From IMG/VR virus record IMGVR_UViG_3300030294_000005, positions 62,001-126,000 of that record: a stretch of DNA of 64,000 bases. One strand, given 5' to 3'. Both the position numbers and the translations under genes were made by a program. The notes under the pieces were generated by a model. That model did no database searches, was not told the DNA's origin, and was given only the letters and a program-made list of their open reading frames with translations. Shown one piece after another: positions 1 through 64,000 of the stretch. Positions within the stretch are counted from its first letter, which is position 1. Each line of letters opens with the position of its first letter.

Positions 1-462
1 TTAACTGATTGGTTGGATATTGTACCTTCAAAACAATTTGATACTGTTCTTGTAAATATTTTTGGAAACATAGCTAATGCTAATTTACAAGGATATTCTA
101 AAACTTTAAAAGAGTTATTAGAAGTTAATTGCTTTATGTATGATTTTCATAAAGGATTTAATATAGATCAAGTTCCATTTAATATAAAATATAACGAAGA
201 TACATTTGAATTAGACTTTAAACAAACTAAATACTTAGAAGACTTATATAAAGTTGAAATAAGTAGAACGTATGTTGCTAAGTTTACTAAAGAAATAAGT
301 TTATCAAAAATAAAAAGATATTATGTTTTAATAAATGATATGAATGATAATTTATTTGTAATAGCTTATGATATGGGTAAGTATATAAATAGAACGTTCA
401 AAGAAAATTTAGTTAATAAAAAAGATTTGGTTGAACTCTTAAAATATAAAATGAGAAAATAG
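1..462 (+). CDS. Hypothetical protein, 5'-partial (frame open from base 1)
   Basis: Frame 1 is open from position 1 (LTDWLDIV...) to TAG at 460-462; no recognisable motif. Confidence 0.6.
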   Translation, partial: LTDWLDIVPSKQFDTVLVNIFGNIANANLQGYSKTLKELLEVNCFMYDFHKGFNIDQVPFNIKYNEDTFELDFKQTKYLEDLYKVEISRTYVAKFTKEISLSKIKRYYVLINDMNDNLFVIAYDMGKYINRTFKENLVNKKDLVELLKYKMRK

Positions 463-500
463 ATTAATGAGTATATTATTATATTAGGAGGTGATTATTA

Positions 501-1406
501 ATGAGTAGACAAGTGGTTATTGACTACGATGATGATAAAAAATGCAGAAGAGGTATATATGGAGAATGGGAATTAATAAAAGAATATTGTAATGATAGAG
601 CTAATGATGGTTCTATATTATCTAAATACAAATGTAAAATATGTAATAATATTATATTTGTAACTAAGCATAGAATGGATAAATCAAGACATGTATGCAA
701 AATATGTACTGAAAATTATTATAAATATAACTTTATAGGAAAAACATATAATAGATTAACTATTATAAAGTATGCATATACTGATAAAGATAGTAATCAT
801 TATTATTATTGTAAATGCTCATGTAATAATCTAATGCTAGAAACTCCAATTAGATTATCTCATTTAAAAGATGAAGATATACAATCATGTGGATGTATAA
901 GATTAGAAAAGATTAAAGAAAAATTAACAACACATGGATTATCTAATACTAGATTATATAGTATATATGATGCAATGATACGAAGATGCTATGATATTAA
1001 TAATCCAAATTATTATAGATATGGGAAAAGAGGAATTTATGTATGTAATGAATGGTTAGAAGATGATGGATTAAATAATTTTTATAATTGGGCTATTGAA
1101 AATGGCTATAGAGATGACTTGACTATAGATAGAATGGATAATGATGAAATATATGCTCCTTGGAATTGTAGATGGGCAACAAAGATTGAACAAGCAAATA
1201 ATAGAAGTAGTTGCACTTCTATAAATATAATGGGAACCAATTATACTAAAACCGAAATTTCTAGAAAATATAGTATAAATAAATATATATTAAATAAGCA
1301 TATTAATAATGGTGAGCGAATAGAAGATTTAGTAAATGCTATATGTAAATTAAAAATACCTATATCAATTAATACTAAACAAAAAGTTATCAGTTTTTAC
1401 AAGTAA
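501..1406 (+). CDS. Free-standing HNH homing endonuclease with N-terminal Cys-rich segments
   Basis: THGLSNTRLY..IY..M.RRCY, YG.RGI.VC.EW and LTIDR.DND..Y.P.NCRWAT..EQANNR are typical of phage HNH endonucleases; AGGAGG RBS upstream. Confidence 0.85.
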   Translation: MSRQVVIDYDDDKKCRRGIYGEWELIKEYCNDRANDGSILSKYKCKICNNIIFVTKHRMDKSRHVCKICTENYYKYNFIGKTYNRLTIIKYAYTDKDSNHYYYCKCSCNNLMLETPIRLSHLKDEDIQSCGCIRLEKIKEKLTTHGLSNTRLYSIYDAMIRRCYDINNPNYYRYGKRGIYVCNEWLEDDGLNNFYNWAIENGYRDDLTIDRMDNDEIYAPWNCRWATKIEQANNRSSCTSINIMGTNYTKTEISRKYSINKYILNKHINNGERIEDLVNAICKLKIPISINTKQKVISFYK

Positions 1407-1467
1407 TATTAAATGTCATTAATGTGTATAATTATAAAATATTTTATAAAGTAAATAAAATTATAAT

Positions 1468-1477
1468 TATATATTAT
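1468..1477 (+). promoter_or_regulatory. Putative early (virion-RNAP) promoter TATATATTAT
   Basis: The same motif recurs upstream of about 12 genes and resembles the phiKZ early promoter TATATTAC. Confidence 0.55.
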
Positions 1478-1539
1478 TATAATGAAAACAATAATATATT
1501 ACCAATAATAATATATTATTAGAAAAGTACTAAGACAGA

Positions 1540-1551
1540 AACATTAGTATA
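1540..1551 (+). promoter_or_regulatory. Putative late promoter AACA-N6-TA
   Basis: AACA-TTAGTA-TA just upstream of the RBS of 1580; matches the AR9 late consensus. Confidence 0.65.
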
Positions 1552-1579
1552 ATAATAAAAAAAGGGAGAGATTAAAATT

Positions 1580-2311
1580 ATGCAAAATCAAAACCAAGCT
1601 CAAGCACAGAAAACAACAACAACACCAGCCCAGGAGGAACCATTAAGTTTAGATGTAGAACCAATCAAATTTGATGGGCTAATTAAATCAAAATTAATCA
1701 CAACTATAGGTATTGGAAAATTAGTTTGGGAATTATTTAAACCAGTATTCCCAGAGTATGAAGGATGCATTATTCAGCCAGATCAATATGGCCAGTTACA
1801 AATAACTTTATACTTTAAAGATAAAGGAAAATTAACTGATACTAATGCACTTAAGGCTGTCACTCCTATTGGATTGAATCAGCATAGTAGTAGTGCTTAT
1901 GAAAAAATTGCAGCAATTAATCAGAGATTTTCTGCTAGTAAATTTGAACTTACTAAAGATGCCAAGGAAATTCTTGGAGAGTTTTATTGGGTAAGAAACA
2001 ATGGAAAAGTTCAATGGAGTCAAGTTGTAAATGAAGTTACATCTCAAGATTACAATGGTTATTCAGTTCATTTAAAAGTAACTGGATTAGACCTTACTAG
2101 AGTATTAAGAAAAATCTATGGCTTTAAAATCGATGGAGCAAGAGTTGATTATTCAGTATCTATTATAAAACCAATTGGAATGGATAATACTGGACTACTT
2201 CAGAACTACCTAATTAGCATTCAGCAGTTAGATACTAGAGAAGTTGAAAACTTGGCCAAAGAAGTTGGAGTTATCCCTATTCAGGGTTCAATCCCAATGC
2301 TTAAAAACTAG
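1580..2311 (+). CDS. Hypothetical phage protein (both promoter types upstream, own terminator)
   Basis: 243 aa ORF, GGGAGAG RBS, followed by a hairpin terminator. Confidence 0.75.
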   Translation: MQNQNQAQAQKTTTTPAQEEPLSLDVEPIKFDGLIKSKLITTIGIGKLVWELFKPVFPEYEGCIIQPDQYGQLQITLYFKDKGKLTDTNALKAVTPIGLNQHSSSAYEKIAAINQRFSASKFELTKDAKEILGEFYWVRNNGKVQWSQVVNEVTSQDYNGYSVHLKVTGLDLTRVLRKIYGFKIDGARVDYSVSIIKPIGMDNTGLLQNYLISIQQLDTREVENLAKEVGVIPIQGSIPMLKN

Positions 2312-2345
2312 CTTACTAAGAACAATTTGAACTAAAATAGTTTAA

Positions 2346-2373
2346 TATGAGAGTGTGTAATAACACTCTCATA
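2346..2373 (+). terminator. Intrinsic terminator
   Basis: TATGAGAGTGT-loop-ACACTCTCATA followed by a T-rich tract. Confidence 0.75.
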
Positions 2374-2414
2374 AATTTTATTTTTTTAAATTATAGCTTA
2401 GGGGATGTTTTAAT

Positions 2415-2810
2415 ATGGATATAAAATATAGTATTCAAGATGGAATAGATAAATTGTTTGACGAAAAAGGAAATACTTTTTTAGCATTGAGAAAGATATC
2501 ATGGGGTGAAAGTACAAATGCTAAATATGATTTAAGAAAATGGTATATTAGCAAAGATGGAAATGGAGAAACTGTTGGAAAGGGCTTCTCATTTTTAACT
2601 GACGATGGACCATCAGAACTTACTCATGTCTTATTAGAATCTGGATTTGGAGAAACTAAAAAGATCATAGATACTATTAAAACAAGAGATGATTTTAATT
2701 CATCATTAGTTAATAGTTTAAGTAAAAAGGAACTATCCGATACTGGATTAGATATAGGGCCAGAAGAAGATGATGAAGATTTATATGATCCTTCAGCAAT
2801 ATTTGAATAA
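2415..2810 (+). CDS. PC4/YdbC-like ssDNA-binding protein
   Basis: LRKISWG...KYDLRKW...GKGFSF signature of the YdbC/PC4 fold; acidic C-terminal tail as in SSBs. Confidence 0.7.
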   Translation: MDIKYSIQDGIDKLFDEKGNTFLALRKISWGESTNAKYDLRKWYISKDGNGETVGKGFSFLTDDGPSELTHVLLESGFGETKKIIDTIKTRDDFNSSLVNSLSKKELSDTGLDIGPEEDDEDLYDPSAIFE

Positions 2811-2824
2811 GAGGTGATATTAAA

Positions 2825-3877
2825 ATGAAGATATCATTAGAGCAGTTAGTTAATACGAATTATGTAAAATATGATAAGATGATAGAAATAGTCAATGCTG
2901 TATATGCCAAATCTAATGCTTCTACAATAAATATTTATATAGATATGTACTCTATGATAAAATCACTGTACTCTAACAGAGAGTATGAAATAAATGATTA
3001 TGCAGCACTTACTGCGTGTATAATAAACATGTGTGCACACTATAGAGAATTCTTTAAAACAAGATATAAAACAAAATCAAGATTCTTTATAGTGTATTCT
3101 AAAAATTGTAGTTATATGAATAATCAATTTTATTCAGAGTATAATTATAAAAATCTAGGAATGTTCAATGCTAATAAAAAGATTGATGATATGGTAAAAA
3201 ATAATATAGAATTGTTAAAAACTTTATGTCCATACTTAGATGATATACATTTTATACCTGGAACATTTGAAACAGGAGTTATTATATATGATCTAATGTG
3301 TAGAAATGAATTGATTGATGATTCTCCACATATGATTATAACAAAAGATAAATATAATTATCAATTAGCAACGGCTAGAAACGATGTAACTATATTAAGA
3401 CCTAAAAAATCTAATGGTGAAGATATGAGTTATTCTATATCCTATAATAATCTAATATTTACTTATTATAATGAAAGAAATTTTAAAATGAAAGAACCAA
3501 ATATGTTATCTTCAGCATTAGTAAGTTTGATTATGACACTATCTTCAGTACCAGAAAGAAATATAAAATCTTTATTTAATATCTCAAGAACAATAAAGAT
3601 ATTAAATAAGGCAGTAAAAGGATTTAAGATAATAGATGGGTACAATTCTGATACAGAAGTAATATGGAATGGAATATATAATGATGATTTTAAAATAGGA
3701 TATCCTACATTTGAAAATAGATTCAAAGCAATAGATATTAGGCTTCAACACTCTATATTTATAAATACTCCAGAAGCAAAAAGTATACAGTTTAAAAATC
3801 TAGTTGATCCAGAAACAGTTAGATCAATAAATAATATGTATTTTAAAAGTACACCATTAGATTTGAATAGATTATAA
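2825..3877 (+). CDS. PIN/5'-3' exonuclease-like fold protein (divergent)
   Basis: NIYIDMYS near the N-terminus, FETGVII and IITKDK resemble FEN/T4 RNase H acidic motifs, partly degenerate. Confidence 0.4.
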   Translation: MKISLEQLVNTNYVKYDKMIEIVNAVYAKSNASTINIYIDMYSMIKSLYSNREYEINDYAALTACIINMCAHYREFFKTRYKTKSRFFIVYSKNCSYMNNQFYSEYNYKNLGMFNANKKIDDMVKNNIELLKTLCPYLDDIHFIPGTFETGVIIYDLMCRNELIDDSPHMIITKDKYNYQLATARNDVTILRPKKSNGEDMSYSISYNNLIFTYYNERNFKMKEPNMLSSALVSLIMTLSSVPERNIKSLFNISRTIKILNKAVKGFKIIDGYNSDTEVIWNGIYNDDFKIGYPTFENRFKAIDIRLQHSIFINTPEAKSIQFKNLVDPETVRSINNMYFKSTPLDLNRL

Positions 3878-3881
3878 GACA

Positions 3882-3893
3882 AACATAATAATA
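3882..3893 (+). promoter_or_regulatory. Putative late promoter AACA-N6-TA (overlaps hairpin 3890-3910)
   Basis: AACA-TAATAA-TA upstream of 3937. Confidence 0.6.
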
Positions 3894-3936
3894 GAGGATA
3901 CTCCTCTATTATTTTTTATAAAGAAGGTGTAATATT

Positions 3937-5121
3937 ATGGATGCATTCAGATATAATATAAATATGAGCTATATGTATAATAATAAAGAATATGTTATAG
4001 ACTCAACTAATATAACAAATTTTGTAATTGACTATTCATATGATACTAGAAATATGCCTATATTATTTGTAACAACATCTATAGATAAAAAAGTAGTAGA
4101 TGATATGATTAAGAATAGTAGAACAAAAACAATAATATTAACTATATCCAAGTATACAAAAGATTCATCTATAACTATTCAAAAGAATTATATACATGAT
4201 GAATTTATGTATTTCTTATCAGATGATTTAAATAATGTAGATGATTTGGATTATAGTGATAGTACTGCTAATTCAAAAGATATATATAGAAAGATAACTA
4301 TAGGAATGATAGATTTGAAATTGATGAATAATAATAAGAAATTAATAAATGAAGTATTCATTAATACAAATTTATTAGATATCGTTTTAAAAAATACATC
4401 TCATATGAATTTACTTATAGAACCTATTCCAGACTTATTAGTACCAAGATTAATTATTCCTCCATTAACTTCAATAAGTAAATATATAAAGTTCATAGAT
4501 AGTTATAATAGTTTATATCCTACAGCATATAGATTATTCTATGATTTTAATAGAACTTATTTATTAAGTTCAGCTGGTAATAATATTCCAGCAAAAGGAG
4601 AAAATATAAATTCAATAATAATAAATGTAAGCAAGAGTACTACAGCAGATTCTAAAGTACAAGGTATGCATATAGATAAACCTGGTAAAGCATATATAAT
4701 AGAATTATCTGACACTGATATAAAATGTCTAGAAGATAAAGCTACTGATATATCATATAATAAAATAATTGGAATTGCAAGTGATGGAACATATAGATCT
4801 GTAGACTTAACTCTTCAGACTCCTGTAAAAAACTCATCAGAAAAGGTTAGAATAGAAATGATGACTAATGATAATATAAAACAAGTAGATAATATAAAAG
4901 CAGATATATTAAATTCTTCAATGAGTTTATACTTTGCTAAAACAGAGTTAGACACTTCTATACTAACATTGAATAGAAAATTTATAGTAAAAAATTATGC
5001 TAGACTTTATAACAAGGATGGTGTATTTATTTTATCTTCTAAAAAAGAAATATATACTCCAGACAATGGTTCTTTTATATTAACAACTATGATAACTTTA
5101 AAAAAAGCAATAGTATCCTAG
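3937..5121 (+). CDS. Probable virion structural protein (baseplate hub-like)
   Basis: 394 aa, beta-rich composition, late promoter; function inferred from context only. Confidence 0.4.
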   Translation: MDAFRYNINMSYMYNNKEYVIDSTNITNFVIDYSYDTRNMPILFVTTSIDKKVVDDMIKNSRTKTIILTISKYTKDSSITIQKNYIHDEFMYFLSDDLNNVDDLDYSDSTANSKDIYRKITIGMIDLKLMNNNKKLINEVFINTNLLDIVLKNTSHMNLLIEPIPDLLVPRLIIPPLTSISKYIKFIDSYNSLYPTAYRLFYDFNRTYLLSSAGNNIPAKGENINSIIINVSKSTTADSKVQGMHIDKPGKAYIIELSDTDIKCLEDKATDISYNKIIGIASDGTYRSVDLTLQTPVKNSSEKVRIEMMTNDNIKQVDNIKADILNSSMSLYFAKTELDTSILTLNRKFIVKNYARLYNKDGVFILSSKKEIYTPDNGSFILTTMITLKKAIVS

Positions 5122-5141
5122 TGCAATTAAGCACTAGGATA
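5114..5141. terminator. Terminator between convergent genes
   Basis: TATCCTAGTGC-AATTAA-GCACTAGGATA with a T-tract on the + side. Confidence 0.75.
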
Positions 5142-5151
5142 TTTTTTGTTA

Positions 5152-6426
5152 TTATTTTTTATTTTTCTCTTCTGGTGCAGGATTGCTGAAAGCTTTATCT
5201 ACTACATTTTTATAATTTGTTCCAGCATCTGCTACTTTATCATTAGTAGTATCACTCTTTGGAGTTCCTACATTATCTCTTACATGATTTTTAACTATTT
5301 GCATATATTCTTTAAACATCTCTTCAGCAATAGTTTGTTTAGCTCCTAATAATCCACCACAAACATTTAGATATGTTTGTACTTTCTTTATCTGATCATC
5401 ATATGATGAAGAGTCATTCTTTACTGCTGCAGTTTGTGATTCTTTATCTTGAGGAGTTCCTTGTACATTTTTCATATTTGCCGCAGGATTATTTTCTTGC
5501 CCTCCATTATTAGAACCGCCAGCATATGATATCTGAAGCTCTTCTATATATGCTTCATATACAAATGAATAATATGATTTATTACCATATATATTAAATG
5601 ATTCATTATGCTCTCTATTTTTATTTCCAGAAGGGGTAGACTGGTTATTATTGTTATTGTTGTTATTAGACTGGTTATTATTATTTGATTGATTATTACC
5701 ACCATTATTATTTGATTGATTGTCATTACCAGTATTATCATTTGTATTAGGTGCTGGTTGAGAATTTCTTTCTCTATCAGCCTTATCAATTATATCTGCT
5801 GCATTATTAGCAGCTTTCTTAATTTCATTTAAATCTTTTTCCAATAAAGGTTTCATCTTACTTTCATAATTATAACAATAATTGAAAATATCTGTCATCT
5901 TTATCTGTGCTGATGGGAATGGTTTAGGATCTTGTCCACCTCTAAAATATAATTTACATCTATCAGCAAATGCTGCATCTGATTTAGGTATTTGGTTAAA
6001 TTTTGCTTTTTCAAATTCCTCTGGATTATCTAAAGGTAGATCATAATTAAAGATTGGAACTGCAGATGTTAGCATATTTCTTAAGCCTGTATCATAATCA
6101 TACATTGTATATGTCACATCACTACGTAGCTTTTTCTTTAATATGATATCTTTATATTTCTCAAGATAAGATCTATTACTATTAACTAAATTAGTCATAG
6201 CTTCTAAGAACTTACCCCACATTCTTCCTATAGCTTCCATAATCTTTTTAAAAGCTTCTTTTATTTTATCAGTAACTGACTCATTCAATACATCCATATT
6301 CTTTATTGTATTTTTAGATTCTCCTATTAGAACTGCTTCTTTAATAAATCTATCCATTTTAGCTTGTTCTAACATTTGATCTGCAACAAAGGATGTATAT
6401 TCAAACATATTTGAACTATATTCCAT
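5152..6426 (-). CDS. Internal head (ejection-type) protein, paralog 4, with Asn/Gln-rich insertion
   Basis: VLNE/SVTDKIKEAFKKIMEAIGRMWGKF: putative protease site followed by an amphipathic helix, as in phiKZ-like internal head proteins. Confidence 0.65.
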   Translation of the reverse strand: MEYSSNMFEYTSFVADQMLEQAKMDRFIKEAVLIGESKNTIKNMDVLNESVTDKIKEAFKKIMEAIGRMWGKFLEAMTNLVNSNRSYLEKYKDIILKKKLRSDVTYTMYDYDTGLRNMLTSAVPIFNYDLPLDNPEEFEKAKFNQIPKSDAAFADRCKLYFRGGQDPKPFPSAQIKMTDIFNYCYNYESKMKPLLEKDLNEIKKAANNAADIIDKADRERNSQPAPNTNDNTGNDNQSNNNGGNNQSNNNNQSNNNNNNNNQSTPSGNKNREHNESFNIYGNKSYYSFVYEAYIEELQISYAGGSNNGGQENNPAANMKNVQGTPQDKESQTAAVKNDSSSYDDQIKKVQTYLNVCGGLLGAKQTIAEEMFKEYMQIVKNHVRDNVGTPKSDTTNDKVADAGTNYKNVVDKAFSNPAPEEKNKK

Positions 6427-6441
6427 AACGTTAACCTCCTT

Positions 6442-7521
6442 TTATTTAGTAGTATTAACAGATGCTAATTTAGATAAAGCTTTATATAATACATCCTTAT
6501 CTTGTTTATAACAATCCTTAATAGCATCAAGTTTATATGAAAATGCTAATGAATGTATATTACACATTTCGATTATTTGTTCAGCTTTCTTCTTTACAAA
6601 TAAATCTATTTGATTCATAACTTCTGTCGAAACAGTTATATTTCCAGTTCCAACCTTATCATAATCTGAGTTTATAGCCAAGCCAACAAGCTTATTTATA
6701 TCCCTAGTAGCATTTTGTTTAACAATACCTTGAACTTGCTTTTTAATTGATTCATAGTCTTTCTCTATACTCTCTTTAGTATCTTTAATAGACTTCTCAT
6801 CTTTTTTATAATTTTGAAATCTTAATAGAGCAGAACCTACATAAGTACTTATAATTTCTATAGTTTCTTTAGATGATGATCCATTTCTATATACATTCCA
6901 TAAATCTTGAGCAAAGTCTTCTTGAGCTATTGCTTTCTGAGATATAACTTCTCCTCTGAAGGAATCATACCAATCTCCATTTACATCATTAATTAATTCA
7001 GTATATTTTTCCTTAACCTTTTCCATAATCTTCTTTTGATCAGTTTCACCTTGAAGATCTTGAAAATCTAATTTAACAAAACTCTCTTCAAATTTAGCTT
7101 GTGCATTTATTAATGGAATAGCTGGAGAAAATGTATAATTATATCCATCTATAGAGAATTTATCCTTATCTGAAAAGGATGCAAACTTATCTTTATTTTT
7201 TTCAATAAACTTATCAGATGAAATAAACTTATTAAAAGCAATAATAAATTTATCAAATAAAGATTTTATAAACTTAAGAAATTTATCTATTATCTTCTTA
7301 ACTGATTCAAAGAAGTCAGAGAATGATTCATTTATAATTTCTTCATTACCTGCACTCTCTAATATACTTTTATATAGAGTCTTGTTAATATTTCTATAAT
7401 CATTCATAGATTCTTTTATAAATTGTAATGTATCCATGAAGAAAGATTCATCAATATTATTATACTCTAATATATTAGAAGTGTTGAATTCTTTTTGAGC
7501 CAATATATTTGTATTAAACAT
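6442..7521 (-). CDS. Internal head protein, paralog 3
   Basis: IINE/SFSDFFESVKKIIDKFLKFIKSLFDKF; several xxES sites in the leader. Confidence 0.65.
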   Translation of the reverse strand: MFNTNILAQKEFNTSNILEYNNIDESFFMDTLQFIKESMNDYRNINKTLYKSILESAGNEEIINESFSDFFESVKKIIDKFLKFIKSLFDKFIIAFNKFISSDKFIEKNKDKFASFSDKDKFSIDGYNYTFSPAIPLINAQAKFEESFVKLDFQDLQGETDQKKIMEKVKEKYTELINDVNGDWYDSFRGEVISQKAIAQEDFAQDLWNVYRNGSSSKETIEIISTYVGSALLRFQNYKKDEKSIKDTKESIEKDYESIKKQVQGIVKQNATRDINKLVGLAINSDYDKVGTGNITVSTEVMNQIDLFVKKKAEQIIEMCNIHSLAFSYKLDAIKDCYKQDKDVLYKALSKLASVNTTK

Positions 7522-7553
7522 ATTATATTTACACCTCCATAAATTTTAAATAA

Positions 7554-7589
7554 TAAATAGAGATTACCCTAAAAGGTAATCTCTATTTA
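7554..7589 (-). terminator. Intrinsic terminator
   Basis: TAAATAGAGATTACC-loop-GGTAATCTCTATTTA inverted repeat. Confidence 0.75.
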
Positions 7590-7599
7590 AAGCTTTTAA

Positions 7600-8619
7600 T
7601 TATTTAAGCACTACGCCACTTAAAAATGACTCATTTGTTGAATCTGTAAAGCTATAGCTTTCATGCTTTGCTTTAAAGCCAACTAGAGCAACGCATATAG
7701 ATTTTGCTTGTCTATTTTGATCTCTAATAGCTGATAAATGTGCTCCATTAGCTATTTGAAGAACTCCAATAGAATCTTTTGCATATTGAATATGTGCATT
7801 AAGCTTTCTAACATTACCTGAAGCTGCAGTTGAATCTGCATCAGTTGTATCTTTAGCAACAGCAGTAGTAGTTGAAGCCTTTGCTTGTTTCTCTAAATCT
7901 TTGATTATATCATTAATAGCATCTGTTAATTTCTTATAGTTCTTTTCAGCTTTTGTCTTAAGTTCTTTAGTAGCTTGAACTAATTTCAATTGCTCTCTTG
8001 GAACTATGGTTTCTATTTCAATCTTAGAATCTTCATCAGATCTAAAGTATTTGAATAGTTCCTTAGATAGTTCTCCAGATTCAATCTTTTCTGATTTTCC
8101 AAGAACTTTTCCTCTTAATGAATCTTGAATATCTTCAGAATTAGAAGTGTCTACTTCTGAATCATATACAGCACCCATTGTTGATTGGGATGGAAGCTCA
8201 TAACTATCAACATTGCTAAATTTAAAGCCTTTGACTTTTAATCCTTTAGTATCTGCGTTGATAATCTTTGGAGCATATTGTTTAACAAAGTCAGCATCTG
8301 ATTTAATATAAGAATCAATCATTGCGAAAAATCTTTTGAATAAACCCTTAATTTTTTCAAGAATATTCATAAAGAATTCCTTAGCTTTGTTTAGTAATGC
8401 TGCTAAATCCACTGCTTCATATACCATTTCAACACCAGTTGATTCGTATATTGATAGCTCATGAACACCTATTGCCTGCATAATTTTATTATAGTTCTCT
8501 TCTGATTCTGCAACTATATTAATTGCAGCTTCAATTCCTGGTTCTAACTTACATTCAATAACATTTACTGCACTTTCATCAAATGTATCTAATTTTTTAG
8601 TACTTGTATAAACACCCAT
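7600..8619 (-). CDS. Internal head protein, paralog 2
   Basis: VYE/AVDLAALLNKAKEFFMNILEKIKGLFKRFF; C-terminal KHES and TNES sites. Confidence 0.65.
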   Translation of the reverse strand: MGVYTSTKKLDTFDESAVNVIECKLEPGIEAAINIVAESEENYNKIMQAIGVHELSIYESTGVEMVYEAVDLAALLNKAKEFFMNILEKIKGLFKRFFAMIDSYIKSDADFVKQYAPKIINADTKGLKVKGFKFSNVDSYELPSQSTMGAVYDSEVDTSNSEDIQDSLRGKVLGKSEKIESGELSKELFKYFRSDEDSKIEIETIVPREQLKLVQATKELKTKAEKNYKKLTDAINDIIKDLEKQAKASTTTAVAKDTTDADSTAASGNVRKLNAHIQYAKDSIGVLQIANGAHLSAIRDQNRQAKSICVALVGFKAKHESYSFTDSTNESFLSGVVLK

Positions 8620-8640
8620 TACTATTGTACCTCCTCAAAT

Positions 8641-9714
8641 TTATTTTGAATAGTCTTCGTATGAACTAATAAAGTCGTATTCAGCTACTTCACCAAAAGC
8701 TTCTGCTAATACTGCACTTTCTTTAACTGACTTAGGATTGAAAGCTGCACATTGACCATAAACACGTCTACTCTGCCCAACCATTTTCTTAGTAAGATCC
8801 ATATCTGCTTTTATAATCATATTAGCAGCTGTTTGCATAACTTCTACAACTCTTCTTGCAACATTTGCTTTCTTACTCATACCTGATGCAGTTGCTGCTT
8901 TATTATCATCTTTATCAAGGGATGCAGTAGTTTGTTCTTTACTGAATGCATCTATTGCTTTAAGAGCAGCTTTAAACATAGTATCTGTTTCAGTCTGCAA
9001 TTTATTAATTCCTTTAGTTACTTCACCTTCATTAGTTAAATATGAAGTTATTGTACGAAGAACACCATCAGAAAGACCAGTAACTTCTTCTTCATCTTCA
9101 AATACAACTTTTTCATAATCTTTATAGAAGTCTTCTTTAGTTGTACTAGGAGCTGCTTTTTGTAAATATTCATTTAACTCGTCACCATTATCTAATTTTG
9201 TTATAATAGCATCAAGATTATCTACTTTCTTGATATCACCTAATTTACTTGATGCTGCAGTAGTTATACCACCAATAGCATCTGCTCCAGCTAGTTTGTC
9301 AGAATGGAAAGTTCTCCATTTAAATTTCATTTTTGAATAGTCTTTTCCGACTACATCTTTTTGATATTTCTTAACAAACTCTTTGCTATCTCTCATAACA
9401 ACATTGCTAAATTTAACAAGAAAAGATTTAAAAATACCTTTAATCTTCTCCCAGCATTTCATAATAAATTCTTTAATGCTGTCAATAATGTTTCCAGCTT
9501 CTTGAACTAATTGAGCAGATTCCTCTACTGCAGCTCCAGGGGTAGCTTGTGAAAAATCATTTGCAATGATTGCTTCGAATATAGCTTGGTCATTCTTAGT
9601 ATTGTCAATCATCATTTCTAGTAAACCTGTTTGATGAGTATAGCTTTCATTAGCAACGACTTCTTCGCCACTATAGTTTCCTAACTGTGTCCTATTGTTT
9701 GAATAAACACTCAT
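8641..9714 (-). CDS. Internal head protein, paralog 1
   Basis: VQE/AGNIIDSIKEFIMKCWEKIKGIFKSF, clearly similar to 7600..8619; C-terminal VKES. Confidence 0.65.
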   Translation of the reverse strand: MSVYSNNRTQLGNYSGEEVVANESYTHQTGLLEMMIDNTKNDQAIFEAIIANDFSQATPGAAVEESAQLVQEAGNIIDSIKEFIMKCWEKIKGIFKSFLVKFSNVVMRDSKEFVKKYQKDVVGKDYSKMKFKWRTFHSDKLAGADAIGGITTAASSKLGDIKKVDNLDAIITKLDNGDELNEYLQKAAPSTTKEDFYKDYEKVVFEDEEEVTGLSDGVLRTITSYLTNEGEVTKGINKLQTETDTMFKAALKAIDAFSKEQTTASLDKDDNKAATASGMSKKANVARRVVEVMQTAANMIIKADMDLTKKMVGQSRRVYGQCAAFNPKSVKESAVLAEAFGEVAEYDFISSYEDYSK

Positions 9715-9761
9715 TTTTTATCATTCCTTTCTGAAAAAATTTTATTTAAATTAAACTTTTT

Positions 9762-9773
9762 TATTAATATGTT
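9762..9773 (-). promoter_or_regulatory. Putative late promoter AACA-N6-TA
   Basis: Minus strand AACA-TATTAA-TA ahead of the internal-head cluster. Confidence 0.65.
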
Positions 9774-9817
9774 TATAGTAGTATGGTATTATTACCATAA
9801 ATATTGATAATTATATA

Positions 9818-10846
9818 TTAGAATAATGCAGACGAAGCAGAATCTGGTATAGAGTCAGACAATTCATTTGTCTTATATTTCTTATTATCGTCAGATAAAT
9901 CTTTTGTAGCTTTAACTTCGCACTCTTTATTAGAAATTGCTATAGCATTAGATGCTTTTCTAAATAAGTCCACAATTTTAAATTGTTTCTTAGAGATTCT
10001 ATCTCTGTCTTCCTTATTTAACTCTTCGTTACTCTGAAGATTATAAGCATTCATTTGTAACAAATTAGCTTGAATATCAAAATAATCAGATACTCTTACC
10101 TTGCTATAATAAAAGAAGAATATTAGTTCTCTTATAATAGGAATTATATTTAATAATATTCCTATAATAGCTAATCCTCCAGCTACAAGGCCAATATCAA
10201 CTCCAGTAAAGTTCTTTATATTATTCTTTAACAAGAATTCCAATCCATTATCTATCTGATTTTTATCACATGCTTTATTAAATTTAGCAAGGTTATCAAA
10301 TAGTAAATTCTGCTTAGTTCTTGTTAATGATAACTTATCAACTATAACGTCGAAAGTCTCATCGGTTGGAGTTTTTATAAAGTCTATACAAGATGCAATC
10401 ATAAATGATATACTACTTACTATTGCCAATGTTATAGATGAATAGGTAACCATTATAAATTCAATATTATATCTGAATCCTTTTTCAAATAGTTCCTTCC
10501 TATCCTTTACATTTTCAAATGCTTCTTCTATATTTTTAATAGGGGTTAAGTCCTGTTTATATTCAAGAAGAAGATCATGCATTACTTGTAAACAATTAGA
10601 TAATTTATCGTAACTGTCTAGTTTAGTTATATCACCTTTTGTTTCTGGAATATTACCAAAATCAATATCATCAACCTTATCTACTATATGATCATATAGT
10701 TTAGAAGTTAAGTTAGTTAGTACTTGATTTTGATCAGCTTCATCTATTGCCAATAATACTTTTCTTGTTTCATCATGGGTAATATCAAAGTATTCATCTA
10801 TTACTTTATCAAATCCAGGAATTTTATACTGTTGCATATTTTTCAC
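9818..10846 (-). CDS. Probable virion protein with two hydrophobic helices
   Basis: FIMVTYSSITLAIVSSISFMIA and IGLVAGGLAIIGILLNIIPII; lies in a late operon. Confidence 0.55.
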   Translation of the reverse strand: MKNMQQYKIPGFDKVIDEYFDITHDETRKVLLAIDEADQNQVLTNLTSKLYDHIVDKVDDIDFGNIPETKGDITKLDSYDKLSNCLQVMHDLLLEYKQDLTPIKNIEEAFENVKDRKELFEKGFRYNIEFIMVTYSSITLAIVSSISFMIASCIDFIKTPTDETFDVIVDKLSLTRTKQNLLFDNLAKFNKACDKNQIDNGLEFLLKNNIKNFTGVDIGLVAGGLAIIGILLNIIPIIRELIFFFYYSKVRVSDYFDIQANLLQMNAYNLQSNEELNKEDRDRISKKQFKIVDLFRKASNAIAISNKECEVKATKDLSDDNKKYKTNELSDSIPDSASSALF

Positions 10847-10853
10847 CTCCTAT

Positions 10854-12251
10854 TTATCTAGCAATCTTAGTCATAAGATTTATTACCTTTTTATACCCAC
10901 CATCAGAAGTTTCTCTTTCTAGCAATGTGAATGACATTGTTTCATAGATATCGTCTCCTGTATCAAATATAAATTTAGCAACCTCCATAGTTTCATCTAC
11001 TATACAAAATCCCATTAGATTATAGGATTCCATAATTGGTCTAATGATCTTAGGATCTTCTATATTTATATTTTCATTCTTCTTTAAGTATTCCACTTCT
11101 TCTTGTGAAACAACTAAAGTAGATATGGCACTAGCATCATTTGATTTCCCCATTGATCTTCTTATTTTACTTTTTATAGAACGTCGTTCTAATATCTTCC
11201 ATAACTTAGAAGATGAACCTCTTTTAGATTGGGATAGTGCATCAATCTTAGCTCTATCAATTGCAAATATAAAATCTTTAAAGAAACTAATTTCTCTAGT
11301 AGTTGCTTTAATGAATTTTAATAATCCATTATGATCTTCATTCTTTAATGATAATCTGTTTATGATATCAGTAGAATCTAATGTATACATTTTAGCTTTA
11401 ACACCAATTACCATATTCTGATAAATTGGATCTCCTGTAGAATTATCAATGTAGTTTATAACCATCATTGTTGGAATTAATTCATTAGCTTTTTTAACAT
11501 CAGAATCTAGTATTTGAGATTGTTTCATTTCTTGAGAAGTTTTCATTATTGTTACTTTATCTTTAGCTTGAGAATAATAATCTCTATCAGATTTAGCAGG
11601 TGGGTCTGGAACATCAACAAAGTCATCAGTACTCTTAGTTCTAGTAACTACTTCACCACTAGTATTCATAAATTCTGATCTATCAGATGTAGATCCAACT
11701 TTTAATTTAGCTTCTCTCATAATAGTAGGTTCGCCAAAATATGATTGTGGATAAACTTTAAAATCAGATATTGATTGTTCTGATATACTATCAGGTAATA
11801 CAAAGTTTATATTTTTCATATCTTCTTTTACTTGTTCATAAAGCAATCTATTATCATATGAAATTACTGATTCATTTTTTATTACATAATGATCCATAGC
11901 ATCCATAAAATTATCTACTGTAATAGTATCGTCTATCTTTAAATTTGTATGAAAGTTCTTAAGATATTCAATACCATTTTTAGTATCGGTAATATTTATT
12001 GCACTAAATAGCATTTGTAACATACTTGTAGCTTTTCTTTCCATTGATTTTGTAATCATACTAGCATTTTCAATATTCATATTTTTACTACATAATACTG
12101 GGAATACTAATGTAAGATTAGAAGATGCTTTAGCTATAGAACTAAAACTTTTATCTCTATTTTTTAACCATTCGACTTCATCAGATTTTTTGATGTCTGA
12201 TAATACATCTATTATATCTCTTATAACAGTTTCATGTATTTGTTCATACAT
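10854..12251 (-). CDS. Probable virion structural protein
   Basis: 465 aa, late promoter, KNES and MREA sites, adjacent to the head-protein cluster. Confidence 0.5.
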   Translation of the reverse strand: MYEQIHETVIRDIIDVLSDIKKSDEVEWLKNRDKSFSSIAKASSNLTLVFPVLCSKNMNIENASMITKSMERKATSMLQMLFSAINITDTKNGIEYLKNFHTNLKIDDTITVDNFMDAMDHYVIKNESVISYDNRLLYEQVKEDMKNINFVLPDSISEQSISDFKVYPQSYFGEPTIMREAKLKVGSTSDRSEFMNTSGEVVTRTKSTDDFVDVPDPPAKSDRDYYSQAKDKVTIMKTSQEMKQSQILDSDVKKANELIPTMMVINYIDNSTGDPIYQNMVIGVKAKMYTLDSTDIINRLSLKNEDHNGLLKFIKATTREISFFKDFIFAIDRAKIDALSQSKRGSSSKLWKILERRSIKSKIRRSMGKSNDASAISTLVVSQEEVEYLKKNENINIEDPKIIRPIMESYNLMGFCIVDETMEVAKFIFDTGDDIYETMSFTLLERETSDGGYKKVINLMTKIAR

Positions 12252-12278
12252 TACTTATCGTCCTCCTTATACTTATTT

Positions 12279-12290
12279 TAATCTTATGTT
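12279..12290 (-). promoter_or_regulatory. Putative late promoter AACA-N6-TA
   Basis: Minus strand AACA-TAAGAT-TA. Confidence 0.65.
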
Positions 12291-12379
12291 AAAAAAATAA
12301 ATCTATATAGTCTGGATTGTAATTGGGTATTTGGGTAAAATAACAAAAAAATAAAGAACTATAAATTTAATACCTTTTA

Positions 12380-12577
12380 TTACTTAAAACTTATTATAGA
12401 TCTTTTCGCCCAATTTGGGGTAGGTATAAATTTATATACTCCTGGAGCTATATATATTTTTTTAGACTCAAACTCTTTTTCTAATTTATCATACTTCTCC
12501 TTTTCTTTTAATTTCTGAGCCTCTTCATATTGTTTTACAACTCCAAAATAATCTTGTCCTGTGTACATACCATACAT
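12380..12577 (-). CDS. Small hypothetical protein ending KRSIISFK
   Basis: GGGGG RBS; AACA-N6-TA at 12591-12602 and early motif at 12679-12688 upstream. Confidence 0.65.
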   Translation of the reverse strand: MYGMYTGQDYFGVVKQYEEAQKLKEKEKYDKLEKEFESKKIYIAPGVYKFIPTPNWAKRSIISFK

Positions 12578-12712
12578 ATCATATTCCCCCTAATTAAATG
12601 TTAAATACTATTATGTGGGAGGGAATTTTTCTATATAAAGTATATTCAATTTATAAGCTCTTTATTTCTTACACTTGTATAATATATAATTAAAATATCA
12701 TTTAGTATATTA

Positions 12713-12724
12713 AACATTAGAATA
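12713..12724 (+). promoter_or_regulatory. Putative late promoter AACA-N6-TA
   Basis: AACA-TTAGAA-TA upstream of 12760. Confidence 0.65.
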
Positions 12725-12759
12725 AGATAAGTAAAATATATAAAGGAAGTGATGACATA

Positions 12760-13707
12760 ATGAACCTTAATTTTAACGATTTTGCTAATGAAGCTAGGAA
12801 TGCTGGATTATATCCTAGACAGGAAATTAATAATTATACTAAGTTTGCAAGATTTGGTAATTTTTTAGATCCATCATCTATAGTAACATATGCAAGAGAA
12901 TATATATTTTTTACAAAACCAGATTTACATTTATTTAATAATGGAGATCCAGCTATACTAAATCCTGAAATATCAAACATTGCATTCTTTACAGAAATGC
13001 AACAAAGATATAATATAATTTTAAAACAATTACAAATAAGTGCAAAAGGGAATGTAAGTCCTTTTATTAATCTATTAACCAACTCTGCTAATAGTGGACT
13101 AGATTTACCTGCATTAGATTCATTAGAAATGGAAACAGGAGCTAATATATATGGAGAACTAATAAAATATAGATGGATGTCATTAGATACACCACATGAA
13201 TTCTCTGTAGAATTTTTAGATAGTAAGTATCTTGAGATTTATTTATTATGTAAGACTTGGGAAGAATATGCTAGAAAAAAATCTATAGGATTGGTTACCC
13301 CTCCTAATGATTCATATATAATAGATAAAGTTTTACATGATCAAGTATCTGGATATAAAATTATAGTAGGAGAAGATGGTGAAACAATAATATATTATGC
13401 TAAATTATATGGTGTATATATAAAGAATGTTCCAAGAGATGTATTTTCAAACTTTAATTATAAAGATGGATATATATCATTATCATTATCATTCAGTGCT
13501 GATTTTGTAGAAGATATGGACCCATCTATATTAGTAGATTTTAATGAATTAACAGCACCATATGCTGGTGGTCCAAATATACCTATATATGATAAAACTA
13601 ATCATATGGTAAATGGGCAACTTGTAAATATGCCATATATTCAATATATTCCAAAAGGTGATACTTCTATAAGTAGATATTCTTATTACAAATTAAAATG
13701 GCGTTAA
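12760..13707 (+). CDS. Tail tube-like/baseplate protein
   Basis: YIFFTKPDL, FSVEFLD and YYAKLYGVY.KNVP pattern resembles T4 gp19/gp54-type tube folds; upstream of the wedge gene. Confidence 0.5.
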   Translation: MNLNFNDFANEARNAGLYPRQEINNYTKFARFGNFLDPSSIVTYAREYIFFTKPDLHLFNNGDPAILNPEISNIAFFTEMQQRYNIILKQLQISAKGNVSPFINLLTNSANSGLDLPALDSLEMETGANIYGELIKYRWMSLDTPHEFSVEFLDSKYLEIYLLCKTWEEYARKKSIGLVTPPNDSYIIDKVLHDQVSGYKIIVGEDGETIIYYAKLYGVYIKNVPRDVFSNFNYKDGYISLSLSFSADFVEDMDPSILVDFNELTAPYAGGPNIPIYDKTNHMVNGQLVNMPYIQYIPKGDTSISRYSYYKLKWR

Positions 13708-13720
13708 GGAGTGAATTAAT

Positions 13721-15058
13721 ATGGGATTAAATAATCATTCAGTATTCTTATTAAATGATAGTACAGTGAAGGCAGTAGGATCTAATAGCAATGGACAATG
13801 TGGGGTTGGATCTATAACCCCTACTAATCAATTAGCTTTATATCTTATACCAAGTCTTAATAATGTAAAACAAATAGCATGTGGTACTAGTTATACTATA
13901 TTTTTATTGAGTGATGGTACAGTAAAAACTATAGGATCTAATGGTTTTGGACAATGTGGCACTGGTAATATTACTACACCACAATTAACTTTATACGCTA
14001 TACCTAGTTTAACTAATGTAAAACAAATAGCATGTGGAAGTGCATTTTCGGTATTTTTATTAAATGATGGTACAGTAAAAACAATAGGAGATAATAGCTT
14101 TGGACAATGCGGTAATAGTGCAACTACTGGTACTAATCAATTAACTTTATTTACTATACCTAGTTTAACTAATGTAAAATCAGTATCATGTGGTAGTAGT
14201 CATTTAGTATTTTTATTAAATGATGGTACAGTAAAAACAGTAGGAAGAAATTTTTTCGGGCAATGTGGTACTGGTACTACTACTACTCAAACAGTACCAT
14301 TTATTATGCCAGGATTGACTAATGTAAAACAAGTAGTAGCTGGTAATGGTCATTCTGTCTTCTTATTAAACGATGGAACAGTAAAAACTATAGGACAGAA
14401 TGATGGCGGACAATGTGGTACTGGTAATACCACTACACCACAATTATCTTTATATACTATACCAAGTTTAACTAATGTAAAATCAATATCATGTGGAGCT
14501 TATCATAATGTATTTTTATTAAATGATGGTACGATAAAAACAGTAGGTCAGAATGATAGTGGGCAATGTGGTACTGGTAATACTACTACCCCACAATTAA
14601 CTTTATATACTATACCAAGTCTTAGTAATGTAAAACAAATATCATGTGGACAAAGTAATTCAATTTTCTTATTAAATGATAACACAGTAAAAGCAATAGG
14701 ATATAATAATTATGGACAATGTGGTAATGGTAGTACTAATGCAGTGCAATTAACTTTATATACTATACCTAGTTTAATTATTAAATGTTTATGGGATAAT
14801 GTACTAATAATTATTATAAAATATTTAATAAAACAATATTCAGCATACTATTCTATTAAGTCAACTTATTATGATGGATCAAATTATAAACCATTAACTC
14901 TAACTGGTGGATCTGTACCTAATAAAGCTGATATAGAATTATATGGATTTGACAGTATTAATGATCTTAATACATCAATCACCATAGGAAGTGAAACCTT
15001 TAAACCAATAAATAAATTACTTAATATATTTAGTATAAAAGAATATATAAGTAAATAA
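13721..15058 (+). CDS. RCC1/BLIP-II repeat beta-propeller protein
   Basis: Seven repeats of about 52 aa: VKQIACG..HSVFLLNDGTVKT.G.N..GQCG.G. Confidence 0.9.
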   Translation: MGLNNHSVFLLNDSTVKAVGSNSNGQCGVGSITPTNQLALYLIPSLNNVKQIACGTSYTIFLLSDGTVKTIGSNGFGQCGTGNITTPQLTLYAIPSLTNVKQIACGSAFSVFLLNDGTVKTIGDNSFGQCGNSATTGTNQLTLFTIPSLTNVKSVSCGSSHLVFLLNDGTVKTVGRNFFGQCGTGTTTTQTVPFIMPGLTNVKQVVAGNGHSVFLLNDGTVKTIGQNDGGQCGTGNTTTPQLSLYTIPSLTNVKSISCGAYHNVFLLNDGTIKTVGQNDSGQCGTGNTTTPQLTLYTIPSLSNVKQISCGQSNSIFLLNDNTVKAIGYNNYGQCGNGSTNAVQLTLYTIPSLIIKCLWDNVLIIIIKYLIKQYSAYYSIKSTYYDGSNYKPLTLTGGSVPNKADIELYGFDSINDLNTSITIGSETFKPINKLLNIFSIKEYISK

Positions 15059-15071
15059 TAGGAGGAATAAT

Positions 15072-17630
15072 ATGAGTACTAATATAAGTACCGATATATA
15101 TAATATTTCAGGTTTTGTCGATGAAATACAAAAAAAATATATGGATGATGTTAGTGAAGATACTTTGATGATGGGAATGTATGGATATCTAAATGAAACA
15201 CATTCAACTATTATTCAAAATTCAATACTCGCATCATCTGAATTGGCAAATGAGGCAATAACAACAAGAGCAAAATTTGAAAAAAGTATATTAGCATATG
15301 CAACTATGTATAATATAAAAGATATATATGCAATACCTGCATATATGGATGTAATGATAGGATTTATTCAAGGTGAATTGGATAATAATATGACTAATAA
15401 TAAATTCACATTAGATAAAGATATGGCTATACTTATACAGGATGTACAATTTCATATAGATTATGATATAATAATATCAAAAAATACTTTGAGTTCAAAA
15501 GAAGTTGTATATAGTGCATTATATGATATGACTAGAAATAATGAACTATCTGATTTAACTAATCCATATTTACAACCACCAGTATATTTAAATATAGATG
15601 GTGACAAGTTTATATTTATTACTTGTAGAATAAGACAAGTAGAAGATAGTATAATATATAAAAAGATAATCTCTAATAATATATTAGAGAATAAGATTGT
15701 AGATTTTCAATTTGAATCTCAATTTGCAAATTTTGATGTTTTAGTTAAGGATGGAGATGTTCAAACATACCTAACTCCAATATATGAAGGCACTCCTATT
15801 AATGGTGAATCGAACTATTGTTATTTTTCATTCTTAGATTATAAAACAATACGAATAAAGTTTGATAGAAATAATTATGTGCCAAAAATCAATACTGATA
15901 TATCCGTATTACTAAAAACAACGCAAGGTAGTAATGGGATATTTAAATATAGTGATGACATAATACAAACTTTATATTCAAATAAATATAATTATAGAAA
16001 TTTATCAATGCTTATAAAACCAATATCTGATTCAGTATATGGAGCAGATGGTAAGACTATAGATGATATACAACAGATTTTACCAAAAGAAATACTTGCT
16101 AGAGATACTATAATTACAACTAAGGATTTACAAAATTACTTTAATAACTTAGATAGTAATAGATTGATATTCTATAAGAGACAAGATAATCAACAAGTAA
16201 GATTATATTATGCATATATGCTATTAAAAGATGACTTCAATAATGTAATTCCTACTAATACTATAGATATAGACTTGGGACAATTAGATTTTGATAATAG
16301 TACACCAGATAGATATATACTAAATCCAGGTATGGTATTAGCTCTTAAAGATTCTGTATATACATTAAGAAAGGATATAACAGATATTCCATTATATGAA
16401 TTAACTGATTTTGCATATTCATCACCATTTACTTTAGTGGTAAATAAGTCTCCTTTAAGTATATCATATTATTTAAATAATATAAATGAGCAATCATTAT
16501 TTAAATTTAAATATATAAATCAAAATTCACCAATACAATTTATTACTTCCTCTTTGACATGTAATAAATTATTTATAGATGATAATAATAAATATAAATA
16601 TACTATGACTGTATCACAAAATATAAATAGTGATTACAATCTAGTTACAGAAGATAATGATGGGAATATAACTATGTGTAATATAGTTCCTGTTATTGTA
16701 TTAGATAATAATAATGTAAAGTATTACGCTAAAGGAAAAGTAGTATCCGCAGATTTGCATTTAAATCAGTATAATTTAGAGTTTGAACTTGAAACAGATA
16801 ATATTATTAGTGTAGATAATAAGATAAAGATTAATAATATTATGCAGAGTGGCCAAGATTTAGATGTTTATGCATACTTCGGAGATTCATTAAAAATATC
16901 AGTTAATATGTATGCAAAATTAGATAGTGATTATGGAAGAAGTGATGATAACGGCATGGTTCCAAATATGAATGGATATACATTAACCAATATATATGAA
17001 ACTATAGATGATGCCCATCTATTCTATAATTATTCAGATATAGTAAAATCGTATGTTAAAGTTTATAAAGATTCAAATAATACTATACGATATTTAATAA
17101 AAAGTGTACCATTATTAAGATATTCATATATAACAACAAGAGATAGATGTTTAGAATTTATAAAATATCTTCAATATAAGAAAGTCTATATAGATGAAGC
17201 ATTGAATGTATTAGAAAATGCTTTTGGTGTTGATTTGAAGTTCTTTAATACGTATGGTAAATCTAAATTATTTAAGATAGGACATGGTAATGATTATTTA
17301 GATAGAGTTAATTTAACATTAAACTTCGAAGTTAAATTATCAGAAGATACAGATACTAATACAGTAGATTATATTAAGAAAGAAGTAAAAGATTATGTTG
17401 AGAATTTAAACGAGATAAGGGATATTCATATGACAAACCTTACATCTGTCCTAACTCCTAAATTTGCTCAATATATAAAATACATTGAATTCACTGGTAT
17501 AAATAATTATAATGCATTATATCAGTATCTACAAAGACTTGATTTAGATAATGTTGATGATGTACCTGAATTTGTTAATATAAATACATTAAGCGATTTA
17601 AAACCAGATATAAATATCACTTTGGTTTAA
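15072..17630 (+). CDS. Baseplate wedge subunit (T4 gp6-like)
   Basis: NEAITTRAKFEKSILAYA, TTQGSNG, GADG and ARDTIITTKDLQNYF resemble gp6/baseplate-J motifs. Confidence 0.65.
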   Translation: MSTNISTDIYNISGFVDEIQKKYMDDVSEDTLMMGMYGYLNETHSTIIQNSILASSELANEAITTRAKFEKSILAYATMYNIKDIYAIPAYMDVMIGFIQGELDNNMTNNKFTLDKDMAILIQDVQFHIDYDIIISKNTLSSKEVVYSALYDMTRNNELSDLTNPYLQPPVYLNIDGDKFIFITCRIRQVEDSIIYKKIISNNILENKIVDFQFESQFANFDVLVKDGDVQTYLTPIYEGTPINGESNYCYFSFLDYKTIRIKFDRNNYVPKINTDISVLLKTTQGSNGIFKYSDDIIQTLYSNKYNYRNLSMLIKPISDSVYGADGKTIDDIQQILPKEILARDTIITTKDLQNYFNNLDSNRLIFYKRQDNQQVRLYYAYMLLKDDFNNVIPTNTIDIDLGQLDFDNSTPDRYILNPGMVLALKDSVYTLRKDITDIPLYELTDFAYSSPFTLVVNKSPLSISYYLNNINEQSLFKFKYINQNSPIQFITSSLTCNKLFIDDNNKYKYTMTVSQNINSDYNLVTEDNDGNITMCNIVPVIVLDNNNVKYYAKGKVVSADLHLNQYNLEFELETDNIISVDNKIKINNIMQSGQDLDVYAYFGDSLKISVNMYAKLDSDYGRSDDNGMVPNMNGYTLTNIYETIDDAHLFYNYSDIVKSYVKVYKDSNNTIRYLIKSVPLLRYSYITTRDRCLEFIKYLQYKKVYIDEALNVLENAFGVDLKFFNTYGKSKLFKIGHGNDYLDRVNLTLNFEVKLSEDTDTNTVDYIKKEVKDYVENLNEIRDIHMTNLTSVLTPKFAQYIKYIEFTGINNYNALYQYLQRLDLDNVDDVPEFVNINTLSDLKPDINITLV

Positions 17631-17640
17631 CATAGTAATA
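17629..17640 (+). promoter_or_regulatory. Putative late promoter AACA-N6-TA
   Basis: AACA-TAGTAA-TA overlapping the upstream stop codon. Confidence 0.65.
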
Positions 17641-17664
17641 AATTAATTTTGAGGAGGAATAATT

Positions 17665-18588
17665 ATGTTTACATCAAGTAAAGAATATTTAAATTTATGT
17701 TTTGAGAATCAAAACAAACTAGAAAGAGAAGCCAAATTAAATGAATCAGCTATAACTGAAGCAGTGAAAATACGAAATGATGAAGTACAAAGCATATATG
17801 AGCAGCAATCATTAAATAATACAAAGCGTGGTAAGTCAGCTAAGATAAGACAAGAAGTAAAGAAAGCATTATTATTTGAATGTGTATATACTGTTTATAA
17901 AAAGTCATTAGGACTTATAAATAGTGGTAATCATGTAAATGAGTCTATGTGTAAAAGTTTTGTAAATGAATTCATTGATGAAAATGGTGTAGAAGTTTTA
18001 TTATCAAGTTTCAAATCTAAAACATTTATGCTATCTGAGTTTGCTAGGTTGGTTAATAAGTATACAAATATTGTATGTGAAAAATCAAATGTAGAAAATC
18101 CAGATAATTTCTCTATATCTCCAGAAGAGAAAGATAATTTTTATGATGAATTAAATATAGATGATATTGATGATGCTAGTCAGATGATAAAAACAAGAGT
18201 ATCAGCTGCAGTTGATGATTTCTTAAGTGATAATCTTAATTCTAAAGAAGAAATTAAAGATATAATTGCTCAATCACAAACTAAAATATCAGATACTTCG
18301 AATTCAGAATTGAAAGAGTCTTATCAAATTCAAGCAAAAAGAAAAATAACTAGTATAAGAGAAAGAAAAACAAAATCAATATTTGAATCAATGGTATTTA
18401 ATTTAGCAAAAACTTCAATCTTAAATGAAGATATGAAAAAAATATATCTAAAAAATGATAAATTAGATATGGATAAGATTGTAGAAACTGCTAATTTAAT
18501 ATATACTTTTGTAGAGACTCTAAGTACTTGTAATATGATTAATGTAGATGAAGCATATTTAGCTTCAGTACTAGATAGTTTAAAGTAA
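17665..18588 (+). CDS. Probable head-associated helical protein with multiple xxES sites
   Basis: LNES, ITEA, VNES, LKES, IFES; late promoter. Confidence 0.5.
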   Translation: MFTSSKEYLNLCFENQNKLEREAKLNESAITEAVKIRNDEVQSIYEQQSLNNTKRGKSAKIRQEVKKALLFECVYTVYKKSLGLINSGNHVNESMCKSFVNEFIDENGVEVLLSSFKSKTFMLSEFARLVNKYTNIVCEKSNVENPDNFSISPEEKDNFYDELNIDDIDDASQMIKTRVSAAVDDFLSDNLNSKEEIKDIIAQSQTKISDTSNSELKESYQIQAKRKITSIRERKTKSIFESMVFNLAKTSILNEDMKKIYLKNDKLDMDKIVETANLIYTFVETLSTCNMINVDEAYLASVLDSLK

Positions 18589-18593
18589 AATTT

Positions 18594-18621
18594 ATCCCTA
18601 TAGGATTTCTCCTATAGGGAT
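18594..18621. terminator. Bidirectional terminator
   Basis: ATCCCTATAGG-loop-CCTATAGGGAT between convergent genes. Confidence 0.75.
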
Positions 18622-18633
18622 TTTATTTGTTTT

Positions 18634-19059
18634 TTAGTTATTATTTAATATATTTATACCAGTTAGTTGTAATTTTACTTCTTTTATAACTTTTTCACCA
18701 ATAACTTTTGTTACAGCAGCATTTACATCATCATGTAAATTCCATTTACGAGTTACTAATAAGTTTGCAATCTTTTCTGTTATAACCCTCTCTACACATT
18801 TACGTAAGAATTCTGGTTGATCTAATTTATTATCTATAACACTTTTTATTAATTTTTCAAGCATATCTTCAATATCTTTTTTAGTTAACTTTAATTCATT
18901 AGCAAGGTAATTTTGTAAATCCTTATAAGAATCTACTTTAACTCTTAATGATATTACTTTAGAATCATTTTCTATTTTATTATTATTAATTTCTGCTTCA
19001 ATAGTATCAAAAGCTATATCGGAACCTTTAACAATTACAACCTCTGGTTTATTATCCAT
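18634..19059 (-). CDS. Hypothetical protein
   Basis: 141 aa ORF with AGGAG RBS. Confidence 0.65.
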   Translation of the reverse strand: MDNKPEVVIVKGSDIAFDTIEAEINNNKIENDSKVISLRVKVDSYKDLQNYLANELKLTKKDIEDMLEKLIKSVIDNKLDQPEFLRKCVERVITEKIANLLVTRKWNLHDDVNAAVTKVIGEKVIKEVKLQLTGINILNNN

Positions 19060-19089
19060 TTTATTATCTCCTTTTAATCAATTAATATT

Positions 19090-19305
19090 TCATTTTCTAT
19101 AAAAATAAAATCCTATAATACTTATAGCTACTGGCATAGATACTGTGAACCATATTAATGCAGCTGTATTACATTTAGTTATAATTAATATTGTATATGG
19201 AACTAAAACAAGTAAAAATCCTCCTAATAAAATAATTCCACCATGCATTAAATATGCCCATACATATTTTAAATAATCTTTTATAATTGTTTTACATTTT
19301 TTCAT
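19090..19305 (-). CDS. Small membrane protein (2 TM)
   Basis: Two hydrophobic stretches; GAGGAAGG RBS. Confidence 0.6.
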   Translation of the reverse strand: MKKCKTIIKDYLKYVWAYLMHGGIILLGGFLLVLVPYTILIITKCNTAALIWFTVSMPVAISIIGFYFYRK

Positions 19306-19461
19306 ATTAATACCTTCCTCTAGTTATATATTTTGTAGTATAAGAATAAGATATTTGATATATGAATTTTATTAGACTATAATGTTTAAATTAGTATACC
19401 TTTCTGCTATTATAAGTAATTTACCTATAATGTATTATCCTCTATATATTATATTAGGTAT

Positions 19462-19872
19462 TTATAGATAGATAATTACGATATTATCACTTATAGTTGT
19501 TATATTAAATAATAATGCAGTATTATTATCATTTAATAAAAATGCTAATTCATCTCCAACTAATGAATATTTTTGTTTATTATTTTCTATAATTTGATTT
19601 AATATATCCTTATTGTTTAAAAATATATTATAAAAGATTGGATTAAATACAGTATAGTAGTATGTTGCTGTATGTGAAAAAGCACTATTTTTTCTAATAT
19701 TTGTTTTCTTAATCTTAAGCTCTATACTATTATTTGTATTATTATAATTAATTGAAAATAAATCAAAGCTTTCTAATATGCTATTTATAATATTAGTTAT
19801 ATTTTCTGAATTATTATAAAAATTATCATATAGCATAACTCTTACATTTGATATATATTTAAAACTATCCAT
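19462..19872 (-). CDS. Hypothetical protein
   Basis: Directly abuts the RusA-like gene; GGAGG RBS. Confidence 0.6.
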   Translation of the reverse strand: MDSFKYISNVRVMLYDNFYNNSENITNIINSILESFDLFSINYNNTNNSIELKIKKTNIRKNSAFSHTATYYYTVFNPIFYNIFLNNKDILNQIIENNKQKYSLVGDELAFLLNDNNTALLFNITTISDNIVIIYL

Positions 19873-20574
19873 TTATTTACCTCCATTAAAATATTTTACA
19901 TCTTGGTCTATTTTTTTTGACATTGAATTATACTGATACTTATTATAAAGCATATTTAAAAATCTTAACTTTATTTCAACTCTAGGAAGAATAGAATAAT
20001 ATTTATTAACTATTCCACTAATTACAAGTGTGTCATCTAGCCATACATTATGATTAAACATATCAGAATATTTCTTTCCAATATTATCCCAGTCAGGTTT
20101 AGAAATAGGTCTTTCCAAACCTATTTCTGCTAAAAATTTATCTTCAGCACTGAATGCTGTTGGTGTTTTTTGAAATGTATTATATTCAACTATACATGGT
20201 GTATAGATTAAGTTATTAATCGATACTAAATCACTATCAATTAATCTTTTCATAAATAGATTATCCTCTTTACCAGTTATAGAATAAACATGTACAAACT
20301 GGCCGTTAGTCATTGCTTCATTAACTAGATTATATCTATTGACTAATCTAAATCTAGGTCTCGGAGACCCTTCTACATTTTCATAAAGAATTATATATAG
20401 ATCACTATAGTTTAATTCTTGAACCATACTATTTCTTTTATTAATTATATTTTCGGATTTCTTATCAGTTATATTATATTTGTCATACATATATAACAAT
20501 CTTTCATTAAAATCCTTCGGTATATCTATATAATTTGTATCATATTCAAGTTGTTTTTCTTTTCTGTTTTTCAT
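19873..20574 (-). CDS. rusA: RusA-like Holliday junction resolvase
   Basis: PRPR near the N-terminus and KPDWDNIGK.YSD......WLDD..V match the RusA catalytic motif; late promoter at 20607-20618. Confidence 0.8.
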   Translation of the reverse strand: MKNRKEKQLEYDTNYIDIPKDFNERLLYMYDKYNITDKKSENIINKRNSMVQELNYSDLYIILYENVEGSPRPRFRLVNRYNLVNEAMTNGQFVHVYSITGKEDNLFMKRLIDSDLVSINNLIYTPCIVEYNTFQKTPTAFSAEDKFLAEIGLERPISKPDWDNIGKKYSDMFNHNVWLDDTLVISGIVNKYYSILPRVEIKLRFLNMLYNKYQYNSMSKKIDQDVKYFNGGK

Positions 20575-20635
20575 ATTTTCATATCACCGCCTAATATCAT
20601 AAGTTTTAATTATATGTTCAAGCTGTGGTAATTTG

Positions 20636-22273
20636 TTATTTTCTTAAAACATTATTTACTAGATTACTAAGAGATTGTTTCGTAGATAACCATCTATCGT
20701 ATACTAGTTTATCTTTTAAATTATTCAATATTAGGTCTTTGTATATATCTATAGATCTTTCTATATCTACTTTACTAATATTTATACCACACATATTTGC
20801 TAAATAATCCATTAATGCAGTATTATTTATAATTTTTTGAGCACCAGCTAATATACCATCATCTTTAGATTGTGTAACCATAAATGTATCATATAGATCT
20901 TTTATATCCATACTTATATCTACCTCTGTAGGTAGACCATTTGCTGTCCACTTAGCATTGCTACCTTTAGACATATTCATGCTAGTTATTATTCCCATAT
21001 CAACATTAAAGAAACCTTTATAATATGCTCTTATTAAGAATGGAGATTTATATGAATTTGCATCCATCTGTTGTGGAGCAGTTAAAGCAATACATACTAG
21101 CATAGGAAGGCCTATATTCATAAACCAACTAAAGTTATCAGAATCAGGTGTTCTTAATTTTAAATTTACTCCATATGATTTTGAAAATGATGAATCATTC
21201 CAAATTTCTGGAAATATTAATTTACCACCACTAGCAACTGTTAACAATCCTGATTGTAATCTATTTATCATCATATCTGGAGAGAAAGCTTTAAAATATT
21301 TATCAGTAAAACTACTAAACTCTTTTAAAGTAGCATCATGTGCATCAGCAGTTAAAGCATCAAATTGAACACCAGATACACCACCTAAAAGGAACTGTAA
21401 CTCTCTTGCTGTATCAGATATTTGATTTGTTTGTGTTGCTAACATACTTTGACCAGTAGTATTAGAGAATGACTCTGATACTTGATTCTCTGAGTCTATA
21501 TAGAATGCTAATGATTCTTGAGAACTCATAAAATTTTTAAATGTTGAATTTGTATAGTTTTGCCATTTATAAGTATCTAATGTAGTGCCGTCTAATGTTT
21601 TATCTTGAATATTTAAGAATCTACTCATGGTTTGAGCCATTGGATTTAGAATCTGATAAAATTCTACATAGTTAAAATCAAATGAATAATATCTTCCTTC
21701 TCCATTTATTATTTGATCTACATAGTTTGTATCTTTTTCTTTTATATAACTAATTATATCTTCTTTTTCTGATATTGAAAATGATTTCATAAATTTTGGT
21801 TTTCCTGGAGATATTAATAATAATGGCATATTTGTTATTATTTTCTCAGCATACTTTCTTCCAAAATTACTTCCAGGAACTCTTCTATCAGATGAAGGCA
21901 TAAATTGATATGGAAGTCCATATATCCCTCTTATATTTTTTATAAAATTATCTACATTTTGATCAGCCGAAGCTGTTATAGTTTGCTGTAATTGTTTATA
22001 ATCAACAGGTGCGAAAGCAGCAGCAGTTGCTACATTTGTTACTGGAGGTACACTTGTAGTTACTACTGGAGTCTCTATAGCTTTCATTAAAGGTTTACCA
22101 TTTTCTGATATTACACTCCAACCCATAGTACCTAATTTATTATGTCTTATCCAAATGCCTTTACTTTCTAATACATCTATTATATCTCCGCCTTTAATTA
22201 TTCCAATATTACTACCACCAGCATATTGAGATCTTACCCATATAGTATAACTTCCTATAACTTGATATTTCAT
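20636..22273 (-). CDS. Tail/baseplate protein with N-terminal SH3-like domain
   Basis: IWVRS......NIGII..GD.I.VLE..G.W is SH3b-like; the C-terminal FPEIW.DS.F...Y and GLPTEVDISM.IKDLY region is tube/hub-like; follows the tape measure; late promoter at 22294-22305. Confidence 0.55.
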   Translation of the reverse strand: MKYQVIGSYTIWVRSQYAGGSNIGIIKGGDIIDVLESKGIWIRHNKLGTMGWSVISENGKPLMKAIETPVVTTSVPPVTNVATAAAFAPVDYKQLQQTITASADQNVDNFIKNIRGIYGLPYQFMPSSDRRVPGSNFGRKYAEKIITNMPLLLISPGKPKFMKSFSISEKEDIISYIKEKDTNYVDQIINGEGRYYSFDFNYVEFYQILNPMAQTMSRFLNIQDKTLDGTTLDTYKWQNYTNSTFKNFMSSQESLAFYIDSENQVSESFSNTTGQSMLATQTNQISDTARELQFLLGGVSGVQFDALTADAHDATLKEFSSFTDKYFKAFSPDMMINRLQSGLLTVASGGKLIFPEIWNDSSFSKSYGVNLKLRTPDSDNFSWFMNIGLPMLVCIALTAPQQMDANSYKSPFLIRAYYKGFFNVDMGIITSMNMSKGSNAKWTANGLPTEVDISMDIKDLYDTFMVTQSKDDGILAGAQKIINNTALMDYLANMCGINISKVDIERSIDIYKDLILNNLKDKLVYDRWLSTKQSLSNLVNNVLRK

Positions 22274-22301
22274 TATGACTACCTCCTTTTTATTAATTAT
22301 A

Positions 22302-22328
22302 TGTTGGAAGGGTTGTACCCTTCCAACA
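22302..22328 (-). terminator. Hairpin after the tape measure gene (overlaps the next promoter)
   Basis: TGTTGGAAGGGT-TGT-ACCCTTCCAACA. Confidence 0.7.
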
Positions 22329-22336
22329 ATATATTA

Positions 22337-25300
22337 TTATTCTTTAGCTAATTGATCTAATATTTTCAATAATGCTGAATTATCTACAGTATTACTAGAA
22401 TCAACTGAATTAGAAAGCATATCTGATAATTGTTTAGTTCCAGCAGCTGTTGTTGCATTCTGAATAGCTTGAGCTGGTACTTTAACGTTTAACACATTAG
22501 CTAACATTTCAACTATCTTCTGTAAATTATCTGTATTGGATGATATTTTAATTAGTACGTTTATTATGCTTTTAATCAATCCAATAGTTACAGTATTATC
22601 TGATGATGATGTTGATTTAGCAGTTGGTACATCATTATTATATTCTAAGATATTACCAAATCCGCCTTTATTTTTATTATTTATTTTAGTCTGAGATCCA
22701 CCAAATCCACCAGATCTAGTATTCTCTATTTTAGATGGTGCTTTACCAAATCCGCCTTCTGTCATTTTAGTTGTTCTATATTTAAGCATTTCAGTATTAT
22801 CAAGGCCATTACCACCAGAAACATATGCTGGAGCAGTTCCTGATAAGAATATACTAGCTTCTTCTTTACGTCTTGGTAGCAATCCAGGTATAACATTATT
22901 ATTTCCATCATGAGAGAATGAATTAAATCCATCAGTTATAGCAGATTGTGATCTTTGTCCACCAACAATACTAGCATAGAAGTTGGATGATAATAATCCA
23001 TTTACTCCAATATTATATCCAAGAGAGCATAATGAATCAAATTGATTTTGCGTTAATTTTACACCTTTCTTATCTAAATCTGCTTTTAATTTAGTAGCCG
23101 TATCACCTAAATCAGCTTTCAATTGAACAGTAGCTTCATCTTTTGTTACAGATGTTTTACCCATTATAGCTCCATGAGTAGATCCGTAACCTATTGTAGC
23201 AGTACCAGTTACATCCTTGTATAATTTATCTCTAAATCCTTCTTTATCTTTTATAAAATTAACTAGATTATCAGAAGTTAATCCATCTGCTGATGTAGAA
23301 ACTGAGGTTGATGTTGTTCCTGTAGATGAGTCTGTTGTTGTATCTAATCCATAGATACGATTAAAGCCATTAGTCATTATACCTTGAAATCCTGTAAGCA
23401 TATCAAATAAAGATGATGGTGTAGTTGCTGTGCCATCTGTACTACTTGTATCTGATGCTGATGATGACACATCTGGTATAGTTCCATCTAATGCTTTATT
23501 TGCAATAAATGCAGATTCCATACCTTTAAATATTTGGGTATTTGGATATGATTTTGATCTTGCTAAACTTACTGGATCATTTATTTCAATATTATTTCCA
23601 TCAGATCCTGCTCCTACTATAAAATGTCCACCTGTTGTAAATGGAGCTGGTCCTTTACCTGTAAATATTACTGGTTGCTTATTTTGTAATGCTGATAATA
23701 TTGATTTTTGATCAATTGTTTGGTCAAATCCTATTCCATATTTATTTCCTATATTTTTAAAGTAATCCCAACTAGTTCCAGCTTCAACTCTAAATCCATT
23801 ATTAACAGCATATGCTGATGTATCAACTGGTGTAACTTTTTGTTTAGTTAATGAACTAATTACCATTGCTGCTGATGTTGGTCCACATCCAGAAGTACCT
23901 ATAGTTCCTTTTCCATTATATGGATATGATGTATTGCTCCAATCAGAATCACCTTGAGAATAATATACCATTCCATTATTAGTAGAACCACCAAATCCAC
24001 CTTTATTTTTATTATTATTAGATTGTGCTGGTCCATTTCCACCAACTGCAGCATTTCTTTGAGCTATAGATGAATTTGACGATGCTGTTAATGAAGTCGT
24101 TACTGGATTAAAGAAGTTACTAACTCCATTAGTAAAGCTATTCCATCCATTTGATATAGAAGTTCCTACATTATTTACAGTATTACCTACTGTAGTTTTT
24201 ATATTATTTATAGCATTATCCATAGCTTTTCCTAATGTATCTATTCCAGCCGTTAATGATATAGGATTACCATTTGCATCTTTAAATCCTAAAATAGATC
24301 CTAATTTAGTATCAACTGCAGCTAATCCATTACTAAATGCTTTTGAGATATTATCAAATGTGGTTTTTAATGTAGTACTTATATTATTGAACGTATCTAA
24401 TGCAGTTTTTTTCATGCCATCCCAAGCTGCTCCTATATCTTTAGTAAATATACCCCATCCTACACTTAAGCCATCAGTAAGCTTCATTGGGTTTCCTTTT
24501 TCATCTAACATCCCAAGCATTGAACCTAATTTTTTATTAGCATTATCTGCTCCTGTTACTACATCAGATTTCAAGTCTGTAAATGTTTTTGTTATATTTG
24601 TAGATGTTGTTGTCCAAAATTTAGTAGCTTTACCTTCAATATCGGTTATTGCTCCATTAATTACTTTTACTGAATCTTTTGTATTTATTTTTCCTCCTGA
24701 TAATGTATCTAATAATCCTGCGGCTGCCATAGATACTCTATCGGTTGTATTTAAACTAACTCCATCTTTTAGTCCTAAGTCACTTCTAATTTTAGTATCG
24801 TTACCAGCTGCTAGAATTGAATCATCTGCTAACCATTTCTTTGCACCATTAACTTTATTTCCTGCCCATTTAGTTGTCTGATCTGCTTTATATGCTATAA
24901 TATCATTTCCTTTATTAAGCATTTTAGCAGTATCTTTTGTATTAATTTTACCAAAGGACAGACCATTCATTAATCCTGCTGCACCTTCATTAACTCTATT
25001 CATTAATGAAATATTACTTCCATCTTTTATACCTTGATCACTTCTGATTTTAGTATCATTTAAACCAGCCCATGCAGTACTACTTCCCATAGTGTCTCCT
25101 GCATAGTCTTCAAGATTCTTTTTACCTAATACAGTTTTATTATATTGAGTAATATCATAAGATGTACCATTTTTAGTATTGTAATCAGAAACCTGTTTAA
25201 CAGATGCATCTCTCATTCCTTTTATCTTTTGATCTTTATCAAAGACTAAAGCAAATACTGGTAATAATAAATCTACTAATATACTTTCAGGAATTATACC

Positions 25301-28300
25301 GAGTAATAATAACCCATTTATTGCTTTAATTGTTCCAGCTGTTAACTTCATACCAAGTGTTGGTTCTTGTACTATACCTATAATATTTGCAGCATCCATA
25401 AATCCTGATGTAAAATCTGCTATTGCCCAAATAGCATTTATTATACCTGCTGAACCTATTAACCCTGCAACTTTACCACCTATCTTTGCTGCTGATTCTG
25501 TAACATGTTTTTCTAACCATTCTGTTAATGGTTTTGCTAAATCTTTACCAACTACTTTTACACCACCACTAAGACCTTTAAATGTTTCATTAGCGACTAA
25601 TTGTTCCATAAATTGAGTTACTTTTTTACATAATTTATCTATAATCCCTTTTCCAGCATCTTTAGCAAGTGATGAGGCTACATCTTCAGCTCCTGTTTTT
25701 GCAGCATCTGTTGTTACTGTTTTTATTGCTCCTGTTACTGTATTTTTAACAATATCTTCAGCACCTGTCTTTGCTGCATCTGTTGCTGCTGCTCTAGCTT
25801 CTTTTTTAGCTGTCATTCCTGTAACATCTAAAATTTTATTTTCAACACTACTTCCAACTTTTGTGCTTAACTTATCTAATCCTGTTTTTTTATCTATATA
25901 ATCAAATGGCTTTCTTAATAGATCTCCTGCTTTATCTAATACCCCAACTCCAGTTTTCTTAACTACTTTAGTAGCTTTTCCTAATAATGTTTTTGGAGCT
26001 GATCTATCTACTAATTTAGCAACAGTTTTTATACCATTACCACCTTGTATAACATCTCTTGCAGCAGAAGTTGCTACATGAGTTTGTACTGATTCTTCAC
26101 CATTTTGACCAGATAATCCAACTGCTGTTCCTGCTGTTGTTACTAATGCTGGGAATAAATTAAGTAATGCAAATTTTATACCATCAGCTAGAACTGGCAT
26201 TAATTCATCTCTCATCCATGGTCCTACGGTTTTAGTTAAAAATGGTTGAATTGTACCATCCCATAAATCTTTTAAAACAGGTCCTACTACTTTAACTATT
26301 TGAGGAAGGAATGCTACTGCTGCACCTATACCAGCTACCATTTTAATCTTATCTAATATATCATCTAGAAATGAATTCTTTTTATCTTTATCTTTATTAA
26401 ATGGATTTAATTTATCAACAAAGCCTTTAAACATATCTCCAAACTTTGCAAATATACTTTTATTACTATTTTCATCTTTTGCTGCATCTTCTAAAGCAAG
26501 TTTAGTACTAGTATCTCCTCTATCTGCAACTAAATCTTTTCTACCATTTCTGGTAAATTTCATTACATTTCCATGTTCATCTATCTTCTCTACAAGATTC
26601 TTACTATCAGCATTATTTTTAACAAGAGTAGTAAGTCTATCAAGCATTTTCTGAAATATAGTTCTATTATCTGAATCATTTTTATTCATATTGACTAATA
26701 ATGATGGAACTACTTTCATAACAGATTCAACAGCATTTGGAGTATTAACATATTCACCCTTACTTAAAGCTGCTATTTTAGTTTTATCAACTATACCACC
26801 AGTTGCATAAGTTTCTACTTTATTTGGATCTAAACCTTCTGCTTCTGTAGTCTTTTCTTCGTCTTCTTTTCTAACTTCAGGATTGAAATAAGGTTTAAAT
26901 CTATCTTCAGATTTTAAATCATTCTCATTTAATTTATACTCATCTCTAATACCCTTTCTAAATTTATCTAAATATTCTTTAGGAGTTTGTAATGACTTAA
27001 TTTTTCTTATAGTACTTTCTGTTGGTTTAGATGATTTTAATTTTACTAAATCATTTAAAGCTTTTTCTTTTAATTCTTTTGGTAAATTTGAATCATTAAT
27101 TTGTTCAAATCTCTTATTAATCATATCACTTACTGTTTTATTAATTGCATCTTGCTTTTTATTCTCAGGAATTGATTTACTAAAGATTGTTTTTTTTGCA
27201 ATATCTGTAGAGTTTTTAGTATATTCTTCAGTATTCAATTCATTGACATCCATTCCAGCTATTTTCTTAAGTACATCTAAAGTATCTTTAAAATAATTAA
27301 TTATTTCTTTATGATTGGTTTGTTCCATTTCTAGAACTACTGTTTGTTCTGGTGTTACATTAGGATCTTGCTCTTTTGTCCCACCAACTTCTTTCTTAAC
27401 CAGATTCATATACTTTTCTATATCATGTTTATTAGTTAAATCTAAATTCTTAAGTCCTGGAATATTCTTTAATTTCTTTTGTAATTCTGCAGTAGTTTCT
27501 TTACTATTATTAATCATATTATTAGTCGATTTTAATTTATTAGAATTTTGATCAATAAGATTTAATAAATCAAAAGCTTTTGTATTATCTTGATTTTGTA
27601 AATCATTTATCATTTTAGTTACTTCATCAAACTTACCAGCTTTTATTAACTTTTCTGCTTTTGTGGCATCAGCATTATTACTAAATAATTTATATATATC
27701 TGGTTGTTTTTTTCTAAATAATTTAGCTCTATCTGATATAGACATTGTTTTATCGTTCCAAGAACTAGATAAGTCTTTTACTAGACCATGTCTATTTTTT
27801 GTATTATCAAGATTTTTACTATTTTGGATATCTATATATTTCTTTGCTTTATCAGTTTCACCACTCTTATCTATTTGTTTCATAGCACTCATGCTTTTAT
27901 CATATGATAAATATTTAGATATTTCTGAACCCATTGAATTAGTTAAATCAACTTTTTTCTTATGCAAATTTTTATCATTACTATTTAATAAATCTAATGT
28001 ACCAACTAATTCTTTTTTATCATCATCAGACATATCATTTAACATTTCATCAAAATCAGCAAACTTATCTTTCTTTAAGAAAGTATCTACTTTATTAGTT
28101 TTTCTATAATTAACTCTCTCTTCAGCAGACATATAGTCAGCGTTACCAGTTCGTATATGTGACTTTCTTCTACTTTTACCATAGGCTCCTAGCATTGCGA
28201 AAGGTGCACCTATAATTTTCTTTGGTAGAAAAGTTAATGTCTTGAACATGCCACTAAAGAAGCCCTTTAATGGTTTCAGTAATTTATCTTCTACTAATTT

Positions 28301-31300
28301 TGTCAATGGAACTCCAAATGCATTTTCAAAACTTTTATTTATATGACCTCCTATTTTATCAAACATTCCTTTGAATAATAATTTTATATCTTTCTTAATA
28401 GGATCAAATGCTTCTTTTAAAGGAGAAAATATCTTATTTTCTATAAAGTCTTGAATCTTAGTGGTAGTTACAGTCATAAATGATTTTAATGGATCTATAA
28501 GTACATGCCTTAATGAAGGTAATAATCCATTTTCATATTCTCCTGTCTTAGGATCTTTTGTACCAAATATAACTTTATTAAATTGATCAGTAGAACTGAG
28601 CATCCCACCTGCTGCTCCAATAGCTGCATTACCTAATAATCCAAATGGTCCAGTGAACACACCTATAGCTGCTCCTGCTGCCATTCTTGGTAAAAACTTT
28701 TTAATTTGTTCTTGATGTTTAGGTTTGATTAAACCTGTTTCACCAAATAAGAAATCCATTGCATGTTCATTATTTTTAGCAAATGCTATAGAAGAACCTA
28801 TTAATAATCCACCTACAGGTCCAAATGGAACAAATGGTAATAATCCTGTTAATCCACCAGCTATGCCAAATGATTGTAAATCTGGTGCTAACTTAGATAT
28901 TTGGTCTACAAATTTCTTTGGTATTACTCCACCATCTCGTTCTTTTGTTTCAGCATTAAAATCTCCAAATAACCAGTTCTGAATTTTCTCACTATTTTTA
29001 GTTAATGATATTCCAGCTCCTACAGCTGCACCTAATAAAGGTCCACCTATGGCCCCTGTTATTAATGAAACACCTCCACCTAGAAGTCCAGCTCCCATTG
29101 CTTCTGGTGCATATTTAGATATATTCTTTGTTACATCACTTATAGCTTCACCAAATTTCTTTTTCTCTCTATTTGGATTAACTCCAAATAAAGCATCTTT
29201 AACTTTGGTTGTTCCTTTATACAATTCATCTACAACCTGTTTTGCAAAAGGTTCTGATTCATTATACATTGCTCGTTGAATTGGATCTGTTGGTATTCCT
29301 TTTTTATCAAATTGACTTATCTTAGTAGTATACTCTTCTAATGCTTTATTCAAATTGATATTAAATACATTGAATACTTTATCATATAATTTATTGGCTT
29401 TTAATTCTTGTAACTTATTAAGTAGTTCGGGGTTTTCTACAGCAGTAGACATAAAGTTAGTAAATTCATCTTTACTACCGAGTTTAGAAGATTCTACAAA
29501 CCCTTGTACTTTTTTATCAGCTTGGATACCTATAGATCTAGATGATCTACCTAAAGCTGTACCTGATTCTATATCAGTTAATATACCTAATAAACTTTTA
29601 ACTTTATCAGATGTCAAAACTACTTCACCTTTACCTAATGTAGCAACCTGAGCATTTTCAATAACTCCACCTTGTTCATGATGAGGCATATTTTTATACA
29701 TCCAGTTTGATATTACACTAGTAAGACCTTGTGCAAATCCTAATGTTGCTTTTCCTTCTGGATTAGTAGTTAATGATGGATCTAATATATCTGCTTTTAT
29801 AGAACCTCTTTTAGTAGTTTCGCTAGTACTCATTGCTGATTTTAATAAACCAAATATACCAGATACGTTCTCTTTTATTGAAGATAAATAATCTGATACT
29901 TTTGTATTAAATCCTCCACCTTGTTGATCATCCATAGTGTTAAATGCAGATGCAGTTCCTTCAAAGTCTTTTGCTGATTTTTTAATTGCATCTTGAGGAG
30001 AATATTTATTAGCTATTATATCATTTACTGAAAGTTTTGATAATGAATCTTCATTAAATAATATATTATATTTACCTAACTTACTATATAGCTTAGAATA
30101 TGAACCATCTTTCTGTGACAAATCTTTTGTAAGATTCATCAATGTATTGAATTTTAAAGAGTCTAATTCCATTGGTTTATTAGCAAAACTATTAAATATA
30201 TTTTCCAATAATCCTTGTTCAGAATCGTCTAAGTTTGCTAAGTTCTTTAAGCCTTTACCATATTCATGCTTACTATATTCGAATACTCCTTCATTTACAT
30301 TTTGTTGCTTATCTACTAATTTCGATATAGTATCTGCAACTTTATTTTCTGTTTTTGGAATAGTTCCATCTTTAGCTTTAACATCTAATTCATCTAAAGA
30401 ATTTTCCATATTAACTTTAGTCTTTGATTTCTTTGATCTAAATTTATCAACTAATGGGCCATATACTGTCTTAAGTGAATTCTTTGATACTTGAAAAGCA
30501 TTAGCAAAAACATCTTTAGTTGCTTTCATTATTGCTGAGAATAATCCAGTATCTTTAGCAAATAAATAATCATGCATATTTTTCTTAATCTCATCTGGAT
30601 CAAGTCCAAACATACCAAATACTTTTTTGCTTAAGTCTCCCATACTCTTTATATCTAGTTTTTGCTTTATTGGATTTAGTATCTTTTCATTTATAAATAG
30701 ATTAAGTTGACCAAATTGACTAGCCAATTCTAATTTCATTATTCCAAATATACCATTAACATCTTGACCTTTATATTTAGTACTTCCAAATACTAAATCA
30801 TACATTCTTTGATCTACTTTGTTTATAGTATTCATTACAAATTTCATAGGCTTTGCTGTTATTTCGTTTAGTTTATCAATAACAGTTTTAGTTTTATCTG
30901 TTATACTGTCAGCTTCTAATAATTTATCTATTAAACCCTTCTTCTCACTTGCTTGATCTTTAAATCCTTTTTTAATATTTTCTAATTCTATCTTAGAATG
31001 AAGTTTCTTTGATAATTTAGTTTCATCATCTATATCAGAAACATTTATAACAGTTTTATCTTTTGATAATTGTCTTTCTTGGTCTCTTTTAAATCTTTCT
31101 TGATCTCTTTCAGCTTTTTGCCTTTTATCCGTTTCTGGTTTAATTCTTCTATTATCAGCTAAAGTTATACCATTAGAAGATGTTGGCATCGTATATTCAC
31201 TATCACCATATAATATTTTAGATTTGGAACTTGAAGATGAACCAAGACCATTTTGTCTTATAGCAGTTAATTCTTTGTACATATTTTGTAAGTAATAAAA

Positions 31301-33085
31301 AATATTATTACCTTTTTTATCTAGAGTTTTTAATAGACTAGAACTTCCTAAACCGCCTGAAGTAGTAGTAGTGCCATCTCCTTTTTTATCTAAAAATTCA
31401 CCAGAATTAAACCCATTAAATAAAGATTGTAAAATAGAGTCTGCACTATTTTCTTTAGACTTCATATCTTTAGTCTGTCTATCTCTTTGTTCTACTACAT
31501 TAGCACCTAATCCTAATTGTGTAGGTTTGTCCATATTTTTAAACATTGTTTTAAATATAGCCATTGATTTAGCATCTACACCATAGTCTATATGATCTGT
31601 AGTATTCTTGCTATTTACATCAAAGAATCCACCTTTATCATAAATACTTGATAATATTTTGTCCATATCTTCTCTTAATTTTTTCTGTTCATCTACAGTA
31701 TTAAAAGTTAAATATTTCATATATCCATCTATCTTGGTAAGAACATCACTAGATGCATCATTTTTATATCGCTTTTTACTATCCTCAAATGATTTCTTAA
31801 CAGATTCAGAGTCTACAAATTTTCCTTCATCATAATCATAAAGTCTTTCAGACTTACCTGATAATACTGCTAATATTTTACTTAGATATCCAGGAATAAC
31901 TTCTATAAGAGATTTTCTAGATTTGCCATCCCAATCAACTTTTCCCTTTTCATAGTTCTTAGTTTCTATTGTTGATTTTGCTGCATTTGATATTCCAAAG
32001 ATTTCACCTATCTTATTTAATATCATATTATCACTAGATTTCATTCCATTGATTTTAGCTATTATAGATCCAAAGAATCCTTTTAAACTATTATCAAAAT
32101 TTTTAATAGATTTGTCTAATGACTTTGGAATCATTTTATTTACTATATATGTCGGTACAAATTGTAATGGTGATGCCATAAACATCTCAAGCATATTACT
32201 ATCGTCACCCATCATACTATTCATAGATGTAAGTGATCCCATAGAATTACCAAAGTTCTTTTTTACATTTTTCATATACATCTTTATATCAGGAATACCT
32301 TTTCCCATTACATCTTCATATGAAATTCTATTTGATTCTTTCTGCTCTGTTTTCTTAGGAACTAAATTATCAGCTATTTGTCTTAGTAAAGATGTTTGTT
32401 CGAGCATTAGTTTATTAGACTCTTCAAAATACTTTTTAGAATTCTCTGCATGAGTCTGTAAAACTGTACTTGAGAAACTTAAAACTTTTGATATATTATC
32501 ATTTATAGCAGATAAGTTATTATTAAACAAATTATATGCGTGCATATTCTGGGTATATAGCATATTTGTTCCAGTTTTTTGAGAATCTGATGTATATTTT
32601 GCAGTTCTTGCTATTGTTGATGATATCATTTGTGCACTTTGTTCACTTGCAACTGAAATAACATCTGATATCATTAGATCTCCACTAGTTGTTGATCCTT
32701 TACCACTATCAAATGAACCAAATCCATCATCTTCTGAATCAAAATCTATATCATTAAATCCATCAGAATCTCCAAATCCCAAATTCTTATTTGTGATTTT
32801 ATCTATTCTGTCTTTATTCCAAAGTCTACCAGTTTGCAGATCTTCAAATACAGATGTTATACCAGTATCTGCTGCTTCATATATTTTAGAAGTCTTAAGT
32901 AAACTAAGACCCTTCTTATATGTGGTTTTATAGTTTATTATATTATGAGTTATATCTTTAAATAATTCAGAGTTAGTCTGTACTAAATCTGCAGTTGTAG
33001 GTGCTATTTTTGCGAATTTGTCTACTGTAGCATATGCTACAGACTTTCCTAAATTAGATATATAATTTGCTACTTTTATAGCCAT
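22337..33085 (-). CDS. Tape measure protein with Gly-rich TM region, C39-like peptidase and GH24 lysozyme domains
   Basis: 3582 aa, mostly helical. C39-like: YYSQGD..W...GTIGTSGCGPTSAAMV...GHFIV...NDP. Lysozyme: FIKDKEG...YKD..G..TIGYG...QNQFDSL.S..YNIG...GL..RR.EE. Late promoter at 33113-33124. Confidence 0.85.
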   Translation of the reverse strand: MAIKVANYISNLGKSVAYATVDKFAKIAPTTADLVQTNSELFKDITHNIINYKTTYKKGLSLLKTSKIYEAADTGITSVFEDLQTGRLWNKDRIDKITNKNLGFGDSDGFNDIDFDSEDDGFGSFDSGKGSTTSGDLMISDVISVASEQSAQMISSTIARTAKYTSDSQKTGTNMLYTQNMHAYNLFNNNLSAINDNISKVLSFSSTVLQTHAENSKKYFEESNKLMLEQTSLLRQIADNLVPKKTEQKESNRISYEDVMGKGIPDIKMYMKNVKKNFGNSMGSLTSMNSMMGDDSNMLEMFMASPLQFVPTYIVNKMIPKSLDKSIKNFDNSLKGFFGSIIAKINGMKSSDNMILNKIGEIFGISNAAKSTIETKNYEKGKVDWDGKSRKSLIEVIPGYLSKILAVLSGKSERLYDYDEGKFVDSESVKKSFEDSKKRYKNDASSDVLTKIDGYMKYLTFNTVDEQKKLREDMDKILSSIYDKGGFFDVNSKNTTDHIDYGVDAKSMAIFKTMFKNMDKPTQLGLGANVVEQRDRQTKDMKSKENSADSILQSLFNGFNSGEFLDKKGDGTTTTSGGLGSSSLLKTLDKKGNNIFYYLQNMYKELTAIRQNGLGSSSSSKSKILYGDSEYTMPTSSNGITLADNRRIKPETDKRQKAERDQERFKRDQERQLSKDKTVINVSDIDDETKLSKKLHSKIELENIKKGFKDQASEKKGLIDKLLEADSITDKTKTVIDKLNEITAKPMKFVMNTINKVDQRMYDLVFGSTKYKGQDVNGIFGIMKLELASQFGQLNLFINEKILNPIKQKLDIKSMGDLSKKVFGMFGLDPDEIKKNMHDYLFAKDTGLFSAIMKATKDVFANAFQVSKNSLKTVYGPLVDKFRSKKSKTKVNMENSLDELDVKAKDGTIPKTENKVADTISKLVDKQQNVNEGVFEYSKHEYGKGLKNLANLDDSEQGLLENIFNSFANKPMELDSLKFNTLMNLTKDLSQKDGSYSKLYSKLGKYNILFNEDSLSKLSVNDIIANKYSPQDAIKKSAKDFEGTASAFNTMDDQQGGGFNTKVSDYLSSIKENVSGIFGLLKSAMSTSETTKRGSIKADILDPSLTTNPEGKATLGFAQGLTSVISNWMYKNMPHHEQGGVIENAQVATLGKGEVVLTSDKVKSLLGILTDIESGTALGRSSRSIGIQADKKVQGFVESSKLGSKDEFTNFMSTAVENPELLNKLQELKANKLYDKVFNVFNINLNKALEEYTTKISQFDKKGIPTDPIQRAMYNESEPFAKQVVDELYKGTTKVKDALFGVNPNREKKKFGEAISDVTKNISKYAPEAMGAGLLGGGVSLITGAIGGPLLGAAVGAGISLTKNSEKIQNWLFGDFNAETKERDGGVIPKKFVDQISKLAPDLQSFGIAGGLTGLLPFVPFGPVGGLLIGSSIAFAKNNEHAMDFLFGETGLIKPKHQEQIKKFLPRMAAGAAIGVFTGPFGLLGNAAIGAAGGMLSSTDQFNKVIFGTKDPKTGEYENGLLPSLRHVLIDPLKSFMTVTTTKIQDFIENKIFSPLKEAFDPIKKDIKLLFKGMFDKIGGHINKSFENAFGVPLTKLVEDKLLKPLKGFFSGMFKTLTFLPKKIIGAPFAMLGAYGKSRRKSHIRTGNADYMSAEERVNYRKTNKVDTFLKKDKFADFDEMLNDMSDDDKKELVGTLDLLNSNDKNLHKKKVDLTNSMGSEISKYLSYDKSMSAMKQIDKSGETDKAKKYIDIQNSKNLDNTKNRHGLVKDLSSSWNDKTMSISDRAKLFRKKQPDIYKLFSNNADATKAEKLIKAGKFDEVTKMINDLQNQDNTKAFDLLNLIDQNSNKLKSTNNMINNSKETTAELQKKLKNIPGLKNLDLTNKHDIEKYMNLVKKEVGGTKEQDPNVTPEQTVVLEMEQTNHKEIINYFKDTLDVLKKIAGMDVNELNTEEYTKNSTDIAKKTIFSKSIPENKKQDAINKTVSDMINKRFEQINDSNLPKELKEKALNDLVKLKSSKPTESTIRKIKSLQTPKEYLDKFRKGIRDEYKLNENDLKSEDRFKPYFNPEVRKEDEEKTTEAEGLDPNKVETYATGGIVDKTKIAALSKGEYVNTPNAVESVMKVVPSLLVNMNKNDSDNRTIFQKMLDRLTTLVKNNADSKNLVEKIDEHGNVMKFTRNGRKDLVADRGDTSTKLALEDAAKDENSNKSIFAKFGDMFKGFVDKLNPFNKDKDKKNSFLDDILDKIKMVAGIGAAVAFLPQIVKVVGPVLKDLWDGTIQPFLTKTVGPWMRDELMPVLADGIKFALLNLFPALVTTAGTAVGLSGQNGEESVQTHVATSAARDVIQGGNGIKTVAKLVDRSAPKTLLGKATKVVKKTGVGVLDKAGDLLRKPFDYIDKKTGLDKLSTKVGSSVENKILDVTGMTAKKEARAAATDAAKTGAEDIVKNTVTGAIKTVTTDAAKTGAEDVASSLAKDAGKGIIDKLCKKVTQFMEQLVANETFKGLSGGVKVVGKDLAKPLTEWLEKHVTESAAKIGGKVAGLIGSAGIINAIWAIADFTSGFMDAANIIGIVQEPTLGMKLTAGTIKAINGLLLLGIIPESILVDLLLPVFALVFDKDQKIKGMRDASVKQVSDYNTKNGTSYDITQYNKTVLGKKNLEDYAGDTMGSSTAWAGLNDTKIRSDQGIKDGSNISLMNRVNEGAAGLMNGLSFGKINTKDTAKMLNKGNDIIAYKADQTTKWAGNKVNGAKKWLADDSILAAGNDTKIRSDLGLKDGVSLNTTDRVSMAAAGLLDTLSGGKINTKDSVKVINGAITDIEGKATKFWTTTSTNITKTFTDLKSDVVTGADNANKKLGSMLGMLDEKGNPMKLTDGLSVGWGIFTKDIGAAWDGMKKTALDTFNNISTTLKTTFDNISKAFSNGLAAVDTKLGSILGFKDANGNPISLTAGIDTLGKAMDNAINNIKTTVGNTVNNVGTSISNGWNSFTNGVSNFFNPVTTSLTASSNSSIAQRNAAVGGNGPAQSNNNKNKGGFGGSTNNGMVYYSQGDSDWSNTSYPYNGKGTIGTSGCGPTSAAMVISSLTKQKVTPVDTSAYAVNNGFRVEAGTSWDYFKNIGNKYGIGFDQTIDQKSILSALQNKQPVIFTGKGPAPFTTGGHFIVGAGSDGNNIEINDPVSLARSKSYPNTQIFKGMESAFIANKALDGTIPDVSSSASDTSSTDGTATTPSSLFDMLTGFQGIMTNGFNRIYGLDTTTDSSTGTTSTSVSTSADGLTSDNLVNFIKDKEGFRDKLYKDVTGTATIGYGSTHGAIMGKTSVTKDEATVQLKADLGDTATKLKADLDKKGVKLTQNQFDSLCSLGYNIGVNGLLSSNFYASIVGGQRSQSAITDGFNSFSHDGNNNVIPGLLPRRKEEASIFLSGTAPAYVSGGNGLDNTEMLKYRTTKMTEGGFGKAPSKIENTRSGGFGGSQTKINNKNKGGFGNILEYNNDVPTAKSTSSSDNTVTIGLIKSIINVLIKISSNTDNLQKIVEMLANVLNVKVPAQAIQNATTAAGTKQLSDMLSNSVDSSNTVDNSALLKILDQLAKE

Positions 33086-33173
33086 AACTTTCTACCTCCT
33101 TTCTGTTTGGATTATTATAATGTTATTGTAATAAAAAAAATGAAGGTATGAGCTATTACACTCATACCTATTT

Positions 33174-33461
33174 TTATAATATTTCTTTTTTAAATTTTTC
33201 TATTTTTAATATAATAAAATTAAATCCTGATAGATTATCTGGAGCACTTACTTTTAAATCACAATATAAATCTTTATGCTCTTCTTTTATTTCTGTATTA
33301 ATATCAGAAACAAATTTATCTACACTTTCATCATTTAAATCAAATATAGCTTTAGATGTTTGAGTGTTTACATAAGCTGTTATGTAATCATAATTATTTA
33401 AATTATTTAGTATTAGATTTTTACAATTTTTCTTTACTTCTATTACATCCATATTAATCAT
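33174..33461 (-). CDS. Hypothetical protein
   Basis: AAGGGG RBS; terminator hairpin at about 33144-33168. Confidence 0.6.
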   Translation of the reverse strand: MINMDVIEVKKNCKNLILNNLNNYDYITAYVNTQTSKAIFDLNDESVDKFVSDINTEIKEEHKDLYCDLKVSAPDNLSGFNFIILKIEKFKKEIL

Positions 33462-33535
33462 ACCCCTTTTTTATTATAGATTGGACATTTTATTTCTTTA
33501 TCTAAATTTAATAAATCTCCTTCTTTAATTCCCAT
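33458..33535 (-). CDS. 25-aa small ORF (MGIKEGDLLNLDKEIKCPIYNKKGV), not in the ORF track
   Basis: AAGGAG RBS, AACA-N6-TA at 33548-33559, ATGA overlap with the next gene. Confidence 0.55.
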   Translation of the reverse strand: MGIKEGDLLNLDKEIKCPIYNKKGV

Positions 33536-33572
33536 AATATTCTCCTTTATTATAATGTTAATTTTTCATAAT

Positions 33573-34121
33573 TTATTTTAATAAATAGAGATTAGTTTCT
33601 AAATGTAATATAGTTGTTTTATGAAGTTTCATTTTCTTATAATTCTTCAAGTAAAATTCCATTGCTGTATCATTAAACTTTTTACCCATAGCATTCCAAT
33701 CACATATCATTTCTAATATTGATAAATTATCCATTGCTCTACAAGATATAATATTTTCATCTTTATAATCGTAGTTACACCAATAATTCCAATGATGCTT
33801 ATTACACATAAAATGATGTCTCCAAGCATAATCAAAATTAGATTTGCATTCTAAATAACTACGACTTATACAACTTAAACCATTAGTTATTTGTTCTGTG
33901 TTATACATCTTTTCTAGTTTAATTCCATCTACTCCATAAAACCATTTAGCATATGGTATAAATTCTTTAGGATTGAGCTTACTTAAATCATGAGTAAAAG
34001 CATGAATAATTAATCTAATCTTAGTTTTATTACTATATTTCTTTGAGACTTTAATACATTCTTTAAAAACATTTTTCTTATGCTCACATACATATTTAAA
34101 ATATTTTATATATATATTCAT
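33573..34121 (-). CDS. HD-domain (DUF5662-like) protein
   Basis: EHK..V, HDLSK, AW.HH...N.HHW.YW and EMICDW; likely start MNIY after GGGAGG. Confidence 0.7.
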   Translation of the reverse strand: MNIYIKYFKYVCEHKKNVFKECIKVSKKYSNKTKIRLIIHAFTHDLSKLNPKEFIPYAKWFYGVDGIKLEKMYNTEQITNGLSCISRSYLECKSNFDYAWRHHFMCNKHHWNYWCNYDYKDENIISCRAMDNLSILEMICDWNAMGKKFNDTAMEFYLKNYKKMKLHKTTILHLETNLYLLK

Positions 34122-34193
34122 AATATAATCCTCCCTATAAAATGACAAAAAAAATAGATAAGGAATCATCCTTATCTATTTAAATAATTTATA

Positions 34194-34715
34194 TTAAACC
34201 CAATCTGGGCAAGGTGCAATAACTCTAATGCTAGTATGATCTTTTACTTTTACTGGTATATGATCATATCTTGCAGTTCCATCTTCATTAACCCCAACTT
34301 TACTAGGGTATGTTCTGATAGATTCTTTTACTACTTTCTTTATAAGAGAAACATCAGATGTCTTTCTTCCACCCAATGGCAATTTTCTATCTGTTCCAAG
34401 ATATGTGTTGACAAATTCTTTAGAAATGTTTATTAGATTTGCTGCTTCTGATTTCTTAAATTCATGAGCTTCTGCTAATTTTTCAGCTTCTGCTACTGGT
34501 ATCTTTGCTGCTGATGTGATAATAGATGTTACAAAATCTCTAGCTTCTTTAGCTGGACTAACTGTTCCCTCTTTACCCTCTTTACCATAAATACCTACTT
34601 CATAAGTTCTGTCATTAAGCATAGCTTTCATTACTCTCAATTCATCCTTCTGTGATGAACTCTTTTGTGATAAATTTGTTTTGATTTCCTTTACTAAATC
34701 TTTTACATTTTCCAT
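34194..34715 (-). CDS. Conserved basic protein, possibly HU-like DNA-binding
   Basis: Helical N-terminus then a beta-arm-like C-terminus; late promoter at 34745-34756 and own terminator at 34152-34180. Confidence 0.4.
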   Translation of the reverse strand: MENVKDLVKEIKTNLSQKSSSQKDELRVMKAMLNDRTYEVGIYGKEGKEGTVSPAKEARDFVTSIITSAAKIPVAEAEKLAEAHEFKKSEAANLINISKEFVNTYLGTDRKLPLGGRKTSDVSLIKKVVKESIRTYPSKVGVNEDGTARYDHIPVKVKDHTSIRVIAPCPDWV

Positions 34716-34792
34716 AATTCGTTATCCTCCTAAATTTTATTAATTAGATTTTTGTTAGATGTATAATATTTTATTACTATACATTTGAATAA

Positions 34793-34933
34793 TTATTTTA
34801 TTATCTTTCCTTCCTCATCATAAAAGATAATTGGTCTAATTTTTTTCCCTTTCTTGCCTTTCTCTTCTATAATTTTATTAATTTGTTCATGCGTTATATT
34901 TTTAAGTCTTTCAATAAAACTATATTTGTCCAA
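34793..34933 (-). CDS. 46-aa small ORF (TTG start; ...KKIRPIIFYDEEGKIIK), not in the ORF track
   Basis: TAGGAG RBS; AACA-N6-TA at 34972-34983. Confidence 0.6.
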   Translation of the reverse strand: MDKYSFIERLKNITHEQINKIIEEKGKKGKKIRPIIFYDEEGKIIK

Positions 34934-35015
34934 ATTTATATCATCTCCTAATAAAGTTCTATTCACTCCTTTAGATATATGTTTAGAACGTTATAAAAAA
35001 CTAAATTTTTAAGTG

Positions 35016-35675
35016 CTATAAATTAGTTAGTAGCAGTCTTTTTTTATAATATTCTAATTTATTACAGATAGCGGTTGTTTTTATTCTCTTATGTCCTCTG
35101 ACTTTAAAGTCTACTCCTGGATATATATTTTTTATATATCTTTTATCTATATAAGCTATATGAGATTGTAATAACTTATGTTTATCATTTTTTTCATTTA
35201 ATTCAAAATCAAATAAACATTCTTTTATTAAATCCAAATCTAAATCAATAGTATTGATTCTCTTAATATCTTTATTATTATAATAATATATTAAATCTGC
35301 AAACTTATAAAAATCTACAGATAATAGTGGTGTATCATCTGGCAATTCTAATTCTAATACATATATATCATCACAACAACTAGATACTCCAGGTATCTCA
35401 AAATTTAATATATCATTACTATACTCTATATAATTATTTATAGGATTTCCATCATATTCAGTAATACCAAAAACTAAACCTTTAAATCTTTTTCCTCTAA
35501 ATATATTATTATTGAAATCAGTATAACTATTTACATTATATATATCTAGAATATAGTCATATGAACTCCTTCTACTTTCATATTGGCATGTCTTATCAAA
35601 ATCAGGATAGTATCTCCCCGTTTTACATAATTCTTCCATAGTATGTTTACTTTGAAATGTCCAAAATTTTATCAT
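35016..35675 (-). CDS. DUF3841-like hypothetical protein
   Basis: KFWTFQS...L...G.Y and VLELELPDD..LL..DF; likely start MIKFW after AGGAG; early motif at 35709-35718. Confidence 0.45.
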   Translation of the reverse strand: MIKFWTFQSKHTMEELCKTGRYYPDFDKTCQYESRRSSYDYILDIYNVNSYTDFNNNIFRGKRFKGLVFGITEYDGNPINNYIEYSNDILNFEIPGVSSCCDDIYVLELELPDDTPLLSVDFYKFADLIYYYNNKDIKRINTIDLDLDLIKECLFDFELNEKNDKHKLLQSHIAYIDKRYIKNIYPGVDFKVRGHKRIKTTAICNKLEYYKKRLLLTNL

Positions 35676-35761
35676 AATTTCATCTCCTAAAATATTATAA
35701 TCATAGTTATAATATATAATCATAAAAAATATAGAAGAGCCGAAGCTCTTCAATACTATAT

Positions 35762-36124
35762 TTAAATAAATAATCCATATTGTTTATTACTATGCTTTGC
35801 CATACAATATGCATTACGAATATCATTAGTAACACATACTTTTCCAGTTTTATTATACTTTGTTGTATCTATAGAAGCGATAGTTTCAAGAGAATATTCT
35901 AATTCCTCTGGCATCGAACTAAAAAATAAATGTAATATATATTTACAATTGTTTATATTATCTAGATCTTTTAAAACATCAGTTCTAGAATAGTCTAAGA
36001 TTGTTTTTAATTGTATAACAAATTTATTCATTTGTTGCATAGCTTTTGATATACATCTCTTATCTGTTAATAATACAACAGTTTCTTCAGTATCTAAATA
36101 GATAGTATATAAGTCTTCGTACAT
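35762..36124 (-). CDS. Hypothetical protein
   Basis: GGGAGG RBS. Confidence 0.6.
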   Translation of the reverse strand: MYEDLYTIYLDTEETVVLLTDKRCISKAMQQMNKFVIQLKTILDYSRTDVLKDLDNINNCKYILHLFFSSMPEELEYSLETIASIDTTKYNKTGKVCVTNDIRNAYCMAKHSNKQYGLFI

Positions 36125-36141
36125 TTGATATAGACCTCCCG

Positions 36142-36417
36142 TTATTTATGTAATAAATCGTATTGAATGCAATCAAAAGATTCTGAATGTGTAAAATCAG
36201 TTATTTTAATACCATTAAATGCTTTAAGAGTTAGATCTTCATTATATGCTTTCTTATAATATTCCAATTTCTTAGGAAAATTAGCATTTGGATTAATTAT
36301 AATTTCTGCATCAGTAGATGCTTCTGTTTGAATTTTAACAGCTATAAATTTTGCTTTAGTTTCTATAGCTATTTTAAATTCCTCCTCTAAAGATTTTAAT
36401 GTTTTTACATTTGACAT
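36142..36417 (-). CDS. Conserved phage hypothetical protein
   Basis: EIIINPNANF..KL.YYKKAYNEDL.LK-type small Bacillota phage protein; AACT-N6-TA at 36452-36463. Confidence 0.65.
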   Translation of the reverse strand: MSNVKTLKSLEEEFKIAIETKAKFIAVKIQTEASTDAEIIINPNANFPKKLEYYKKAYNEDLTLKAFNGIKITDFTHSESFDCIQYDLLHK

Positions 36418-36488
36418 TTTAAATCCCCCTTATAAGTATAATTTAACCATTTATATTATAGTTATTTCTATTCTAAATATATAATATT

Positions 36489-36500
36489 AACAATCTATTA
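36489..36500 (+). promoter_or_regulatory. Putative late promoter AACA-N6-TA
   Basis: AACA-ATCTAT-TA upstream of the RNAP subunit gene. Confidence 0.6.
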
Positions 36501-36536
36501 AACGACAATATTATGTAATAGAAGGAGTGATTAATT

Positions 36537-39500
36537 ATGATATTTTTAGACGAATTGGATAATCTAAAATTATATAAAAAACAATTGTTTTTACCAATAA
36601 ACGAAAAAAATAAAAGAAAAGGTTCTGCCGTTTTTTTATTAACTCCAAATTATGAATCATCTAAAAAATTAATGAATAATGATAGTTTAGTTACCAGATG
36701 GTTTGAAAGTTATTATATAGAGAAGGATATATCATATTTTATAAATCAAGAAGGATATATTGTTCTTAATGATAATATTCCATATAATGTATTAAATGAA
36801 GAATTAAGAAATAGAATTGTTGTTACTAATACAAATAATATTATAAATGAAGCAGCAACAGATACTAAATTGGTTAAAGTTAAAGATCATCCATTATATG
36901 ATTATCTAAACTTTGATGAATATGATCCAGATGATATAATAGAGATTCCAATTTCTGATATAAAAGGAACTAATTTAGCTGAAGCTGATATACCTAATAC
37001 TTTAAAAGATCCAAAGAGTCTTCAAAGAGCATTGAAAATAAGGATGAGAAAACCTATAAATAGATTAAAGAGAATAGATCCTACTGACCCATCTAATACT
37101 GCAGCCCAAGTAGAAAAGATACAAGCATTAATGAATGAAAGTGCTTTAACTACAGAAGAGAAGAAAAAATTAAAAGATTCAGATTATGGATTATTAAAAA
37201 AGAAAAAATATCCTATGCCAGATAAGGAGCATGTACTATCAGCTATAAGATTTTTTAATTATGTAGATTCTGAGGATGAAAAAGAATTAGCTGATAATAT
37301 AAATAAAAAAATAAAAGAATATAAGATTGAAGATCAAGTTAATGTAGGAAAGAATAATAGATTTTCTAAATATTGCAATGAAGAATCTATAAAAGAATAT
37401 TTTAATTCTGAATCAACTCCTATTATATATGATTTACATTGTGCATTTTTAAAGTTCTTAGATGGACATTCTACAGAAGATGAAATGCTTTCAGATGTAG
37501 ATGTGAGATTTAAAGATAATAGTGAATTAATGAATGATGGATTAATAAATGACATTGATATATTTAATGACATTTCTGATTGTATATCATTTTATCTACC
37601 AAGATTAATTGATAAATGCAAATGCGATATAACTAAAATATTGAATAAATATTTATTCAATGATGATCTACAAGAATCATATATGGTAGGACATGTAGTC
37701 AAAGACTATTCAATTGACAAAATGGGACTAATGACAAAAGATTCTTTAATTATGTTTAATGAGAATATGGATGAAACAATAATGAATGAAGCAAATAAAG
37801 ATTACAATCCTGTTCTTTATAAGTTATTATATAATGAAAGATATAGAACTCCTAAAGAAGTAATAGCAATATATGATAATGTAAAGATAGATGCTCCTTA
37901 TATAACTAAAACATATTTAGATTATACTAAATATAGTAAACTCAATCTATTTGTAGATCTATCTTTCTATAACCAAACCTTCTTTAAAAATAATATATAT
38001 AAATTAGATAAGGGTATAGATTTATATTTTGAGTTTATAACAAGATTCTTAAAAGATTCTAGATTGGGAGCTGCGGGATATAATAAGAAAACTGTATTCA
38101 TTCCTGTTGATGACTGGACTAAACCTGATATGAAAAAAGTATATAACTATACTGAAGATATAAATCCGTTATCAATGATTTGTAGACTTATGGGGACTAC
38201 CAAATTATTAAATATACAACAAGAGTGGAAAGATATTGTATTAGTATTATTCTCTGCTCAAGGATATTTTAAAATAGATATCAATAGTTTAGTTGATAAA
38301 GATATAAGTCAAATACAAGTATTATTAAATAAACTAAAAAATAAAGATGTATCAATAGCAACTGATAATATAGATTCTCCTAAGGCTATAGTAGCTACTA
38401 TTGTAGATAAGATTGAAATTAGTCAAAATATAGAAATTAATAATTTGACTGGTAAAGCAGCAAAAGGAACTATATCTAATGGTGAGTTAGATGATAAGTT
38501 AAGTAATTCTGTTACATCTAAAACTGTTATTGATATTAATAAAAATGCACCTTCTGAAGATGTAGCACAGAATGATGATTTAAAAAATGAATTAGTTACT
38601 AAATTAAAAGATGCTTCTAAAGATGCTGCTTCAACTAATAATGTATTAGATGACATAAATAATGATGATGATATTAAAAAAATAATAGATACATTGTCAA
38701 CACAAGAAGATAATTCAGTAAAAATTAATGCAGCAAGATCAGCTAGAGTAACTAAATTGAACAATGATTTTTTAGACAGTAAGTTAAAAGAAACTACAGT
38801 AAAACAAATGATTGAACATGCTACCAATAATGAGCCTATCCCAAAAACTGAATTAAAAATAGATAGTGTGAATGAAGAGTGGAAAGACTTACGTTATATG
38901 AATTTTGAAAAAATATATAATCCAGCTGATGATATAGTAACTATGATAAATAGTTTTTCAGATAAAACAGCTCCAGTTATGGTACGAAATTTAAATATAG
39001 AAGACTCTTCTACTACAGAAGATTATAAAGATACCTGGACTGCTGAAATGGAAGATGTAAATGGAACTAGGTTTACATTAAAATTCGATATACCTAAATT
39101 TAAAGAAAATAAATTTATGTTATTAGGTGGTAATGAAAAAACAATAAATGGACAACTTGTATTATTACCTATAATAAAAACTGATGAAGATACTGTTCAG
39201 ATAGTTTCAAATTATAATAAAATATTTATAAGAAGATTTGGAACATCTAAAGGAAAATCTAATATAGTTGCTAATAGATTAATAAAAGCATTATCTAAAG
39301 AAAATCCCTTTAAAGTAGTTCCTGGAGATAATACAAAGATATGTTCTAAATATGAATTACCAATAGACTATATAGATTTAGCCTCACAATATTCTAAAAT
39401 AGAAACTAAGAAGCATATATTTTATTTTAATCAAGATGAAATAAGGGAGAAATATAAAGATACTATAGATCTTAAAAAAGGAATTCCAATATGTGTTGAA

Positions 39501-41780
39501 AAAGTTTCTAATAATATTATATATTTTAATGGTGATAATAATCAACAATTAGCAAATCTAATAAGATCTCAATTAATAATAGATGATTCATCATTTGAAG
39601 AAATATTTGAAAATACATCAATTGCTTCAAGATATACCTACTCAAAGGCTAGTATACTGAACACTGAGATTCCTCTAATACTCGTTATGGCATATAGTGA
39701 AGGTTTGCCTAAAGTGTTAAAGAAAGCCCATATAAATTACGAAATAATAGAAAAGAGACCAGCTTATGATAAGAATACCCAAGATATTATAAAATTTAAA
39801 GATGCATATATTTTATATACTTTAGATTATAATTCATCTTTATTGATGAATGGATTTAAAGAATGTGGAACTGAATTATATTCAATTTCAGAGATAACTA
39901 ATAAAACTATGTATTTAGATTTTCTTGATTTATTTGGCGGTAGATTAAGAGCAGATGGTCTTGATAACTTTCATGATTTAATGATAGATGTACCTATCAC
40001 AAAAGAAATATTAGAGTATTATAAACTACCAACTGATTATATAGAAGTTTTAGCTTATGCTAATTCACTGCTAGGAGATAATAAATATATAAGACATACT
40101 GATCAACGTGGTAGAAGGTATAGATCTAATGAAATAGTTGCTGGATATGCTTATCAAGCATTGGCTGATTCATATGGAGAATATAAAAGAAAGTTGAATC
40201 AATCAAGAAAAGCTACAATGGTTATAAAACAAAATGAAGTAATAAATAGAATCTTATTAGATCCAACAGCTTCTGATTTATCTACATTAAATCCAATACT
40301 AGAGCAAGAAGCTATGAATACTGTTAGTACAAAAGGACTAGTAGGAATGAACTCTGATAGAGGTTATAGTTTAGATAAAAGAACATTTGATAAATCAATG
40401 ATAAATGTATTAGGATTATCTACAGGGTTTGCTGGTAATGTTGGTATCTCAAGACAAGCAACAATAGATATGAATATAGAAGGTAAACGTGGATATATAA
40501 AAGTAACTGATGATCCAGCTGATTTAAATGTAACTAAATCTTTAACTATAACTGAAGCATTAACTCCATTCGGTACTAATATGGATGATCCATTTAGATC
40601 TGCAATGACATTTATACAAACATCTAAACATGGAATGAGAATAGCAAAAGGAATGCCTTCATTAATAACTAATGGAGCAGATGAAGCTTTGCCATTTATG
40701 GTTACTGATAAATTTGCATTTAAAGCTAAAGAAGATGGAAAAGTTATAGAGAGGTCAGATGATTATATGATAGTGCAATATAAATCTGGTGCTAAAGATT
40801 TTGTTGATTTAAGAAATAATATTAAAAAGAATTCTGATGGAGGTTTCTATATAACTTTAAAGCTAGACTCTGATTATAAAAAAGATAAAACATTTAAAAA
40901 AGATAATATACTTGCATATGATAAATTATCATTTTCAGATATGGTAGGTCATACAGATGATATTGGTTATAATTTAGGAGTATTGGTAAAAATAGCAATA
41001 TTAAATACTGATGAAGGTTATGAAGATAGTGCAATAATTTCAGAATATTTATCTGAAGCAATGGCATCTGAAGTTGTTGTAATGAAAGATATATCATTAC
41101 CAAAAAATACTAATATTTATAATATTGTAAAGAAAGGCGAACCAATTCAAGAAGGAGATCCATTAATAATATTTCAGAACTCTTTTGATGAAGAAGATGC
41201 CAATTTACTATTAAAGAATCTAGCTGGAGATGAAGAAGATATATCTGATCTTGGAAGAATTAGAGTTAAGTCTAAAATAACTGGAAATGTAGAGAATGTC
41301 AAAATCTATAGAACAGTTGAAAAAGAAGAGTTATCTGATTCTCTTAAGAAAACAGTAAATCAAATAGAAAAACCAACAAAGCAATTAAAAGATGTAATGA
41401 AAAAATATGATATAGATGAGTATAATAAACTGGACCCAGATTATAAACTTGATTCAACTGGAAAACTTAAAAATACAGATGATGGAATCCTGATAGAGTT
41501 CTATTTAAAATATAAAGATAAAATGTCTGTAGGAGATAAGTTAATATATTATTCAGCATTAAAAGGTGTTATAAAAGATATATTCCCACTTGGTAAAGAA
41601 CCATCATCTGAGTTTAGAAAAGATGAAAAAATTCATACACTCCTTGCATGTTCCTCAGTTAATGGTAGAATGGTGGGAAGTATATTATTATCTGCCCCTA
41701 TAAATAAAATAGTAATAGAATTAGATAGAGCAGTTAAAACTGAATTAGAAATACCATTTAAATATTTAGATGAGGAATAA
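36537..41780 (+). CDS. Phage multisubunit RNA polymerase beta-like subunit (probably virion RNAP) with long N-terminal extension
   Basis: DDPFRSAM..IQ..H (cf. RpoB DDANRALM..NMQRQ), GYEDSAIISE (GYNFEDS), GDKLIYYSALKGVI (GDKMAGRHGNKGV), SVNGRM (PSRM); late promoter and xxE/[SA] sites in the leader. Confidence 0.85.
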   Translation: MIFLDELDNLKLYKKQLFLPINEKNKRKGSAVFLLTPNYESSKKLMNNDSLVTRWFESYYIEKDISYFINQEGYIVLNDNIPYNVLNEELRNRIVVTNTNNIINEAATDTKLVKVKDHPLYDYLNFDEYDPDDIIEIPISDIKGTNLAEADIPNTLKDPKSLQRALKIRMRKPINRLKRIDPTDPSNTAAQVEKIQALMNESALTTEEKKKLKDSDYGLLKKKKYPMPDKEHVLSAIRFFNYVDSEDEKELADNINKKIKEYKIEDQVNVGKNNRFSKYCNEESIKEYFNSESTPIIYDLHCAFLKFLDGHSTEDEMLSDVDVRFKDNSELMNDGLINDIDIFNDISDCISFYLPRLIDKCKCDITKILNKYLFNDDLQESYMVGHVVKDYSIDKMGLMTKDSLIMFNENMDETIMNEANKDYNPVLYKLLYNERYRTPKEVIAIYDNVKIDAPYITKTYLDYTKYSKLNLFVDLSFYNQTFFKNNIYKLDKGIDLYFEFITRFLKDSRLGAAGYNKKTVFIPVDDWTKPDMKKVYNYTEDINPLSMICRLMGTTKLLNIQQEWKDIVLVLFSAQGYFKIDINSLVDKDISQIQVLLNKLKNKDVSIATDNIDSPKAIVATIVDKIEISQNIEINNLTGKAAKGTISNGELDDKLSNSVTSKTVIDINKNAPSEDVAQNDDLKNELVTKLKDASKDAASTNNVLDDINNDDDIKKIIDTLSTQEDNSVKINAARSARVTKLNNDFLDSKLKETTVKQMIEHATNNEPIPKTELKIDSVNEEWKDLRYMNFEKIYNPADDIVTMINSFSDKTAPVMVRNLNIEDSSTTEDYKDTWTAEMEDVNGTRFTLKFDIPKFKENKFMLLGGNEKTINGQLVLLPIIKTDEDTVQIVSNYNKIFIRRFGTSKGKSNIVANRLIKALSKENPFKVVPGDNTKICSKYELPIDYIDLASQYSKIETKKHIFYFNQDEIREKYKDTIDLKKGIPICVEKVSNNIIYFNGDNNQQLANLIRSQLIIDDSSFEEIFENTSIASRYTYSKASILNTEIPLILVMAYSEGLPKVLKKAHINYEIIEKRPAYDKNTQDIIKFKDAYILYTLDYNSSLLMNGFKECGTELYSISEITNKTMYLDFLDLFGGRLRADGLDNFHDLMIDVPITKEILEYYKLPTDYIEVLAYANSLLGDNKYIRHTDQRGRRYRSNEIVAGYAYQALADSYGEYKRKLNQSRKATMVIKQNEVINRILLDPTASDLSTLNPILEQEAMNTVSTKGLVGMNSDRGYSLDKRTFDKSMINVLGLSTGFAGNVGISRQATIDMNIEGKRGYIKVTDDPADLNVTKSLTITEALTPFGTNMDDPFRSAMTFIQTSKHGMRIAKGMPSLITNGADEALPFMVTDKFAFKAKEDGKVIERSDDYMIVQYKSGAKDFVDLRNNIKKNSDGGFYITLKLDSDYKKDKTFKKDNILAYDKLSFSDMVGHTDDIGYNLGVLVKIAILNTDEGYEDSAIISEYLSEAMASEVVVMKDISLPKNTNIYNIVKKGEPIQEGDPLIIFQNSFDEEDANLLLKNLAGDEEDISDLGRIRVKSKITGNVENVKIYRTVEKEELSDSLKKTVNQIEKPTKQLKDVMKKYDIDEYNKLDPDYKLDSTGKLKNTDDGILIEFYLKYKDKMSVGDKLIYYSALKGVIKDIFPLGKEPSSEFRKDEKIHTLLACSSVNGRMVGSILLSAPINKIVIELDRAVKTELEIPFKYLDEE

Positions 41781-41790
41781 AAAATAAAAA

Positions 41791-41814
41791 TAGAGTAGGC
41801 ATATGCCTACTCTA
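41791..41814. terminator. Perfect 24-bp palindrome / bidirectional terminator
   Basis: TAGAGTAGGCATATGCCTACTCTA between convergent genes. Confidence 0.75.
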
Positions 41815-41822
41815 CAATTTTG

Positions 41823-43484
41823 TTATAAATCAATTAATTTAGCTTTTACCTCATTAATATATTTACTATTAATAAATATATCCATTACTGACCAATCTAT
41901 AGTTTTATCAAAAGTTGTTGTAGATAGGTCGTGATTATTTAATATATTAATTAAAGTAGTTAATGCTGTTCTTATTTCAGTCATTTCAGTTAATCCAATA
42001 AAATTAGGATTAGCAATACCTATATTAAATTGGTATACTGATTGTCCATATGATTGTAATATCGTATTTACTGCAGTTCTAATTTCAGTAATATATAATG
42101 GTGTTATTATTGTTTCACCAGCAATTATAGTTGATGATGTTATTACATTAGCGGTTATAATAATAGAATTGAAAGTACTAAACCAATATGGATTATTTGT
42201 TCTTATAGATACGGTATTGGCTATATTTAAATCAGCTGCAATCTGAGGTTTAAATATTATTGTTTTGGCATTTAGAAAACTACTTCCAGTACTAGAAAAC
42301 CAAGTAGGATTGTCTACACTATTATATTCTATTCCTTTCCAAGTTACATATAATTTTTGATTATTACTATTAGGATCTAGATTAATTAGTATAGCTATTC
42401 TGGGTTTAGTATCATATACTATTTTATTTGTTAGTGGAAATAATATAGTAGGAGCTGTAGGTGGTAATTTCTTTGTACAAGAACCACCTCTAACTTCTGC
42501 ACTTACATATCCAAACGTATCTACTGATATTACACCAAAAGTAAATACTGCATTACATAGTGTATCACCTGGGAACGTATATAAATATGATGTTGAACCA
42601 GAAGTTGCTACAGCTAAATAAGTTCCATTCTTATATATATTTATTTTATAAGTAACTGTTTGACCTTCTGGATCAGATGCTGCATTCCAATTAACGGTTG
42701 TAGCAGTTTGTGCAAATGCTTCAGATGTAGAGACTCCACTTGTTGGATTAGGGCTTCTATTTTTATGAGATGTTCCAGATGTTGCCCATCCAGATGTTGC
42801 TCCAGAAGTATCTATTGATTTTACACTAAATGAATAACTAGTTCCTTCACCATCTCCAGATATATCTAAATTACAAGAGTTACCAGTGTAATTTGATGCA
42901 GCAGCTACTATATCAGAAAGACCACCACCATTTTTAGATACTGCTACTTCATAATGTATTGTATCACCTTCTGCATCACCAGCACCAGACCATGATACTG
43001 GTATTGAACCACTAAATATTCCAGAGCCAGGTGATATTGAATTAGGTGCTGATGGTGCGGTATTTGTAGCACTGTATCCTATATTTGCACTTGAAGTTGG
43101 GCCTCCTCCACATCCATTATTATCAGTATTACTATAAAAATAACCAGATATGCCTAGACTACCAGCTCCAGTTCCAACAGTAAATGTAAAATCTCTACTA
43201 CCTGAACCTAATTCTGGACCAGTACCATATAATGTTGAATCGGCATAAGTAGATCCTGGTTTTATAGCTATCCCATCTGCATGTGATCCATTTGCAACTA
43301 ATGATACATTAACATCATAACCATATCTACTATCAGTTCCTGCATCTGGTATAATAGCACCAGCAGATACTCTAACAGTAACAGAATTTCCACTTCTAGA
43401 TATTACATCACAATATAATTTACATAAAATCTTTGCCTGCATATCATTATGAGACCATAAATTTGAGGCTATAAGTGTAGCCAT
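41823..43484 (-). CDS. Fibronectin type III/Ig-like tail-associated protein
   Basis: NTAPSAP...VSWSGA.D.EGD.I.Y.V and NWNAASDPEGQ.V.Y FN3-like repeats; late promoter at 43510-43521. Confidence 0.7.
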   Translation of the reverse strand: MATLIASNLWSHNDMQAKILCKLYCDVISRSGNSVTVRVSAGAIIPDAGTDSRYGYDVNVSLVANGSHADGIAIKPGSTYADSTLYGTGPELGSGSRDFTFTVGTGAGSLGISGYFYSNTDNNGCGGGPTSSANIGYSATNTAPSAPNSISPGSGIFSGSIPVSWSGAGDAEGDTIHYEVAVSKNGGGLSDIVAAASNYTGNSCNLDISGDGEGTSYSFSVKSIDTSGATSGWATSGTSHKNRSPNPTSGVSTSEAFAQTATTVNWNAASDPEGQTVTYKINIYKNGTYLAVATSGSTSYLYTFPGDTLCNAVFTFGVISVDTFGYVSAEVRGGSCTKKLPPTAPTILFPLTNKIVYDTKPRIAILINLDPNSNNQKLYVTWKGIEYNSVDNPTWFSSTGSSFLNAKTIIFKPQIAADLNIANTVSIRTNNPYWFSTFNSIIITANVITSSTIIAGETIITPLYITEIRTAVNTILQSYGQSVYQFNIGIANPNFIGLTEMTEIRTALTTLINILNNHDLSTTTFDKTIDWSVMDIFINSKYINEVKAKLIDL

Positions 43485-43583
43485 TTAAACCACCTCCATT
43501 ATTTAATTTTATTAATATGTTAAAATAAATAAAAAACAAGATATAGGGGTTGCCCCCTATATCGTAAATACATAACGATATTT

Positions 43584-43634
43584 TTATTTGTTTTGCTGGG
43601 AATGCATTGTATTGAATAACATATGCATATCCAT
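43584..43634 (-). CDS. 16-aa micropeptide MDMHMLFNTMHSQQNK
   Basis: Early promoter cassette, GAGGTG RBS, terminator hairpin at 43541-43562. Confidence 0.4.
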   Translation of the reverse strand: MDMHMLFNTMHSQQNK

Positions 43635-43666
43635 TTACCTTCACCTCTTTAAATTCTCATTAGTTA

Positions 43667-43710
43667 CATATATATAATATATGTTTATATAATATAAAAA
43701 TTACAAAAAA
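43667..43710 (-). repeat. 44-bp direct repeat copy 1 (early promoter cassette)
   Basis: Identical to 44008-44051. Confidence 0.9.
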
Positions 43711-43729
43711 ATAAAACTAGAGAAGGACT

Positions 43730-43987
43730 CTAGTTTTTTACTTTATACCAATACATATTATTATATTTAAAACCACATGTAATCCACCACCATAAAGATT
43801 TAATTACATATTTTTTATATAATGCCTTTATAACAATATCTATCATTTCTTTAGATACTAGTTCATCTATCATAGGTTTGTGATATTCATGACATAATAA
43901 ATTAGCTGCTAACCAAAACTTACCACTTTCTTCTGTTTCATCTTGACTATTCCATTTTATTAATAATTTTTTAATCATTCTAAACAC
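43730..43987 (-). CDS. Hypothetical early protein
   Basis: ORF between the two promoter-cassette repeats; true start probably ATG at 43978. Confidence 0.6.
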   Translation of the reverse strand: MFRMIKKLLIKWNSQDETEESGKFWLAANLLCHEYHKPMIDELVSKEMIDIVIKALYKKYVIKSLWWWITCGFKYNNMYWYKVKN

Positions 43988-44007
43988 CTCTTTAATTTTA
44001 TTATATT

Positions 44008-44051
44008 CATATATATAATATATGTTTATATAATATAAAAATTACAAAAAA
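44008..44051 (-). repeat. 44-bp direct repeat copy 2 (early promoter cassette)
   Basis: Identical to 43667-43710. Confidence 0.9.
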
Positions 44052-44055
44052 GAAC

Positions 44056-44077
44056 TAGGAGGGCATATGCCCTCCTA
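44056..44077 (-). terminator. Perfect 22-bp palindrome / terminator
   Basis: TAGGAGGGCATATGCCCTCCTA with a T-tract on the minus strand. Confidence 0.75.
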
Positions 44078-44359
44078 TACTTCTTGAAAATCTTTTAATA
44101 TTTTACCTACAGTATACCATCCTAAAAGATTTAATAGACTCTTTAAATCTTTATTAATCTTTTTTATTCTTCTATTATGAGAAGAAGTTATAATTATTCC
44201 TAATAGTTTAAAAGATTTTATATCATTATATTTTGAATTAACTGTTTCTAAAGAGCGATCTATAAATAATGATGTTTCAACGTCATCCTTACTCTTTTTT
44301 ATAGCCATTATTTCAGATATAAGATATTTGTTTAATTGATATTGATCCATCCCATCCAC
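44075..44359 (-). CDS. Hypothetical protein
   Basis: 94 aa ORF in a minus-strand early block. Confidence 0.55.
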   Translation of the reverse strand: MDGMDQYQLNKYLISEIMAIKKSKDDVETSLFIDRSLETVNSKYNDIKSFKLLGIIITSSHNRRIKKINKDLKSLLNLLGWYTVGKILKDFQEV

Positions 44360-44384
44360 CCCATATATTATAATTTACTCATAT

Positions 44385-44696
44385 TTAATTACAAGTTGGT
44401 AATAATTCACCTTTATAATCTATTAGACCAAATTGATTATTTAATTTTCCTACTGCTATTCCATCTTTAAAATTATCAATATGATCATATTCACATGGTA
44501 TTATTTCTTTTCCAGTTCTATCAATAGCCCCATTTTTACCATTAAGAGTTACTATTGCTATACTCTCACTAAAATCATCTATATAATCATATTTTAATGG
44601 AACTATTTCATTACCCTCTTTATCAATTAATCCATACTTATTATCTGTTTGTACTATTGCTACCTTTCCTGAAAACTTTCTAATTTGATCATACAT
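44385..44696 (-). CDS. WG (KWG Leptospira-type) repeat protein
   Basis: Repeats of KYGLIDK.G.EIVP.KYD.I..F.E..A.V; early motif at 44733-44742. Confidence 0.85.
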   Translation of the reverse strand: MYDQIRKFSGKVAIVQTDNKYGLIDKEGNEIVPLKYDYIDDFSESIAIVTLNGKNGAIDRTGKEIIPCEYDHIDNFKDGIAVGKLNNQFGLIDYKGELLPTCN

Positions 44697-44759
44697 TATA
44701 TAACCCCCTATAATAATTTTATATTCATTATTATAATATATAATTGTAAATATTTATAC

Positions 44760-45986
44760 TTACTTATCTTTATTTTCTATTACTTCATCTACAGGTTCTC
44801 CTATAACTTCATCTATATTATATTCTTCTTTCTCATAAGTACGTTTATATTCAGGAGTTAATGTGTCATACATAGACTTACCTAAAACTAAATTTATAAT
44901 AGGTTCTACTGTTTCTTGTATTTCCATAGCTAATATTCTTATTTCAGCTTGAGCATGAATATCTGTTCTCAATGCTAGGAATGCTATTAATGATTTAAAT
45001 GTAAATGTCATATATAATGACGTTTGGGCATTGTTTGGTAAGTATGCTCTAGCATCTTCTGGTATTAATCTATTTTCACCTAATGATTTATCATTTAATT
45101 GATTATAGATTTTCATAAGTTCATCGCCTAATTCTTGTAATGTTAACTCACTTGTTGAACCATTAAATCCTATATTATATTTATAATTTACATCATATTT
45201 ATCTTTATATTTATCAGGGGAATTGAATCCAAACTTTTCCGCACAATAATCTACATATCTTTGTGATAGTTGGGTTATTCCATTTCTATGTCTATCTACT
45301 TGTTGAGATATAATTCTTGATATATCTTTAAATAATATAGTGATAGAGCAGAAGTCTAATAAATCTTCTAATGAAAATATCTTATTAGTTTCATTATAGA
45401 TATACATGATATCATCCATGTTTACAATAGAGACGTTGGCACTTAATACTTTATTATTAAAAACAGCTGGATAAGTACAATCTAAATCTATAAATTTAGA
45501 TTCTGACATTATTTCATCTTCTATAAAATCATTTAAATATTCCTTATTAATATTATAGAGATTATTTAATATGATTTTTGCAATAGAATTATCTTGATTA
45601 TCTATATTTCTAAAGATATGTTTATATCCTCTTATAGAACCTCCAATAAGAAAATGTATTTCTTTTCCTATATATTTTATTTTTATATTTAAATATTTAC
45701 ATAGAGTTTCTATTTCTGCTAACTCTATTAGATTTTCTATGTCTAATTGTAATATAAGATATATTACTATATTAGAATGCTCTAGAATTGATTCATGCCC
45801 AGTTGCTACTCTTCTTTTTATATAATCTAATTTAGCTTGTATTCCTACCTCTCCATCTTTGTCATAGCATATTTTACATGCATCATGTATGATATCAATA
45901 TGATTATTAGAATATATGAATTTATCATATACTCCTTTGGTAAATAGTTTATGTTTTTTAATTAGTGATGATAATAATTTCTTCAT
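44760..45986 (-). CDS. thyX: FAD-dependent thymidylate synthase (extended, tandem-type)
   Basis: GHESILEH, ISR.ISQQ.DRHR....QLSQRYV, EDARAYLPN and LR...HAQAEIR.LA; late-type promoter at 46016-46027. Confidence 0.9.
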   Translation of the reverse strand: MKKLLSSLIKKHKLFTKGVYDKFIYSNNHIDIIHDACKICYDKDGEVGIQAKLDYIKRRVATGHESILEHSNIVIYLILQLDIENLIELAEIETLCKYLNIKIKYIGKEIHFLIGGSIRGYKHIFRNIDNQDNSIAKIILNNLYNINKEYLNDFIEDEIMSESKFIDLDCTYPAVFNNKVLSANVSIVNMDDIMYIYNETNKIFSLEDLLDFCSITILFKDISRIISQQVDRHRNGITQLSQRYVDYCAEKFGFNSPDKYKDKYDVNYKYNIGFNGSTSELTLQELGDELMKIYNQLNDKSLGENRLIPEDARAYLPNNAQTSLYMTFTFKSLIAFLALRTDIHAQAEIRILAMEIQETVEPIINLVLGKSMYDTLTPEYKRTYEKEEYNIDEVIGEPVDEVIENKDK

Positions 45987-46289
45987 ATTAATTAATCCCC
46001 TTCCCTTTATATATTTATTAATCTGTTATAATTTATATATATTAATAATATACTCTAAGGATTTTGAATTTTATCAGAATTTAAATACCCTACTATGTCT
46101 TGTTTATAATATCAATATCTTATAATTAATATTTATAATTTTATTATTATAATATTTAATCATAATTTAAATTTTATAGTTATAGTTGATTAATTTTTTA
46201 TTTAAAAAAAATATAATTAAAATAATTATTTTGATGTTATGTATGAAATTTTTTTTAATTTAGAAAAAATAATATAGTAGGAAACCCTA

Positions 46290-46748
46290 CTATATTGTAC
46301 TATATTCTTCATGAAATATTTTATAACTATAATGCTTAATAATATTTAACTTATTATTTAGTGATAAATCTTCAAAATTATTTAATTTGCAACAATTTAC
46401 ACATTTAATAATATTATCTTTTTTATCAAGTGTATGATGACCACCAGATTCACATTCACAATATTTATATAATAACATCTTAACCATATCATTTACATTC
46501 TTCTGTTGTGCAAATTCATTTGTCTTTGTATTCAGAAATCTATATGTATTACTATTACATCTATCACCATAATATTTTTCACTCTCATGTACTATAATAT
46601 ATGCTATTCCTTTATCATTATAGTATAATTTAACATTTCCTATATCCTTAGATGTGGGAGTGATTAGATTTAATCTCTTTTTCATTATATCAAAATTTTC
46701 TATCTCGTCTCCATCAATCTCTTGGAATATTCCTATTATCTTATTCAT
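46290..46748 (-). CDS. Hypothetical early protein with Cys cluster (CECE...CVNC)
   Basis: AGGAG RBS, early motif at 46791-46800, terminator at 46272-46295. Confidence 0.6.
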   Translation of the reverse strand: MNKIIGIFQEIDGDEIENFDIMKKRLNLITPTSKDIGNVKLYYNDKGIAYIIVHESEKYYGDRCNSNTYRFLNTKTNEFAQQKNVNDMVKMLLYKYCECESGGHHTLDKKDNIIKCVNCCKLNNFEDLSLNNKLNIIKHYSYKIFHEEYSTI

Positions 46749-46834
46749 CTTAATATCTCCTTTTTAATTATATTAATTTTATTCATTGTTATAATATATA
46801 ATTAAAATTAATAAGATATGCAAATGACAAAATC

Positions 46835-46918
46835 CCGCCAGTGGAAATCAATCCACTGGCGAGTATGCAATAAAGGAAAACATAAAGAGTAGAAGAACAA
46901 AGCGTTTAAATTATAGTT
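46835..46918 (-). ncRNA. Candidate small RNA (AACT-N6-TA promoter, about 75 nt, GC-rich hairpin)
   Basis: Promoter-like motif at 46907-46918, no ORF, ends at CGCCAGTGGA-loop-TCCACTGGCG plus a T-tract. Confidence 0.35.
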
Positions 46919-46921
46919 ATA

Positions 46922-47036
46922 AAAATATATAATGATTCCTTTCAGAATCATTATATATATGATAAAATTTTAGGAGAGCTTTAAAAAAATGAAATATTAA
47001 TTACTATGGATAATTAAAAAGATTTACTATATAGTT
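46922..47036 (-). ncRNA. Candidate small RNA containing anti-SD CUCUCCU
   Basis: AACT-N6-TA at 47025-47036, no ORF, ends at hairpin 46925-46959 plus TTTTT. Confidence 0.3.
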
Positions 47037-47745
47037 AATTAAAATAATTATTTAATATGGTTAATATATTAGAAAATATAGTATCTTTATCAAATATATT
47101 TGATACTATAGTACCAGCCATATCATGGGATTCATAACATTTAACTATGTTCCATGATAATTTATTACATACATACTCATGATTAGCATCTAACTCTAAT
47201 TGATATTTTTTATTAGATTCATGTAAATCATTAATTATACCATCCTTAGAATCTCTATTATATAAATTTTTAAAATTCAATTCTACTGGGATATACATAA
47301 ATAATACAATATCTTCTTTATGAAGTTGATTCTTTCCATATTCTAAATCTATACACCAATCTATAAACTTATCTTTTTCTTCACTGATATTATATCTTGT
47401 AGATTGATACATTATATTAGATCCTACATAACGATCCATTATAATAGTATATCCATCTTTTAATAATTTATCAATATTTATCTTATCATTATATCTATTC
47501 AGAGCATAGAATAATGATATAGTATGTGGATCAATATCATATAATTTACCATAATCTCCTTTTAAATATTTTTTTACAAATATTGAAGAATTATTGTTAT
47601 AAGTTGGATATGATATTAATATAGTTTTACTATTCCAATGATTTCTAATATATTCAGTTAGTAGTTTAGCATTGGTTTCTTTAAAGCATCCATCTAATCC
47701 TTCAAGAGTTATCATTTTTCCTTTAATATTTTCTCTAGTTATCAT
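47035..47745 (-). CDS. tmk: Thymidylate (dTMP) kinase
   Basis: ITLEGLDGCFKET P-loop, LFYALNR, IIMDRYVGSN.MYQ and D.HES. Confidence 0.85.
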   Translation of the reverse strand: MITRENIKGKMITLEGLDGCFKETNAKLLTEYIRNHWNSKTILISYPTYNNNSSIFVKKYLKGDYGKLYDIDPHTISLFYALNRYNDKINIDKLLKDGYTIIMDRYVGSNIMYQSTRYNISEEKDKFIDWCIDLEYGKNQLHKEDIVLFMYIPVELNFKNLYNRDSKDGIINDLHESNKKYQLELDANHEYVCNKLSWNIVKCYESHDMAGTIVSNIFDKDTIFSNILTILNNYFN

Positions 47746-47788
47746 TTTATAAACTCCTCTACATTAATATATTAATATATATTTTAAG

Positions 47789-47798
47789 TATATATTAT
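47789..47798 (+). promoter_or_regulatory. Putative early promoter TATATATTAT
   Basis: Located at the strand switch, upstream of the plus-strand early block. Confidence 0.55.
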
Positions 47799-47837
47799 AT
47801 GTATGTAAGAATAATAATAAATTTATAAAATGAAAGG

Positions 47838-48263
47838 ATGATTAAAATGCTACAACTAAGTGATAGGGATACAAAAATTTCAAAAAGACTTCTTAATGGA
47901 GAAAACAAAAATGAATTAGCAAAGGAGTATCATATATCAATATCTACAATTAATCATATATATAGAATGTATAATTATAGAGTAGAAATATGCAGTGGAG
48001 TTATTGGAAAAGATAAGAATCAAACCTCTATACTTATATATATATTAAAATATGATAAAGCATCTTTTAAAACTTTAGATAGAGAAAGATATTCTACTAT
48101 AGAACTTGTAGTAAAATTATTTAATACGGATAAGATTGAGAAGATTATTAATATAAGAAACATGGGTGTAAAAACTATGAAATATATTGCCGATTGTTTG
48201 AAAGAGGATAATTACACTATAAGTAAAGTAGTACAGGATTATATAGACGAAAGGATGATTTAA
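47838..48263 (+). CDS. Sigma-region-4-like HTH fused to RNAP alpha-CTD-like domain, copy 1
   Basis: LSDRD..I....LNG....ELAKEY.IS.STI (HTH) plus TL.RERYSTIE.....IINIRNMGVKTM..I.DCL (alpha-CTD HhH; cf. RNLGRKS). Confidence 0.6.
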   Translation: MIKMLQLSDRDTKISKRLLNGENKNELAKEYHISISTINHIYRMYNYRVEICSGVIGKDKNQTSILIYILKYDKASFKTLDRERYSTIELVVKLFNTDKIEKIINIRNMGVKTMKYIADCLKEDNYTISKVVQDYIDERMI

Positions 48264-48267
48264 TATG
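48218..48267 (+). repeat. 50-bp direct repeat copy 1 (gene end + RBS + ATG)
   Basis: Identical to 48630-48679. Confidence 0.9.
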
Positions 48268-48675
48268 TTATATTTAAGTGATAGAGATATTGAGATATCA
48301 AAAAGGATTATAGATGGAGAATCTATAAGTAAATTAACAAAAGAATATAATATACCAAAAAGCACTATTAGAAGATTATATAATATGTATAATTATAGAG
48401 TATATATATATGATAAAGCTATTAAAAAAGAAGATATGCCATTGATTATATATACTTTAAAATTTGACATGAGATGTTTTAGTGTATTAAATAGAAATAA
48501 ATATTATACTATAGATTCTGTAGTAGAATTATTTAATACAGATAGGATTGAGGAGATTACTAATATGAGAAATATGGGTATAAGAAATATAAAATTCATA
48601 GTTGATTGCTTAAAAAATAATAATTATGGTATAAGTAAAGTAGTACAGGATTATATAGACGAAAGGATGATTTAA
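48265..48675 (+). CDS. Sigma-region-4-like HTH fused to alpha-CTD-like domain, copy 2
   Basis: Tandem paralog of 47838..48263; RCFSVLNRNKYYTID...ITNMRNMGIRN. Confidence 0.6.
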   Translation: MLYLSDRDIEISKRIIDGESISKLTKEYNIPKSTIRRLYNMYNYRVYIYDKAIKKEDMPLIIYTLKFDMRCFSVLNRNKYYTIDSVVELFNTDRIEEITNMRNMGIRNIKFIVDCLKNNNYGISKVVQDYIDERMI

Positions 48676-48679
48676 TATG
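48630..48679 (+). repeat. 50-bp direct repeat copy 2
   Basis: Identical to 48218-48267. Confidence 0.9.
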
Positions 48680-49021
48680 AAAATATTAAGAACTGATAGA
48701 CAAATGGGTAAGACTGGACTATTAATTAAAAAATCTCATGATGAATGGAGATATATAATATGTAAAGATAGACAAAGAGTAGAAGTTATACAATCTATGG
48801 CAGTTGAAATGAAATTATATATACCATTTCCAATAATGGTAGATGAATTACCTCTTCTTAGTCATAATATAAAAGAGGTATTAGTAGATGACATAGAAGA
48901 TGTTTTAGAATATATGATAGGTAAGAAGATAGAATTAGCTACTACATCATGTAAGATAATAACTAAGGAGGATTGTATTAATGAGATTAAGAACAAAAAA
49001 GAGTTACCTGGAGATATCTAA
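48677..49021 (+). CDS. Small P-loop NTPase-like protein
   Basis: RQMGKT (Walker A-like) and VLVDD (Walker B-like) within only 114 aa. Confidence 0.5.
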   Translation: MKILRTDRQMGKTGLLIKKSHDEWRYIICKDRQRVEVIQSMAVEMKLYIPFPIMVDELPLLSHNIKEVLVDDIEDVLEYMIGKKIELATTSCKIITKEDCINEIKNKKELPGDI

Positions 49022-49529
49022 ATATATAATAGATCAATTCTGGTATCTAAAGAATGATAAGTCATTACATATAGAAATTAATAATATAAAAAGTATTTCA
49101 CTTGCTAGATTTACTATTAAAGGTGAACAGAAGAAAATAACCATACGACAGAATATAATAAAATTAGTTAGTGTTTATCCAGAAATATATAATAATATTA
49201 TCAATACTGCGAATGTTTATTTAAATTATATTATAGGTGAAAATAGCTTAGATAATAATGATGCATTGTTTGTATTTATATTATTACATGAGTTAGGACA
49301 TCTAGCATTTAGATTTGTTTATAATAATAAATTTGGAATAGATTTAAATAAATTAAAACGTATGTTATTAATTGATAGACTCACATTTGCTACAACTACA
49401 AATGATGATAAAAATATAAGTATATATAAAGATCATTTTAGTTCTGATGAAATATATGCAAATATGTTTGCATATAAAAACTTTCCAAGAATTTGGTACA
49501 TATTAAAGAATAAAAAATACGTTAAATAA
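48981..49529 (+). CDS. Zincin-like HExxH metallopeptidase
   Basis: FILLHELGH followed by E..AN.FA (ImmA/IrrE-like pattern). Confidence 0.65.
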   Translation: MRLRTKKSYLEISKYIIDQFWYLKNDKSLHIEINNIKSISLARFTIKGEQKKITIRQNIIKLVSVYPEIYNNIINTANVYLNYIIGENSLDNNDALFVFILLHELGHLAFRFVYNNKFGIDLNKLKRMLLIDRLTFATTTNDDKNISIYKDHFSSDEIYANMFAYKNFPRIWYILKNKKYVK

Positions 49530-49543
49530 AGGAGACTAATTTA

Positions 49544-49906
49544 ATGAAAATAATAGATTTGGATGAAATAAAAAATAAAAAAAATGAAGAATTAGAAGAG
49601 GTATATAAAGAAGCTATTAAAGATGCATATGATGATTATCTTAGATCTAAAATATTTTTATATATTAAAACATATGAAATAGAGATGTCAGATTCTGATA
49701 TAGAATTTATATCAAATGTAGATTTTGATATATTATTTAATTTCATATATCTTGACTGTCTACATGCTTTAAGTATTCATAAAAAAGATAAAATATTATT
49801 TAATGAACCATCGACTATTGTACAAGACATTGATTTAATTTTAAATTCTTTAATACCTGATATATTAGATCATTTAAAAGAACGATATGAAAATAAATTA
49901 GAATAG
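49544..49906 (+). CDS. Hypothetical protein
   Basis: AAGGAG RBS. Confidence 0.6.
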   Translation: MKIIDLDEIKNKKNEELEEVYKEAIKDAYDDYLRSKIFLYIKTYEIEMSDSDIEFISNVDFDILFNFIYLDCLHALSIHKKDKILFNEPSTIVQDIDLILNSLIPDILDHLKERYENKLE

Positions 49907-49915
49907 GAGGATGCT

Positions 49916-50671
49916 ATGAGATTTGAGTTAGAACGACAATTGATAGATTATACACATATGGTATTTGATTATTTTAATGGAAAAGTTAATAATATTCCAG
50001 CAAAAATAAATATAAGAAATAATAAAGATAAGAATATATTAGGAAATAATATGTTCAATATAGTCAATCTATATCTGTGGAATATAATAGATAATTACTG
50101 GGATGAGGATAGTATTAAAGAGCATATTATATATAATATTGTTCATGAATTATCTCATATAGGACAAGATATAGATTATTATATATACAGTATAGATAAT
50201 GATTACAATAAATTAAAAGAAAATGAAAATAATTATAACACGTACAAATATTTAAATGACAATATAAACTCTATATCCTTAGATTTAGGAATAGTTTTTA
50301 ATAATACTAATATACATAATAACTATATATATTTTAGTAAATATAGTAATTATAAAAGATTCGCATTAGAAGAGTATTACAAACACTGTATAAAAACTAT
50401 GTTATACAATGATACTAATAAAGATATATCACAAGAGGTAGATTTAGCATTTAAAATTGATAGTTTATCATTTGTAATAAATCATGTAGAATTTCCAATA
50501 AAAAAATATAATGTTATAAATCAAGATGTAAATGGATTTAATAATATAATAGAAGCATACAACAATACTAATACATCAATATCCTCTACTATTATAACAC
50601 AAAACTATGCAACTATTTGCATAAATTCAATTGTATACTTACATTATAATTTTAATATAGTGCAAGTATGA
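49916..50671 (+). CDS. HExxH metallopeptidase-like protein
   Basis: IVHELSH..Q with a downstream E; terminator at 50681-50715. Confidence 0.55.
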   Translation: MRFELERQLIDYTHMVFDYFNGKVNNIPAKINIRNNKDKNILGNNMFNIVNLYLWNIIDNYWDEDSIKEHIIYNIVHELSHIGQDIDYYIYSIDNDYNKLKENENNYNTYKYLNDNINSISLDLGIVFNNTNIHNNYIYFSKYSNYKRFALEEYYKHCIKTMLYNDTNKDISQEVDLAFKIDSLSFVINHVEFPIKKYNVINQDVNGFNNIIEAYNNTNTSISSTIITQNYATICINSIVYLHYNFNIVQV

Positions 50672-50773
50672 TAGCTATAGTATAAAGTAGTACCAAAATT
50701 TGGTATTACTTTATATTTTTTTTTAAATAAATCCCTACATATAGGTAAAAACTAAAAGGGAGACGATTTTAAT

Positions 50774-51361
50774 ATGATAACTAAAAAATTTGACAAGTTA
50801 GTATTATCAATATCTAATAAAGGAATACCATGTTTGTGGGAGAATGGTGGTAAAATAACTGATGATTTCGGACAATCATTTATTATAGCAGATAAACAAT
50901 CCAAACCTAAAAAACCTTTATATATAAGAACAGATCCAAAACCTAACAGTGGACATGCTCTAATACCTGTAAGATTACATGATATCATTATTGTTTGTAA
51001 GGTTAGGGATGAAGTGTCAACTATTCAAATTTATTCCATATCTAAAATAGATTTAGAAGAGAAATTAGCTTATGTTGATATGATAAATTCATTTGAAAAT
51101 GGAGAATGGGCAGCAGTTTCAAATCCTATATATGATACTGCTATAGCAGCAGCTACATTAAAAGCAAAAACTGTAAATTGTATTGATGTAGTATATGTTC
51201 TTGATAAAGATTTCAGAAAAGATTATGTTAAAAGTAATGATTCACAATATAAAAAAGAAGAAGTTAAGATTGATATCTTAGAATCTAATGAGGAAGTTAA
51301 AATAAAAAGTGAAGAGGCCGTAGGAAAGATTGGTGATCATGAACCTCAAATAGCAGTATAA
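50774..51361 (+). CDS. Hypothetical protein
   Basis: GIPCLWE.GG conserved-looking motif; terminator at 51382-51409. Confidence 0.65.
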   Translation: MITKKFDKLVLSISNKGIPCLWENGGKITDDFGQSFIIADKQSKPKKPLYIRTDPKPNSGHALIPVRLHDIIIVCKVRDEVSTIQIYSISKIDLEEKLAYVDMINSFENGEWAAVSNPIYDTAIAAATLKAKTVNCIDVVYVLDKDFRKDYVKSNDSQYKKEEVKIDILESNEEVKIKSEEAVGKIGDHEPQIAV

Positions 51362-51447
51362 TTAGTAATAATTTTTTAATTATATCAGATGCGTAATTGC
51401 ATCTGATATTTATTTTTTAACATTATTATAATAGGAGGTGATTAAGT

Positions 51448-52224
51448 ATGCGTGATCCATTAGGACTAATGGAAGCTGAAACAAAAGATCAACCATTTTC
51501 TGTAATAAAATTAGATAGTATACCAGATTTTGATATTGAAGATTATGATTTAATGGATTCAAAAGAATTTCAAAAATTTTTATATTCAATAGAAAATATT
51601 GCTAGAGTATCGTTTGAATATAGAGCTATAATAGCATATCTAAGAGAAAATATGGATATGAATAAATGTAGTGTTTTCGAAAATATAAATAATATAGATA
51701 CTACAAAAGTTAAAATAGAAATTCATCATCATCCATTTTCATTATATGATATAACTATTATTGTATATAATAAGAGGTTATATAATAGAGAATCTATAGA
51801 TGAAGAATTAGTTGCAAAAGAAGTTATGTATTTACATTATGCACTACTAATTGGATTAATACCATTATCAGAAACTGTTCATGAATTAGTTCATAATCAA
51901 TATCTATTTATACCAAATAGTAATGTTATGGGAAAATATGAAGAATTCTATAATATGTATAAAGATTTTATGACTCCAGAGAATATAGATATATATGAAA
52001 GAACTGTTGCTTTTAGTAATTCATATGATGAATCTAAACAAAATCATATATTAGATAAAAGCTATATTTATGTAGATTTAACTGGTTCTTATGACATTCC
52101 TACTTATCAAAGTGTAATAGATTCAATGAGTCATAAAATAAAAGAATTAAAATCTAGTAATAATGTAGATATGACGTTTGAATTACCAAAAAAGAAGAGA
52201 GTTATAAGTTTCTTAGATAAATAA
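51448..52224 (+). CDS. HNH-fold protein (late)
   Basis: KC...IEIHHHP...LIPLSETVHELVH; AACA-N6-TA at 51419-51430. Confidence 0.55.
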   Translation: MRDPLGLMEAETKDQPFSVIKLDSIPDFDIEDYDLMDSKEFQKFLYSIENIARVSFEYRAIIAYLRENMDMNKCSVFENINNIDTTKVKIEIHHHPFSLYDITIIVYNKRLYNRESIDEELVAKEVMYLHYALLIGLIPLSETVHELVHNQYLFIPNSNVMGKYEEFYNMYKDFMTPENIDIYERTVAFSNSYDESKQNHILDKSYIYVDLTGSYDIPTYQSVIDSMSHKIKELKSSNNVDMTFELPKKKRVISFLDK

Positions 52225-52275
52225 ATATATTTTACTGAAACATACTATTAAAAAATAATTAGGAGGTATTATAAA

Positions 52276-52908
52276 ATGATTAAAAAACACATGCTTTCAA
52301 TTTTAAGCGAAGCAGCTAATGCTGAAAAAAGAGATGCTACTCATGATTTTGAATATGATGACTACGAAAGTAATATTACTTTAAATAATGATGGTGAAGC
52401 TTCTGGAGATACTAGTAGTAATAATGCTAACGATGATGAAGATGAAGACTGTTCTGTTGATGATGATGATTTAGAAGATATCAGCGATGAAGATATGGAA
52501 CAACTTAAAAATGACATTATAGCTAGTTATAATGACATGGATAGTGTTGATAATACAGATCTTAACTATACTGCTGAAATGGTTACAGTTATTGCATCTA
52601 AAGATGGAGAATATCTTGTTGAGTGTGATAACTTAGCAAAATTAATGAATTCTGAAAAATGTGATGGTTATACCGCAATGCAAAAAATAAGTGAAGCTAA
52701 TAATATTCCATTAGCTGAAATGAAACTAGTTGTAGAATCTAATGATGCTATAATTTCATTACTTAATGAAAAAGCAGTATCTAGAAAAACTAGAAAGAAG
52801 AAAACTTTAGATATGAAATCTTCTGCAATCTTCTTACAAGATATTAAGAATAAAGGTATAACTGTTCTTAAGAAAAAGAGTAGAAAGAAGAAAAGTAAGA
52901 AAAAGTAA
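52276..52908 (+). CDS. Late protein with acidic region and poly-Lys C-terminus (possible internal DNA-binding protein)
   Basis: D/E-rich N-terminal half, KKKSRKKKSKKK tail, LSEA and VVES sites, AACA-N6-TA at 52239-52250. Confidence 0.55.
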   Translation: MIKKHMLSILSEAANAEKRDATHDFEYDDYESNITLNNDGEASGDTSSNNANDDEDEDCSVDDDDLEDISDEDMEQLKNDIIASYNDMDSVDNTDLNYTAEMVTVIASKDGEYLVECDNLAKLMNSEKCDGYTAMQKISEANNIPLAEMKLVVESNDAIISLLNEKAVSRKTRKKKTLDMKSSAIFLQDIKNKGITVLKKKSRKKKSKKK

Positions 52909-52925
52909 AATATTAAAGAAATAAT

Positions 52926-53010
52926 AACATATAAGTAAATAATCAATCCATCTTTCATATTATTATTTTTTATAAAGTATAGATAGTTAATTCTATCTAT
53001 ACTTTAATAT
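52926..53010 (+). ncRNA. Candidate short transcript (late promoter directly followed by a terminator)
   Basis: AACA-TATAAG-TA at 52926-52937, no ORF, hairpin at 52974-53006. Confidence 0.25.
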
Positions 53011-53030
53011 TTTAAATTAGGGGGATAAGA

Positions 53031-53483
53031 ATGGGTAACAAATTAAAAGTATTTCTAGGGGGTACTTGTAACAACTCACTATGGAGAGATAAACTAATAA
53101 AATTACTAAAGATAGACTATTTTAATCCAGTTGTAGATGATTGGACAGAAGATTGTCAAAAAGAAGAAATAAAACAGCGTGAGCTTTGTGACTATTGTTT
53201 ATACACTATAACTCCATTTATGCTTGGAGTATATTCTATTGCTGAAGTTATTGATGATAGTAATAAAAGGCCAGATAAAACGTTATTTTGCATATTAGAA
53301 AATGAATCATCATTACCTAATGGATTAGCTAATCCTACAAATCCTACAACATCATTTACTATAGGTGCACTTAAATCATTAGATTCAGTTGGTAAAATGG
53401 TTCTTAGAAATGGAGGTAAATATTTTAAAAATTTAGAAGAGGTTGCGGCCTTTTTAAATTCTCAAAATATGGACAAGCTATGA
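53031..53483 (+). CDS. Nucleoside 2-deoxyribosyltransferase-like protein
   Basis: KVFLGG....WR......YFNP.VDDW...YSIAE signature. Confidence 0.75.
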   Translation: MGNKLKVFLGGTCNNSLWRDKLIKLLKIDYFNPVVDDWTEDCQKEEIKQRELCDYCLYTITPFMLGVYSIAEVIDDSNKRPDKTLFCILENESSLPNGLANPTNPTTSFTIGALKSLDSVGKMVLRNGGKYFKNLEEVAAFLNSQNMDKL

Positions 53484-53770
53484 AATTAAAAAAAGCTATA
53501 AAAATTATTAGTGAGATTAGAGATTTAAAAGATAATTGGAATGGATATGGAGCCAAACCTATATCTAAAGGTGTAATTAATAGAGCATTACAGTTAGTAG
53601 TATTAATGAAACCTCTTCCAGATATGATATGTCCTACCGCTAACAATTCTATTCAATTTGAATGGGAAAATAAATTATTATATCTTGAAATAGAAATATT
53701 TAGTGATAAGATAGAATTGTTTAATACATGTACAAAAAATGAATCACTGTGTATAGGAGGAGATTTATAA
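53480..53770 (+). CDS. Hypothetical protein
   Basis: L.DNWNGYGA.PI and IQFEW motifs; overlaps both neighbours. Confidence 0.65.
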   Translation: MKLKKAIKIISEIRDLKDNWNGYGAKPISKGVINRALQLVVLMKPLPDMICPTANNSIQFEWENKLLYLEIEIFSDKIELFNTCTKNESLCIGGDL

Positions 53771-54327
53771 TGCATATTTTTTTCGATACTGAATTTACAG
53801 GACTTCATCAAAATACTACACTAATAAGCATAGGATTGATATCAGAAGATGGTAAAAGTTTCTATGCTGAATTTAGTGATTATGATAGAAGTCAATGTGA
53901 TGAATGGATAAATGAAAATATTTTAGCAAATTTATCTAAGAATGTTAATGAACTCTCATCTATAGCTGATATAAATGTAGATGGGGATAAAGAAGAGATT
54001 AAGAATGAATTATTAAAATGGATGTCTCAATTTGATATAATTGAATGGGTTGCAGATGTTTGTCATTATGATTTTATGTTATTAATAAATTTATTATATG
54101 GAGAAGCACTTAATATGCCAAGCGATAGATTCTGTGCAGCATGTCATGATATAAATCAAGATATTGCTTCATATTATAAAATATCAGAAATTGAGGCTTT
54201 TAATATGTCAAGAGAAGCTATTGTAATAGATTTTAATGATAATATTGGAGGTACTAAACATAATGCATTATATGATGCATTTGTAGCCAAATCTATATAT
54301 GATGGTATAGTTGCTAGAATAGGATAA
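53770..54327 (+). CDS. DEDDh 3'-5' exonuclease
   Basis: FFDTEFTGL, LISIGL, YDF and HNALYDA. Confidence 0.85.
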   Translation: MHIFFDTEFTGLHQNTTLISIGLISEDGKSFYAEFSDYDRSQCDEWINENILANLSKNVNELSSIADINVDGDKEEIKNELLKWMSQFDIIEWVADVCHYDFMLLINLLYGEALNMPSDRFCAACHDINQDIASYYKISEIEAFNMSREAIVIDFNDNIGGTKHNALYDAFVAKSIYDGIVARIG

Positions 54328-54369
54328 TATAATTATATATTATAACTATGAATAAAAAAAGATTGGAGA

Positions 54370-54654
54370 TTGATTAAAAAAATGAAGAAAAATATTATTA
54401 TTCCTATCGCTATAGCTATCATCATTCTATGTTCTATGCCATTAGTAATTATGAATTTTATGTCAAATGATCAAACACCAATTAGTTATGTAAACTATAC
54501 TATGAGTGACTATGATACTTTAGAATCAGTATCAAGTAGATACAAACCTGATAATATGAGTTTACAAGAATATCTAGGTAAAGTGGAAATAAAGAGTAAT
54601 CTAGCTCAAAGACCACAACAAGGAACACTTATATCATTACCAGTTTATAAATGA
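54370..54654 (+). CDS. Membrane-anchored LysM-like protein (YneA-like architecture)
   Basis: N-terminal TM helix then Y.M..YDTL.SV..RY...QG..I.LP; early motif at 54334-54343. Confidence 0.55.
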   Translation: MIKKMKKNIIIPIAIAIIILCSMPLVIMNFMSNDQTPISYVNYTMSDYDTLESVSSRYKPDNMSLQEYLGKVEIKSNLAQRPQQGTLISLPVYK

Positions 54655-54749
54655 AAAAAAGAGTAGAGAGAAATCTCTACTTTATTTTTTTTAATATTTC
54701 TTTAAATTATATATTATAATATTGAATAAATAATAAAGGAGATGATAAA

Positions 54750-55007
54750 ATGATAAATAATAAATTACCCAATCCTAATTATAAAGAACGTATTAGGAGA
54801 ATTGCAGGAGCTAATGTAAAAACCTCAGAGAATATGGACAAATGGCCTGATGATGTAGTTTATACCATATATTCTAATGAGGTTTTAGAAACGTTACCAG
54901 TTATTATTTTGGAACAAATGAGAAATCATATACAAAGTGTTATAGATAAAGCTATAATTATGAAGGTGGAAGATACAAATATAGAGAAGAAGGATAGATT
55001 AAAATGA
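54750..55007 (+). CDS. Hypothetical early protein
   Basis: AAGGAG RBS; early motif at 54708-54717. Confidence 0.6.
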   Translation: MINNKLPNPNYKERIRRIAGANVKTSENMDKWPDDVVYTIYSNEVLETLPVIILEQMRNHIQSVIDKAIIMKVEDTNIEKKDRLK

Positions 55008-55684
55008 ATAAATTGACAATAGATAATATCTTAAAAAATAGTATATGTATCTTTGTAGATGCATCTATATTAAATACTGAAAAAAGTTTTATAGGATGCC
55101 CAGGGTGCTTAATAGTTAATGGTGAGCAAATATCTTATAGTGATTATATAAGATTAGATTCAACAAATAGTAGATCAGAATTAGCTGCTGTGCAATTAGG
55201 AGTGACTCAAGCATTAAATTATATTAATTCAGGAGTGCCAATTAATTTATTTTCAGATTCTAAAGTATGCATATATTCAATTAGAGAATGGATTTTTAAT
55301 TGGTGTAATAATATTGTAGATGGTGTTCTATATGGATCATCATATAAACCAATAAGTAATCAGGATATGATAATAAATATAATAAATACTATACGATTTA
55401 ATAATCTACATATAAATTTATATCATCAAAAAGGGCATGTAGATATTTTCAATAAACATTCATTAGAACATGCTAGAGAGGTCTTTATAGAATCTAATAA
55501 GGTTGATATAGAATATGATCTATTAAAATATATATCAGATTATAATAATAATGTAGATATACAAACAAAAATGAAATTAGAACATTGTAATGGACAAAAT
55601 AGAAAGTTAGTTAATCCAATAAGATTTTCGCTAGATGGATTCGATAAATACAAATATAGAGAATTGGTAAGGAGGGATTTATAA
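55004..55684 (+). CDS. rnhA: Ribonuclease HI
   Basis: IFVDAS, TNSRSEL.A, FSDS..C, NQD, HQKGH and N..VD RNase H motifs. Confidence 0.8.
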   Translation: MNKLTIDNILKNSICIFVDASILNTEKSFIGCPGCLIVNGEQISYSDYIRLDSTNSRSELAAVQLGVTQALNYINSGVPINLFSDSKVCIYSIREWIFNWCNNIVDGVLYGSSYKPISNQDMIINIINTIRFNNLHINLYHQKGHVDIFNKHSLEHAREVFIESNKVDIEYDLLKYISDYNNNVDIQTKMKLEHCNGQNRKLVNPIRFSLDGFDKYKYRELVRRDL

Positions 55685-56085
55685 TGGAAAATTTAAATGT
55701 AAGAATATCAAGAGGTACAACAATCAAACAATCATCAGATTGGAATAGCGAAGATTTAAAATGTTCAGATCCAACAATCAAATTATTAGCTGTTAAATCA
55801 GCTGTAAAGGTAGACTTGACTAAATTATTACAGCCAGTACTAACTAATACTGGGTTTGATACCTATAGTATTTGTGATAGGATTGTTAACAATCTATGTT
55901 TAGATGAAGCAGTAACTACACGAATAAAACAGTCTATATTAAGATCAATGATATTTAATGAAGTATATAGAATATGTTTACAAGCTTCAGCGATTACTGG
56001 TAAAGATTATGCTGACTATCTTAATAGCCAATATATAGTTGATGATATTGCTGAAAAAATAATAATACTATTTAAAAATAAATAA
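55684..56085 (+). CDS. Hypothetical protein
   Basis: AGGAGG RBS; stop/start overlap with the upstream gene. Confidence 0.65.
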   Translation: MENLNVRISRGTTIKQSSDWNSEDLKCSDPTIKLLAVKSAVKVDLTKLLQPVLTNTGFDTYSICDRIVNNLCLDEAVTTRIKQSILRSMIFNEVYRICLQASAITGKDYADYLNSQYIVDDIAEKIIILFKNK

Positions 56086-56101
56086 TTAGGAGTTGCTATA
56101 A

Positions 56102-56251
56102 ATGGATGGTAATGAATTAGTAGTAAAATTAATAGAATTTTCTAGACAGTATAGTAATGGTTTAAGTGATTTTTATGTAGCTGATAAAGATGGTAATTTA
56201 ATATCAGATTTTAAAATTGATTATGAGAAAAAATTAATAATATTAAAATAG
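56102..56251 (+). CDS. 49-aa small ORF (MDGNELVVKL...), not in the ORF track
   Basis: TAGGAG RBS; fills an intergenic gap. Confidence 0.6.
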   Translation: MDGNELVVKLIEFSRQYSNGLSDFYVADKDGNLISDFKIDYEKKLIILK

Positions 56252-56314
56252 CATTATTTTAAATATATAAATAGATGCTAACCTATTAATAAATAAAATT
56301 TAGGAGATGTTAAT

Positions 56315-56908
56315 ATGCTTGAAAATTTAAAAAGAAGAGAAAAACAATCAGTTATTTCATTCGATACACTGTATAATGGATATGGTGAAAAACAAGAAGT
56401 TGAGACATTATATAATAAGTATAATGCATTATATTCAAATGATGATATAATAAAATTACCAAAAACATCACTTGATATAGTAAATAGAAGAATGATGCTA
56501 GAAGGATTATTTCGTAATAGAGTAGGATTTCTATTACTGAATACTATTAGTCATCATGATGAATTTAGATATACTAGTATAGATACACTAGAAAAGAAGT
56601 TCCCATTTGTATTTAATATTCATAATTTTATGACTGATATATCCAATAGTACATTATTAGACTATTCTACTTTAATATGTAGTACACTTTATAATAATAT
56701 GCTAAAAGATTATGATGATCATAATCTAAACATAACTAGTCAAAAAGAAGATCTTTCAAAAATATTAATAAATGATATTTTTAATATGTTAAATATTGTA
56801 TATAAAGAAGCTAATACAATATATTTAGATGCTGGTATCCCAGGATATAATTTAAATGAAGGAATTAATTTAAATGAGGAGATTAATAATGGACTCTTCG
56901 ACATCTGA
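56315..56908 (+). CDS. Hypothetical protein
   Basis: TAGGAG RBS. Confidence 0.65.
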   Translation: MLENLKRREKQSVISFDTLYNGYGEKQEVETLYNKYNALYSNDDIIKLPKTSLDIVNRRMMLEGLFRNRVGFLLLNTISHHDEFRYTSIDTLEKKFPFVFNIHNFMTDISNSTLLDYSTLICSTLYNNMLKDYDDHNLNITSQKEDLSKILINDIFNMLNIVYKEANTIYLDAGIPGYNLNEGINLNEEINNGLFDI

Positions 56909-57410
56909 GTTAATGTTTTCTAGTGAATCGAATACTTGGGAAACCCCGATCCAATTTTTCAATAGATTAAATCTAGAATTTAATTTTAATTTGGATGTAT
57001 GCTCATTTCCAGAGACTGCTAAATGTAAAAATTATTTTACACCATCAGACGATGGATTAAGTAAAGACTGGGGATTAAATACTTGTTGGATGAATCCACC
57101 ATACGATCAATGTGCATTATGGATGGAGAAAGCATATCATGAAGCAATTAAGGGAGCTACGGTTGTAGCTCTCATTCCAAGTCGTACAGATACAAGATAT
57201 TTTGATGATTATTGTATGAAAGCTTCTGAAATTAGATTTGTTAAAGGAAGATTAAAATTTGGTAATTCAAAAAATTGTGCTCCATTTCCAAGTATGATAG
57301 TTATATTTAATTATTATAATTGGGATAGGTATATACACATTAGTACTTATAATAAAAATAGATTAAAGTTATTAAGGATGGAAAAATTTAATGTTATAAA
57401 ATTTGTATAG
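56889..57410 (+). CDS. Phage DNA N6-adenine methyltransferase (Dam_phage type)
   Basis: WETP, LDVC, DGL..DW, WMNPPY, LIP.RTDT and IRF.KGRLKF. Confidence 0.9.
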   Translation: MDSSTSELMFSSESNTWETPIQFFNRLNLEFNFNLDVCSFPETAKCKNYFTPSDDGLSKDWGLNTCWMNPPYDQCALWMEKAYHEAIKGATVVALIPSRTDTRYFDDYCMKASEIRFVKGRLKFGNSKNCAPFPSMIVIFNYYNWDRYIHISTYNKNRLKLLRMEKFNVIKFV

Positions 57411-57427
57411 ATAATATTAAAAGGTGG

Positions 57428-57850
57428 ATGATTATTATGGAAAAATGTTTAAGTTGTACTGCTATGACAGGTGATCTATATTGTTTATTAGATGGGGAAC
57501 TAAAAGATGAAATACAATTAAATATGCCTCAATCAGAATGTGAAGTTAATAATGCATATAAAAAAGATAGAATGGCTGACTTTAGAAAAATTAAAATAAT
57601 ACCAAGATCTGAATCATCTTGTACAAAAGAAAAGGTTATATCATTTAATTCAGAAGTATCTATGGAAGATAGTGATATAATATATAAAGCACATTTATCT
57701 AGAGATAAGAATATATTATCATTAGAGTTTGAAGGAGATGTAGTCCCCTATCCTGTATTATCTAAAAAATCTTTTACTATAAGATTAGAAATACCAGAAG
57801 AGGAAGTAGGATGTGGAGAATGTGATACTTGTATAACCCCTATATGCTAA
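57428..57850 (+). CDS. Hypothetical Cys-rich protein
   Basis: CxxC at the N-terminus and CGECDTC at the C-terminus. Confidence 0.6.
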   Translation: MIIMEKCLSCTAMTGDLYCLLDGELKDEIQLNMPQSECEVNNAYKKDRMADFRKIKIIPRSESSCTKEKVISFNSEVSMEDSDIIYKAHLSRDKNILSLEFEGDVVPYPVLSKKSFTIRLEIPEEEVGCGECDTCITPIC

Positions 57851-57870
57851 ATATTAAAAATATATTTAAT

Positions 57871-57880
57871 CATATATTAT
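57871..57880 (+). promoter_or_regulatory. Putative early promoter CATATATTAT
   Basis: Upstream of the kinase operon. Confidence 0.55.
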
Positions 57881-57932
57881 AAATGTGAATAAATATAATA
57901 ATTTTAGATGATTTATTTAAGGAGGGGTTAAT

Positions 57933-58694
57933 TTGCTTAATGACTACTATTCTCCTATTAATAATATGCCTAATAATGGATATGGAATTCAACCAAATCC
58001 GATAGGAAATATTTTGAATATAGGGCAGCAAGGTTATAATGGTGGATATTATAATAATACTTATAATAATTATTATAATCCTTATCTTGCCATAAAAAAT
58101 CATGAATTAATGCAAACACAATTAAGAGAAGAACAAAGAGTTCAATCTTCAATGATGATGATGATAAGTAAAGCTGTAAATAAAGCAGCTGGACAAGAAA
58201 TGCCAAATGAAAGATTAGAAGAGTTGTATGGATATAAAGATCCAGAACGCTATGTTCCTAAGCCAGATAGTATGGAATATGAACAGAATTTAATAGTTGG
58301 AATGTATTTAAATGAAAGTAATTATTTACCACAAGATATTCAATATATAAATTATTTTAATTCAATGTATGATACTGCTAAACAAGAATGTCCAGACAAT
58401 ATTTCAATGTATGATTATAATCAAAAGATGTCAGAGAAGTATGTAAAAATGCTTGTTGATATTGATAAAGAGAAACAAAAAGATGTAAGTAAATTATACA
58501 ATAACAAAGATTATAATAAACTATTAGATATGAATTCTAATGGAAGCAGTTATTTTAATAGTATATTCAATGGAGCAAATGGTAATAGCAATGTATCTAT
58601 AGATGATATGGAAGTTACATTACCAGCTCATTTATCAAATGAATATCAATCAAGAAGAAAACAATTCTTAGATGCAATACTAAATAAGAAATAG
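57933..58694 (+). CDS. Protein with N/Y/G/Q-rich prion-like N-terminus
   Basis: First 50 or so aa: NNMPNNGYGIQPNP...GQQGYNGGYYNNTYNNYYNPY; TTG start after GGAGG. Confidence 0.7.
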   Translation: MLNDYYSPINNMPNNGYGIQPNPIGNILNIGQQGYNGGYYNNTYNNYYNPYLAIKNHELMQTQLREEQRVQSSMMMMISKAVNKAAGQEMPNERLEELYGYKDPERYVPKPDSMEYEQNLIVGMYLNESNYLPQDIQYINYFNSMYDTAKQECPDNISMYDYNQKMSEKYVKMLVDIDKEKQKDVSKLYNNKDYNKLLDMNSNGSSYFNSIFNGANGNSNVSIDDMEVTLPAHLSNEYQSRRKQFLDAILNKK

Positions 58695-58709
58695 AAAGGG
58701 TGAATAATC

Positions 58710-59579
58710 TTGGCTAAAGCAGATATACTTAACATATTATATTCTAAAGATCGTTCACCTTTAGAATTTCATTTTGATTCTTTAGTAATGCCAACTATGC
58801 TATGTTATTTATCACCTCAAGATATACAAGCATTATATAATATAGCATCATCTATCAAGTACAGTTCTAAGATAAATTTAAAATATAAAGAGATAGATAA
58901 CATTATGGTTAATAGAGGATTCAAGAAGTTTCATTCAGGAACTAATAGAATTGTTTATAGTTATTTAGAAGATAGATCATTTTTAGTAAAGATTGCTATA
59001 GATAGAGTTGGATTACGAGATAATCCAGATGAATTTAGCAATCAATTTTTATTAAAACCTTTTGTTACAAGAACATTCGAAGTTAGTCCATGTGGCACTA
59101 TAGCCACAGTTGAAAGAGTAGAACCTATAACAAGCAGACAAGAGTTTATAAGTATAGCTGGAGATGTATTTGATTTATTAAATAAACAAATACTAGGTGA
59201 ATATATCTTAGAAGATATAGGAACTAATTATTTTATGAATTATGGATTAAGAAGTGGATTTGGTCCAGTACTATTGGATTATCCATACTTATTTAAACTT
59301 GATGGAAATAAATTATATTGTAATCAAGTATTAGAAACAGGCCATTTATGTGAAGGATTAATAGACTATGATGCAGGATTTAACAATTTGATATGTTCAA
59401 AATGTGGAAAAAGATATCTTGCAACAGAATTACAAAAGGCTAAGGATAATAAATTAATATTCATGAAGGGTAGTAATGAAATTAATTTAAATATAAAACT
59501 AAAACGAGGTGACAAAATAGTAAAGGATCTTACTAACGATAAAGAAACTGAAACTATTATGTTCAAAAAGAAAGGATGA
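58710..59579 (+). CDS. Atypical protein kinase-fold protein with C-terminal Zn ribbon
   Basis: SGTNR.VY (Gly loop), LVKIA (VAIK Lys), N..E (helix C), EDI....MNYG (catalytic loop), VLLDY (DFG-equivalent), then C..C...CSKC. Confidence 0.65.
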   Translation: MAKADILNILYSKDRSPLEFHFDSLVMPTMLCYLSPQDIQALYNIASSIKYSSKINLKYKEIDNIMVNRGFKKFHSGTNRIVYSYLEDRSFLVKIAIDRVGLRDNPDEFSNQFLLKPFVTRTFEVSPCGTIATVERVEPITSRQEFISIAGDVFDLLNKQILGEYILEDIGTNYFMNYGLRSGFGPVLLDYPYLFKLDGNKLYCNQVLETGHLCEGLIDYDAGFNNLICSKCGKRYLATELQKAKDNKLIFMKGSNEINLNIKLKRGDKIVKDLTNDKETETIMFKKKG

Positions 59580-59585
59580 TTAAAA

Positions 59586-60131
59586 ATGATAATGGTATTA
59601 AAAAGAGGAAATAATGTAGTTAATAATGTACCACAGGTTGCTATTGATGAAGAAATTAATGAAGAGAAAAGTTATTCAAATGTATTAAATGTAAAAGTCA
59701 ATAAAAAACCAGGAATACCTAATCGTATTCCTAGCGAGTCAGATGATAGAATAAATCAAGGTATACTAGAGGAAGAGCATAAAGACTTTAAATTTAATAC
59801 AGCATCTAATTTTATACCAACTCCAACTACTAAAAATAGTGCAGAAAATGCACTTGGAGCTTATGGATTAAGTGATAAAGATTTTGAAGAAGAAGAAACA
59901 TCTGCTCCAAAAATAGTAGATAAATATTCTAATATAAATAAAAAAGATGCAGGTATATTATATAAAAATTCAGTGCCTGTAGATAATGTAAAAGCTGGTG
60001 ATGTTAAATCAGAAGATGTAGAAACTAAAGATGAAATATCAATAGAAGAAAAATATGCTGATCTTGCAAACCCAGAAGATTATGATAGTGTTCAGAAAAT
60101 ACAAAGACGAAAAAATATAGAACAATATTAA
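59586..60131 (+). CDS. Probably disordered acidic protein
   Basis: Low hydrophobicity, rich in E/D/K/N/S/T/P. Confidence 0.65.
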   Translation: MIMVLKRGNNVVNNVPQVAIDEEINEEKSYSNVLNVKVNKKPGIPNRIPSESDDRINQGILEEEHKDFKFNTASNFIPTPTTKNSAENALGAYGLSDKDFEEEETSAPKIVDKYSNINKKDAGILYKNSVPVDNVKAGDVKSEDVETKDEISIEEKYADLANPEDYDSVQKIQRRKNIEQY

Positions 60132-60145
60132 AATAAAAAGGATGC

Positions 60146-60799
60146 GTGATGAAAATGTTTAAAGGAACATTATTTATAACAACAGATGTAAATATATTAC
60201 AGCAATTAGTATATAATAATAAAGTAATTATTATTGGAGAACCAGATCCAGCAATGATTAATGCATTAAATGCTGTAGTTGGGAGTATATTACTTCCTCC
60301 ATATTTAGCTATGATGGCACAGATGGATGGAAATATTAATGAATTTTATAATCAATACTATCTACATCTATATACAAAAGAGCCACAAGAGTTTATAGCT
60401 ACAATATTAAAAGCTTTAACCCTTGGAAAAAATATAGTTATGTATTGTACTGAAGATGAATTTAAATTATGCGGTCAATTCTTATTACAATTCTTACAGA
60501 AAGATTTTGGGATAGTAGTAGGAACGCAAAACAATCAATTCTATTTTGATCCAGCATATACACCTACAGTAACTACATTACTATATATAAATGATCTAGT
60601 TACTGCAGATGAATTATTTATGTTGTATCCAGATACTATTCCAATCAATGATATAATATTACCAAAACTAGTTCAAGAACTTCATCCAGTTGTAGATGAA
60701 CAAACTAAAGATTCATATTTGAAATATTTTGGCGATTTAAATCATAGGGTTAAATTAAATCATAAATTTAGAAAGTCCCCAATATCAATGGGGATGTAA
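60146..60799 (+). CDS. Hypothetical protein, DUF488-like pattern (paralog A)
   Basis: LLPP...F...Y..HL.......I...L..GKNIVMYC. Confidence 0.45.
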   Translation: MMKMFKGTLFITTDVNILQQLVYNNKVIIIGEPDPAMINALNAVVGSILLPPYLAMMAQMDGNINEFYNQYYLHLYTKEPQEFIATILKALTLGKNIVMYCTEDEFKLCGQFLLQFLQKDFGIVVGTQNNQFYFDPAYTPTVTTLLYINDLVTADELFMLYPDTIPINDIILPKLVQELHPVVDEQTKDSYLKYFGDLNHRVKLNHKFRKSPISMGM

Positions 60800-60801
60800 T
60801 A

Positions 60802-61278
60802 ATGCTTGTATTTGGAGATTATAATAGTTTACCTAGAGATGATAGATTTGTAACATTCAATTTATCATCTTTAATAGAGGGATTTGAAATGATAAATATA
60901 GTCCCTCCGTTTATAAAACAATTTAATGATGAAAAGCAATTTGATATAACATATGCAAATTATCTTATATCAGATGATAATGCTTTTTATGAAATGATGA
61001 AAGTTATTATGAGTATATATATGGCTAAGAATGTATATATACTTGTGACAAAGGACGAAACTAGTATCTTTGAGATATTAACGGAATCGTTTCAAAAGTT
61101 TATTCAACAAAGGTACGGAGTAATATCTAGTAATATAAATTGTATTGAAGATTTAGAATATATAGATGATAATCAACAATTTTCTATACAAGGTCTATTT
61201 AATTTAGATATTGATAAAACTAGATTTTGCTATATGTACTATACAAAGTATCCAGAAGAGTTAAAAGTGGAAGAATAG
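60802..61278 (+). CDS. Hypothetical protein, DUF488-like pattern (paralog B)
   Basis: IVPP...F...YANYL......M.VI..I...KNVYIL; aligns by eye with 60146..60799. Confidence 0.45.
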   Translation: MLVFGDYNSLPRDDRFVTFNLSSLIEGFEMINIVPPFIKQFNDEKQFDITYANYLISDDNAFYEMMKVIMSIYMAKNVYILVTKDETSIFEILTESFQKFIQQRYGVISSNINCIEDLEYIDDNQQFSIQGLFNLDIDKTRFCYMYYTKYPEELKVEE

Positions 61279-61328
61279 AGATATTCTTCTGCTTATATTT
61301 TTTTATTTACATAGAGGAGAATAGATAA

Positions 61329-61700
61329 ATGCTATATTATGATAAAGTACCAAATAATATATTGGTTCTTAGAGAGAAAGAAATATCTGTAATTGAATTT
61401 ATAGATTTATTTAAAGAATATGAAAATAATGATGTATTAGTAAATACATTTACTCAAGGATTTTGTTATTGGTTTGCTTTTATATTAAAAACTAGATTTA
61501 AAGATAGTGAAATATATTATAATACTGAAGATCATTTCATGATTAAATTAAATGATAAACTTTATGATATTACTGGAGATTGTACTGATAATTGGAATAA
61601 TAATTGTTTATATTTATGGAATGATTTTATTATTAAATATCCAAACGAATCTAAATGTATAATCAGAGATGTCATAGAAAAGAAAAATACTAAATTTTAA
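61329..61700 (+). CDS. Small papain/transglutaminase-like Cys-His-Asp protein
   Basis: F..G.CY.FA..L, then HF.I, then LYDITG. Confidence 0.5.
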   Translation: MLYYDKVPNNILVLREKEISVIEFIDLFKEYENNDVLVNTFTQGFCYWFAFILKTRFKDSEIYYNTEDHFMIKLNDKLYDITGDCTDNWNNNCLYLWNDFIIKYPNESKCIIRDVIEKKNTKF

Positions 61701-61728
61701 ATCTAAGATTAACATTTTATTAAAAGAG

Positions 61729-62007
61729 GTGATTATAATGATAAGTATAACTGAATTAGGATTTAAAAGTTTTGAGGATATTGCAAATATAGATTTTTCT
61801 TTATTATATCCACAACAACTTATAGTAGGTGGAGTAGAACCGCTGCTTAATAAATATTATGAAAGAAGAGTACAAAATACACAAAATTCGTTTAATAAAG
61901 ATGTACATGATATGATTAAAGAATTTAAATGTATATGTAAATATAGAAAAAGAATAATAAATAGACAAAGATTATATGATAAGAGAAAGAAACGTGGATT
62001 AATATGA
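61729..62007 (+). CDS. Hypothetical basic protein
   Basis: AACA-N6-TA at 61711-61722; GAGGTG RBS. Confidence 0.55.
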   Translation: MIIMISITELGFKSFEDIANIDFSLLYPQQLIVGGVEPLLNKYYERRVQNTQNSFNKDVHDMIKEFKCICKYRKRIINRQRLYDKRKKRGLI

Positions 62008-62816
62008 TTAGTCAATTATATAAAAGAATAAATTATTCTTCAGAATTTTCATATATTATATCAAGATATATAAGAGAATATGATATATCAAAAGCAAATA
62101 TAAATATATTATATTCTTTAAATTTAATAACTAAATCTCAATATGAATATTTAGATAAAGCAGATAGAATGGAAAGACAGGTTATAATAGGATTGATGCA
62201 ACAGAAAGATAATAACATTTCTATTGCATTGAAAAAAGGAATAATAGAAGCAAAGGAACAATTCTTTGTTTCAAATAATATACAAGATAATGAAGTATTA
62301 TGTATAAAGAATGATGCTATATTTCTTATAGATAAGATAGCAGTAAATACTAAGTTTGGTATCGTTGAATTTAAAAATAAAAATACATATACTTCATATT
62401 ATAAATTACCATATAATAATATTGAATTATATTATTATATTGATATAGTAAATAATTTAGAAGTCTTAACCGTTAAAGGAATAAAAGAAGATGCTGCAGT
62501 ATTACATAATAATTACTTTATAGAATTTCTAAAGGTTCTATTCTGTTCAACAGAGACAGAATCAATAGAAGATACTATAGCATTATTAGTTACTTTTTAT
62601 AATAATTATATACAGTTAAATTTAGAAACAGAATATTATAGAGAGTTCAATTCTGAATCTTTAATAAGATTAAAAAGAATGTCTAGATTGTATTCTTTTA
62701 AAGCTGACTTCTTAGAAGAGAAGAATAAGGAGTATATAGATATATCTTTTAATCTTAATATATTAAGATTCCTGCATCAAATCTATTCTGGATTATTATT
62801 TTCTAGAAAAAGATAA
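62004..62816 (+). CDS. Small DNA polymerase palm-like protein
   Basis: IREYDISKAN (motif A-like), R...IG (motif B-like) and CIKNDAIF (motif C-like). Confidence 0.5.
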   Translation: MISQLYKRINYSSEFSYIISRYIREYDISKANINILYSLNLITKSQYEYLDKADRMERQVIIGLMQQKDNNISIALKKGIIEAKEQFFVSNNIQDNEVLCIKNDAIFLIDKIAVNTKFGIVEFKNKNTYTSYYKLPYNNIELYYYIDIVNNLEVLTVKGIKEDAAVLHNNYFIEFLKVLFCSTETESIEDTIALLVTFYNNYIQLNLETEYYREFNSESLIRLKRMSRLYSFKADFLEEKNKEYIDISFNLNILRFLHQIYSGLLFSRKR

Positions 62817-62837
62817 ATAAATATAGGGGGTATTATA

Positions 62838-63422
62838 ATGAAAATTATTAATTTAAGAAAAGGTGATAAATTAAAATATGTTAAAAGTGCTGTAATGGCT
62901 GGTGCTTGCGAAGGTCAAATTAGTATTATACATTCTGCCAAAAATGAAGACATATCTATAAGTGGTGGAGTTTATGGTATACCTATAAATGGATTATGTG
63001 AGAATTATAAATTTATTAAAGAAGATGGTACTTTAGAAGATATAACTAAAGGATTAGGATATACCGATTTTATAGTAAGAGCAAAAAATTTAGCATTAGC
63101 ATGTTATAAAATAGGAATTGGACAACCATATAGTATAGATTTACCAAAAGAATATTTAAATGAATTAATGCAAGATACATTATTTCAGATATGTAGTTTA
63201 GACGATTCTGCTGCTATTACTCCAGAAAAAAGTCATAAAAATTGGATGGATAGAAAAATTAGATATGGATGGATATATGGTGAAACTGAAAATTTAGAAA
63301 AGAAAACTCATCCAAATCTAATCCCATTTAATAGTCTTTCTGAAATAGAAAAAAATAAATATGTAATAAATAATTTAATGTATAAAGAATTTGAAAAGTT
63401 ATGGAATGAGATATTTAAATAA
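62838..63422 (+). CDS. RyR-domain protein
   Basis: H.NWM..KI..GW.YG......KKTHP.LIPF..L...EK.K is the RyR repeat signature. Confidence 0.8.
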   Translation: MKIINLRKGDKLKYVKSAVMAGACEGQISIIHSAKNEDISISGGVYGIPINGLCENYKFIKEDGTLEDITKGLGYTDFIVRAKNLALACYKIGIGQPYSIDLPKEYLNELMQDTLFQICSLDDSAAITPEKSHKNWMDRKIRYGWIYGETENLEKKTHPNLIPFNSLSEIEKNKYVINNLMYKEFEKLWNEIFK

Positions 63423-63434
63423 TATAATTAGGGG

Positions 63435-63722
63435 ATGGGATATCATATGTTTAAAAAATTAAGAAAATGGTATGTATTAAATTTATATAAAAAATTTGAT
63501 ACAACTGCTAACTTAGCTTATCATCTATATAAAAGATGGTTGATAATAAATATTATAGGATTTATCATATCATTTATTTTATATATGAGTTTTAGATTTA
63601 ATTTTATTAAATGCAATGATGGATCTATTTTAATAAGTACTTTTATGATAATGATTTGTTTTATAGGATGGAGTGTAACATCTATCGCTGGAATGAAAGA
63701 TAATTCGAGGAAAATAAAATGA
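63435..63722 (+). CDS. Small membrane protein (2 TM)
   Basis: Two hydrophobic helices. Confidence 0.6.
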   Translation: MGYHMFKKLRKWYVLNLYKKFDTTANLAYHLYKRWLIINIIGFIISFILYMSFRFNFIKCNDGSILISTFMIMICFIGWSVTSIAGMKDNSRKIK

Positions 63723-63949
63723 AAAAATGTTTTGGTAATTATTTTGTAGAAAATATGTGTGAAGATCATAGCTGTACAGAAAAAGGGTGTTTTGCTAGAA
63801 CAATGATCAGTAGAGGTGCATGTGCATGTCCTTATAAAGAAAATTGTACTTTATTAACACAAAGAAGACAAACAAATTATAGAAAAGAGAATAATCGTAA
63901 AATATCAGATTGTGGATATTATGAAGAGTATTCTAATAAAAGATGTTGA
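63719..63949 (+). CDS. Small Cys-rich protein
   Basis: Nine Cys in 76 aa; ATGA overlap with the upstream gene. Confidence 0.6.
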   Translation: MKKCFGNYFVENMCEDHSCTEKGCFARTMISRGACACPYKENCTLLTQRRQTNYRKENNRKISDCGYYEEYSNKRC

Positions 63950-64000
63950 TAATTACAATTCATTGATAAACTAGATATTATTGTTAAACTTATCTGAACA

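What the first reader, a model, noticed from the sequence alone, without database searches (positions are those of the whole stretch)
44760..47745. AR9-type promoters coexist with a dTMP pathway (ThyX + Tmk): thymine-DNA version of a uracil-reading system?
Known: AR9/PBS1 DNA contains dU instead of T, and AR9 nvRNAP requires template-strand uracils opposite the promoter AA. Seen: this phage has the same consensus yet encodes an intact-looking ThyX (itself behind such a promoter) and a dTMP kinase. Inference: the nvRNAP may read thymine here, the genome may be partially substituted, or the extended 408-aa ThyX may make a different dU derivative.
Basis: partly seen in the sequence, partly recalled or inferred. 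Interest (0 to 1): 0.65.

Follow-up and report, generated by a model that had tools for sequence, protein, structure and literature searches.

The report
Thymine-making relative of uracil-DNA phage AR9
This uncultured 236-kb peat phage has the transcription machinery and both promoter types of the uracil-DNA phage AR9, yet it encodes enzymes that make thymidylate and none that make uracil-DNA, so its polymerase most likely reads the same promoter written with thymine.

Summary
ThyX (44760-45986, -) and a thymidylate-kinase-family gene (47035-47745, -) are real. AACA-N6-TA, the AR9 late-promoter consensus, lies 41 nt upstream of ThyX. It is the most enriched of all 4mer-N6-2mer words upstream of the genome's genes (68 genes against about 10 expected), the same level as in AR9.

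The phage is a distant AR9 relative. It has all four nvRNAP core subunits and a gp226 homologue (model against 7S01_A, Z 26.8). The AR9-type early motif is also present.

No known part of the dU-DNA toolkit was found: Dcd, NT5C/HD/Ham1-type dT-nucleotide hydrolases, Ugi.

Gene content separates the two groups:
- Of 37 large genomes of this clade, 26 carry ThyX and 9 carry ThyA, never both.
- The four isolates shown or indicated to have dU-DNA (AR9, S6, phiR1-37, LPJP1) all carry Dcd and no thymidylate synthase.
- The gp226 helix that excludes thymine in AR9 (V206, aromatic 210) is conserved in those four and not in this clade (Pro and Lys here).

Best reading: thymine DNA, with a gp226-type polymerase reading 3'-TTGT-5'. 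This is inferred, not shown. No RNA data or DNA chemistry were available. The kinase has an atypical Walker A loop.

The parts
44760..45986 (-). Long (408 aa) flavin-dependent thymidylate synthase ThyX. The C-lobe (residues 176-377) is a full ThyX protomer fold. The N-lobe (about residues 20-175) carries the GHESILEH motif.
   Evidence: Pfam Thy1 2.2e-30. Alignment with M. tuberculosis ThyX 2AF6/3GWC shows the motifs RHR, SQRY, ARAxLPN and LRxxxHAQxEIR. H64, S66, E69, H70, R224, R232, H233, S241, R243, Y244, R313 and R340 are invariant in 67 homologues. Model pLDDT 90.8. T. maritima ThyX 1O28_A: Z 13.0, rmsd 3.0, 178 residues aligned on model 176-376.
46016..46027 (-). AR9 late-type (nvRNAP) promoter motif AACA-GATTAA-TA in front of ThyX. 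The predicted transcription start is the A at 46016.
   Evidence: Read from the sequence. It lies 41 nt from the ATG, within the 27-60 nt peak of the genome-wide distribution. The motif is the top-ranked word upstream of genes. The start site is inferred from the AR9 consensus (PMC5312081).
46271..46296 (-). Intrinsic terminator hairpin after orf152, upstream of the ThyX promoter.
   Evidence: 11-pair stem followed by a T run. Three terminator-like sites were found in the region against 0.3 expected.
46290..46748 (-). orf152, a Cys-rich protein of unknown function lying between Tmk and ThyX.
   Evidence: No Pfam or PHROG match.
46784..46803 (-). AR9 early-type (virion RNAP) promoter motif AATTATATATTAT-AACAAT-G in front of orf152.
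   Evidence: AR9 early consensus AAATATATATTAT-(6N)-G from PMC5312081.
46834..46863 (-). Strong intrinsic terminator after the Tmk-family gene.
   Evidence: 12 pairs, 8 of them G-C.
47035..47745 (-). Thymidylate-kinase-family protein of eukaryote-like type I, with an atypical Walker A loop (EGLDGCFKETN).
   Evidence: PF02223 9e-17. Best solved relatives are P. falciparum and human TMPK, 2e-13. The DRY motif and the F...NRY dTMP-site residues are kept. F in place of G and E in place of S/T in the P-loop are conserved in all clade homologues. The gene lies next to ThyX in many relatives.
47765..47784 (-). Degenerate early-like motif AAATATATATTAA-TATATT-A in front of the Tmk-family gene.
   Evidence: Read. 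It matches 12 of 13 positions of the AR9 early consensus and lacks the +1 G. This is a weak assignment.
44726..44745 (-). AR9 early-type promoter motif in front of the WG-repeat gene (44385-44696) downstream of ThyX.
36537..41780 (+). Virion RNAP beta-like subunit as one fused 1747-aa ORF. In AR9 the equivalent (g189) is interrupted by introns.
   Evidence: PF00562 hit. Blastp to AR9 g189 pieces. tblastn to PBS1, AR9, LPJP1, S6 and phiR1-37. It has its own AACA-N6-T motif 48 nt upstream.

Best explanation
The window belongs to a 236-kb jumbo phage from peat. It is a member of a large uncultured sister group of the AR9/PBS1-type phages.

The phage keeps the AR9 two-polymerase programme. A virion RNAP starts at AATTATATATTAT-N6-G early promoters. 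A non-virion RNAP, made of four split beta/beta' subunits plus a gp226-type sigma-like subunit, starts at AACA-N6-TA late promoters.

Unlike AR9, it builds ordinary thymine DNA. ThyX methylates dUMP to dTMP, and the neighbouring TMPK-family protein probably phosphorylates dTMP. The phage has none of the enzymes that dU-DNA phages use to make dUTP, destroy dT nucleotides or block uracil-DNA glycosylase.

Its non-virion polymerase must therefore recognise the -10-like element as 3'-TTGT-5' in the template strand. It would do so through a remodelled gp226 '2.1bis' helix, in which the thymine-excluding valine and the guanine-stacking aromatic of AR9 are replaced by Pro220 and Lys here.

Shown: the genes, the motifs and their positional enrichment, the fold homologies and the gene-content dichotomy.
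Inferred: thymine in the DNA, thymine reading by the polymerase, transcription start sites, and the activity of both enzymes.
For: 1. Kinship and machinery.
- 66 ORFs are shared with AR9, largely in the same order. They include homologues of nvRNAP g089, g105, g154 and g270 and of vRNAP g145, g189 and g264.
- The model of gp226 exon 1 matches AR9 gp226 7S01_A at Z 26.8, rmsd 2.5 A over 260 residues. The next match scores Z 4.4.
- The clade profile hits gp226 of AR9 (1e-27), phiR1-37 (4e-34), S6 (9e-22) and LPJP1 (2.5e-20).

2. Promoters.
- AACA-N6-TA is the top upstream word in G000 (z about 15.7).
- It is also top in relatives G001 (ThyX+, 73 of 211 genes) and G002 (ThyA+, 51 of 198), equal to AR9 (55 of 215).
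- It precedes capsid, portal, sheath, terminase and tape-measure genes.
- The early motif occurs 7 times in the window against 0.13 expected.
- Sigma-70-like sites are not enriched.

3. dU toolkit absent from G000 (95% complete).
- No dCMP_cyt_deam_1/Dcd, NT5C, Ham1, HD or MazG.
- No Ugi or AR9 g151/g221 by tblastn.
- No dUTPase or UDG either.
- The toolkit is defined in PMC12697855.

4. Gene-content dichotomy.
- Clade: ThyX in 26 of 37 genomes and ThyA in 9 of 37, mutually exclusive. A Dcd-family domain occurs in only 3.
- dU isolates AR9, S6, phiR1-37 and LPJP1: Dcd present, ThyX absent, ThyA absent. dU evidence for LPJP1 is in PMC8460666.

5. ThyX looks active. The catalytic and FAD/dUMP-site residues are invariant and the fold is ThyX. 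Tmk-ThyX adjacency is conserved in relatives.

6. gp226 2.1bis helix.
- dU isolates read D-x-V-I-W-x-[YF]-L.
- The clade reads [NH]-x-x-[LI]-W-x-[KM]-Q.
- The V206 position holds P, T, V, I, L, K or G.
- In AR9, V206 blocks thymine and V206G accepts it (PMC9209446).
Against: - There is no direct evidence on DNA chemistry or on transcription. No RNA run holds this phage.
- AR9 nvRNAP is inactive on T at -11 and -10. Exclusion at -11 comes from the DNA backbone conformation, not from one side chain (PMC9209446), so a thymine-reading enzyme needs more than one substitution.
- Pro still has a C-beta, so the residue change does not by itself predict acceptance of thymine.
- Several ThyX+ relatives keep Val at that position. 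There is therefore no clean residue-to-genotype rule.
- The Tmk-family protein has F for the Walker A glycine and E for the S/T, so its kinase activity is uncertain.
- The RHR-to-S spacing in ThyX is one residue shorter than canonical.
- dUTPase is absent, which would also suit a dU phage.
- ThyX homologues in relatives are mostly not preceded by the AACA motif.
Confidence: 0.7

Rival explanations
1. The virion DNA is fully dU-substituted, as in AR9, and the polymerase still needs uracil. ThyX and the kinase-family protein would then do something else. For example, the atypical kinase could act as a dUMP kinase feeding dUTP, and ThyX could be inactive or could serve the host pool early in infection.
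For: - Its nearest cultured relatives by vRNAP beta (PBS1/AR9, LPJP1, S6-type, phiR1-37) are known or indicated dU phages; the more distant JD-Fnp phages are of unknown status.
- The late consensus is identical to AR9's.
- No dUTPase is encoded.
- The kinase has a non-canonical P-loop.
- G+C is low, 25.9%, as in dU phages (PMC8460666).
Against: - No Dcd, Dtm/Dtt-type hydrolase or Ugi was found. All three biochemically characterised dU pathways need a Dcd plus a dT-nucleotide hydrolase (PMC12697855).
- All four dU isolates tested lack any thymidylate synthase.
- The ThyX active-site residues are invariant across a family of more than 400 members.
- ThyX and ThyA alternate across the clade.
- The uracil-specific Val-Ile-Trp-x-aromatic signature is lost.
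Confidence: 0.1
2. The DNA carries a partly substituted or differently modified pyrimidine. The two-lobed long ThyX would make a C5 derivative other than a methyl group, or thymine would be modified further. The atypical kinase would be adapted to that nucleotide, and the polymerase would read the modified base.
For: - ThyX has an extra lobe of about 150 residues and an RHR-S loop one residue shorter than canonical.
- The kinase has a P-loop that is unusual but conserved across the clade.
- An unknown Cys-rich ORF sits between the two genes.
Against: - Every characterised ThyX-family enzyme matched, including PolB, is a C5 methylase.
- Nine sister genomes carry ThyA instead, at canonical scores of up to 301 bits. 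This argues that the selected function is plain dTMP synthesis.
- No hydroxymethylase-type or hypermodification genes were noticed, although these were not searched for exhaustively.
Confidence: 0.12
3. AACA-N6-TA is not a promoter in this phage. It would be a by-product of A+T-rich intergenic composition, or a signal for something else, and late genes would be transcribed from other signals.
For: - Counted over the whole window, the extended form of the motif (TAACA-N6-TAA) is not above chance: 14 against 12 expected.
- There is no transcript evidence.
- The motif is weak in relative G011 and in part of G012.
Against: - It ranks first of 4096 x 3 gapped words in position- and strand-specific enrichment.
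- It sits 27-60 nt before start codons in the sense orientation only, 91 against 26 antisense.
- The statistics equal those of AR9, where the motif has been mapped to transcription start sites (PMC5312081).
- The cognate sigma-like subunit is conserved.
Confidence: 0.05

Closest known systems
Bacillus phage AR9 / PBS1 non-virion RNAP with gp226 and its late promoters (PDB 7S01, 7UM0; PMC5449584, PMC9209446, PMC5312081)
   Same: - Four split beta/beta' core subunits plus a gp226-fold sigma-like subunit (Z 26.8).
- Late consensus AACA-N6-TA at the same distance from genes and with the same frequency.
- Early consensus A/T-rich 13-mer-N6-G.
- Gene order around gp226 (GroEL, g227, g226, primase).
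- Beta-N R363, gp226 I207 and W208 are conserved.
   Different: - Sequence identity is only 20-43%.
- V206 is replaced by Pro, Y210 by Lys, and beta-N K375 by Ser in the alignment.
- The genome encodes ThyX and a TMPK-family protein, and lacks Dcd, Dtm and Ugi.
- The vRNAP beta subunit is fused into a single ORF.
- AR9 needs template-strand dU at -11 and -10. Here those bases are most likely dT.
AR9 gp226 V206G mutant (engineered enzyme that accepts T at -10; PMC9209446)
   Same: A change at the same residue of the 2.1bis helix, associated with reading thymine in the same promoter.
   Different: - The mutant is a laboratory single substitution that relaxes only the -10 position.
- Here the change is natural, the position is hypervariable across a clade, it comes with loss of the aromatic at 210, and no function has been tested.
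dU-DNA biosynthesis modules of PBS1, DSS3_VP1 and phiR1-37 (Dcd plus Dtm or Dtt; PMC12697855)
   Same: The phage lineage and genome architecture of PBS1 and phiR1-37.
   Different: None of the module's enzyme families is detectable here. A dTMP-synthesis module stands in its place.
Canonical ThyX (T. maritima TM0449, M. tuberculosis Rv2754c, PBCV-1 A674R)
   Same: The fold and all flavin- and dUMP-site motifs.
   Different: - The protein is about 190 residues longer and has two lobes.
- The GHxSxxEH motif sits in the extra N-lobe, and the rest sits in the C-lobe.
- RHR(X)6S replaces RHR(X)7S.
phiKZ nvRNAP with gp68
   Same: A jumbo-phage non-virion RNAP with a sigma-like fifth subunit that works on thymine DNA.
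   Different: The promoter is different (TATG). The phage belongs to a different lineage and forms a nucleus. gp68 was not retrieved by any search here.

Membership tests
AR9-type non-virion RNAP / gp226 promoter system | Sigma-like fifth subunit homologous to AR9 gp226 | tested here: met
   - Blastp gives 24% identity, E 1.4e-5.
- The model against 7S01_A gives Z 26.8, rmsd 2.5, 260 residues aligned.
- The clade profile against AR9 gp226 gives 1e-27.
- Synteny with GroEL, g227 and primase.
- The gene is split by an insert of about 585 nt.
AR9-type non-virion RNAP / gp226 promoter system | Four split beta/beta' core subunits (g089, g105, g154, g270) | tested here: met
   E-values of 1e-95, 8e-44, 3e-44 and 4e-36 respectively.
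AR9-type non-virion RNAP / gp226 promoter system | Late promoter consensus AACA-N6-TA/G upstream of late genes | tested here: met
   It is the top-ranked word, present at 68 of 276 genes against 10 expected. It precedes the structural genes and ThyX.
AR9-type non-virion RNAP / gp226 promoter system | Transcripts start at the A/G of the TA element | not testable with these tools
   No RNA run holds the phage.
AR9-type non-virion RNAP / gp226 promoter system | Strict need for template-strand deoxyuridine at -11/-10, with Val206 conserved | tested here: not met
   The residue part was tested. V-I-W-x-[YF] is conserved in AR9, phiR1-37, S6 and LPJP1. It reads P-I-W-N-K here and is hypervariable in the clade. 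The biochemical need for dU itself cannot be tested here.
dU-DNA phages (PBS1/AR9, S6, phiR1-37, LPJP1) | dCTP deaminase (Dcd) of the dCMP_cyt_deam_1 family | tested here: not met
   Absent in G000. Present in all four dU isolates.
dU-DNA phages (PBS1/AR9, S6, phiR1-37, LPJP1) | dTMP phosphatase or dTTP pyrophosphatase (NT5C-like, HD or Ham1-type) | tested here: not met
   no match at E <= 0.1.
dU-DNA phages (PBS1/AR9, S6, phiR1-37, LPJP1) | Uracil-DNA glycosylase inhibitor | tested here: inconclusive
   tblastn with AR9 Ugi found no homologue. UDG inhibitors are small, diverse in fold and easily missed.
dU-DNA phages (PBS1/AR9, S6, phiR1-37, LPJP1) | No thymidylate synthase encoded | tested here: not met
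   G000 has ThyX. The four dU isolates have neither ThyX nor ThyA.
dU-DNA phages (PBS1/AR9, S6, phiR1-37, LPJP1) | dU replaces dT in virion DNA | not testable with these tools
   Short-read assemblies do not distinguish U from T.
Flavin-dependent thymidylate synthase ThyX | Thy1 domain above the Pfam cut-off, and a ThyX fold | tested here: met
   106 bits against a cut-off of 24.8. Z 13 to 1O28_A.
Flavin-dependent thymidylate synthase ThyX | ThyX motif RHR(X)7S plus the dUMP/FAD-site Arg and His residues | tested here: inconclusive
   RHR, SQRY, R313, R340 and H64/H70 are present and invariant. The spacing is RHR(X)6S throughout this family.
Flavin-dependent thymidylate synthase ThyX | dUMP to dTMP activity | not testable with these tools
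   Needs thyA complementation or an enzyme assay.
Thymidylate kinase (TMPK) | Thymidylate_kin domain, DR[YHF] motif and dTMP-site residues | tested here: met
   PF02223 62 bits. Alignment to PfTMPK 2WWF shows F...NRY and DRY conserved.
Thymidylate kinase (TMPK) | Walker A loop GxxxxGK[ST] | tested here: not met
   The loop reads G-L-D-G-C-F-K-E-T. The F and E are conserved in nearly all clade homologues examined; one relative keeps the glycine.

The most novel reading that the evidence does not exclude
The DNA is not plain thymine DNA. The two-lobed long ThyX and the kinase with the conserved aberrant P-loop would form a pathway to a so far undescribed C5-modified (or only partly thymine-substituted) deoxyuridine. 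The clade's gp226-type polymerase would have co-evolved to read that base at AACA promoters.

A milder novel reading has a probability of about 0.6. In it, these phages are natural thymine-reading versions of the AR9 template-strand promoter system. Uracil dependence would then have been gained or lost by remodelling one helix. Relative G011 (Dcd present, no thymidylate synthase, nested inside the thymidylate-synthase-encoding clade) would mark an independent switch.
Probability: 0.1. Interest if true: 0.85.

Novelty: new variant of a known kind. Interest (0 to 1): 0.62.

Why it matters
AR9's non-virion RNAP is the only polymerase known to recognise its -10-like element in the template strand and to require deoxyuridine there. 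That requirement has been read as the way the phage tells its own DNA from the host's.

In 2022 only twelve gp226 homologues were known, all from proven or presumed dU phages (PMC9209446). This finding points to a large environmental clade with the following features:
- More than 400 gp226 clusters, on many complete genomes of 200-290 kb.
- The same subunit fold; the three genomes examined in full, including this one, share AR9's promoter consensus.
- Genes for thymidylate synthesis instead of dU synthesis.

If these phages have thymine DNA, three things follow:
- Uracil dependence is not intrinsic to the mechanism.
- Nature supplies dozens of variants of the discriminating helix for structure-function work.
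- It becomes an open and testable question how such a phage avoids transcribing host DNA from so short a consensus.

The gene-content rule (Dcd without a thymidylate synthase, against a thymidylate synthase without Dcd) is also a practical predictor of dU-DNA in metagenomic jumbo phages.

Tried and rejected
- RNA evidence for start sites. The look-up of sequencing runs found only peat DNA assemblies and no RNA run. Read laying was therefore not used, because contigs cannot show starts or base chemistry.
- Correlating the residue at the V206 position with ThyX, ThyA or Dcd status in 36 relatives. There is no clean rule, and Val occurs in several ThyX+ genomes.
- Asking whether ThyX homologues in 20 relatives sit behind the AACA motif. 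Mostly they do not, and many follow Tmk directly. 'ThyX behind a late promoter' is a feature of this genome, not of the clade.
- Internal duplication of ThyX tested by hhalign of the N half against the C half. There is no signal, probability 0.1%. The two-lobe description rests on the model and on Pfam hits only.
- Rfam search of the insert in the gp226 gene for a group I intron. There was no hit at E <= 1. The intron call rests on exon colinearity and on the U / G boundary bases.
- Host sigma-70-type promoters are not enriched: 42 against 44.8 expected.
- The polarity of the T/U switch. The vRNAP-beta tree leaves the deep nodes open, and the outgroup and JD-Fnp1 branches are long. No direction is claimed.
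- The CTCT-N7-TT enrichment turned out to be terminator hairpins.
- Predicting the complex of the gp226 homologue with beta-N was considered and not run, because it could not distinguish U from T.


Full report
**What is in the window.**

The window is bases 62001-126000 of a 236,184-bp IMG/VR virus record. The record has 25.9% G+C, is 95% complete by CheckV, and its ends overlap. Near-identical sequence occurs in at least ten peat metagenome samples. No RNA run holds it.

On the minus strand of the flagged region lie, in order of transcription:
- A thymidylate-kinase-family ORF (47035-47745, 236 aa, PF02223 9e-17).
- A strong terminator (46863-46834).
- An early-type promoter motif (46803-46784).
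- orf152 (46290-46748, no family match).
- A terminator (46296-46271).
- The motif AACA-GATTAA-TA (46027-46016).
- ThyX (44760-45986, 408 aa, PF02511 2.2e-30).
- Another early-type motif (44745-44726).
- A WG-repeat gene.

**What kind of phage it is.**

All AR9 ORFs were compared with all ORFs of the genome. 66 pairs are shared at 20-43% identity, largely in the same order (AR9 record fetched). They include:
- The four non-virion RNAP core subunits g089, g105, g154 and g270.
- Virion RNAP subunits. One is a fused 1747-aa beta-like ORF at window 36537-41780.
- GroEL, primase, both DNA polymerase pieces, gyrase, UvsX, terminase, portal, sheath and capsid.

The closest cultured phages by vRNAP beta are PBS1/AR9, Listeria LPJP1, the Staphylococcus S6 group, Yersinia phiR1-37 and the Fusobacterium JD-Fnp phages, all at about 27-34% identity.

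**The promoter-specificity subunit.**

The AR9 gp226 homologue lies outside the window, at genome 23681-25757. It is weak by BLAST (24% identity, E 1.4e-5). It sits in the AR9 gene order GroEL-g227-g226-...-primase.

A model was built from exon 1 with 104 homologues (pLDDT 88.4). It superposes on AR9 gp226 chain A of 7S01 at Z 26.8, rmsd 2.5 A over 260 residues. The next unrelated match scores Z 4.4.

A profile of the clade's homologues finds gp226 of AR9 (1e-27), phiR1-37 (4e-34), S6 (9e-22) and LPJP1 (2.5e-20). It finds nothing in JD-Fnp1.

The gene is interrupted by about 585 nt.
- Exon 1 ends at ...YLTKAD.
- The downstream frame opens with ESLYLQNKVNCQETM....
- The two are colinear with an unsplit 494-aa homologue of 87% identity.
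- The 5' exon ends in T and the insert ends in G, as in group I introns.
- Rfam finds no family for the insert.

**The promoter motifs.**

There are two classes, and both match AR9.

*Early type.* AATTATATATTAT-N6-G, usually followed by AATAAA, matches the AR9 early (virion RNAP) consensus AAATATATATTAT-(6N)-G of PMC5312081. About 35 copies occur genome-wide. The window holds 7 against 0.13 expected.

*Late type.* AACA-N6-TA matches the AR9 late consensus AACA-(6N)-TA/G.
- Its raw count over the window is not above chance: 14 against 12 expected for TAACA-N6-TAA.
- Its position and strand are strongly non-random. In the 120 nt upstream of 276 genes there are 91 sense copies and 26 antisense copies. 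Permuted cores give 28-46.
- The copies peak 27-60 nt before start codons.
- Among all 4mer-N6-2mer words in the -75 to -16 interval it ranks first. It is present at 68 genes against 10.3 +/- 3.2 expected, z about 15.7.
- The same script ranks it first in AR9 (55 of 215 genes), in relative G001 (ThyX+, 73 of 211) and in relative G002 (ThyA+, 51 of 198).
- The clade consensus is slightly extended, to AACAT-N5-TAA.
- It precedes capsid, portal, sheath, terminase and tape-measure genes, and ThyX.

Sigma-70-like sites are not enriched.

The conspicuous long repeat near these genes is the early type. Only ThyX has the uracil-relevant late type. The kinase gene has no more than a degenerate early-like motif.

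**Is the DNA uracil or thymine? Gene content.**

Three dU pathways have been dissected biochemically. Each uses a Dcd (dCTP deaminase of the dCMP_cyt_deam_1 family) plus a dT-nucleotide hydrolase. The hydrolase is an NT5C-like Dtm in PBS1, an HD Dtm in DSS3_VP1 and a Ham1-type Dtt in phiR1-37 (PMC12697855).

Six-frame HMM searches of the whole genome find none of the following:
- PF00383.
- NT5C.
- Ham1, HD or MazG.
- dUTPase or UDG.

tblastn with AR9 Ugi, g221 (Dcd) and g151 (Dtm) finds nothing below E = 0.4.

The gp226 alignment was then used to fetch 80 loci from IMG/VR, and the 36 contigs of 200-290 kb were searched.

| Group | ThyX | ThyA | Dcd-family domain |
|---|---|---|---|
| Clade, 37 genomes including this one | 26 | 9 (all ThyX-negative, scores up to 301 bits) | 3 (G007 with ThyA, G032 with ThyX, G011 alone) |
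| AR9, S6, phiR1-37, LPJP1 | none | none | all four |
| JD-Fnp1 | none | none | none |

Only G011 and G024 have neither synthase. The clade data are and the isolate data. A TMPK-family gene is found in 18 of the 38 records searched, often next to ThyX.

LPJP1 native DNA blocks Q5 polymerase but not Q5U (PMC8460666).

Two analogous synthases are mutually exclusive in 35 of 37 genomes. That is the signature of selection for dTMP synthesis itself, and it is hard to reconcile with a genome that excludes thymine.

**ThyX.**

The alignment with M. tuberculosis ThyX shows these motifs:
- GHESILEH.
- ISR.
- RHR-NGITQL-SQRY, which is RHR(X)6S, one residue shorter than the canonical RHR(X)7S.
- ARAYLPN.
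- LRTDIHAQAEIR.

In 67 family members H64, S66, E69, H70, R224, R232, H233, Q239, S241, R243, Y244, R313 and R340 are invariant. The family has more than 400 clusters, many on jumbo-sized contigs.

The AlphaFold model has pLDDT 90.8 and two lobes. Residues 176-377 superpose on the whole T. maritima protomer (Z 13.0, rmsd 3.0, 178 residues). Residues about 20-175 begin with a genuine ThyX N-terminal segment that carries GHESILEH (Pfam profile positions 5-75, up to 29 bits in relatives).

I read this as a ThyX with a partial internal duplication or a large insertion, with the active-site motifs shared between the lobes. That reading is an inference, because hhalign between the halves gives no signal.

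All structural neighbours, PolB included, are C5 methylases. The extra length is therefore a clade feature of an apparently functional enzyme, not a sign of decay.

**The kinase.**

Its best solved relatives are the eukaryote-type TMPKs of P. falciparum and human (2e-13 and 2e-10). The thymine-stacking Phe, the NRY arginine and the DRY motif are kept.

The Walker A loop reads EGLDGCFKETN where PfTMPK has EGLDRSGKSTQ. Phe stands in place of the glycine before the lysine, and Glu in place of Ser/Thr. This FKET loop is conserved in nearly all clade homologues examined; one relative has AGKET.

The protein is a member of the TMPK fold family, and its synteny with ThyX argues for a role in the same pathway. 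Kinase activity and substrate (dTMP or dUMP) are not established. This is the weakest link of the 'intact dTMP pathway'.

**The uracil-discriminating pocket.**

In AR9 the -10 uracil lies between gp226 I207 and beta-N R363. Its C5 is 3.9 A from V206, V206G accepts T, and Y210 stacks on -9G. The valine is 'absolutely conserved' in dU phages (PMC9209446).

The alignment here confirms this for the dU isolates:
- AR9: DVVIWTYL.
- phiR1-37: DQVIWRYL.
- S6: DRVIWRFL.
- LPJP1: DKVIWYFL.

The peat clade reads [NH]-x-x-[LI]-W-x-[KM]-Q-x-IR.
- The V206 position holds P, T, V, I, L, K, G, A, R or M.
- No aromatic stands at 210.
- This phage reads N-P-I-W-N-K-Q, with Pro220 at the start of a short helix in the model.

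Beta-N R363 is conserved. K375 aligns with Ser.

The helix that imposes uracil specificity has therefore diverged at exactly the discriminating residues, while the Ile/Leu-Trp core is kept.

This does not prove that thymine is accepted:
- Pro keeps a C-beta.
- Exclusion at -11 in AR9 depends on the DNA conformation.
- Some ThyX+ relatives keep Val.

**Phylogeny.**

A tree was built on 945 residues of vRNAP beta.
- G000, G001, G011 and G002 form a clade (100/100).
- LPJP1, S6 and AR9 form another (95/98).
- Deeper nodes are unresolved. The RSL2 outgroup and JD-Fnp1 sit on long branches.
- No direction of the T/U change is claimed.
- G011 (Dcd present, no synthase) is nested inside the synthase-encoding clade (92/96).

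**Conclusion.**

The best-supported explanation, at about 0.7, is that these are thymine-DNA relatives of AR9. Their gp226-type polymerase would read the AACA-N6-TA promoter with thymines in the template strand.

The rivals each stand at about 0.1 or below:
- Full dU-DNA despite ThyX.
- A modified or partly substituted pyrimidine.
- The motif is not a promoter.

Among the papers searched, none describes a thymidylate-synthase-encoding lineage with gp226 and the AACA consensus. I rate it a new variant of a known kind.

Noticed in passing
outside the window: G000 genome 24611-25196 (locus L010 about 1912-2497): The gp226-homologue gene is interrupted by about 585 nt that contain no ORF. The exons are colinear with an unsplit homologue of 87% identity. 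The 5' exon ends in T and the insert ends in G, which suggests a group I intron, but Rfam finds none. At least ten other clade members have the same split (proteins of about 310 aa).
   Followed up: partly
47035-47745 (-): The TMPK-family protein has a Walker A loop in which F replaces the conserved glycine and E replaces S/T (GLDGCFKET). This is conserved in nearly all clade homologues examined, and the dTMP-site residues are kept. It may be a kinase with an unusual phosphate loop or a protein with a changed function.
   Followed up: partly
relative G011 (IMGVR_UViG_3300029305_004606, 200,990 bp; loci L123-L132, L161): This clade member has a Dcd-family gene (430-aa ORF at 86036-86371), no ThyX or ThyA, V-I-W in the gp226 helix and only a weak AACA signal. 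It is nested inside the synthase-encoding clade in the vRNAP tree. It may be an independent switch towards dU-DNA.
   Followed up: partly
G000 genome 9595, 37001, 48072, 138710, 198141 (all outside the window): Five early-type promoters are followed by a conserved leader, AATAAAAGTTAGTAGT...AAACTACTAA. Its ends are complementary, so it may form a 5'-UTR stem.
   Followed up: no
36537-41780 (+): The virion RNAP beta-like subunit is a single uninterrupted 1747-aa ORF. It covers what AR9 encodes as the intron-rich g189, plus about 400 extra N-terminal residues.
   Followed up: no
47838-48263 and 48265-48675 (+): Two tandem paralogous small HTH proteins (weak GerE/LuxR-like match) end in the same ...ISKVVQDYIDERMI tail. 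The first is behind an early-type promoter at 47786-47805.
   Followed up: no
relative G002 (223,708 bp) 185502-188610: In this ThyA-carrying relative, a weak homologue of AR9 g151 (the NT5C-like dTMP phosphatase; 29% identity, E 1e-6) lies 2 kb from ThyA. This is an odd pairing if both act on dTMP.
   Followed up: no
Fusobacterium phage JD-Fnp1 (ON464759.1): This cultured 180-kb relative, related by vRNAP beta, has no Dcd, ThyX, ThyA or detectable gp226 homologue. Its branch is long and its promoter system was not examined.
   Followed up: no

What the first reader, a model, noticed from the sequence alone, without database searches (positions are those of the whole stretch)
47838..48675. Tandem early genes fusing a sigma4-like HTH to an RNAP alpha-CTD-like domain
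Seen: each protein of about 140 aa has an N-terminal HTH (LSDRD..I...L.G....LAKEY.IS.STI) and a C-terminal segment matching the alpha-CTD pattern (R....L.R...TI..........RNMG.K...I..CL; bacterial RpoA has R..NCLKR..I.T....L.KVRNLG.KS..E). They are the first genes after an early promoter. Known: sigma4 binds -35 elements, and alpha-CTD binds UP elements and activators. Inference: a phage with its own RNAP could use these as mimics that occupy host -35/UP regions or titrate activators or NusA, giving host transcription shut-off.
Basis: partly seen in the sequence, partly recalled or inferred. Interest (0 to 1): 0.72.

Follow-up and report, generated by a model that had tools for sequence, protein, structure and literature searches.

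The report
Early phage HTH plus alpha-CTD proteins
Two tandem early genes of an AR9-like giant phage from peat each encode a small protein that joins a helix-turn-helix DNA-binding domain to a domain folded like the C-terminal domain of the bacterial RNA polymerase alpha subunit; this is probably an early DNA-binding regulator, an architecture already present but unstudied in databases and in phage AR9.

Summary
Genes at 47847-48263 (138 aa) and 48265-48675 (136 aa) are 57% identical tandem paralogs. Each has an N-terminal three-helix HTH and a C-terminal domain that matches bacterial alpha-CTD. The sequence matches are all sub-threshold but consistent across Pfam, NCBIfam and a PDB profile search. 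An AlphaFold2 model (pLDDT 91) gives Z about 7 and TM 0.6-0.77 to solved alpha-CTDs.

"Sigma4-like" is true only as a fold, shared with LuxR/GerE. No member matches Sigma70_r4.

The record is a 236-kb, 26% GC jumbo phage with its own multisubunit RNA polymerases. It carries about 42 copies of the AR9 virion-polymerase early promoter, and one lies 42 nt before gene 1.

AR9 gene g120 has the analogous layout (weak Sigma70_r4 plus alpha-CTD matches). It is a validated earliest-class gene of unknown function. Small alpha-CTD proteins of uncultured phages and bacteria are already annotated but unstudied.

My best reading is an early, fast-evolving, two-domain DNA-binding regulator. The HTH would read the major groove and the alpha-CTD-type helix-hairpin-helix the AT-rich minor groove. 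The target is more likely host than phage promoters.

The parts
47786..47805 (+). AR9-type early (virion-RNAP) promoter motif AAGTATATATTAT-ATGTAT-G. The predicted transcription start is G47805.
   Evidence: PWM score is 25.2 bits, rank 33 of about 41 credible sites, all 17-290 nt (most 40-115) upstream of co-oriented genes. The motif equals the AR9 consensus AAATATATATTAT-(6N)-G+1 (PMC5312081). The G at base 3 is unique in this genome, but it also occurs in the validated AR9 early promoters g108 and g120. No late-type AACA-6N-T[AG] motif lies in this spacer. No RNA data are available.
47833..47838 (+). Shine-Dalgarno AAAGGA of gene 1. It is part of the repeated junction GAAAGGATGATT that begins at 47832, 48249 and 48661.
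   Evidence: Read directly from the sequence. AAGGAG-type k-mers are the most enriched upstream words genome-wide.
47847..48263 (+). Gene 1, 138 aa (the ORF is open from ATG 47838, 141 aa): HTH plus alpha-CTD-like protein.
   Evidence: The AF2 model has pLDDT 91 and pTM 0.80.
47862..48005 (+). Gene 1 N-terminal three-helix HTH (model helices 9-19, 24-31, 35-56).
   Evidence: VIA Z 8.1 to DesR (LuxR type), 7-7.8 to many sigma region 4 domains, 6.0 to Mu C. Pfam GerE is 19 bits against a 23.5 cut-off.
48012..48227 (+). Gene 1 alpha-CTD-like (HhH)2 domain (model residues 59-130).
   Evidence: VIA Z 7.0 to 1z3e_B (66 of 67 residues), 6.9 to E. coli alpha 251-316, 6.8 to H. pylori alpha-CTD. The best other helix-hairpin-helix hit is PolX at Z 6.0. 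Foldseek TM by target is 0.6-0.77 with rmsd about 2 A to isolated alpha-CTD chains. Pfam RNA_pol_A_CTD E 0.014.
48265..48675 (+). Gene 2, 136 aa, a paralog of gene 1. The HTH spans roughly residues 9-43 (48289-48393) and the alpha-CTD-like domain residues 56-117 (48430-48615).
   Evidence: It retains the Arg that aligns with the conserved Arg of the alpha-CTD R-S-x-N-C-L motif, and the N-M-G-x-R/K hairpin. dN/dS against gene 1 is 0.54.
48677..49021 (+). Third gene of the predicted early operon, 114 aa, function unknown.
   Evidence: phrog_1828, E 2.3e-19.
48981..49529 (+). Small HExxH (zincin-like) protein, 182 aa. It is a conserved neighbour of the HTH/alpha-CTD genes.
   Evidence: It is a homolog of P0018, which lies directly upstream of P0012/P0016 in L011 (E 9e-9). 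The Atlas structure search gives Peptidase_U49, M48 and SprT-like folds at TM 0.43-0.67.
49916..50671 (+). Second HExxH protein, 251 aa, last gene of the predicted operon.
   Evidence: The HELSH motif is read. Similarity to the 182-aa protein around the motif is weak (E 0.039).
50679..50727 (+). Terminator-like hairpin plus T-run that ends the predicted six-gene early operon.
   Evidence: 18-pair stem followed by TTTTTTTAAA. Six sites were found against 1.0 expected.

Best explanation
The two genes encode small, basic (pI about 9), two-domain DNA-binding proteins. They are made in the first minutes of infection from a virion-RNA-polymerase (AR9-type) early promoter.

The N-terminal three-helix HTH reads a specific sequence in the major groove. 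The rigidly attached C-terminal domain is a diverged homolog of the RNA polymerase alpha-CTD. Like alpha-CTD on UP elements, it would contact the adjacent AT-rich minor groove through its helix-hairpin-helix loops.

The protein therefore occupies promoter-type DNA and acts as an accessory transcription regulator, most simply by occlusion. I lean towards host promoters as the target (early host re-programming or silencing) rather than the phage's own promoters.

Shown:
- The genes, their paralogy and their folds.
- The promoter motif.
- The phage's own RNA polymerases.

Inferred:
- DNA binding by both domains.
- The target and the effect on transcription.
For: Fold and homology:
- AF2 model with pLDDT 91 and pTM 0.80, implying a fixed two-domain arrangement.
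- The N-domain matches DNA-bound HTHs of the LuxR/sigma4/KorA/Mu C type.
- The C-domain ranks alpha-CTD first by sequence profile and by structure.

DNA-contact positions:
- The hairpin N-[ML]-G-x-[KR]-[TNS] is kept in genes 1 and 2.
- The Arg aligned with the conserved Arg of the alpha-CTD R-S-x-N-C-L motif is kept in gene 2, P0007 and P0012. That these are the DNA-binding '265 determinant' residues is textbook knowledge, not tested here.
- Net charge is positive in both domains of genes 1 and 2.
- A similar shape occurs in the N-terminus of DUF3701 integrases, a DNA-binding context.

Early timing:
- The promoter motif.
- No late motif upstream of gene 1.
- P0007 in another phage also sits right behind such a motif.
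- AR9 g120, with weak Sigma70_r4 plus RNA_pol_A_CTD matches, has a mapped early start site. Its mRNA is highest at 5 min.

Accessory, fast-evolving character:
- Only 5 members in 3 phage contigs among 1.8 to 5.8 billion proteins.
- None in 50,697 phage records by tblastn.
- No match in Staphylococcus phages S6 and SA1.
- Tandem duplication in two lineages.
- dN/dS of 0.54.
- By contrast, the early promoter itself is almost identical to AR9's.
Against: - No binding site was found. Palindromes in the upstream spacer are at chance level.
- Gene 1 has Ala where the key DNA-contacting Arg of alpha-CTD aligns.
- Conserved columns across the family are mostly hydrophobic core, so no conserved DNA-contact surface can be shown.
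- All sequence matches to alpha-CTD are below curated thresholds.
- The host is unknown, so host targets cannot be examined.
- No RNA run was listed, so the promoter and timing rest on motif analogy.
- Alpha-CTD is also a protein-interaction hub, so the domain could bind a protein instead of DNA.
Confidence: 0.5

Rival explanations
1. Protein decoy. The free alpha-CTD-like domain mimics host alpha-CTD. It titrates host factors that dock on alpha-CTD or sigma4 (activators, Spx-type regulators, NusA), or caps sigma4. This shuts off host transcription without needing DNA binding.
For: - The best sequence matches of the C-domain profile are alpha-CTDs of Bacillota: 8i23_A, 7l7b_A, 1z3e_B, 3ihq_B, 3gfk_B. 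This fits capture from a host of an AR9-like phage.
- The AR9 analogue is expressed in the earliest class.
- The phage does not need host RNAP if it behaves like AR9.
- The family evolves fast and is patchily distributed.
Against: - Identity to alpha-CTD is only about 18-26%, so partner surfaces are unlikely to be preserved. None could be checked.
- A decoy would not need a rigidly attached, basic HTH.
- No interaction test was possible because the host is unknown.
Confidence: 0.15
2. Accessory promoter-recognition or activator factor of the phage's own alpha-less, sigma-less RNA polymerase. The HTH/alpha-CTD protein binds phage promoter DNA and recruits or modulates the non-virion (or virion) enzyme, for example through the beta-flap.
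For: - Jumbo-phage RNAPs lack alpha. Reviews state that no recognisable initiation-factor homologs are encoded (PMC7598289; PMC5312081).
- Iyer et al. note that the flap of these enzymes lacks a known partner (PMC7824862).
- Here and in AR9, exactly one alpha-CTD-like locus exists per genome.
Against: - AR9 nvRNAP plus gp226 suffices for late-promoter initiation in vitro. Early transcription needs no new protein synthesis.
- The promoters are nearly identical between AR9 and this phage, yet the proteins are not detectably similar (hhalign probability 7.8%; no match).
- No match was found in the related Staphylococcus phages S6 and SA1.
- Tandem paralogs diverge at dN/dS 0.54.
Confidence: 0.12
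3. A DNA-binding protein of a non-transcriptional process, such as recombination or arm-site binding, replication initiation, packaging, or nucleoid remodelling.
For: - Weak HTH matches to resolvase HTH_7, transposase-type HTHs and small-terminase PHROGs.
- Structural resemblance to the N-terminus of DUF3701 integrases and to the G20C small terminase HTH (Z 6.3).
Against: - No recombinase, terminase or replication gene lies in the predicted operon.
- These HTH matches are generic and sub-threshold.
- The early-only promoter does not fit packaging.
Confidence: 0.1
4. The alpha-CTD likeness is only a generic helix-hairpin-helix arrangement with no evolutionary relation to RpoA.
For: - All HMM scores are below gathering thresholds: 15.6 and 14.8 bits against 23.8.
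- Z about 7 is in the range the aligner's own notes call 'middling'.
- PolX (HhH)2 scores Z 6.0, not far below.
Against: - Of all Pfam families, RNA_pol_A_CTD is the one matched by most members (4 of 5). No other HhH family appears.
- Several independent rpoA models match at the right place.
- The ten best PDB profile hits are all alpha-CTD.
- phmmer from gene 2 retrieves bona fide multi-alpha-CTD proteins: P0005 at 144 bits and P0011 at 88 bits for PF03118.
Confidence: 0.08

Closest known systems
C-terminal domain of bacterial RNA polymerase alpha subunit (RpoA alpha-CTD, Pfam PF03118)
   Same: - Same compact (HhH)2 fold, about 66 residues aligned, Z 6.8-7.0 and TM 0.6-0.77.
- Shared sequence pattern R-x-x-x-x-L-x-R...T-I and R-N-[LM]-G-x-K.
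   Different: - It is not tethered to an alpha N-terminal assembly domain. Instead it is fused behind an HTH in a 136-138 aa protein.
- It scores below the Pfam cut-off.
- Gene 1 lacks the aligned Arg.
- There are extra helices before and after the core.
Bacillus phage AR9 g120 (RefSeq BI022_gp119, YP_009283024.1; 237 aa). RefSeq labels it 'RNA polymerase'; its authors label it 'hypothetical protein'.
   Same: - Same phage lineage.
- Same layout of an HTH (there weakly Sigma70_r4, E 0.011) followed by a weak RNA_pol_A_CTD match (E 0.017; 0.001 in the genome scan).
- It lies directly behind an AAG-variant early promoter and diverges from another gene block.
- It belongs to the earliest expression class.
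   Different: - No demonstrable sequence homology (hhalign probability 7.8%; no match in the genome).
- It is a single copy.
- It carries an extra roughly 80-aa C-terminal part.
- Its model was too poor to compare (pLDDT 49).
- Its function is equally unknown.
Uncharacterised 'RNA polymerase alpha subunit C-terminal domain-containing' proteins of 120-170 aa in bacteria and uncultured phages, and Sigma70_r4 plus alpha-CTD fusions such as P0011
   Same: - HTH followed by alpha-CTD in one small protein.
- Whole-length structural matches at TM 0.57 (AFDB A0A0E3GRK5, A0A7W0HL19), and named alpha-CTD proteins of 123-166 aa.
- BFVD entries of 128-139 aa from uncultured Caudovirales.
- Atlas clusters.
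- P0011 passes both Pfam cut-offs.
   Different: - Those proteins pass Pfam thresholds and often carry a true sigma region 4.
- The window's family is far more diverged, its HTH is not sigma-like by sequence, and it occurs as tandem pairs in AT-rich jumbo phages.
- I found no experimental study of any of them.
Phage transcription factors that work at the -35/UP region: Mu Mor and C, T4 MotA
   Same: - Small, early or middle phage proteins with an HTH that binds promoter-proximal DNA.
- Weak Mor and PHROG 'late transcriptional activator' matches.
- Mu C HTH at Z 6.0.
   Different: - Those factors contact host alpha-CTD or sigma4. They do not carry an alpha-CTD-like domain themselves.
- They serve phages that depend on host RNAP, whereas this phage has its own polymerases.

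Membership tests
RNA_pol_A_CTD (PF03118) / RpoA alpha-CTD | HMM score at or above the curated gathering cut-off (23.8 bits) | tested here: not met
   Scores are 15.6 and 14.8 bits, E 0.014 and 0.024. Four of 5 family members match, all sub-threshold. The genome scan gives 16.2 and 15.5 bits.
RNA_pol_A_CTD (PF03118) / RpoA alpha-CTD | Compact four-helix (HhH)2 fold of alpha-CTD | tested here: met
   The model has pLDDT 91. Z is 7.0, 6.9 and 6.8 to B. subtilis, E. coli and H. pylori alpha-CTD, with 65-66 residues aligned. TM by target is 0.6-0.77 at about 2 A.
RNA_pol_A_CTD (PF03118) / RpoA alpha-CTD | DNA-contact residues (the Arg of R-S-x-N-C-L and the G-x-K-S hairpin; the E. coli '265 determinant', from textbook knowledge) | tested here: inconclusive
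   The Arg is kept in gene 2, P0007 and P0012, but is Ala in gene 1. The hairpin is N-M-G-V-K-T in gene 1 and N-M-G-I-R-N in gene 2. Binding itself was not tested.
RNA_pol_A_CTD (PF03118) / RpoA alpha-CTD | Part of an RpoA subunit (linked to the alpha N-terminal dimerisation/assembly domain) | tested here: not met
   The proteins are 136-138 aa with an N-terminal HTH and no RNA_pol_L/RNA_pol_A_bac match.
Sigma-70 region 4 (PF04545 / PF08281) | HMM match to region 4 | tested here: not met
   No match at E<=1 in either protein or any family member. The genome scan with PF04545 hits two other loci, not these genes.
Sigma-70 region 4 (PF04545 / PF08281) | Region-4 type HTH fold | tested here: inconclusive
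   Z is 7.0-7.8 to many sigma4 domains, but 8.1 to the LuxR-type DesR and to an archaeal TF, and 7.2 to KorA/KorB. The fold class is shared and not specific. The first helix of sigma4 is absent.
LuxR/GerE HTH (PF00196) | HMM score at or above the cut-off (23.5 bits) | tested here: not met
   Gene 1 scores 19 bits. Gene 2 does not match.
AR9-type early (virion RNAP) transcription unit | Promoter AAATATATATTAT-(6N)-G upstream, co-oriented, in a phage with AR9-like virion RNAP | tested here: met
   The motif is at 47786-47805 with 1 mismatch, of the same AAG variant as validated AR9 promoters. The vRNAP beta-like gene is 30-33% identical to those of AR9, PBS1, LPJP1 and S6.
AR9-type early (virion RNAP) transcription unit | Transcript 5' end at the predicted G and early accumulation | not testable with these tools
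   No RNA run was listed for this DNA. Only DNA runs from peat metagenomes hold it.
AR9 g120 family | Detectable sequence homology to AR9 g120 | tested here: not met
   hhalign probability is 7.8% over 34 columns. P0020 finds nothing in this genome. g120 relatives are found only in AR9-like Bacillus phages.

The most novel reading that the evidence does not exclude
The fused HTH/alpha-CTD proteins, and AR9 g120 with them, are the missing trans-acting stand-ins for the sigma4 and alpha-CTD promoter contacts in alpha-less, sigma-less jumbo-phage transcription. Alternatively, they are a single-chain replica of the sigma4/alpha-CTD/DNA assembly that sits on host UP/-35 regions and blocks host RNA polymerase. 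Either would be a previously undescribed way for a phage with its own multisubunit polymerase to use captured host polymerase parts.
Probability: 0.12. Interest if true: 0.8.

Novelty: new variant of a known kind. Interest (0 to 1): 0.5.

Why it matters
Reviews of jumbo-phage transcription state that these phages lack alpha subunits and encode no recognisable homologs of cellular initiation factors (PMC7598289, PMC5312081). Here an AR9-like phage encodes early proteins built from an HTH and a recognisable, if diverged, alpha-CTD module. AR9 itself apparently does so too, in g120.

If these proteins act on promoters, they offer a tractable entry point, because AR9 and Bacillus subtilis are laboratory systems. 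Two questions become testable:
- How such phages silence the host.
- How such phages tune their own alpha-less polymerases.

If they are ordinary accessory regulators, the finding is still a useful annotation for a family that is 'hypothetical' everywhere.

Tried and rejected
- Heterodimer of the two paralogs: complex prediction returned 'no answer' (score 0.00). This is no evidence either way.
- Structure of the AR9 g120 relative P0020: pLDDT 49, unusable.
- More relatives: the search for homologous proteins found only the protein itself or known members. Viral contigs gave one HTH-HNH protein of a different architecture. tblastn against 50,697 phage records found nothing. blastn of the region found nothing.
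- Sigma-70-type promoter scan: matches are fewer than in shuffles, so uninformative in 26% GC DNA.
- A -35-like TTTGT element upstream of early promoters: rejected. These are the T-tails of upstream terminator hairpins, and the positions carry no information content.
- Operator candidates in the 92-nt spacer: the TTAATATATTAA palindrome and other short inverted repeats are at chance level.
- RNA evidence: no RNA run was listed.
- Population variation: all other contigs carrying the locus are 100% identical, so there is no polymorphism to analyse.
- PADLOC: only generic HTH-level matches.
- Literature: four searches for phage or free-standing alpha-CTD proteins returned nothing relevant. The AR9 genome paper is not held.
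Full report
**What is there.** The window is bases 62001-126000 of a 236,184-bp virus record with 25.9% GC. At the stated coordinates lie two + strand ORFs, 47838-48263 and 48265-48675.
- They are 57% identical as proteins (E 1e-53) and 76% identical as DNA.
- No further copy exists in the genome.
- Gene 1 most likely starts at ATG 47847, giving 138 aa. The SD AAAGGA (47833-47838) lies 8 nt upstream of that ATG. The public gene call is 138 aa, and gene 2 starts with the same MLxLSDRD.
- The junction GAAAGGATGATT, which carries the SD of the next gene, recurs at 47832, 48249 and 48661. The last 45 nt of both genes are identical. This marks a tandem duplication.
- dN/dS between the copies is 0.54: both are maintained but diverging.

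**Domains by sequence.**
- The N-terminal 55 residues give only sub-threshold, generic HTH matches: GerE, CENP-B_N, HTH_7, HTH_23, HTH_psq, Mor, SpoIIID.
- No Sigma70_r4 match appears at E<=1. A genome-wide PF04545 scan hits two other loci instead.
- The C-terminal half matches RNA_pol_A_CTD in both proteins (E 0.014 and 0.024; 15.6 and 14.8 bits against a 23.8 cut-off).
- It also matches several NCBIfam rpoA models at the alpha C-terminus (E 3e-4 to 0.03).
- Four of five family members hit PF03118 independently. No other helix-hairpin-helix family appears.
- A profile of the C-terminal halves searched against PDB returns alpha-CTD chains as its ten best hits. The best are Bacillota enzymes (8i23_A E 0.0046; 7l7b_A; 1z3e_B).
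- phmmer of gene 2 against 1.84 billion representatives retrieves only 14 proteins. Among them are P0005 (six alpha-CTD repeats, 144 bits) and P0011 (Sigma70_r4 plus two alpha-CTDs, both above Pfam cut-offs).

**Domains by structure.** An AlphaFold2 model of gene 1 from a 4-sequence alignment has pLDDT 91 and pTM 0.80.
- An exhaustive structural search places residues 1-60 on LuxR-type and sigma region 4 HTHs. Z is 8.1 for DesR, 7.0-7.8 for many sigma4 domains including sigmaE region 4 on -35 DNA, and 6.0 for Mu C.
- Residues 59-130 fall on alpha-CTDs. Z is 7.0 for B. subtilis 1z3e_B (66 of 67 residues), 6.9 for E. coli alpha 251-316 and 6.8 for H. pylori. The next helix-hairpin-helix protein, PolX, is at Z 6.0.
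- Foldseek aligns isolated alpha-CTD chains at TM 0.6-0.77 and about 2 A.
- These Z values are moderate by the tool's own notes. The case rests on the agreement of sequence and structure, not on either alone.
- 'Sigma4-like' is therefore a fold-class statement only. 'Alpha-CTD-like' is well supported as diverged homology, which I put at about 0.85-0.9.

**The phage and the promoter.**
- The genome encodes a beta'-like protein with SADFDGD.
- It encodes a beta-like protein matching RNA_pol_Rpb2_6.
- It encodes a 1747-aa virion-type beta-like protein (window 36537-41780). Its best relatives, at 30-33% identity, are in Bacillus phages AR9, PBS1 and Goe21, Listeria phage LPJP1 and Staphylococcus jumbo phages.
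- K-mer enrichment in upstream regions revealed AATTATATATTAT-(6N)-G-AATAAAA in about 42 copies. In every intergenic copy it is co-oriented with the next gene, most of them 40-115 nt (range 17-290 nt) from its start.
- This is essentially the experimentally defined AR9 virion-RNAP early promoter AAATATATATTAT-(6N)-G+1 (PMC5312081).
- A late-type motif, T(T/A)AACA-(6N)-T(A/G), is present in 63 of 145 upstream regions against 13.8 +/- 3.7 in shuffles. It matches AR9's AACA-(6N)-TA/G.
- The spacer before gene 1 carries AAGTATATATTAT-ATGTAT-G (47786-47805; 25.2 bits, rank 33) and no late motif.
- Its G at the third base is unique in this genome. However, the validated AR9 early promoters of g108 and g120 have the same AAG (supplement of PMC5312081).
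- A terminator-like hairpin at 50679-50727 closes a predicted six-gene early operon.
- No RNA run could be listed. The DNA occurs in at least 12 peat-metagenome runs, all identical.

**Relatives and context.**
- The family is tiny: gene 1, gene 2, P0007 (223 aa, a 27.5-kb contig), and P0012 plus the adjacent P0016 (a 49.6-kb contig). The last two again form a tandem pair.
- Both contigs look like large AT-rich phages, carrying ligase, SMC, chaperonin and AAA genes.
- P0007 sits 33 nt behind an early-type motif that follows a terminator.
- In L011 the gene upstream of the pair (P0018) is a homolog of the window's 182-aa HExxH protein (E 9e-9). That protein has a small zincin-like predicted fold. 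So a zincin neighbour is conserved in two of three phages.

**The AR9 parallel.**
- A PF03118 scan of AR9, LPJP1, S6 and SA1 found one ORF in AR9 (E 0.001). This is BI022_gp119, 237 aa, labelled 'RNA polymerase' in RefSeq, directly behind an annotated early promoter.
- Pfam gives it Sigma70_r4 (E 0.011, residues 55-83) followed by RNA_pol_A_CTD (E 0.017, residues 91-152).
- It is g120 of Lavysh et al. 2017. It has a mapped early start site at 94722, FPKM of 313, 237 and 167 at successive times, and membership of a possible 'pre-early' group. The authors call it hypothetical.
- Sequence homology to the window's proteins is not demonstrable, and its model failed.
- The parallel is therefore one of lineage, architecture and expression class, not proven orthology.

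**How it most likely works.** Three features point to a protein that lies on DNA with both domains: a rigid HTH plus (HhH)2 module, basic in both halves, with the alpha-CTD hairpin motif kept. The HTH would sit in the major groove and the hairpins in an adjacent AT-rich minor groove, as alpha-CTD does on UP elements (established knowledge).
- The proteins evolve fast, are duplicated and are patchily distributed. The early promoter, by contrast, is almost invariant between AR9 and this phage.
- This argues against a core factor for phage promoters. It favours an accessory, probably host-directed, early function.
It does not support specific sigma4 mimicry, and it leaves the titration idea untested.
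- Rivals and their weights are given in the structured fields.

**Novelty.**
- HTH plus alpha-CTD proteins of 120-170 aa are already in AFDB, UniProt, BFVD and the ESM Atlas. They are listed as uncharacterised 'alpha subunit C-terminal domain-containing' proteins and include entries from uncultured phages.
- I found no study of any of them.
- The window adds a very diverged, tandemly duplicated variant in an AR9-like jumbo phage.
- It also draws attention to AR9 g120.
- I rate it a new variant of a known but unstudied kind, of moderate interest.

Noticed in passing
whole record; examples in window at 1465, 12691(-), 35721(-), 44745(-), 46803(-), 54331, 54705, 57868: About 42 copies of the AR9-type early promoter AATTATATATTAT-6N-G-AATAAAA occur genome-wide. 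A late-type motif T(T/A)AACA-6N-T(A/G) is present in 63 of 145 upstream regions against about 14 in shuffles. Together they allow a full early/late map of this uncultured peat phage.
   Followed up: partly
window 36537-41780 (+): A 1747-aa virion-type RNAP beta-like protein is encoded as one uninterrupted ORF with a late-type motif 50 nt upstream. The AR9 counterpart is joined from six pieces and interrupted by an HNH endonuclease gene.
   Followed up: partly
window 22337-33085 (-): A 3582-aa ORF carries a Peptidase_C39-like domain (residues 3040-3170) and a phage lysozyme domain (3279-3408) at its C-terminus. The first 3000 residues are unannotated. It may be a giant virion or injected protein.
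   Followed up: no
window 44760-45986 (-) and 47035-47745 (-): There is a ThyX-like protein with an unexplained N-terminal extension of about 200 aa, and a thymidylate-kinase-like protein. Both lie behind early promoters (46803, 44745). The phage's late promoters resemble AR9's uracil-dependent ones. Whether the DNA contains dU or dT, and what these enzymes make, is unresolved.
   Followed up: no
window 48981-49529 and 49916-50671 (+); L011 7397-7999: Two small HExxH (zincin-like) proteins share the early operon with the HTH/alpha-CTD pair. A homolog sits next to the related pair in another phage contig. The pairing of an HTH regulator with a metallopeptidase recalls ImmR/ImmA-type modules, but no M78 match was found.
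   Followed up: partly
G000:C1:48173-48241 (outside the window; 364-aa frame) and G000:C1:136994-137074: Two other ORFs give weak Sigma70_r4 matches (E 7e-5 and 0.014). The first lies behind the early promoter at genome position 48046.
   Followed up: no
AR9 NC_031039.1 around 85593 and 94722 (supplement of PMC5312081): The AR9 early promoters of g108 and g120 both carry the AAG variant of the core. They also share ACCGTATTAAAA about 15 nt upstream. This may be an extra element of a 'pre-early' subclass.
   Followed up: no
window 47832-47849, 48249-48267, 48661-48679: The junction GAAAGGATGATT(T)AA(A/T)ATG is repeated three times. It holds the end of one gene, its stop codon, and the SD and start of the next. 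The remnant before gene 1 (the 'MIK' codons of the 141-aa ORF) suggests a lost upstream copy or duplication of the junction itself.
   Followed up: partly
window 53749-54327 and 55004-55684 (+): Two RNase H-like genes (phrog_2259 and phrog_531) lie in the same + strand block. The window also holds phrog_12252 at 51448-52224.
   Followed up: no

What the first reader, a model, noticed from the sequence alone, without database searches (positions are those of the whole stretch)
57871..61278. Early five-gene operon: prion-like protein + atypical kinase/Zn ribbon + disordered partner + two DUF488-like paralogs
Seen: one early-type promoter precedes five tightly packed genes, with no clear terminator until about 61280. 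Gene 1 has a Tyr/Asn/Gly/Gln prion-like N-terminus and a second N/G/S patch. Gene 2 keeps all core kinase-fold motifs plus a Cys4 ribbon. Gene 3 looks disordered. Genes 4 and 5 are mutual paralogs. Known: T7 gp0.7 shows that phage kinases can reprogram the host, and Tyr-rich low-complexity domains drive phosphorylation-sensitive condensates. Inference: this may be an undescribed phage kinase-regulated scaffold/condensate or host-takeover module, for example one organising a replication compartment.
Basis: partly seen in the sequence, partly recalled or inferred. Interest (0 to 1): 0.8.

Follow-up and report, generated by a model that had tools for sequence, protein, structure and literature searches.

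The report
Conserved early kinase cassette, jumbo phage
An uncultured giant phage from peat switches on, right after infection, a conserved gene cassette built around a minimal protein-kinase-like enzyme; the family is large and strongly conserved, has no cultured member, and its function is unknown.

Summary
An AR9-type early promoter (57872-57887) precedes five packed genes that end at a strong hairpin terminator (61265-61294).

- **Gene 2** models as a protein-kinase fold. Its best structural matches are RIO1/RIO2 and Bud32/PRPK. Its ATP/Mg residues and four zinc-ribbon cysteines are invariant in 51 relatives.
- **Gene 1** has a Tyr/Asn/Gly/Gln-rich low-complexity region, and the family shares this.
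- **Genes 4 and 5** are true paralogs.

Three corrections:
1. Gene 3 is not an independent partner. It is the detached acidic C-terminal tail of the kinase, fused in 146 of the 150 best relatives.
2. The DUF488 label is not supported.
3. The ancestral cassette has a further last gene (62004-62816, the AR9 g239 family) with a DNA-polymerase-B-like palm. Here a terminator and two small inserted genes cut it off.

The order gene 1, kinase, gene 4, gene 5, g8 is kept in all 68 related loci. The kinase core is the best-conserved protein in the neighbourhood. No homolog was found in sequenced cultured phages.

Function is inferred only. I favour an active early phosphotransferase or ATPase tethered to partners encoded in the cassette. 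The condensate idea remains untested.

The parts
57872..57887 (+). AR9-type early (virion RNA polymerase) promoter ATATATTAT-N6-G; predicted transcription start at G57887
   Evidence: Matches the AR9 consensus AAATATATATTAT-(6N)-G+1 (PMC5312081; AR9 annotated promoters). Motif enriched in the window, and the inspected perfect copies lie upstream of ORF starts. The same motif lies 44-60 nt upstream of the gene 1 ortholog in L022, L025 and L036-38.
57933..58694 (+). Gene 1 (253 aa, TTG start after AAGGAGG): mostly disordered protein with a Tyr/Asn/Gly/Gln/Pro-rich N-terminus, recurrent YNPY and PIG..GYN motifs, a second N/G/S patch, and a short conserved C-terminal motif
   Evidence: ORF and RBS. 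Homologs immediately upstream of the kinase in 48 loci, and compositionally similar positional orthologs in others. No Pfam, PHROG, NCBIfam or PADLOC hit.
58710..59579 (+). Gene 2 (289 aa, TTG start, TGA stop): N-terminal helical segment, RIO/Bud32-like minimal protein-kinase fold (about residues 70-200), C4 zinc ribbon (C204, C214, C229, C232), short beta-hairpin region
   Evidence: AF2 model, pLDDT 75, above 90 over the N-lobe. Foldseek PDB: RIOK2, RioK1, PRPK, CaMKII, E about 4e-5, probability 1.00. BFVD: phage kinases. Invariant residues. 1359 representative clusters.
59586..60131 (+). Gene 3 (181 aa): detached acidic disordered C-terminal tail of the kinase. It keeps the GLSDKDFEEE motif and the conserved C-terminal motif ending in Tyr
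   Evidence: Relatives carry it fused. Alignment to the fused tail of P0023, E = 6e-5, and to the separate tail gene of L073, E = 4e-16. Composition. Junction identical in four other peat assemblies.
60146..60799 (+). Gene 4 (217 aa, or 216 aa from the ATG at 60149): compact alpha/beta protein, paralog of gene 5; no conserved catalytic cysteine
   Evidence: AF2 pLDDT 95, pTM 0.89. No significant PDB neighbour. Paralogy with gene 5. Syntenic in 68 of 68 loci.
60802..61278 (+). Gene 5 (158 aa): paralog of gene 4. Shares the core LLPP...FD..Y..YL...G.(N/D)V...(F/Y)G. Starts 2 nt after gene 4
   Evidence: Syntenic in 68 of 68 loci and usually overlaps gene 4 and g8.
61265..61304 (+). Intrinsic-terminator-like hairpin (13 bp stem, loop GAGA) followed by a U tract; overlaps the gene 5 stop codon
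   Evidence: dG -17.1 kcal/mol, z = -4.5, no shuffle of 200 as stable.
62004..62816 (+). g8 (270 aa; AR9 g239 / phrog_21037 family): DNA-polymerase-B-like palm/fingers protein. It is the ancestral last gene of the cassette, separated here by the terminator and two inserted small ORFs
   Evidence: Adjacent to or overlapping gene 5 in most of 67 loci. Atlas structural TM 0.60-0.65 to Pol B polymerase domains. Invariant E25, D27, D104. Homologs in AR9/PBS1, Staphylococcus, Listeria and Fusobacterium jumbo phages.

Best explanation
This is an early-transcribed cassette conserved across a large clade of uncultured AR9/PBS1-related jumbo phages.

**The central enzyme.** It is a catalytically competent, RIO/Bud32-like minimal protein-kinase-fold protein, either an ATP-dependent phosphotransferase or an ATPase switch. 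It carries a C4 zinc ribbon and a long acidic disordered tail that ends in a conserved aromatic C-terminal motif. In this phage a gene fission has split that protein into gene 2 (enzyme) and gene 3 (tail).

**The other components.**
- A Tyr/Asn/Gly/Gln-rich disordered protein (gene 1).
- Two paralogous alpha/beta proteins (genes 4 and 5), probably a non-catalytic heterodimer.
- Ancestrally, a DNA-polymerase-B-like palm protein (g8).

**Shown:** fold, invariant active-site and zinc ligands, synteny, paralogy, fission, and a promoter and terminator matching known signals.

**Inferred:**
- The virion RNA polymerase transcribes the cassette immediately after DNA injection.
- The proteins form one complex, because in relatives the genes abut or overlap.
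- The tail's terminal motif docks the enzyme onto a partner.
- The enzyme phosphorylates, or acts on through ATP hydrolysis, phage partners or nucleic-acid-bound proteins at the onset of replication or host takeover.
For: - **Kinase fold:**; supporting leads.
- **Active enzyme:** G77-T78-N79-R80, K94, E108, D169, N177, D190 and four Cys are invariant in 51 unique sequences down to about 39% identity.
- **Strongest constraint in the region:** kinase core 56/67/80% identity where neighbours are 26-49 / 25-62 / 33-74%.
- **Synteny:** gene 1, kinase, gene 4, gene 5, g8 in 68 loci, with abutting or overlapping genes.
- **Fission:** 146 of the 150 best representatives and 89 of the 120 closest homologs are fused. 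In the 80%-identical relative the tail gene is in another frame. The stop is identical in four independent assemblies.
- **Tail:** D+E 24%, last residue Tyr or Phe in 70 of 89.
- **Early promoter and terminator:**
- **Replication-type neighbourhood:** RNase H, RNase T-like exonuclease, nucleoside deoxyribosyltransferase, Dam.
- **g8 Pol B-like:**
Against: - No biochemical or expression data. No RNA run could be listed.
- No Pfam kinase family reaches threshold. Only 1 of 30 members touches YrbL, at E = 7e-4.
- The catalytic loop is non-canonical (E-D-x-G-T/S-x-x-F-x-N, Asp 8 residues before Asn). Transfer to protein, transfer to a small molecule, or mere ATP hydrolysis cannot be told apart.
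- TM-scores to solved kinases are modest (0.29-0.37 by query), because only about 165 of 289 residues align.
- Complex formation is inferred from gene order only.
- Cultured AR9-like phages keep g8 but show no detectable kinase, gene 4 or gene 5 next to it, so the link to g8 is not universal.
Confidence: 0.55

Rival explanations
1. T7 gp0.7-like host-takeover or anti-defence kinase. The enzyme is a promiscuous early protein kinase that phosphorylates host proteins (RNA polymerase, nucleic-acid-binding defence proteins). The zinc ribbon and tail bias it toward nucleic-acid-bound targets. The neighbouring genes are unrelated early genes that merely travel with it.
For: Early promoter. Structural neighbours in BFVD include T7-like, Xylella, Ralstonia and Bacillus phage kinases. 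The Atlas lists Phage_T7_kinase and Kinase-PolyVal clusters among its nearest named hits. T7 kinase uses a C-terminal DNA-binding domain to bias its targets (PMC13645617).
Against: Pfam listed no match to the T7 kinase family, or to any kinase family other than one weak YrbL hit, for any of the 30 members scanned. The metal-binding motif is D-Y-P, not the DPV that characterises T7 kinase homologs. Rigid five-gene synteny with overlapping genes across 68 loci argues against unrelated neighbours. The kinase core is also the best-conserved protein in the neighbourhood.
Confidence: 0.2
2. One reading: a kinase-regulated condensate or scaffold. Gene 1's Tyr-rich low-complexity domain phase-separates to organise an early replication or transcription compartment. 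The kinase tunes this by phosphorylating gene 1 and/or its own tail.
For: The Tyr/Asn/Gly/Gln bias of gene 1 is a conserved family property and not a chance feature of one AT-rich genome: 0.30-0.40 in nearly all of the 40 distinct relatives against 0.22 +/- 0.05 background, in loci of 24-39% GC. Gene 1 abuts or overlaps the kinase gene. The cultured relatives of this phage are AR9/PBS1-type phages; to my recollection that group has no chimallin shell, and I did not test for one here.
Against: No test of phase separation or phosphorylation is possible here. PLAAC was not run. In the most distant loci (L053-L065) the upstream ORF is much longer (575-977 aa) and only weakly biased. The model leaves genes 4 and 5 and the Pol B-like g8 unexplained.
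Confidence: 0.12
3. A replication-initiation or DNA-end-processing machine. The kinase-fold enzyme works as an ATPase switch or nucleotidyl/phosphoryl transferase on nucleic acid, not as a protein kinase. It acts with the Pol B-like palm protein g8 and the gene 4/5 pair. Its acidic tail with a terminal aromatic residue docks on the polymerase, as the C-terminal tails of SSB and T7 gp2.5/gp4 do.
For: g8 is coupled to gene 5 in most loci, and its two palm aspartates are invariant. The best structural matches, RIO and Bud32/PRPK, are known (my own knowledge) to act mainly as ATPases inside nucleoprotein machines. Zinc ribbon. Acidic tail ending in Tyr or Phe. The surrounding early genes are replication and nucleotide-metabolism genes.
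Against: The similarity of g8 to Pol B rests on predicted models only. Neither a Pfam search nor a PDB sequence search hit a polymerase. AR9 already has a split Pol B and a primase elsewhere (PMC5312081). The tail analogy is from memory, not tested.
Confidence: 0.13

Closest known systems
RIO kinases (Rio1/Rio2) and Bud32/PRPK, the minimal atypical protein kinases
   Same: They are the best structural matches. Like them, gene 2 has a small kinase core with no activation segment or substrate-binding subdomains. It has a beta3 Lys, an alphaC Glu, a catalytic-loop Asn, and a metal-binding Asp followed by an aromatic residue and Pro (LLDYPY). It has an extra N-terminal helical part, as Rio2 does.
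   Different: No sequence-level membership: Pfam listed no RIO match. The catalytic loop is 3 residues longer. The C-lobe is followed by a C4 zinc ribbon and a 150-500 aa acidic tail. It is encoded by phages, inside a five-gene cassette.
Phage T7 gp0.7 kinase (T7K) and other small phage Ser/Thr kinases
   Same: Early phage gene, small kinase domain with a C-terminal extension. Structural neighbours in BFVD.
   Different: D-Y-P instead of the family's DPV motif. Pfam listed no T7 kinase match. Very strong sequence conservation and fixed partner genes.
AR9/PBS1 early transcription units (virion RNA polymerase promoters)
   Same: The same promoter consensus ATATATTAT-N6-G. The same kind of multisubunit RNA polymerase gene lies in the window. 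The g239 homolog is shared.
   Different: AR9 and the cultured Staphylococcus, Listeria and Fusobacterium relatives have no detectable gene 2, 4 or 5 homologs next to g239, and gene 2 has no match anywhere in the phage collection. This phage also carries a Thy1-domain gene.
DUF488 (PF04343 / PF22751; E. coli YeaO)
   Same: A weak Pfam match of gene 4 residues 58-115 (E = 0.014). Atlas structural similarity over about 120 N-terminal residues (TM 0.63-0.69 by target).
   Different: Score below the Pfam cut-off (16 against 27 bits). None of the 37 family members hit DUF488 at E <= 0.01. Profile-profile comparison with a YeaO alignment is negative. The cysteines of the window protein are not conserved in the family.
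Split family B DNA polymerases of jumbo phages (PhiKZ DNAP-N / DNAP-C)
   Same: g8 resembles the palm/fingers of Pol B and has invariant Asp residues at the motif A-like and motif C-like positions. Jumbo phages are known to split Pol B (PMC13648687; PMC7824862).
   Different: g8 is only 270 aa and has no exonuclease domain. Motif C is N/K-D-A rather than DxD. AR9 has other polymerase genes, gp152 and gp132. No sequence hit to Pol B.

Membership tests
Protein kinase-like (PKL) superfamily | Bilobal kinase fold (five-stranded N-lobe with an alphaC helix, helical C-lobe with a catalytic loop) | tested here: met
   AF2 model with pLDDT above 90 over residues 20-140. Foldseek probability 1.00 to RIOK2, RioK1, PRPK, CaMKII, ROCK and JAK, with 116 PDB hits at E <= 1e-3. 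103 BFVD hits, many of them annotated kinases.
Protein kinase-like (PKL) superfamily | ATP-anchoring Lys in beta3, paired with a Glu in alphaC | tested here: met
   K94 (VKIA, strand 91-96) and E108 (helix 99-115) are invariant in 51 sequences. The pairing itself is inferred from position, not measured.
Protein kinase-like (PKL) superfamily | Catalytic loop with Asp and an Asn 5 residues later; metal-binding Asp (DFG) about 13 residues after the Asn | tested here: inconclusive
   N177 and D190 are invariant and 13 residues apart, as I recall for PKA N171 and D184. The only invariant Asp upstream is D169, 8 residues before N177; the canonical position 172 holds Thr or Ser. A residue-level structural superposition could not be obtained.
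Protein kinase-like (PKL) superfamily | Sequence match to a curated kinase family above threshold | tested here: not met
   No Pfam or NCBIfam kinase model matches the window protein. One of 30 relatives hits YrbL-PhoP_reg at E = 7e-4. phrog_4301, of unknown function, matches at E = 8e-6.
RIO kinase family | Membership by the RIO1 Pfam model; RIO-type P-loop and flexible loop | tested here: not met
   Pfam listed no RIO match for any of the 30 members. The resemblance is at fold level only. The similarity of GTNRxVY and LLDYP to RIO motifs is recalled from memory and was not tested.
T7 kinase (gp0.7) family | Conserved DPV motif in place of DFG; Pfam Phage_T7_kinase | tested here: not met
   The motif here is D190-Y-P, against DPV (PMC13645617). 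Pfam listed no match to that family. There is only an Atlas feature lead.
DUF488 (PF04343 / PF22751), for genes 4 and 5 | Pfam model above the gathering score | tested here: not met
   Gene 4: 16.1 bits against a cut-off of 27, and 12.6 against 22.2. Gene 5: no hit. None of 37 gene 4 and none of 37 gene 5 relatives hit DUF488 at E <= 0.01. None of the 7 database homologs found carries the domain.
DUF488 (PF04343 / PF22751), for genes 4 and 5 | Profile-profile or structural similarity to bona fide DUF488 proteins | tested here: inconclusive
   hhalign against a YeaO alignment gives probability 0.1-0.2%, but that profile is narrow (at least 70% identity). The Atlas gives TM 0.45-0.48 by query and 0.63-0.69 by target, from a low-confidence model, and a feature score of 0.77, which is in the chance range. 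The high-confidence AF2 model has no PDB neighbour.
Family B DNA polymerase (for g8, 62004-62816) | Palm with the two catalytic Asp residues (motif A and motif C) and a fingers helix | tested here: inconclusive
   The Atlas gives TM 0.60-0.65 by query over about 245 residues to Pol B clusters. E25, D27 and D104 are invariant in 35 sequences, including AR9 g239. No Pfam hit and no PDB sequence hit. Assigning these residues to motifs A and C is my own reading.
AR9-type early promoter | Consensus AAATATATATTAT-(6N)-G+1 upstream of an early gene | tested here: met
   57872-57887 matches 9 of the 13 conserved bases plus the spacing and the G. The motif is enriched, and the inspected perfect copies lie upstream of ORF starts. 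Actual transcription starts are not testable here.
Prion-like / low-complexity domain (gene 1) | Strong Q/N/Y/G compositional bias over at least about 50 residues | tested here: met
   0.68 Y+N+G+Q in residues 3-52, and 0.36 overall against 0.22 +/- 0.05 background. Nearly all of the 40 distinct relatives show the same bias. PLAAC scoring and any prion or condensate behaviour were not tested.

The most novel reading that the evidence does not exclude
The cassette encodes a self-contained, kinase-governed organiser of the early infection centre in jumbo phages of the AR9/PBS1 type, which I recall as not building a protein nucleus. The Tyr-rich disordered gene 1 protein would form a scaffold or condensate. 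The RIO-like enzyme, tethered through its acidic tail, would control that scaffold by phosphorylation or ATP hydrolysis. The gene 4/5 pair and the mini Pol B-like g8 would be recruited there to start phage DNA synthesis.
Probability: 0.1. Interest if true: 0.85.

Novelty: new variant of a known kind. Interest (0 to 1): 0.6.

Why it matters
Phage-encoded kinases have recently been shown to be powerful host-takeover and anti-defence tools (T7 kinase, PMC13645617). The family found here is large: 1359 representative clusters at E <= 1e-3 and 746 at E <= 1e-30. It is the best-conserved protein in its neighbourhood. It sits in a fixed five-gene early cassette. The collection of sequenced cultured phages holds no homolog, and no Pfam family covers it.

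It combines a minimal RIO-like kinase core with a zinc ribbon and a docking tail. It always travels with a Tyr-rich disordered protein, two paralogous proteins with no solved structural relative, and a miniature polymerase-like protein.

Working out its role would say something about how AR9-type jumbo phages set up infection. I recall these phages as not building a protein nucleus. It would also add a new architecture to the atypical kinases.

Tried and rejected
1. **Stop-codon read-through or recoding at the gene 2/3 junction.** In the window the two ORFs are in frame, separated by TGA plus two codons. Rejected for four reasons. TGA ends other well-bounded genes in the window. In the 80%-identical relative L073 the tail gene is in a different frame with its own ATG. 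L022 has an independently split tail in another frame. The junction is identical in four other assemblies, so it is not an assembly error.
2. **Homologs in cultured phages.** megablast and tblastn of gene 2 against 50,697 phage records found nothing. HMM searches of the g239 neighbourhoods of AR9, Staphylococcus AH12, Listeria LPJP1 and Fusobacterium JD-Fnp4 found g8 only.
3. **Genes 4/5 as degenerate guanylate-kinase-like proteins.** A gmk gene sits upstream of g239 in cultured relatives. hhalign was negative.
4. **Genes 4/5 as DUF488.** Pfam on 74 family members, hhalign against YeaO, and Foldseek against the PDB were all negative or sub-threshold.
5. **Defence or anti-defence libraries.** No PADLOC hit.
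6. **Structured RNAs in 57000-62100.** No Rfam match.
7. **PDB sequence searches** for gene 2 and g8 found no relevant hit.
8. **RNA-seq evidence.** No RNA run was listed.
9. **Bacterial genomes.** Only four MAG contigs, one of 246 kb and probably a mis-binned phage, so no host assignment.
10. **The Rhodanese-phosphatase paper that defines DUF488 subclades** could not be read.

Full report
**What the window is.** The window belongs to a 236-kb viral contig, IMGVR_UViG_3300030294_000005. Its GC content is about 25%. The same sequence occurs in at least ten peat metagenome runs.

It encodes a 1747-aa multisubunit RNA polymerase beta-like protein (phrog_3148, E = 1e-140). It shares the 270-aa ORF 62004-62816 with Bacillus phages AR9/PBS1 and with Staphylococcus, Listeria and Fusobacterium jumbo phages. 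It is therefore an uncultured relative of the AR9/PBS1 group.

The 82-nt gap before gene 1 contains ATATATTAT-AAATGT-G at 57872-57887. AR9 early promoters are read by the virion RNA polymerase without new protein synthesis. Their consensus is AAATATATATTAT-(6N)-G+1 (PMC5312081), and the annotated AR9 copies continue with TGAATA, as here.

In the window the extended motif occurs 13 times, against 4.7 +/- 1.8 in shuffles. The perfect copies that I inspected with flanks lie upstream of ORF starts and point at the next gene: 47790, 54335, 54709 and 57872 on the + strand.

No further perfect copy follows before the window ends. Gene 5's stop codon lies inside a 13-bp hairpin followed by a U tract (dG -17.1 kcal/mol, z = -4.5).

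The same promoter motif lies 44-60 nt upstream of the gene 1 ortholog in four other lineages.

**Gene 2 is a kinase-fold enzyme.**
- An AlphaFold2 model built from 30 relatives has pLDDT 75, and above 90 across the N-lobe.
- Foldseek against the PDB gives 116 hits at E <= 1e-3, all kinases. RIOK2, RioK1, archaeal Rio2 and PRPK/Bud32 lead the list.
- Against viral models, the hits after two family members are small phage kinases.
- Sequence methods barely see the relationship. The window protein has no Pfam or NCBIfam hit. One relative touches YrbL at E = 7e-4. phrog_4301, of unknown function, matches at E = 8e-6.

In 51 unique family members down to about 39% identity, the following are invariant:
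- G77-T78-N79-R80, the nucleotide-loop position.
- K94 in strand beta3, and E108 in the following helix.
- D169, G171, N177 and D190.
- The four zinc-ribbon cysteines.

N177 and D190 have what I recall as the canonical spacing (13 residues). D169 lies three residues further from N177 than a canonical catalytic Asp would.

I read this as an active enzyme with an atypical catalytic loop. Whether it transfers phosphate to protein, transfers it to something else, or mainly hydrolyses ATP as RIO and Bud32 do, cannot be decided here.

**Gene 3 is the kinase's own tail.**
- Most relatives are 420-800 aa proteins whose first ~285 residues match gene 2.
- Of the 150 best representatives in an exhaustive search, 146 are longer than 314 aa. 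Of the 120 closest homologs, 89 are fused.
- Gene 3 aligns with these tails through GL(S/T)xxDFEE and a conserved C-terminal motif ending in Tyr.
- The tails are acidic (D+E 24%) and poor in hydrophobic residues. They end in Tyr or Phe in 70 of 89 cases.

In the window the two ORFs are in frame, separated by TGA and two codons. I considered read-through or recoding and rejected it. TGA ends other well-bounded genes in the window. In the 80%-identical biogas relative the tail gene has its own ATG in a different frame. L022 shows an independent split. The junction is letter-identical in four other peat assemblies. This is a real, lineage-specific gene fission.

**Gene 1.** The Tyr/Asn/Gly/Gln bias is 0.36 overall and 0.68 in residues 3-52, against 0.22 +/- 0.05 in other ORFs.
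- Forty distinct homologs, nearly all with the same bias, lie directly upstream of the kinase in loci of 24-39% GC. They share recurrent SPI, PIG..GY and YNPY motifs.
- Most loci without a detected homolog still have a Q/P/G/Y-rich ORF in that position.
- Apart from these short motifs and a C-terminal DD.E..LP...Y..RR..F element, the family is poorly conserved.

**Genes 4 and 5.** They are paralogs by profile-profile comparison: probability 96.3%, E = 1.8e-9 over 80 columns.

Gene 4 models with pLDDT 95 as a compact alpha/beta protein. It has no significant neighbour in the PDB; the best E-value is 0.2.

The DUF488 label rests on one sub-threshold Pfam hit in the window protein only (16 bits against a cut-off of 27), and on an Atlas lead from a low-confidence model. 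Against it:
- None of 74 family members hit DUF488.
- Comparison with a YeaO profile is negative.
- The two cysteines of the window protein are not conserved in the family.

I treat DUF488 membership as not shown. The family's few near-invariant residues (L49, P51, Y71, L75, G122 in gene 4; Y105, D117 in gene 5) do not look like a catalytic set, so a structural or adaptor role is more likely.

**Synteny and the missing sixth gene.** In all 68 related loci the order is gene 1, kinase with tail, gene 4, gene 5. These come from 66 viral contigs, many of 150-313 kb, plus other assemblies. In 67 of them the next conserved gene is the homolog of window ORF 62004-62816 ("g8").

In relatives the genes usually abut or overlap, which suggests coupled translation. 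In the window, g8 has been separated from gene 5 by the terminator and two small ORFs, one of them YunG-like.

g8 resembles the polymerase domain of family B DNA polymerases in predicted structure: TM 0.60-0.65 over about 245 residues. It has invariant E25, D27 and D104 at positions that I read as motifs A and C. It has no sequence-level hit.

The surrounding early region encodes RNase H, an RNase T-like exonuclease, a nucleoside deoxyribosyltransferase and a Dam methylase.

Cultured AR9-like phages keep g8 next to a guanylate kinase gene, but no kinase-fold, gene 4 or gene 5 homolog was detected there.

**Constraint.** Against three relatives of increasing distance, the kinase core is 80, 67 and 56% identical. 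Neighbouring proteins are 33-74, 25-62 and 26-49% identical. The tail is the least conserved part: 33% identity where the core is 80%.

**Interpretation.** I favour an early, catalytically active kinase-fold enzyme that works inside a complex with the cassette's other products. The tail's terminal motif would serve as a docking element.

The known systems it most resembles in operation are the early phage kinases (T7 kinase: PMC13645617) and the RIO/Bud32 ATPase-kinases. It is a member of neither family by the tests above.

None could be tested with the tools at hand.

**Novelty.** The fold and the idea of an early phage kinase are known. The following appear undescribed:
- The architecture: minimal kinase, zinc ribbon and docking tail.
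- The fixed partnership with a Tyr-rich disordered protein, two paralogous proteins with no solved structural relative, and a mini polymerase-like protein.
- The size of the family, with no member found among sequenced cultured phages.

No curated library names the family, and the literature searches found no paper describing it.

Noticed in passing
window 62004-62816 (+): A 270-aa protein of the AR9 g239 / phrog_21037 family. Its predicted structure resembles the palm/fingers of family B DNA polymerases (TM 0.60-0.65), and E25, D27 and D104 are invariant. It is conserved from AR9/PBS1 to Staphylococcus, Listeria and Fusobacterium jumbo phages, and is annotated 'hypothetical' in the records inspected.
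   Followed up: partly
window 44760-45986 (-): A 408-aa protein with a Thy1 (ThyX-type thymidylate synthase) domain, E = 2e-30. According to Iyer et al. 2021 (PMC7824862), uracil-DNA phages such as PBS1 lack Thy1. This AR9-like phage therefore probably does not replace thymine by uracil, although it uses the same early promoter.
   Followed up: no
window 61329-61700 and 61729-62007 (+): Two small ORFs, one of them YunG-like (PF24591, E = 4e-13), are inserted between gene 5 and g8 together with the terminator. The closest relatives have either nothing there or a single 64-aa ORF.
   Followed up: partly
window 43664-43710 and 44005-44052 (-): Two nearly identical copies of an early promoter with about 30 nt of identical upstream sequence (ttttttgtaatttttatattatataaacATATATTATatatatg) lie about 340 nt apart, each in front of a small gene. 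This looks like a duplicated promoter cassette.
   Followed up: no
window 22337-33085 (-): A single 3582-aa ORF, by far the largest in the window. It was not analysed.
   Followed up: no
window 36537-41780 (+): A 1747-aa multisubunit RNA polymerase beta-like protein (phrog_3148, E = 1e-140). In AR9 the beta homologs are split into shorter polypeptides, so this may be a fused form.
   Followed up: no
window 13721-15058 (+) and 62838-63422 (+): An RCC1-repeat (WD40_RLD) protein, E = 3e-104, and a RyR-domain protein, E = 9e-11. These are eukaryote-like repeat domains in a phage genome.
   Followed up: no
window 59460-59620 (end of gene 2 and start of gene 3): The fission point lies between two copies of a short beta-hairpin-like motif (I/V)xLKRGxxx(I/V): NIKLKRGDKIV at the end of gene 2 and MVLKRGNNVV at the start of gene 3. 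The two pieces might reassemble non-covalently.
   Followed up: no
L006, L020, L029-31, L066 (between the kinase and gene 4); L024, L027-31, L040 (between gene 5 and g8): In several relatives 0.5-2.5 kb of extra DNA is inserted at these two junctions of the cassette. These may be hot spots for insertion of accessory genes. The contents were not examined.
   Followed up: no
L076 (JAQUZN010000001.1, 246 kb): A 246-kb contig filed in a 'Candidatus Izemoplasmatales' MAG carries the kinase gene at 54% identity and has the size of these jumbo phages. It is probably a phage contig binned with a low-GC genome.
   Followed up: no
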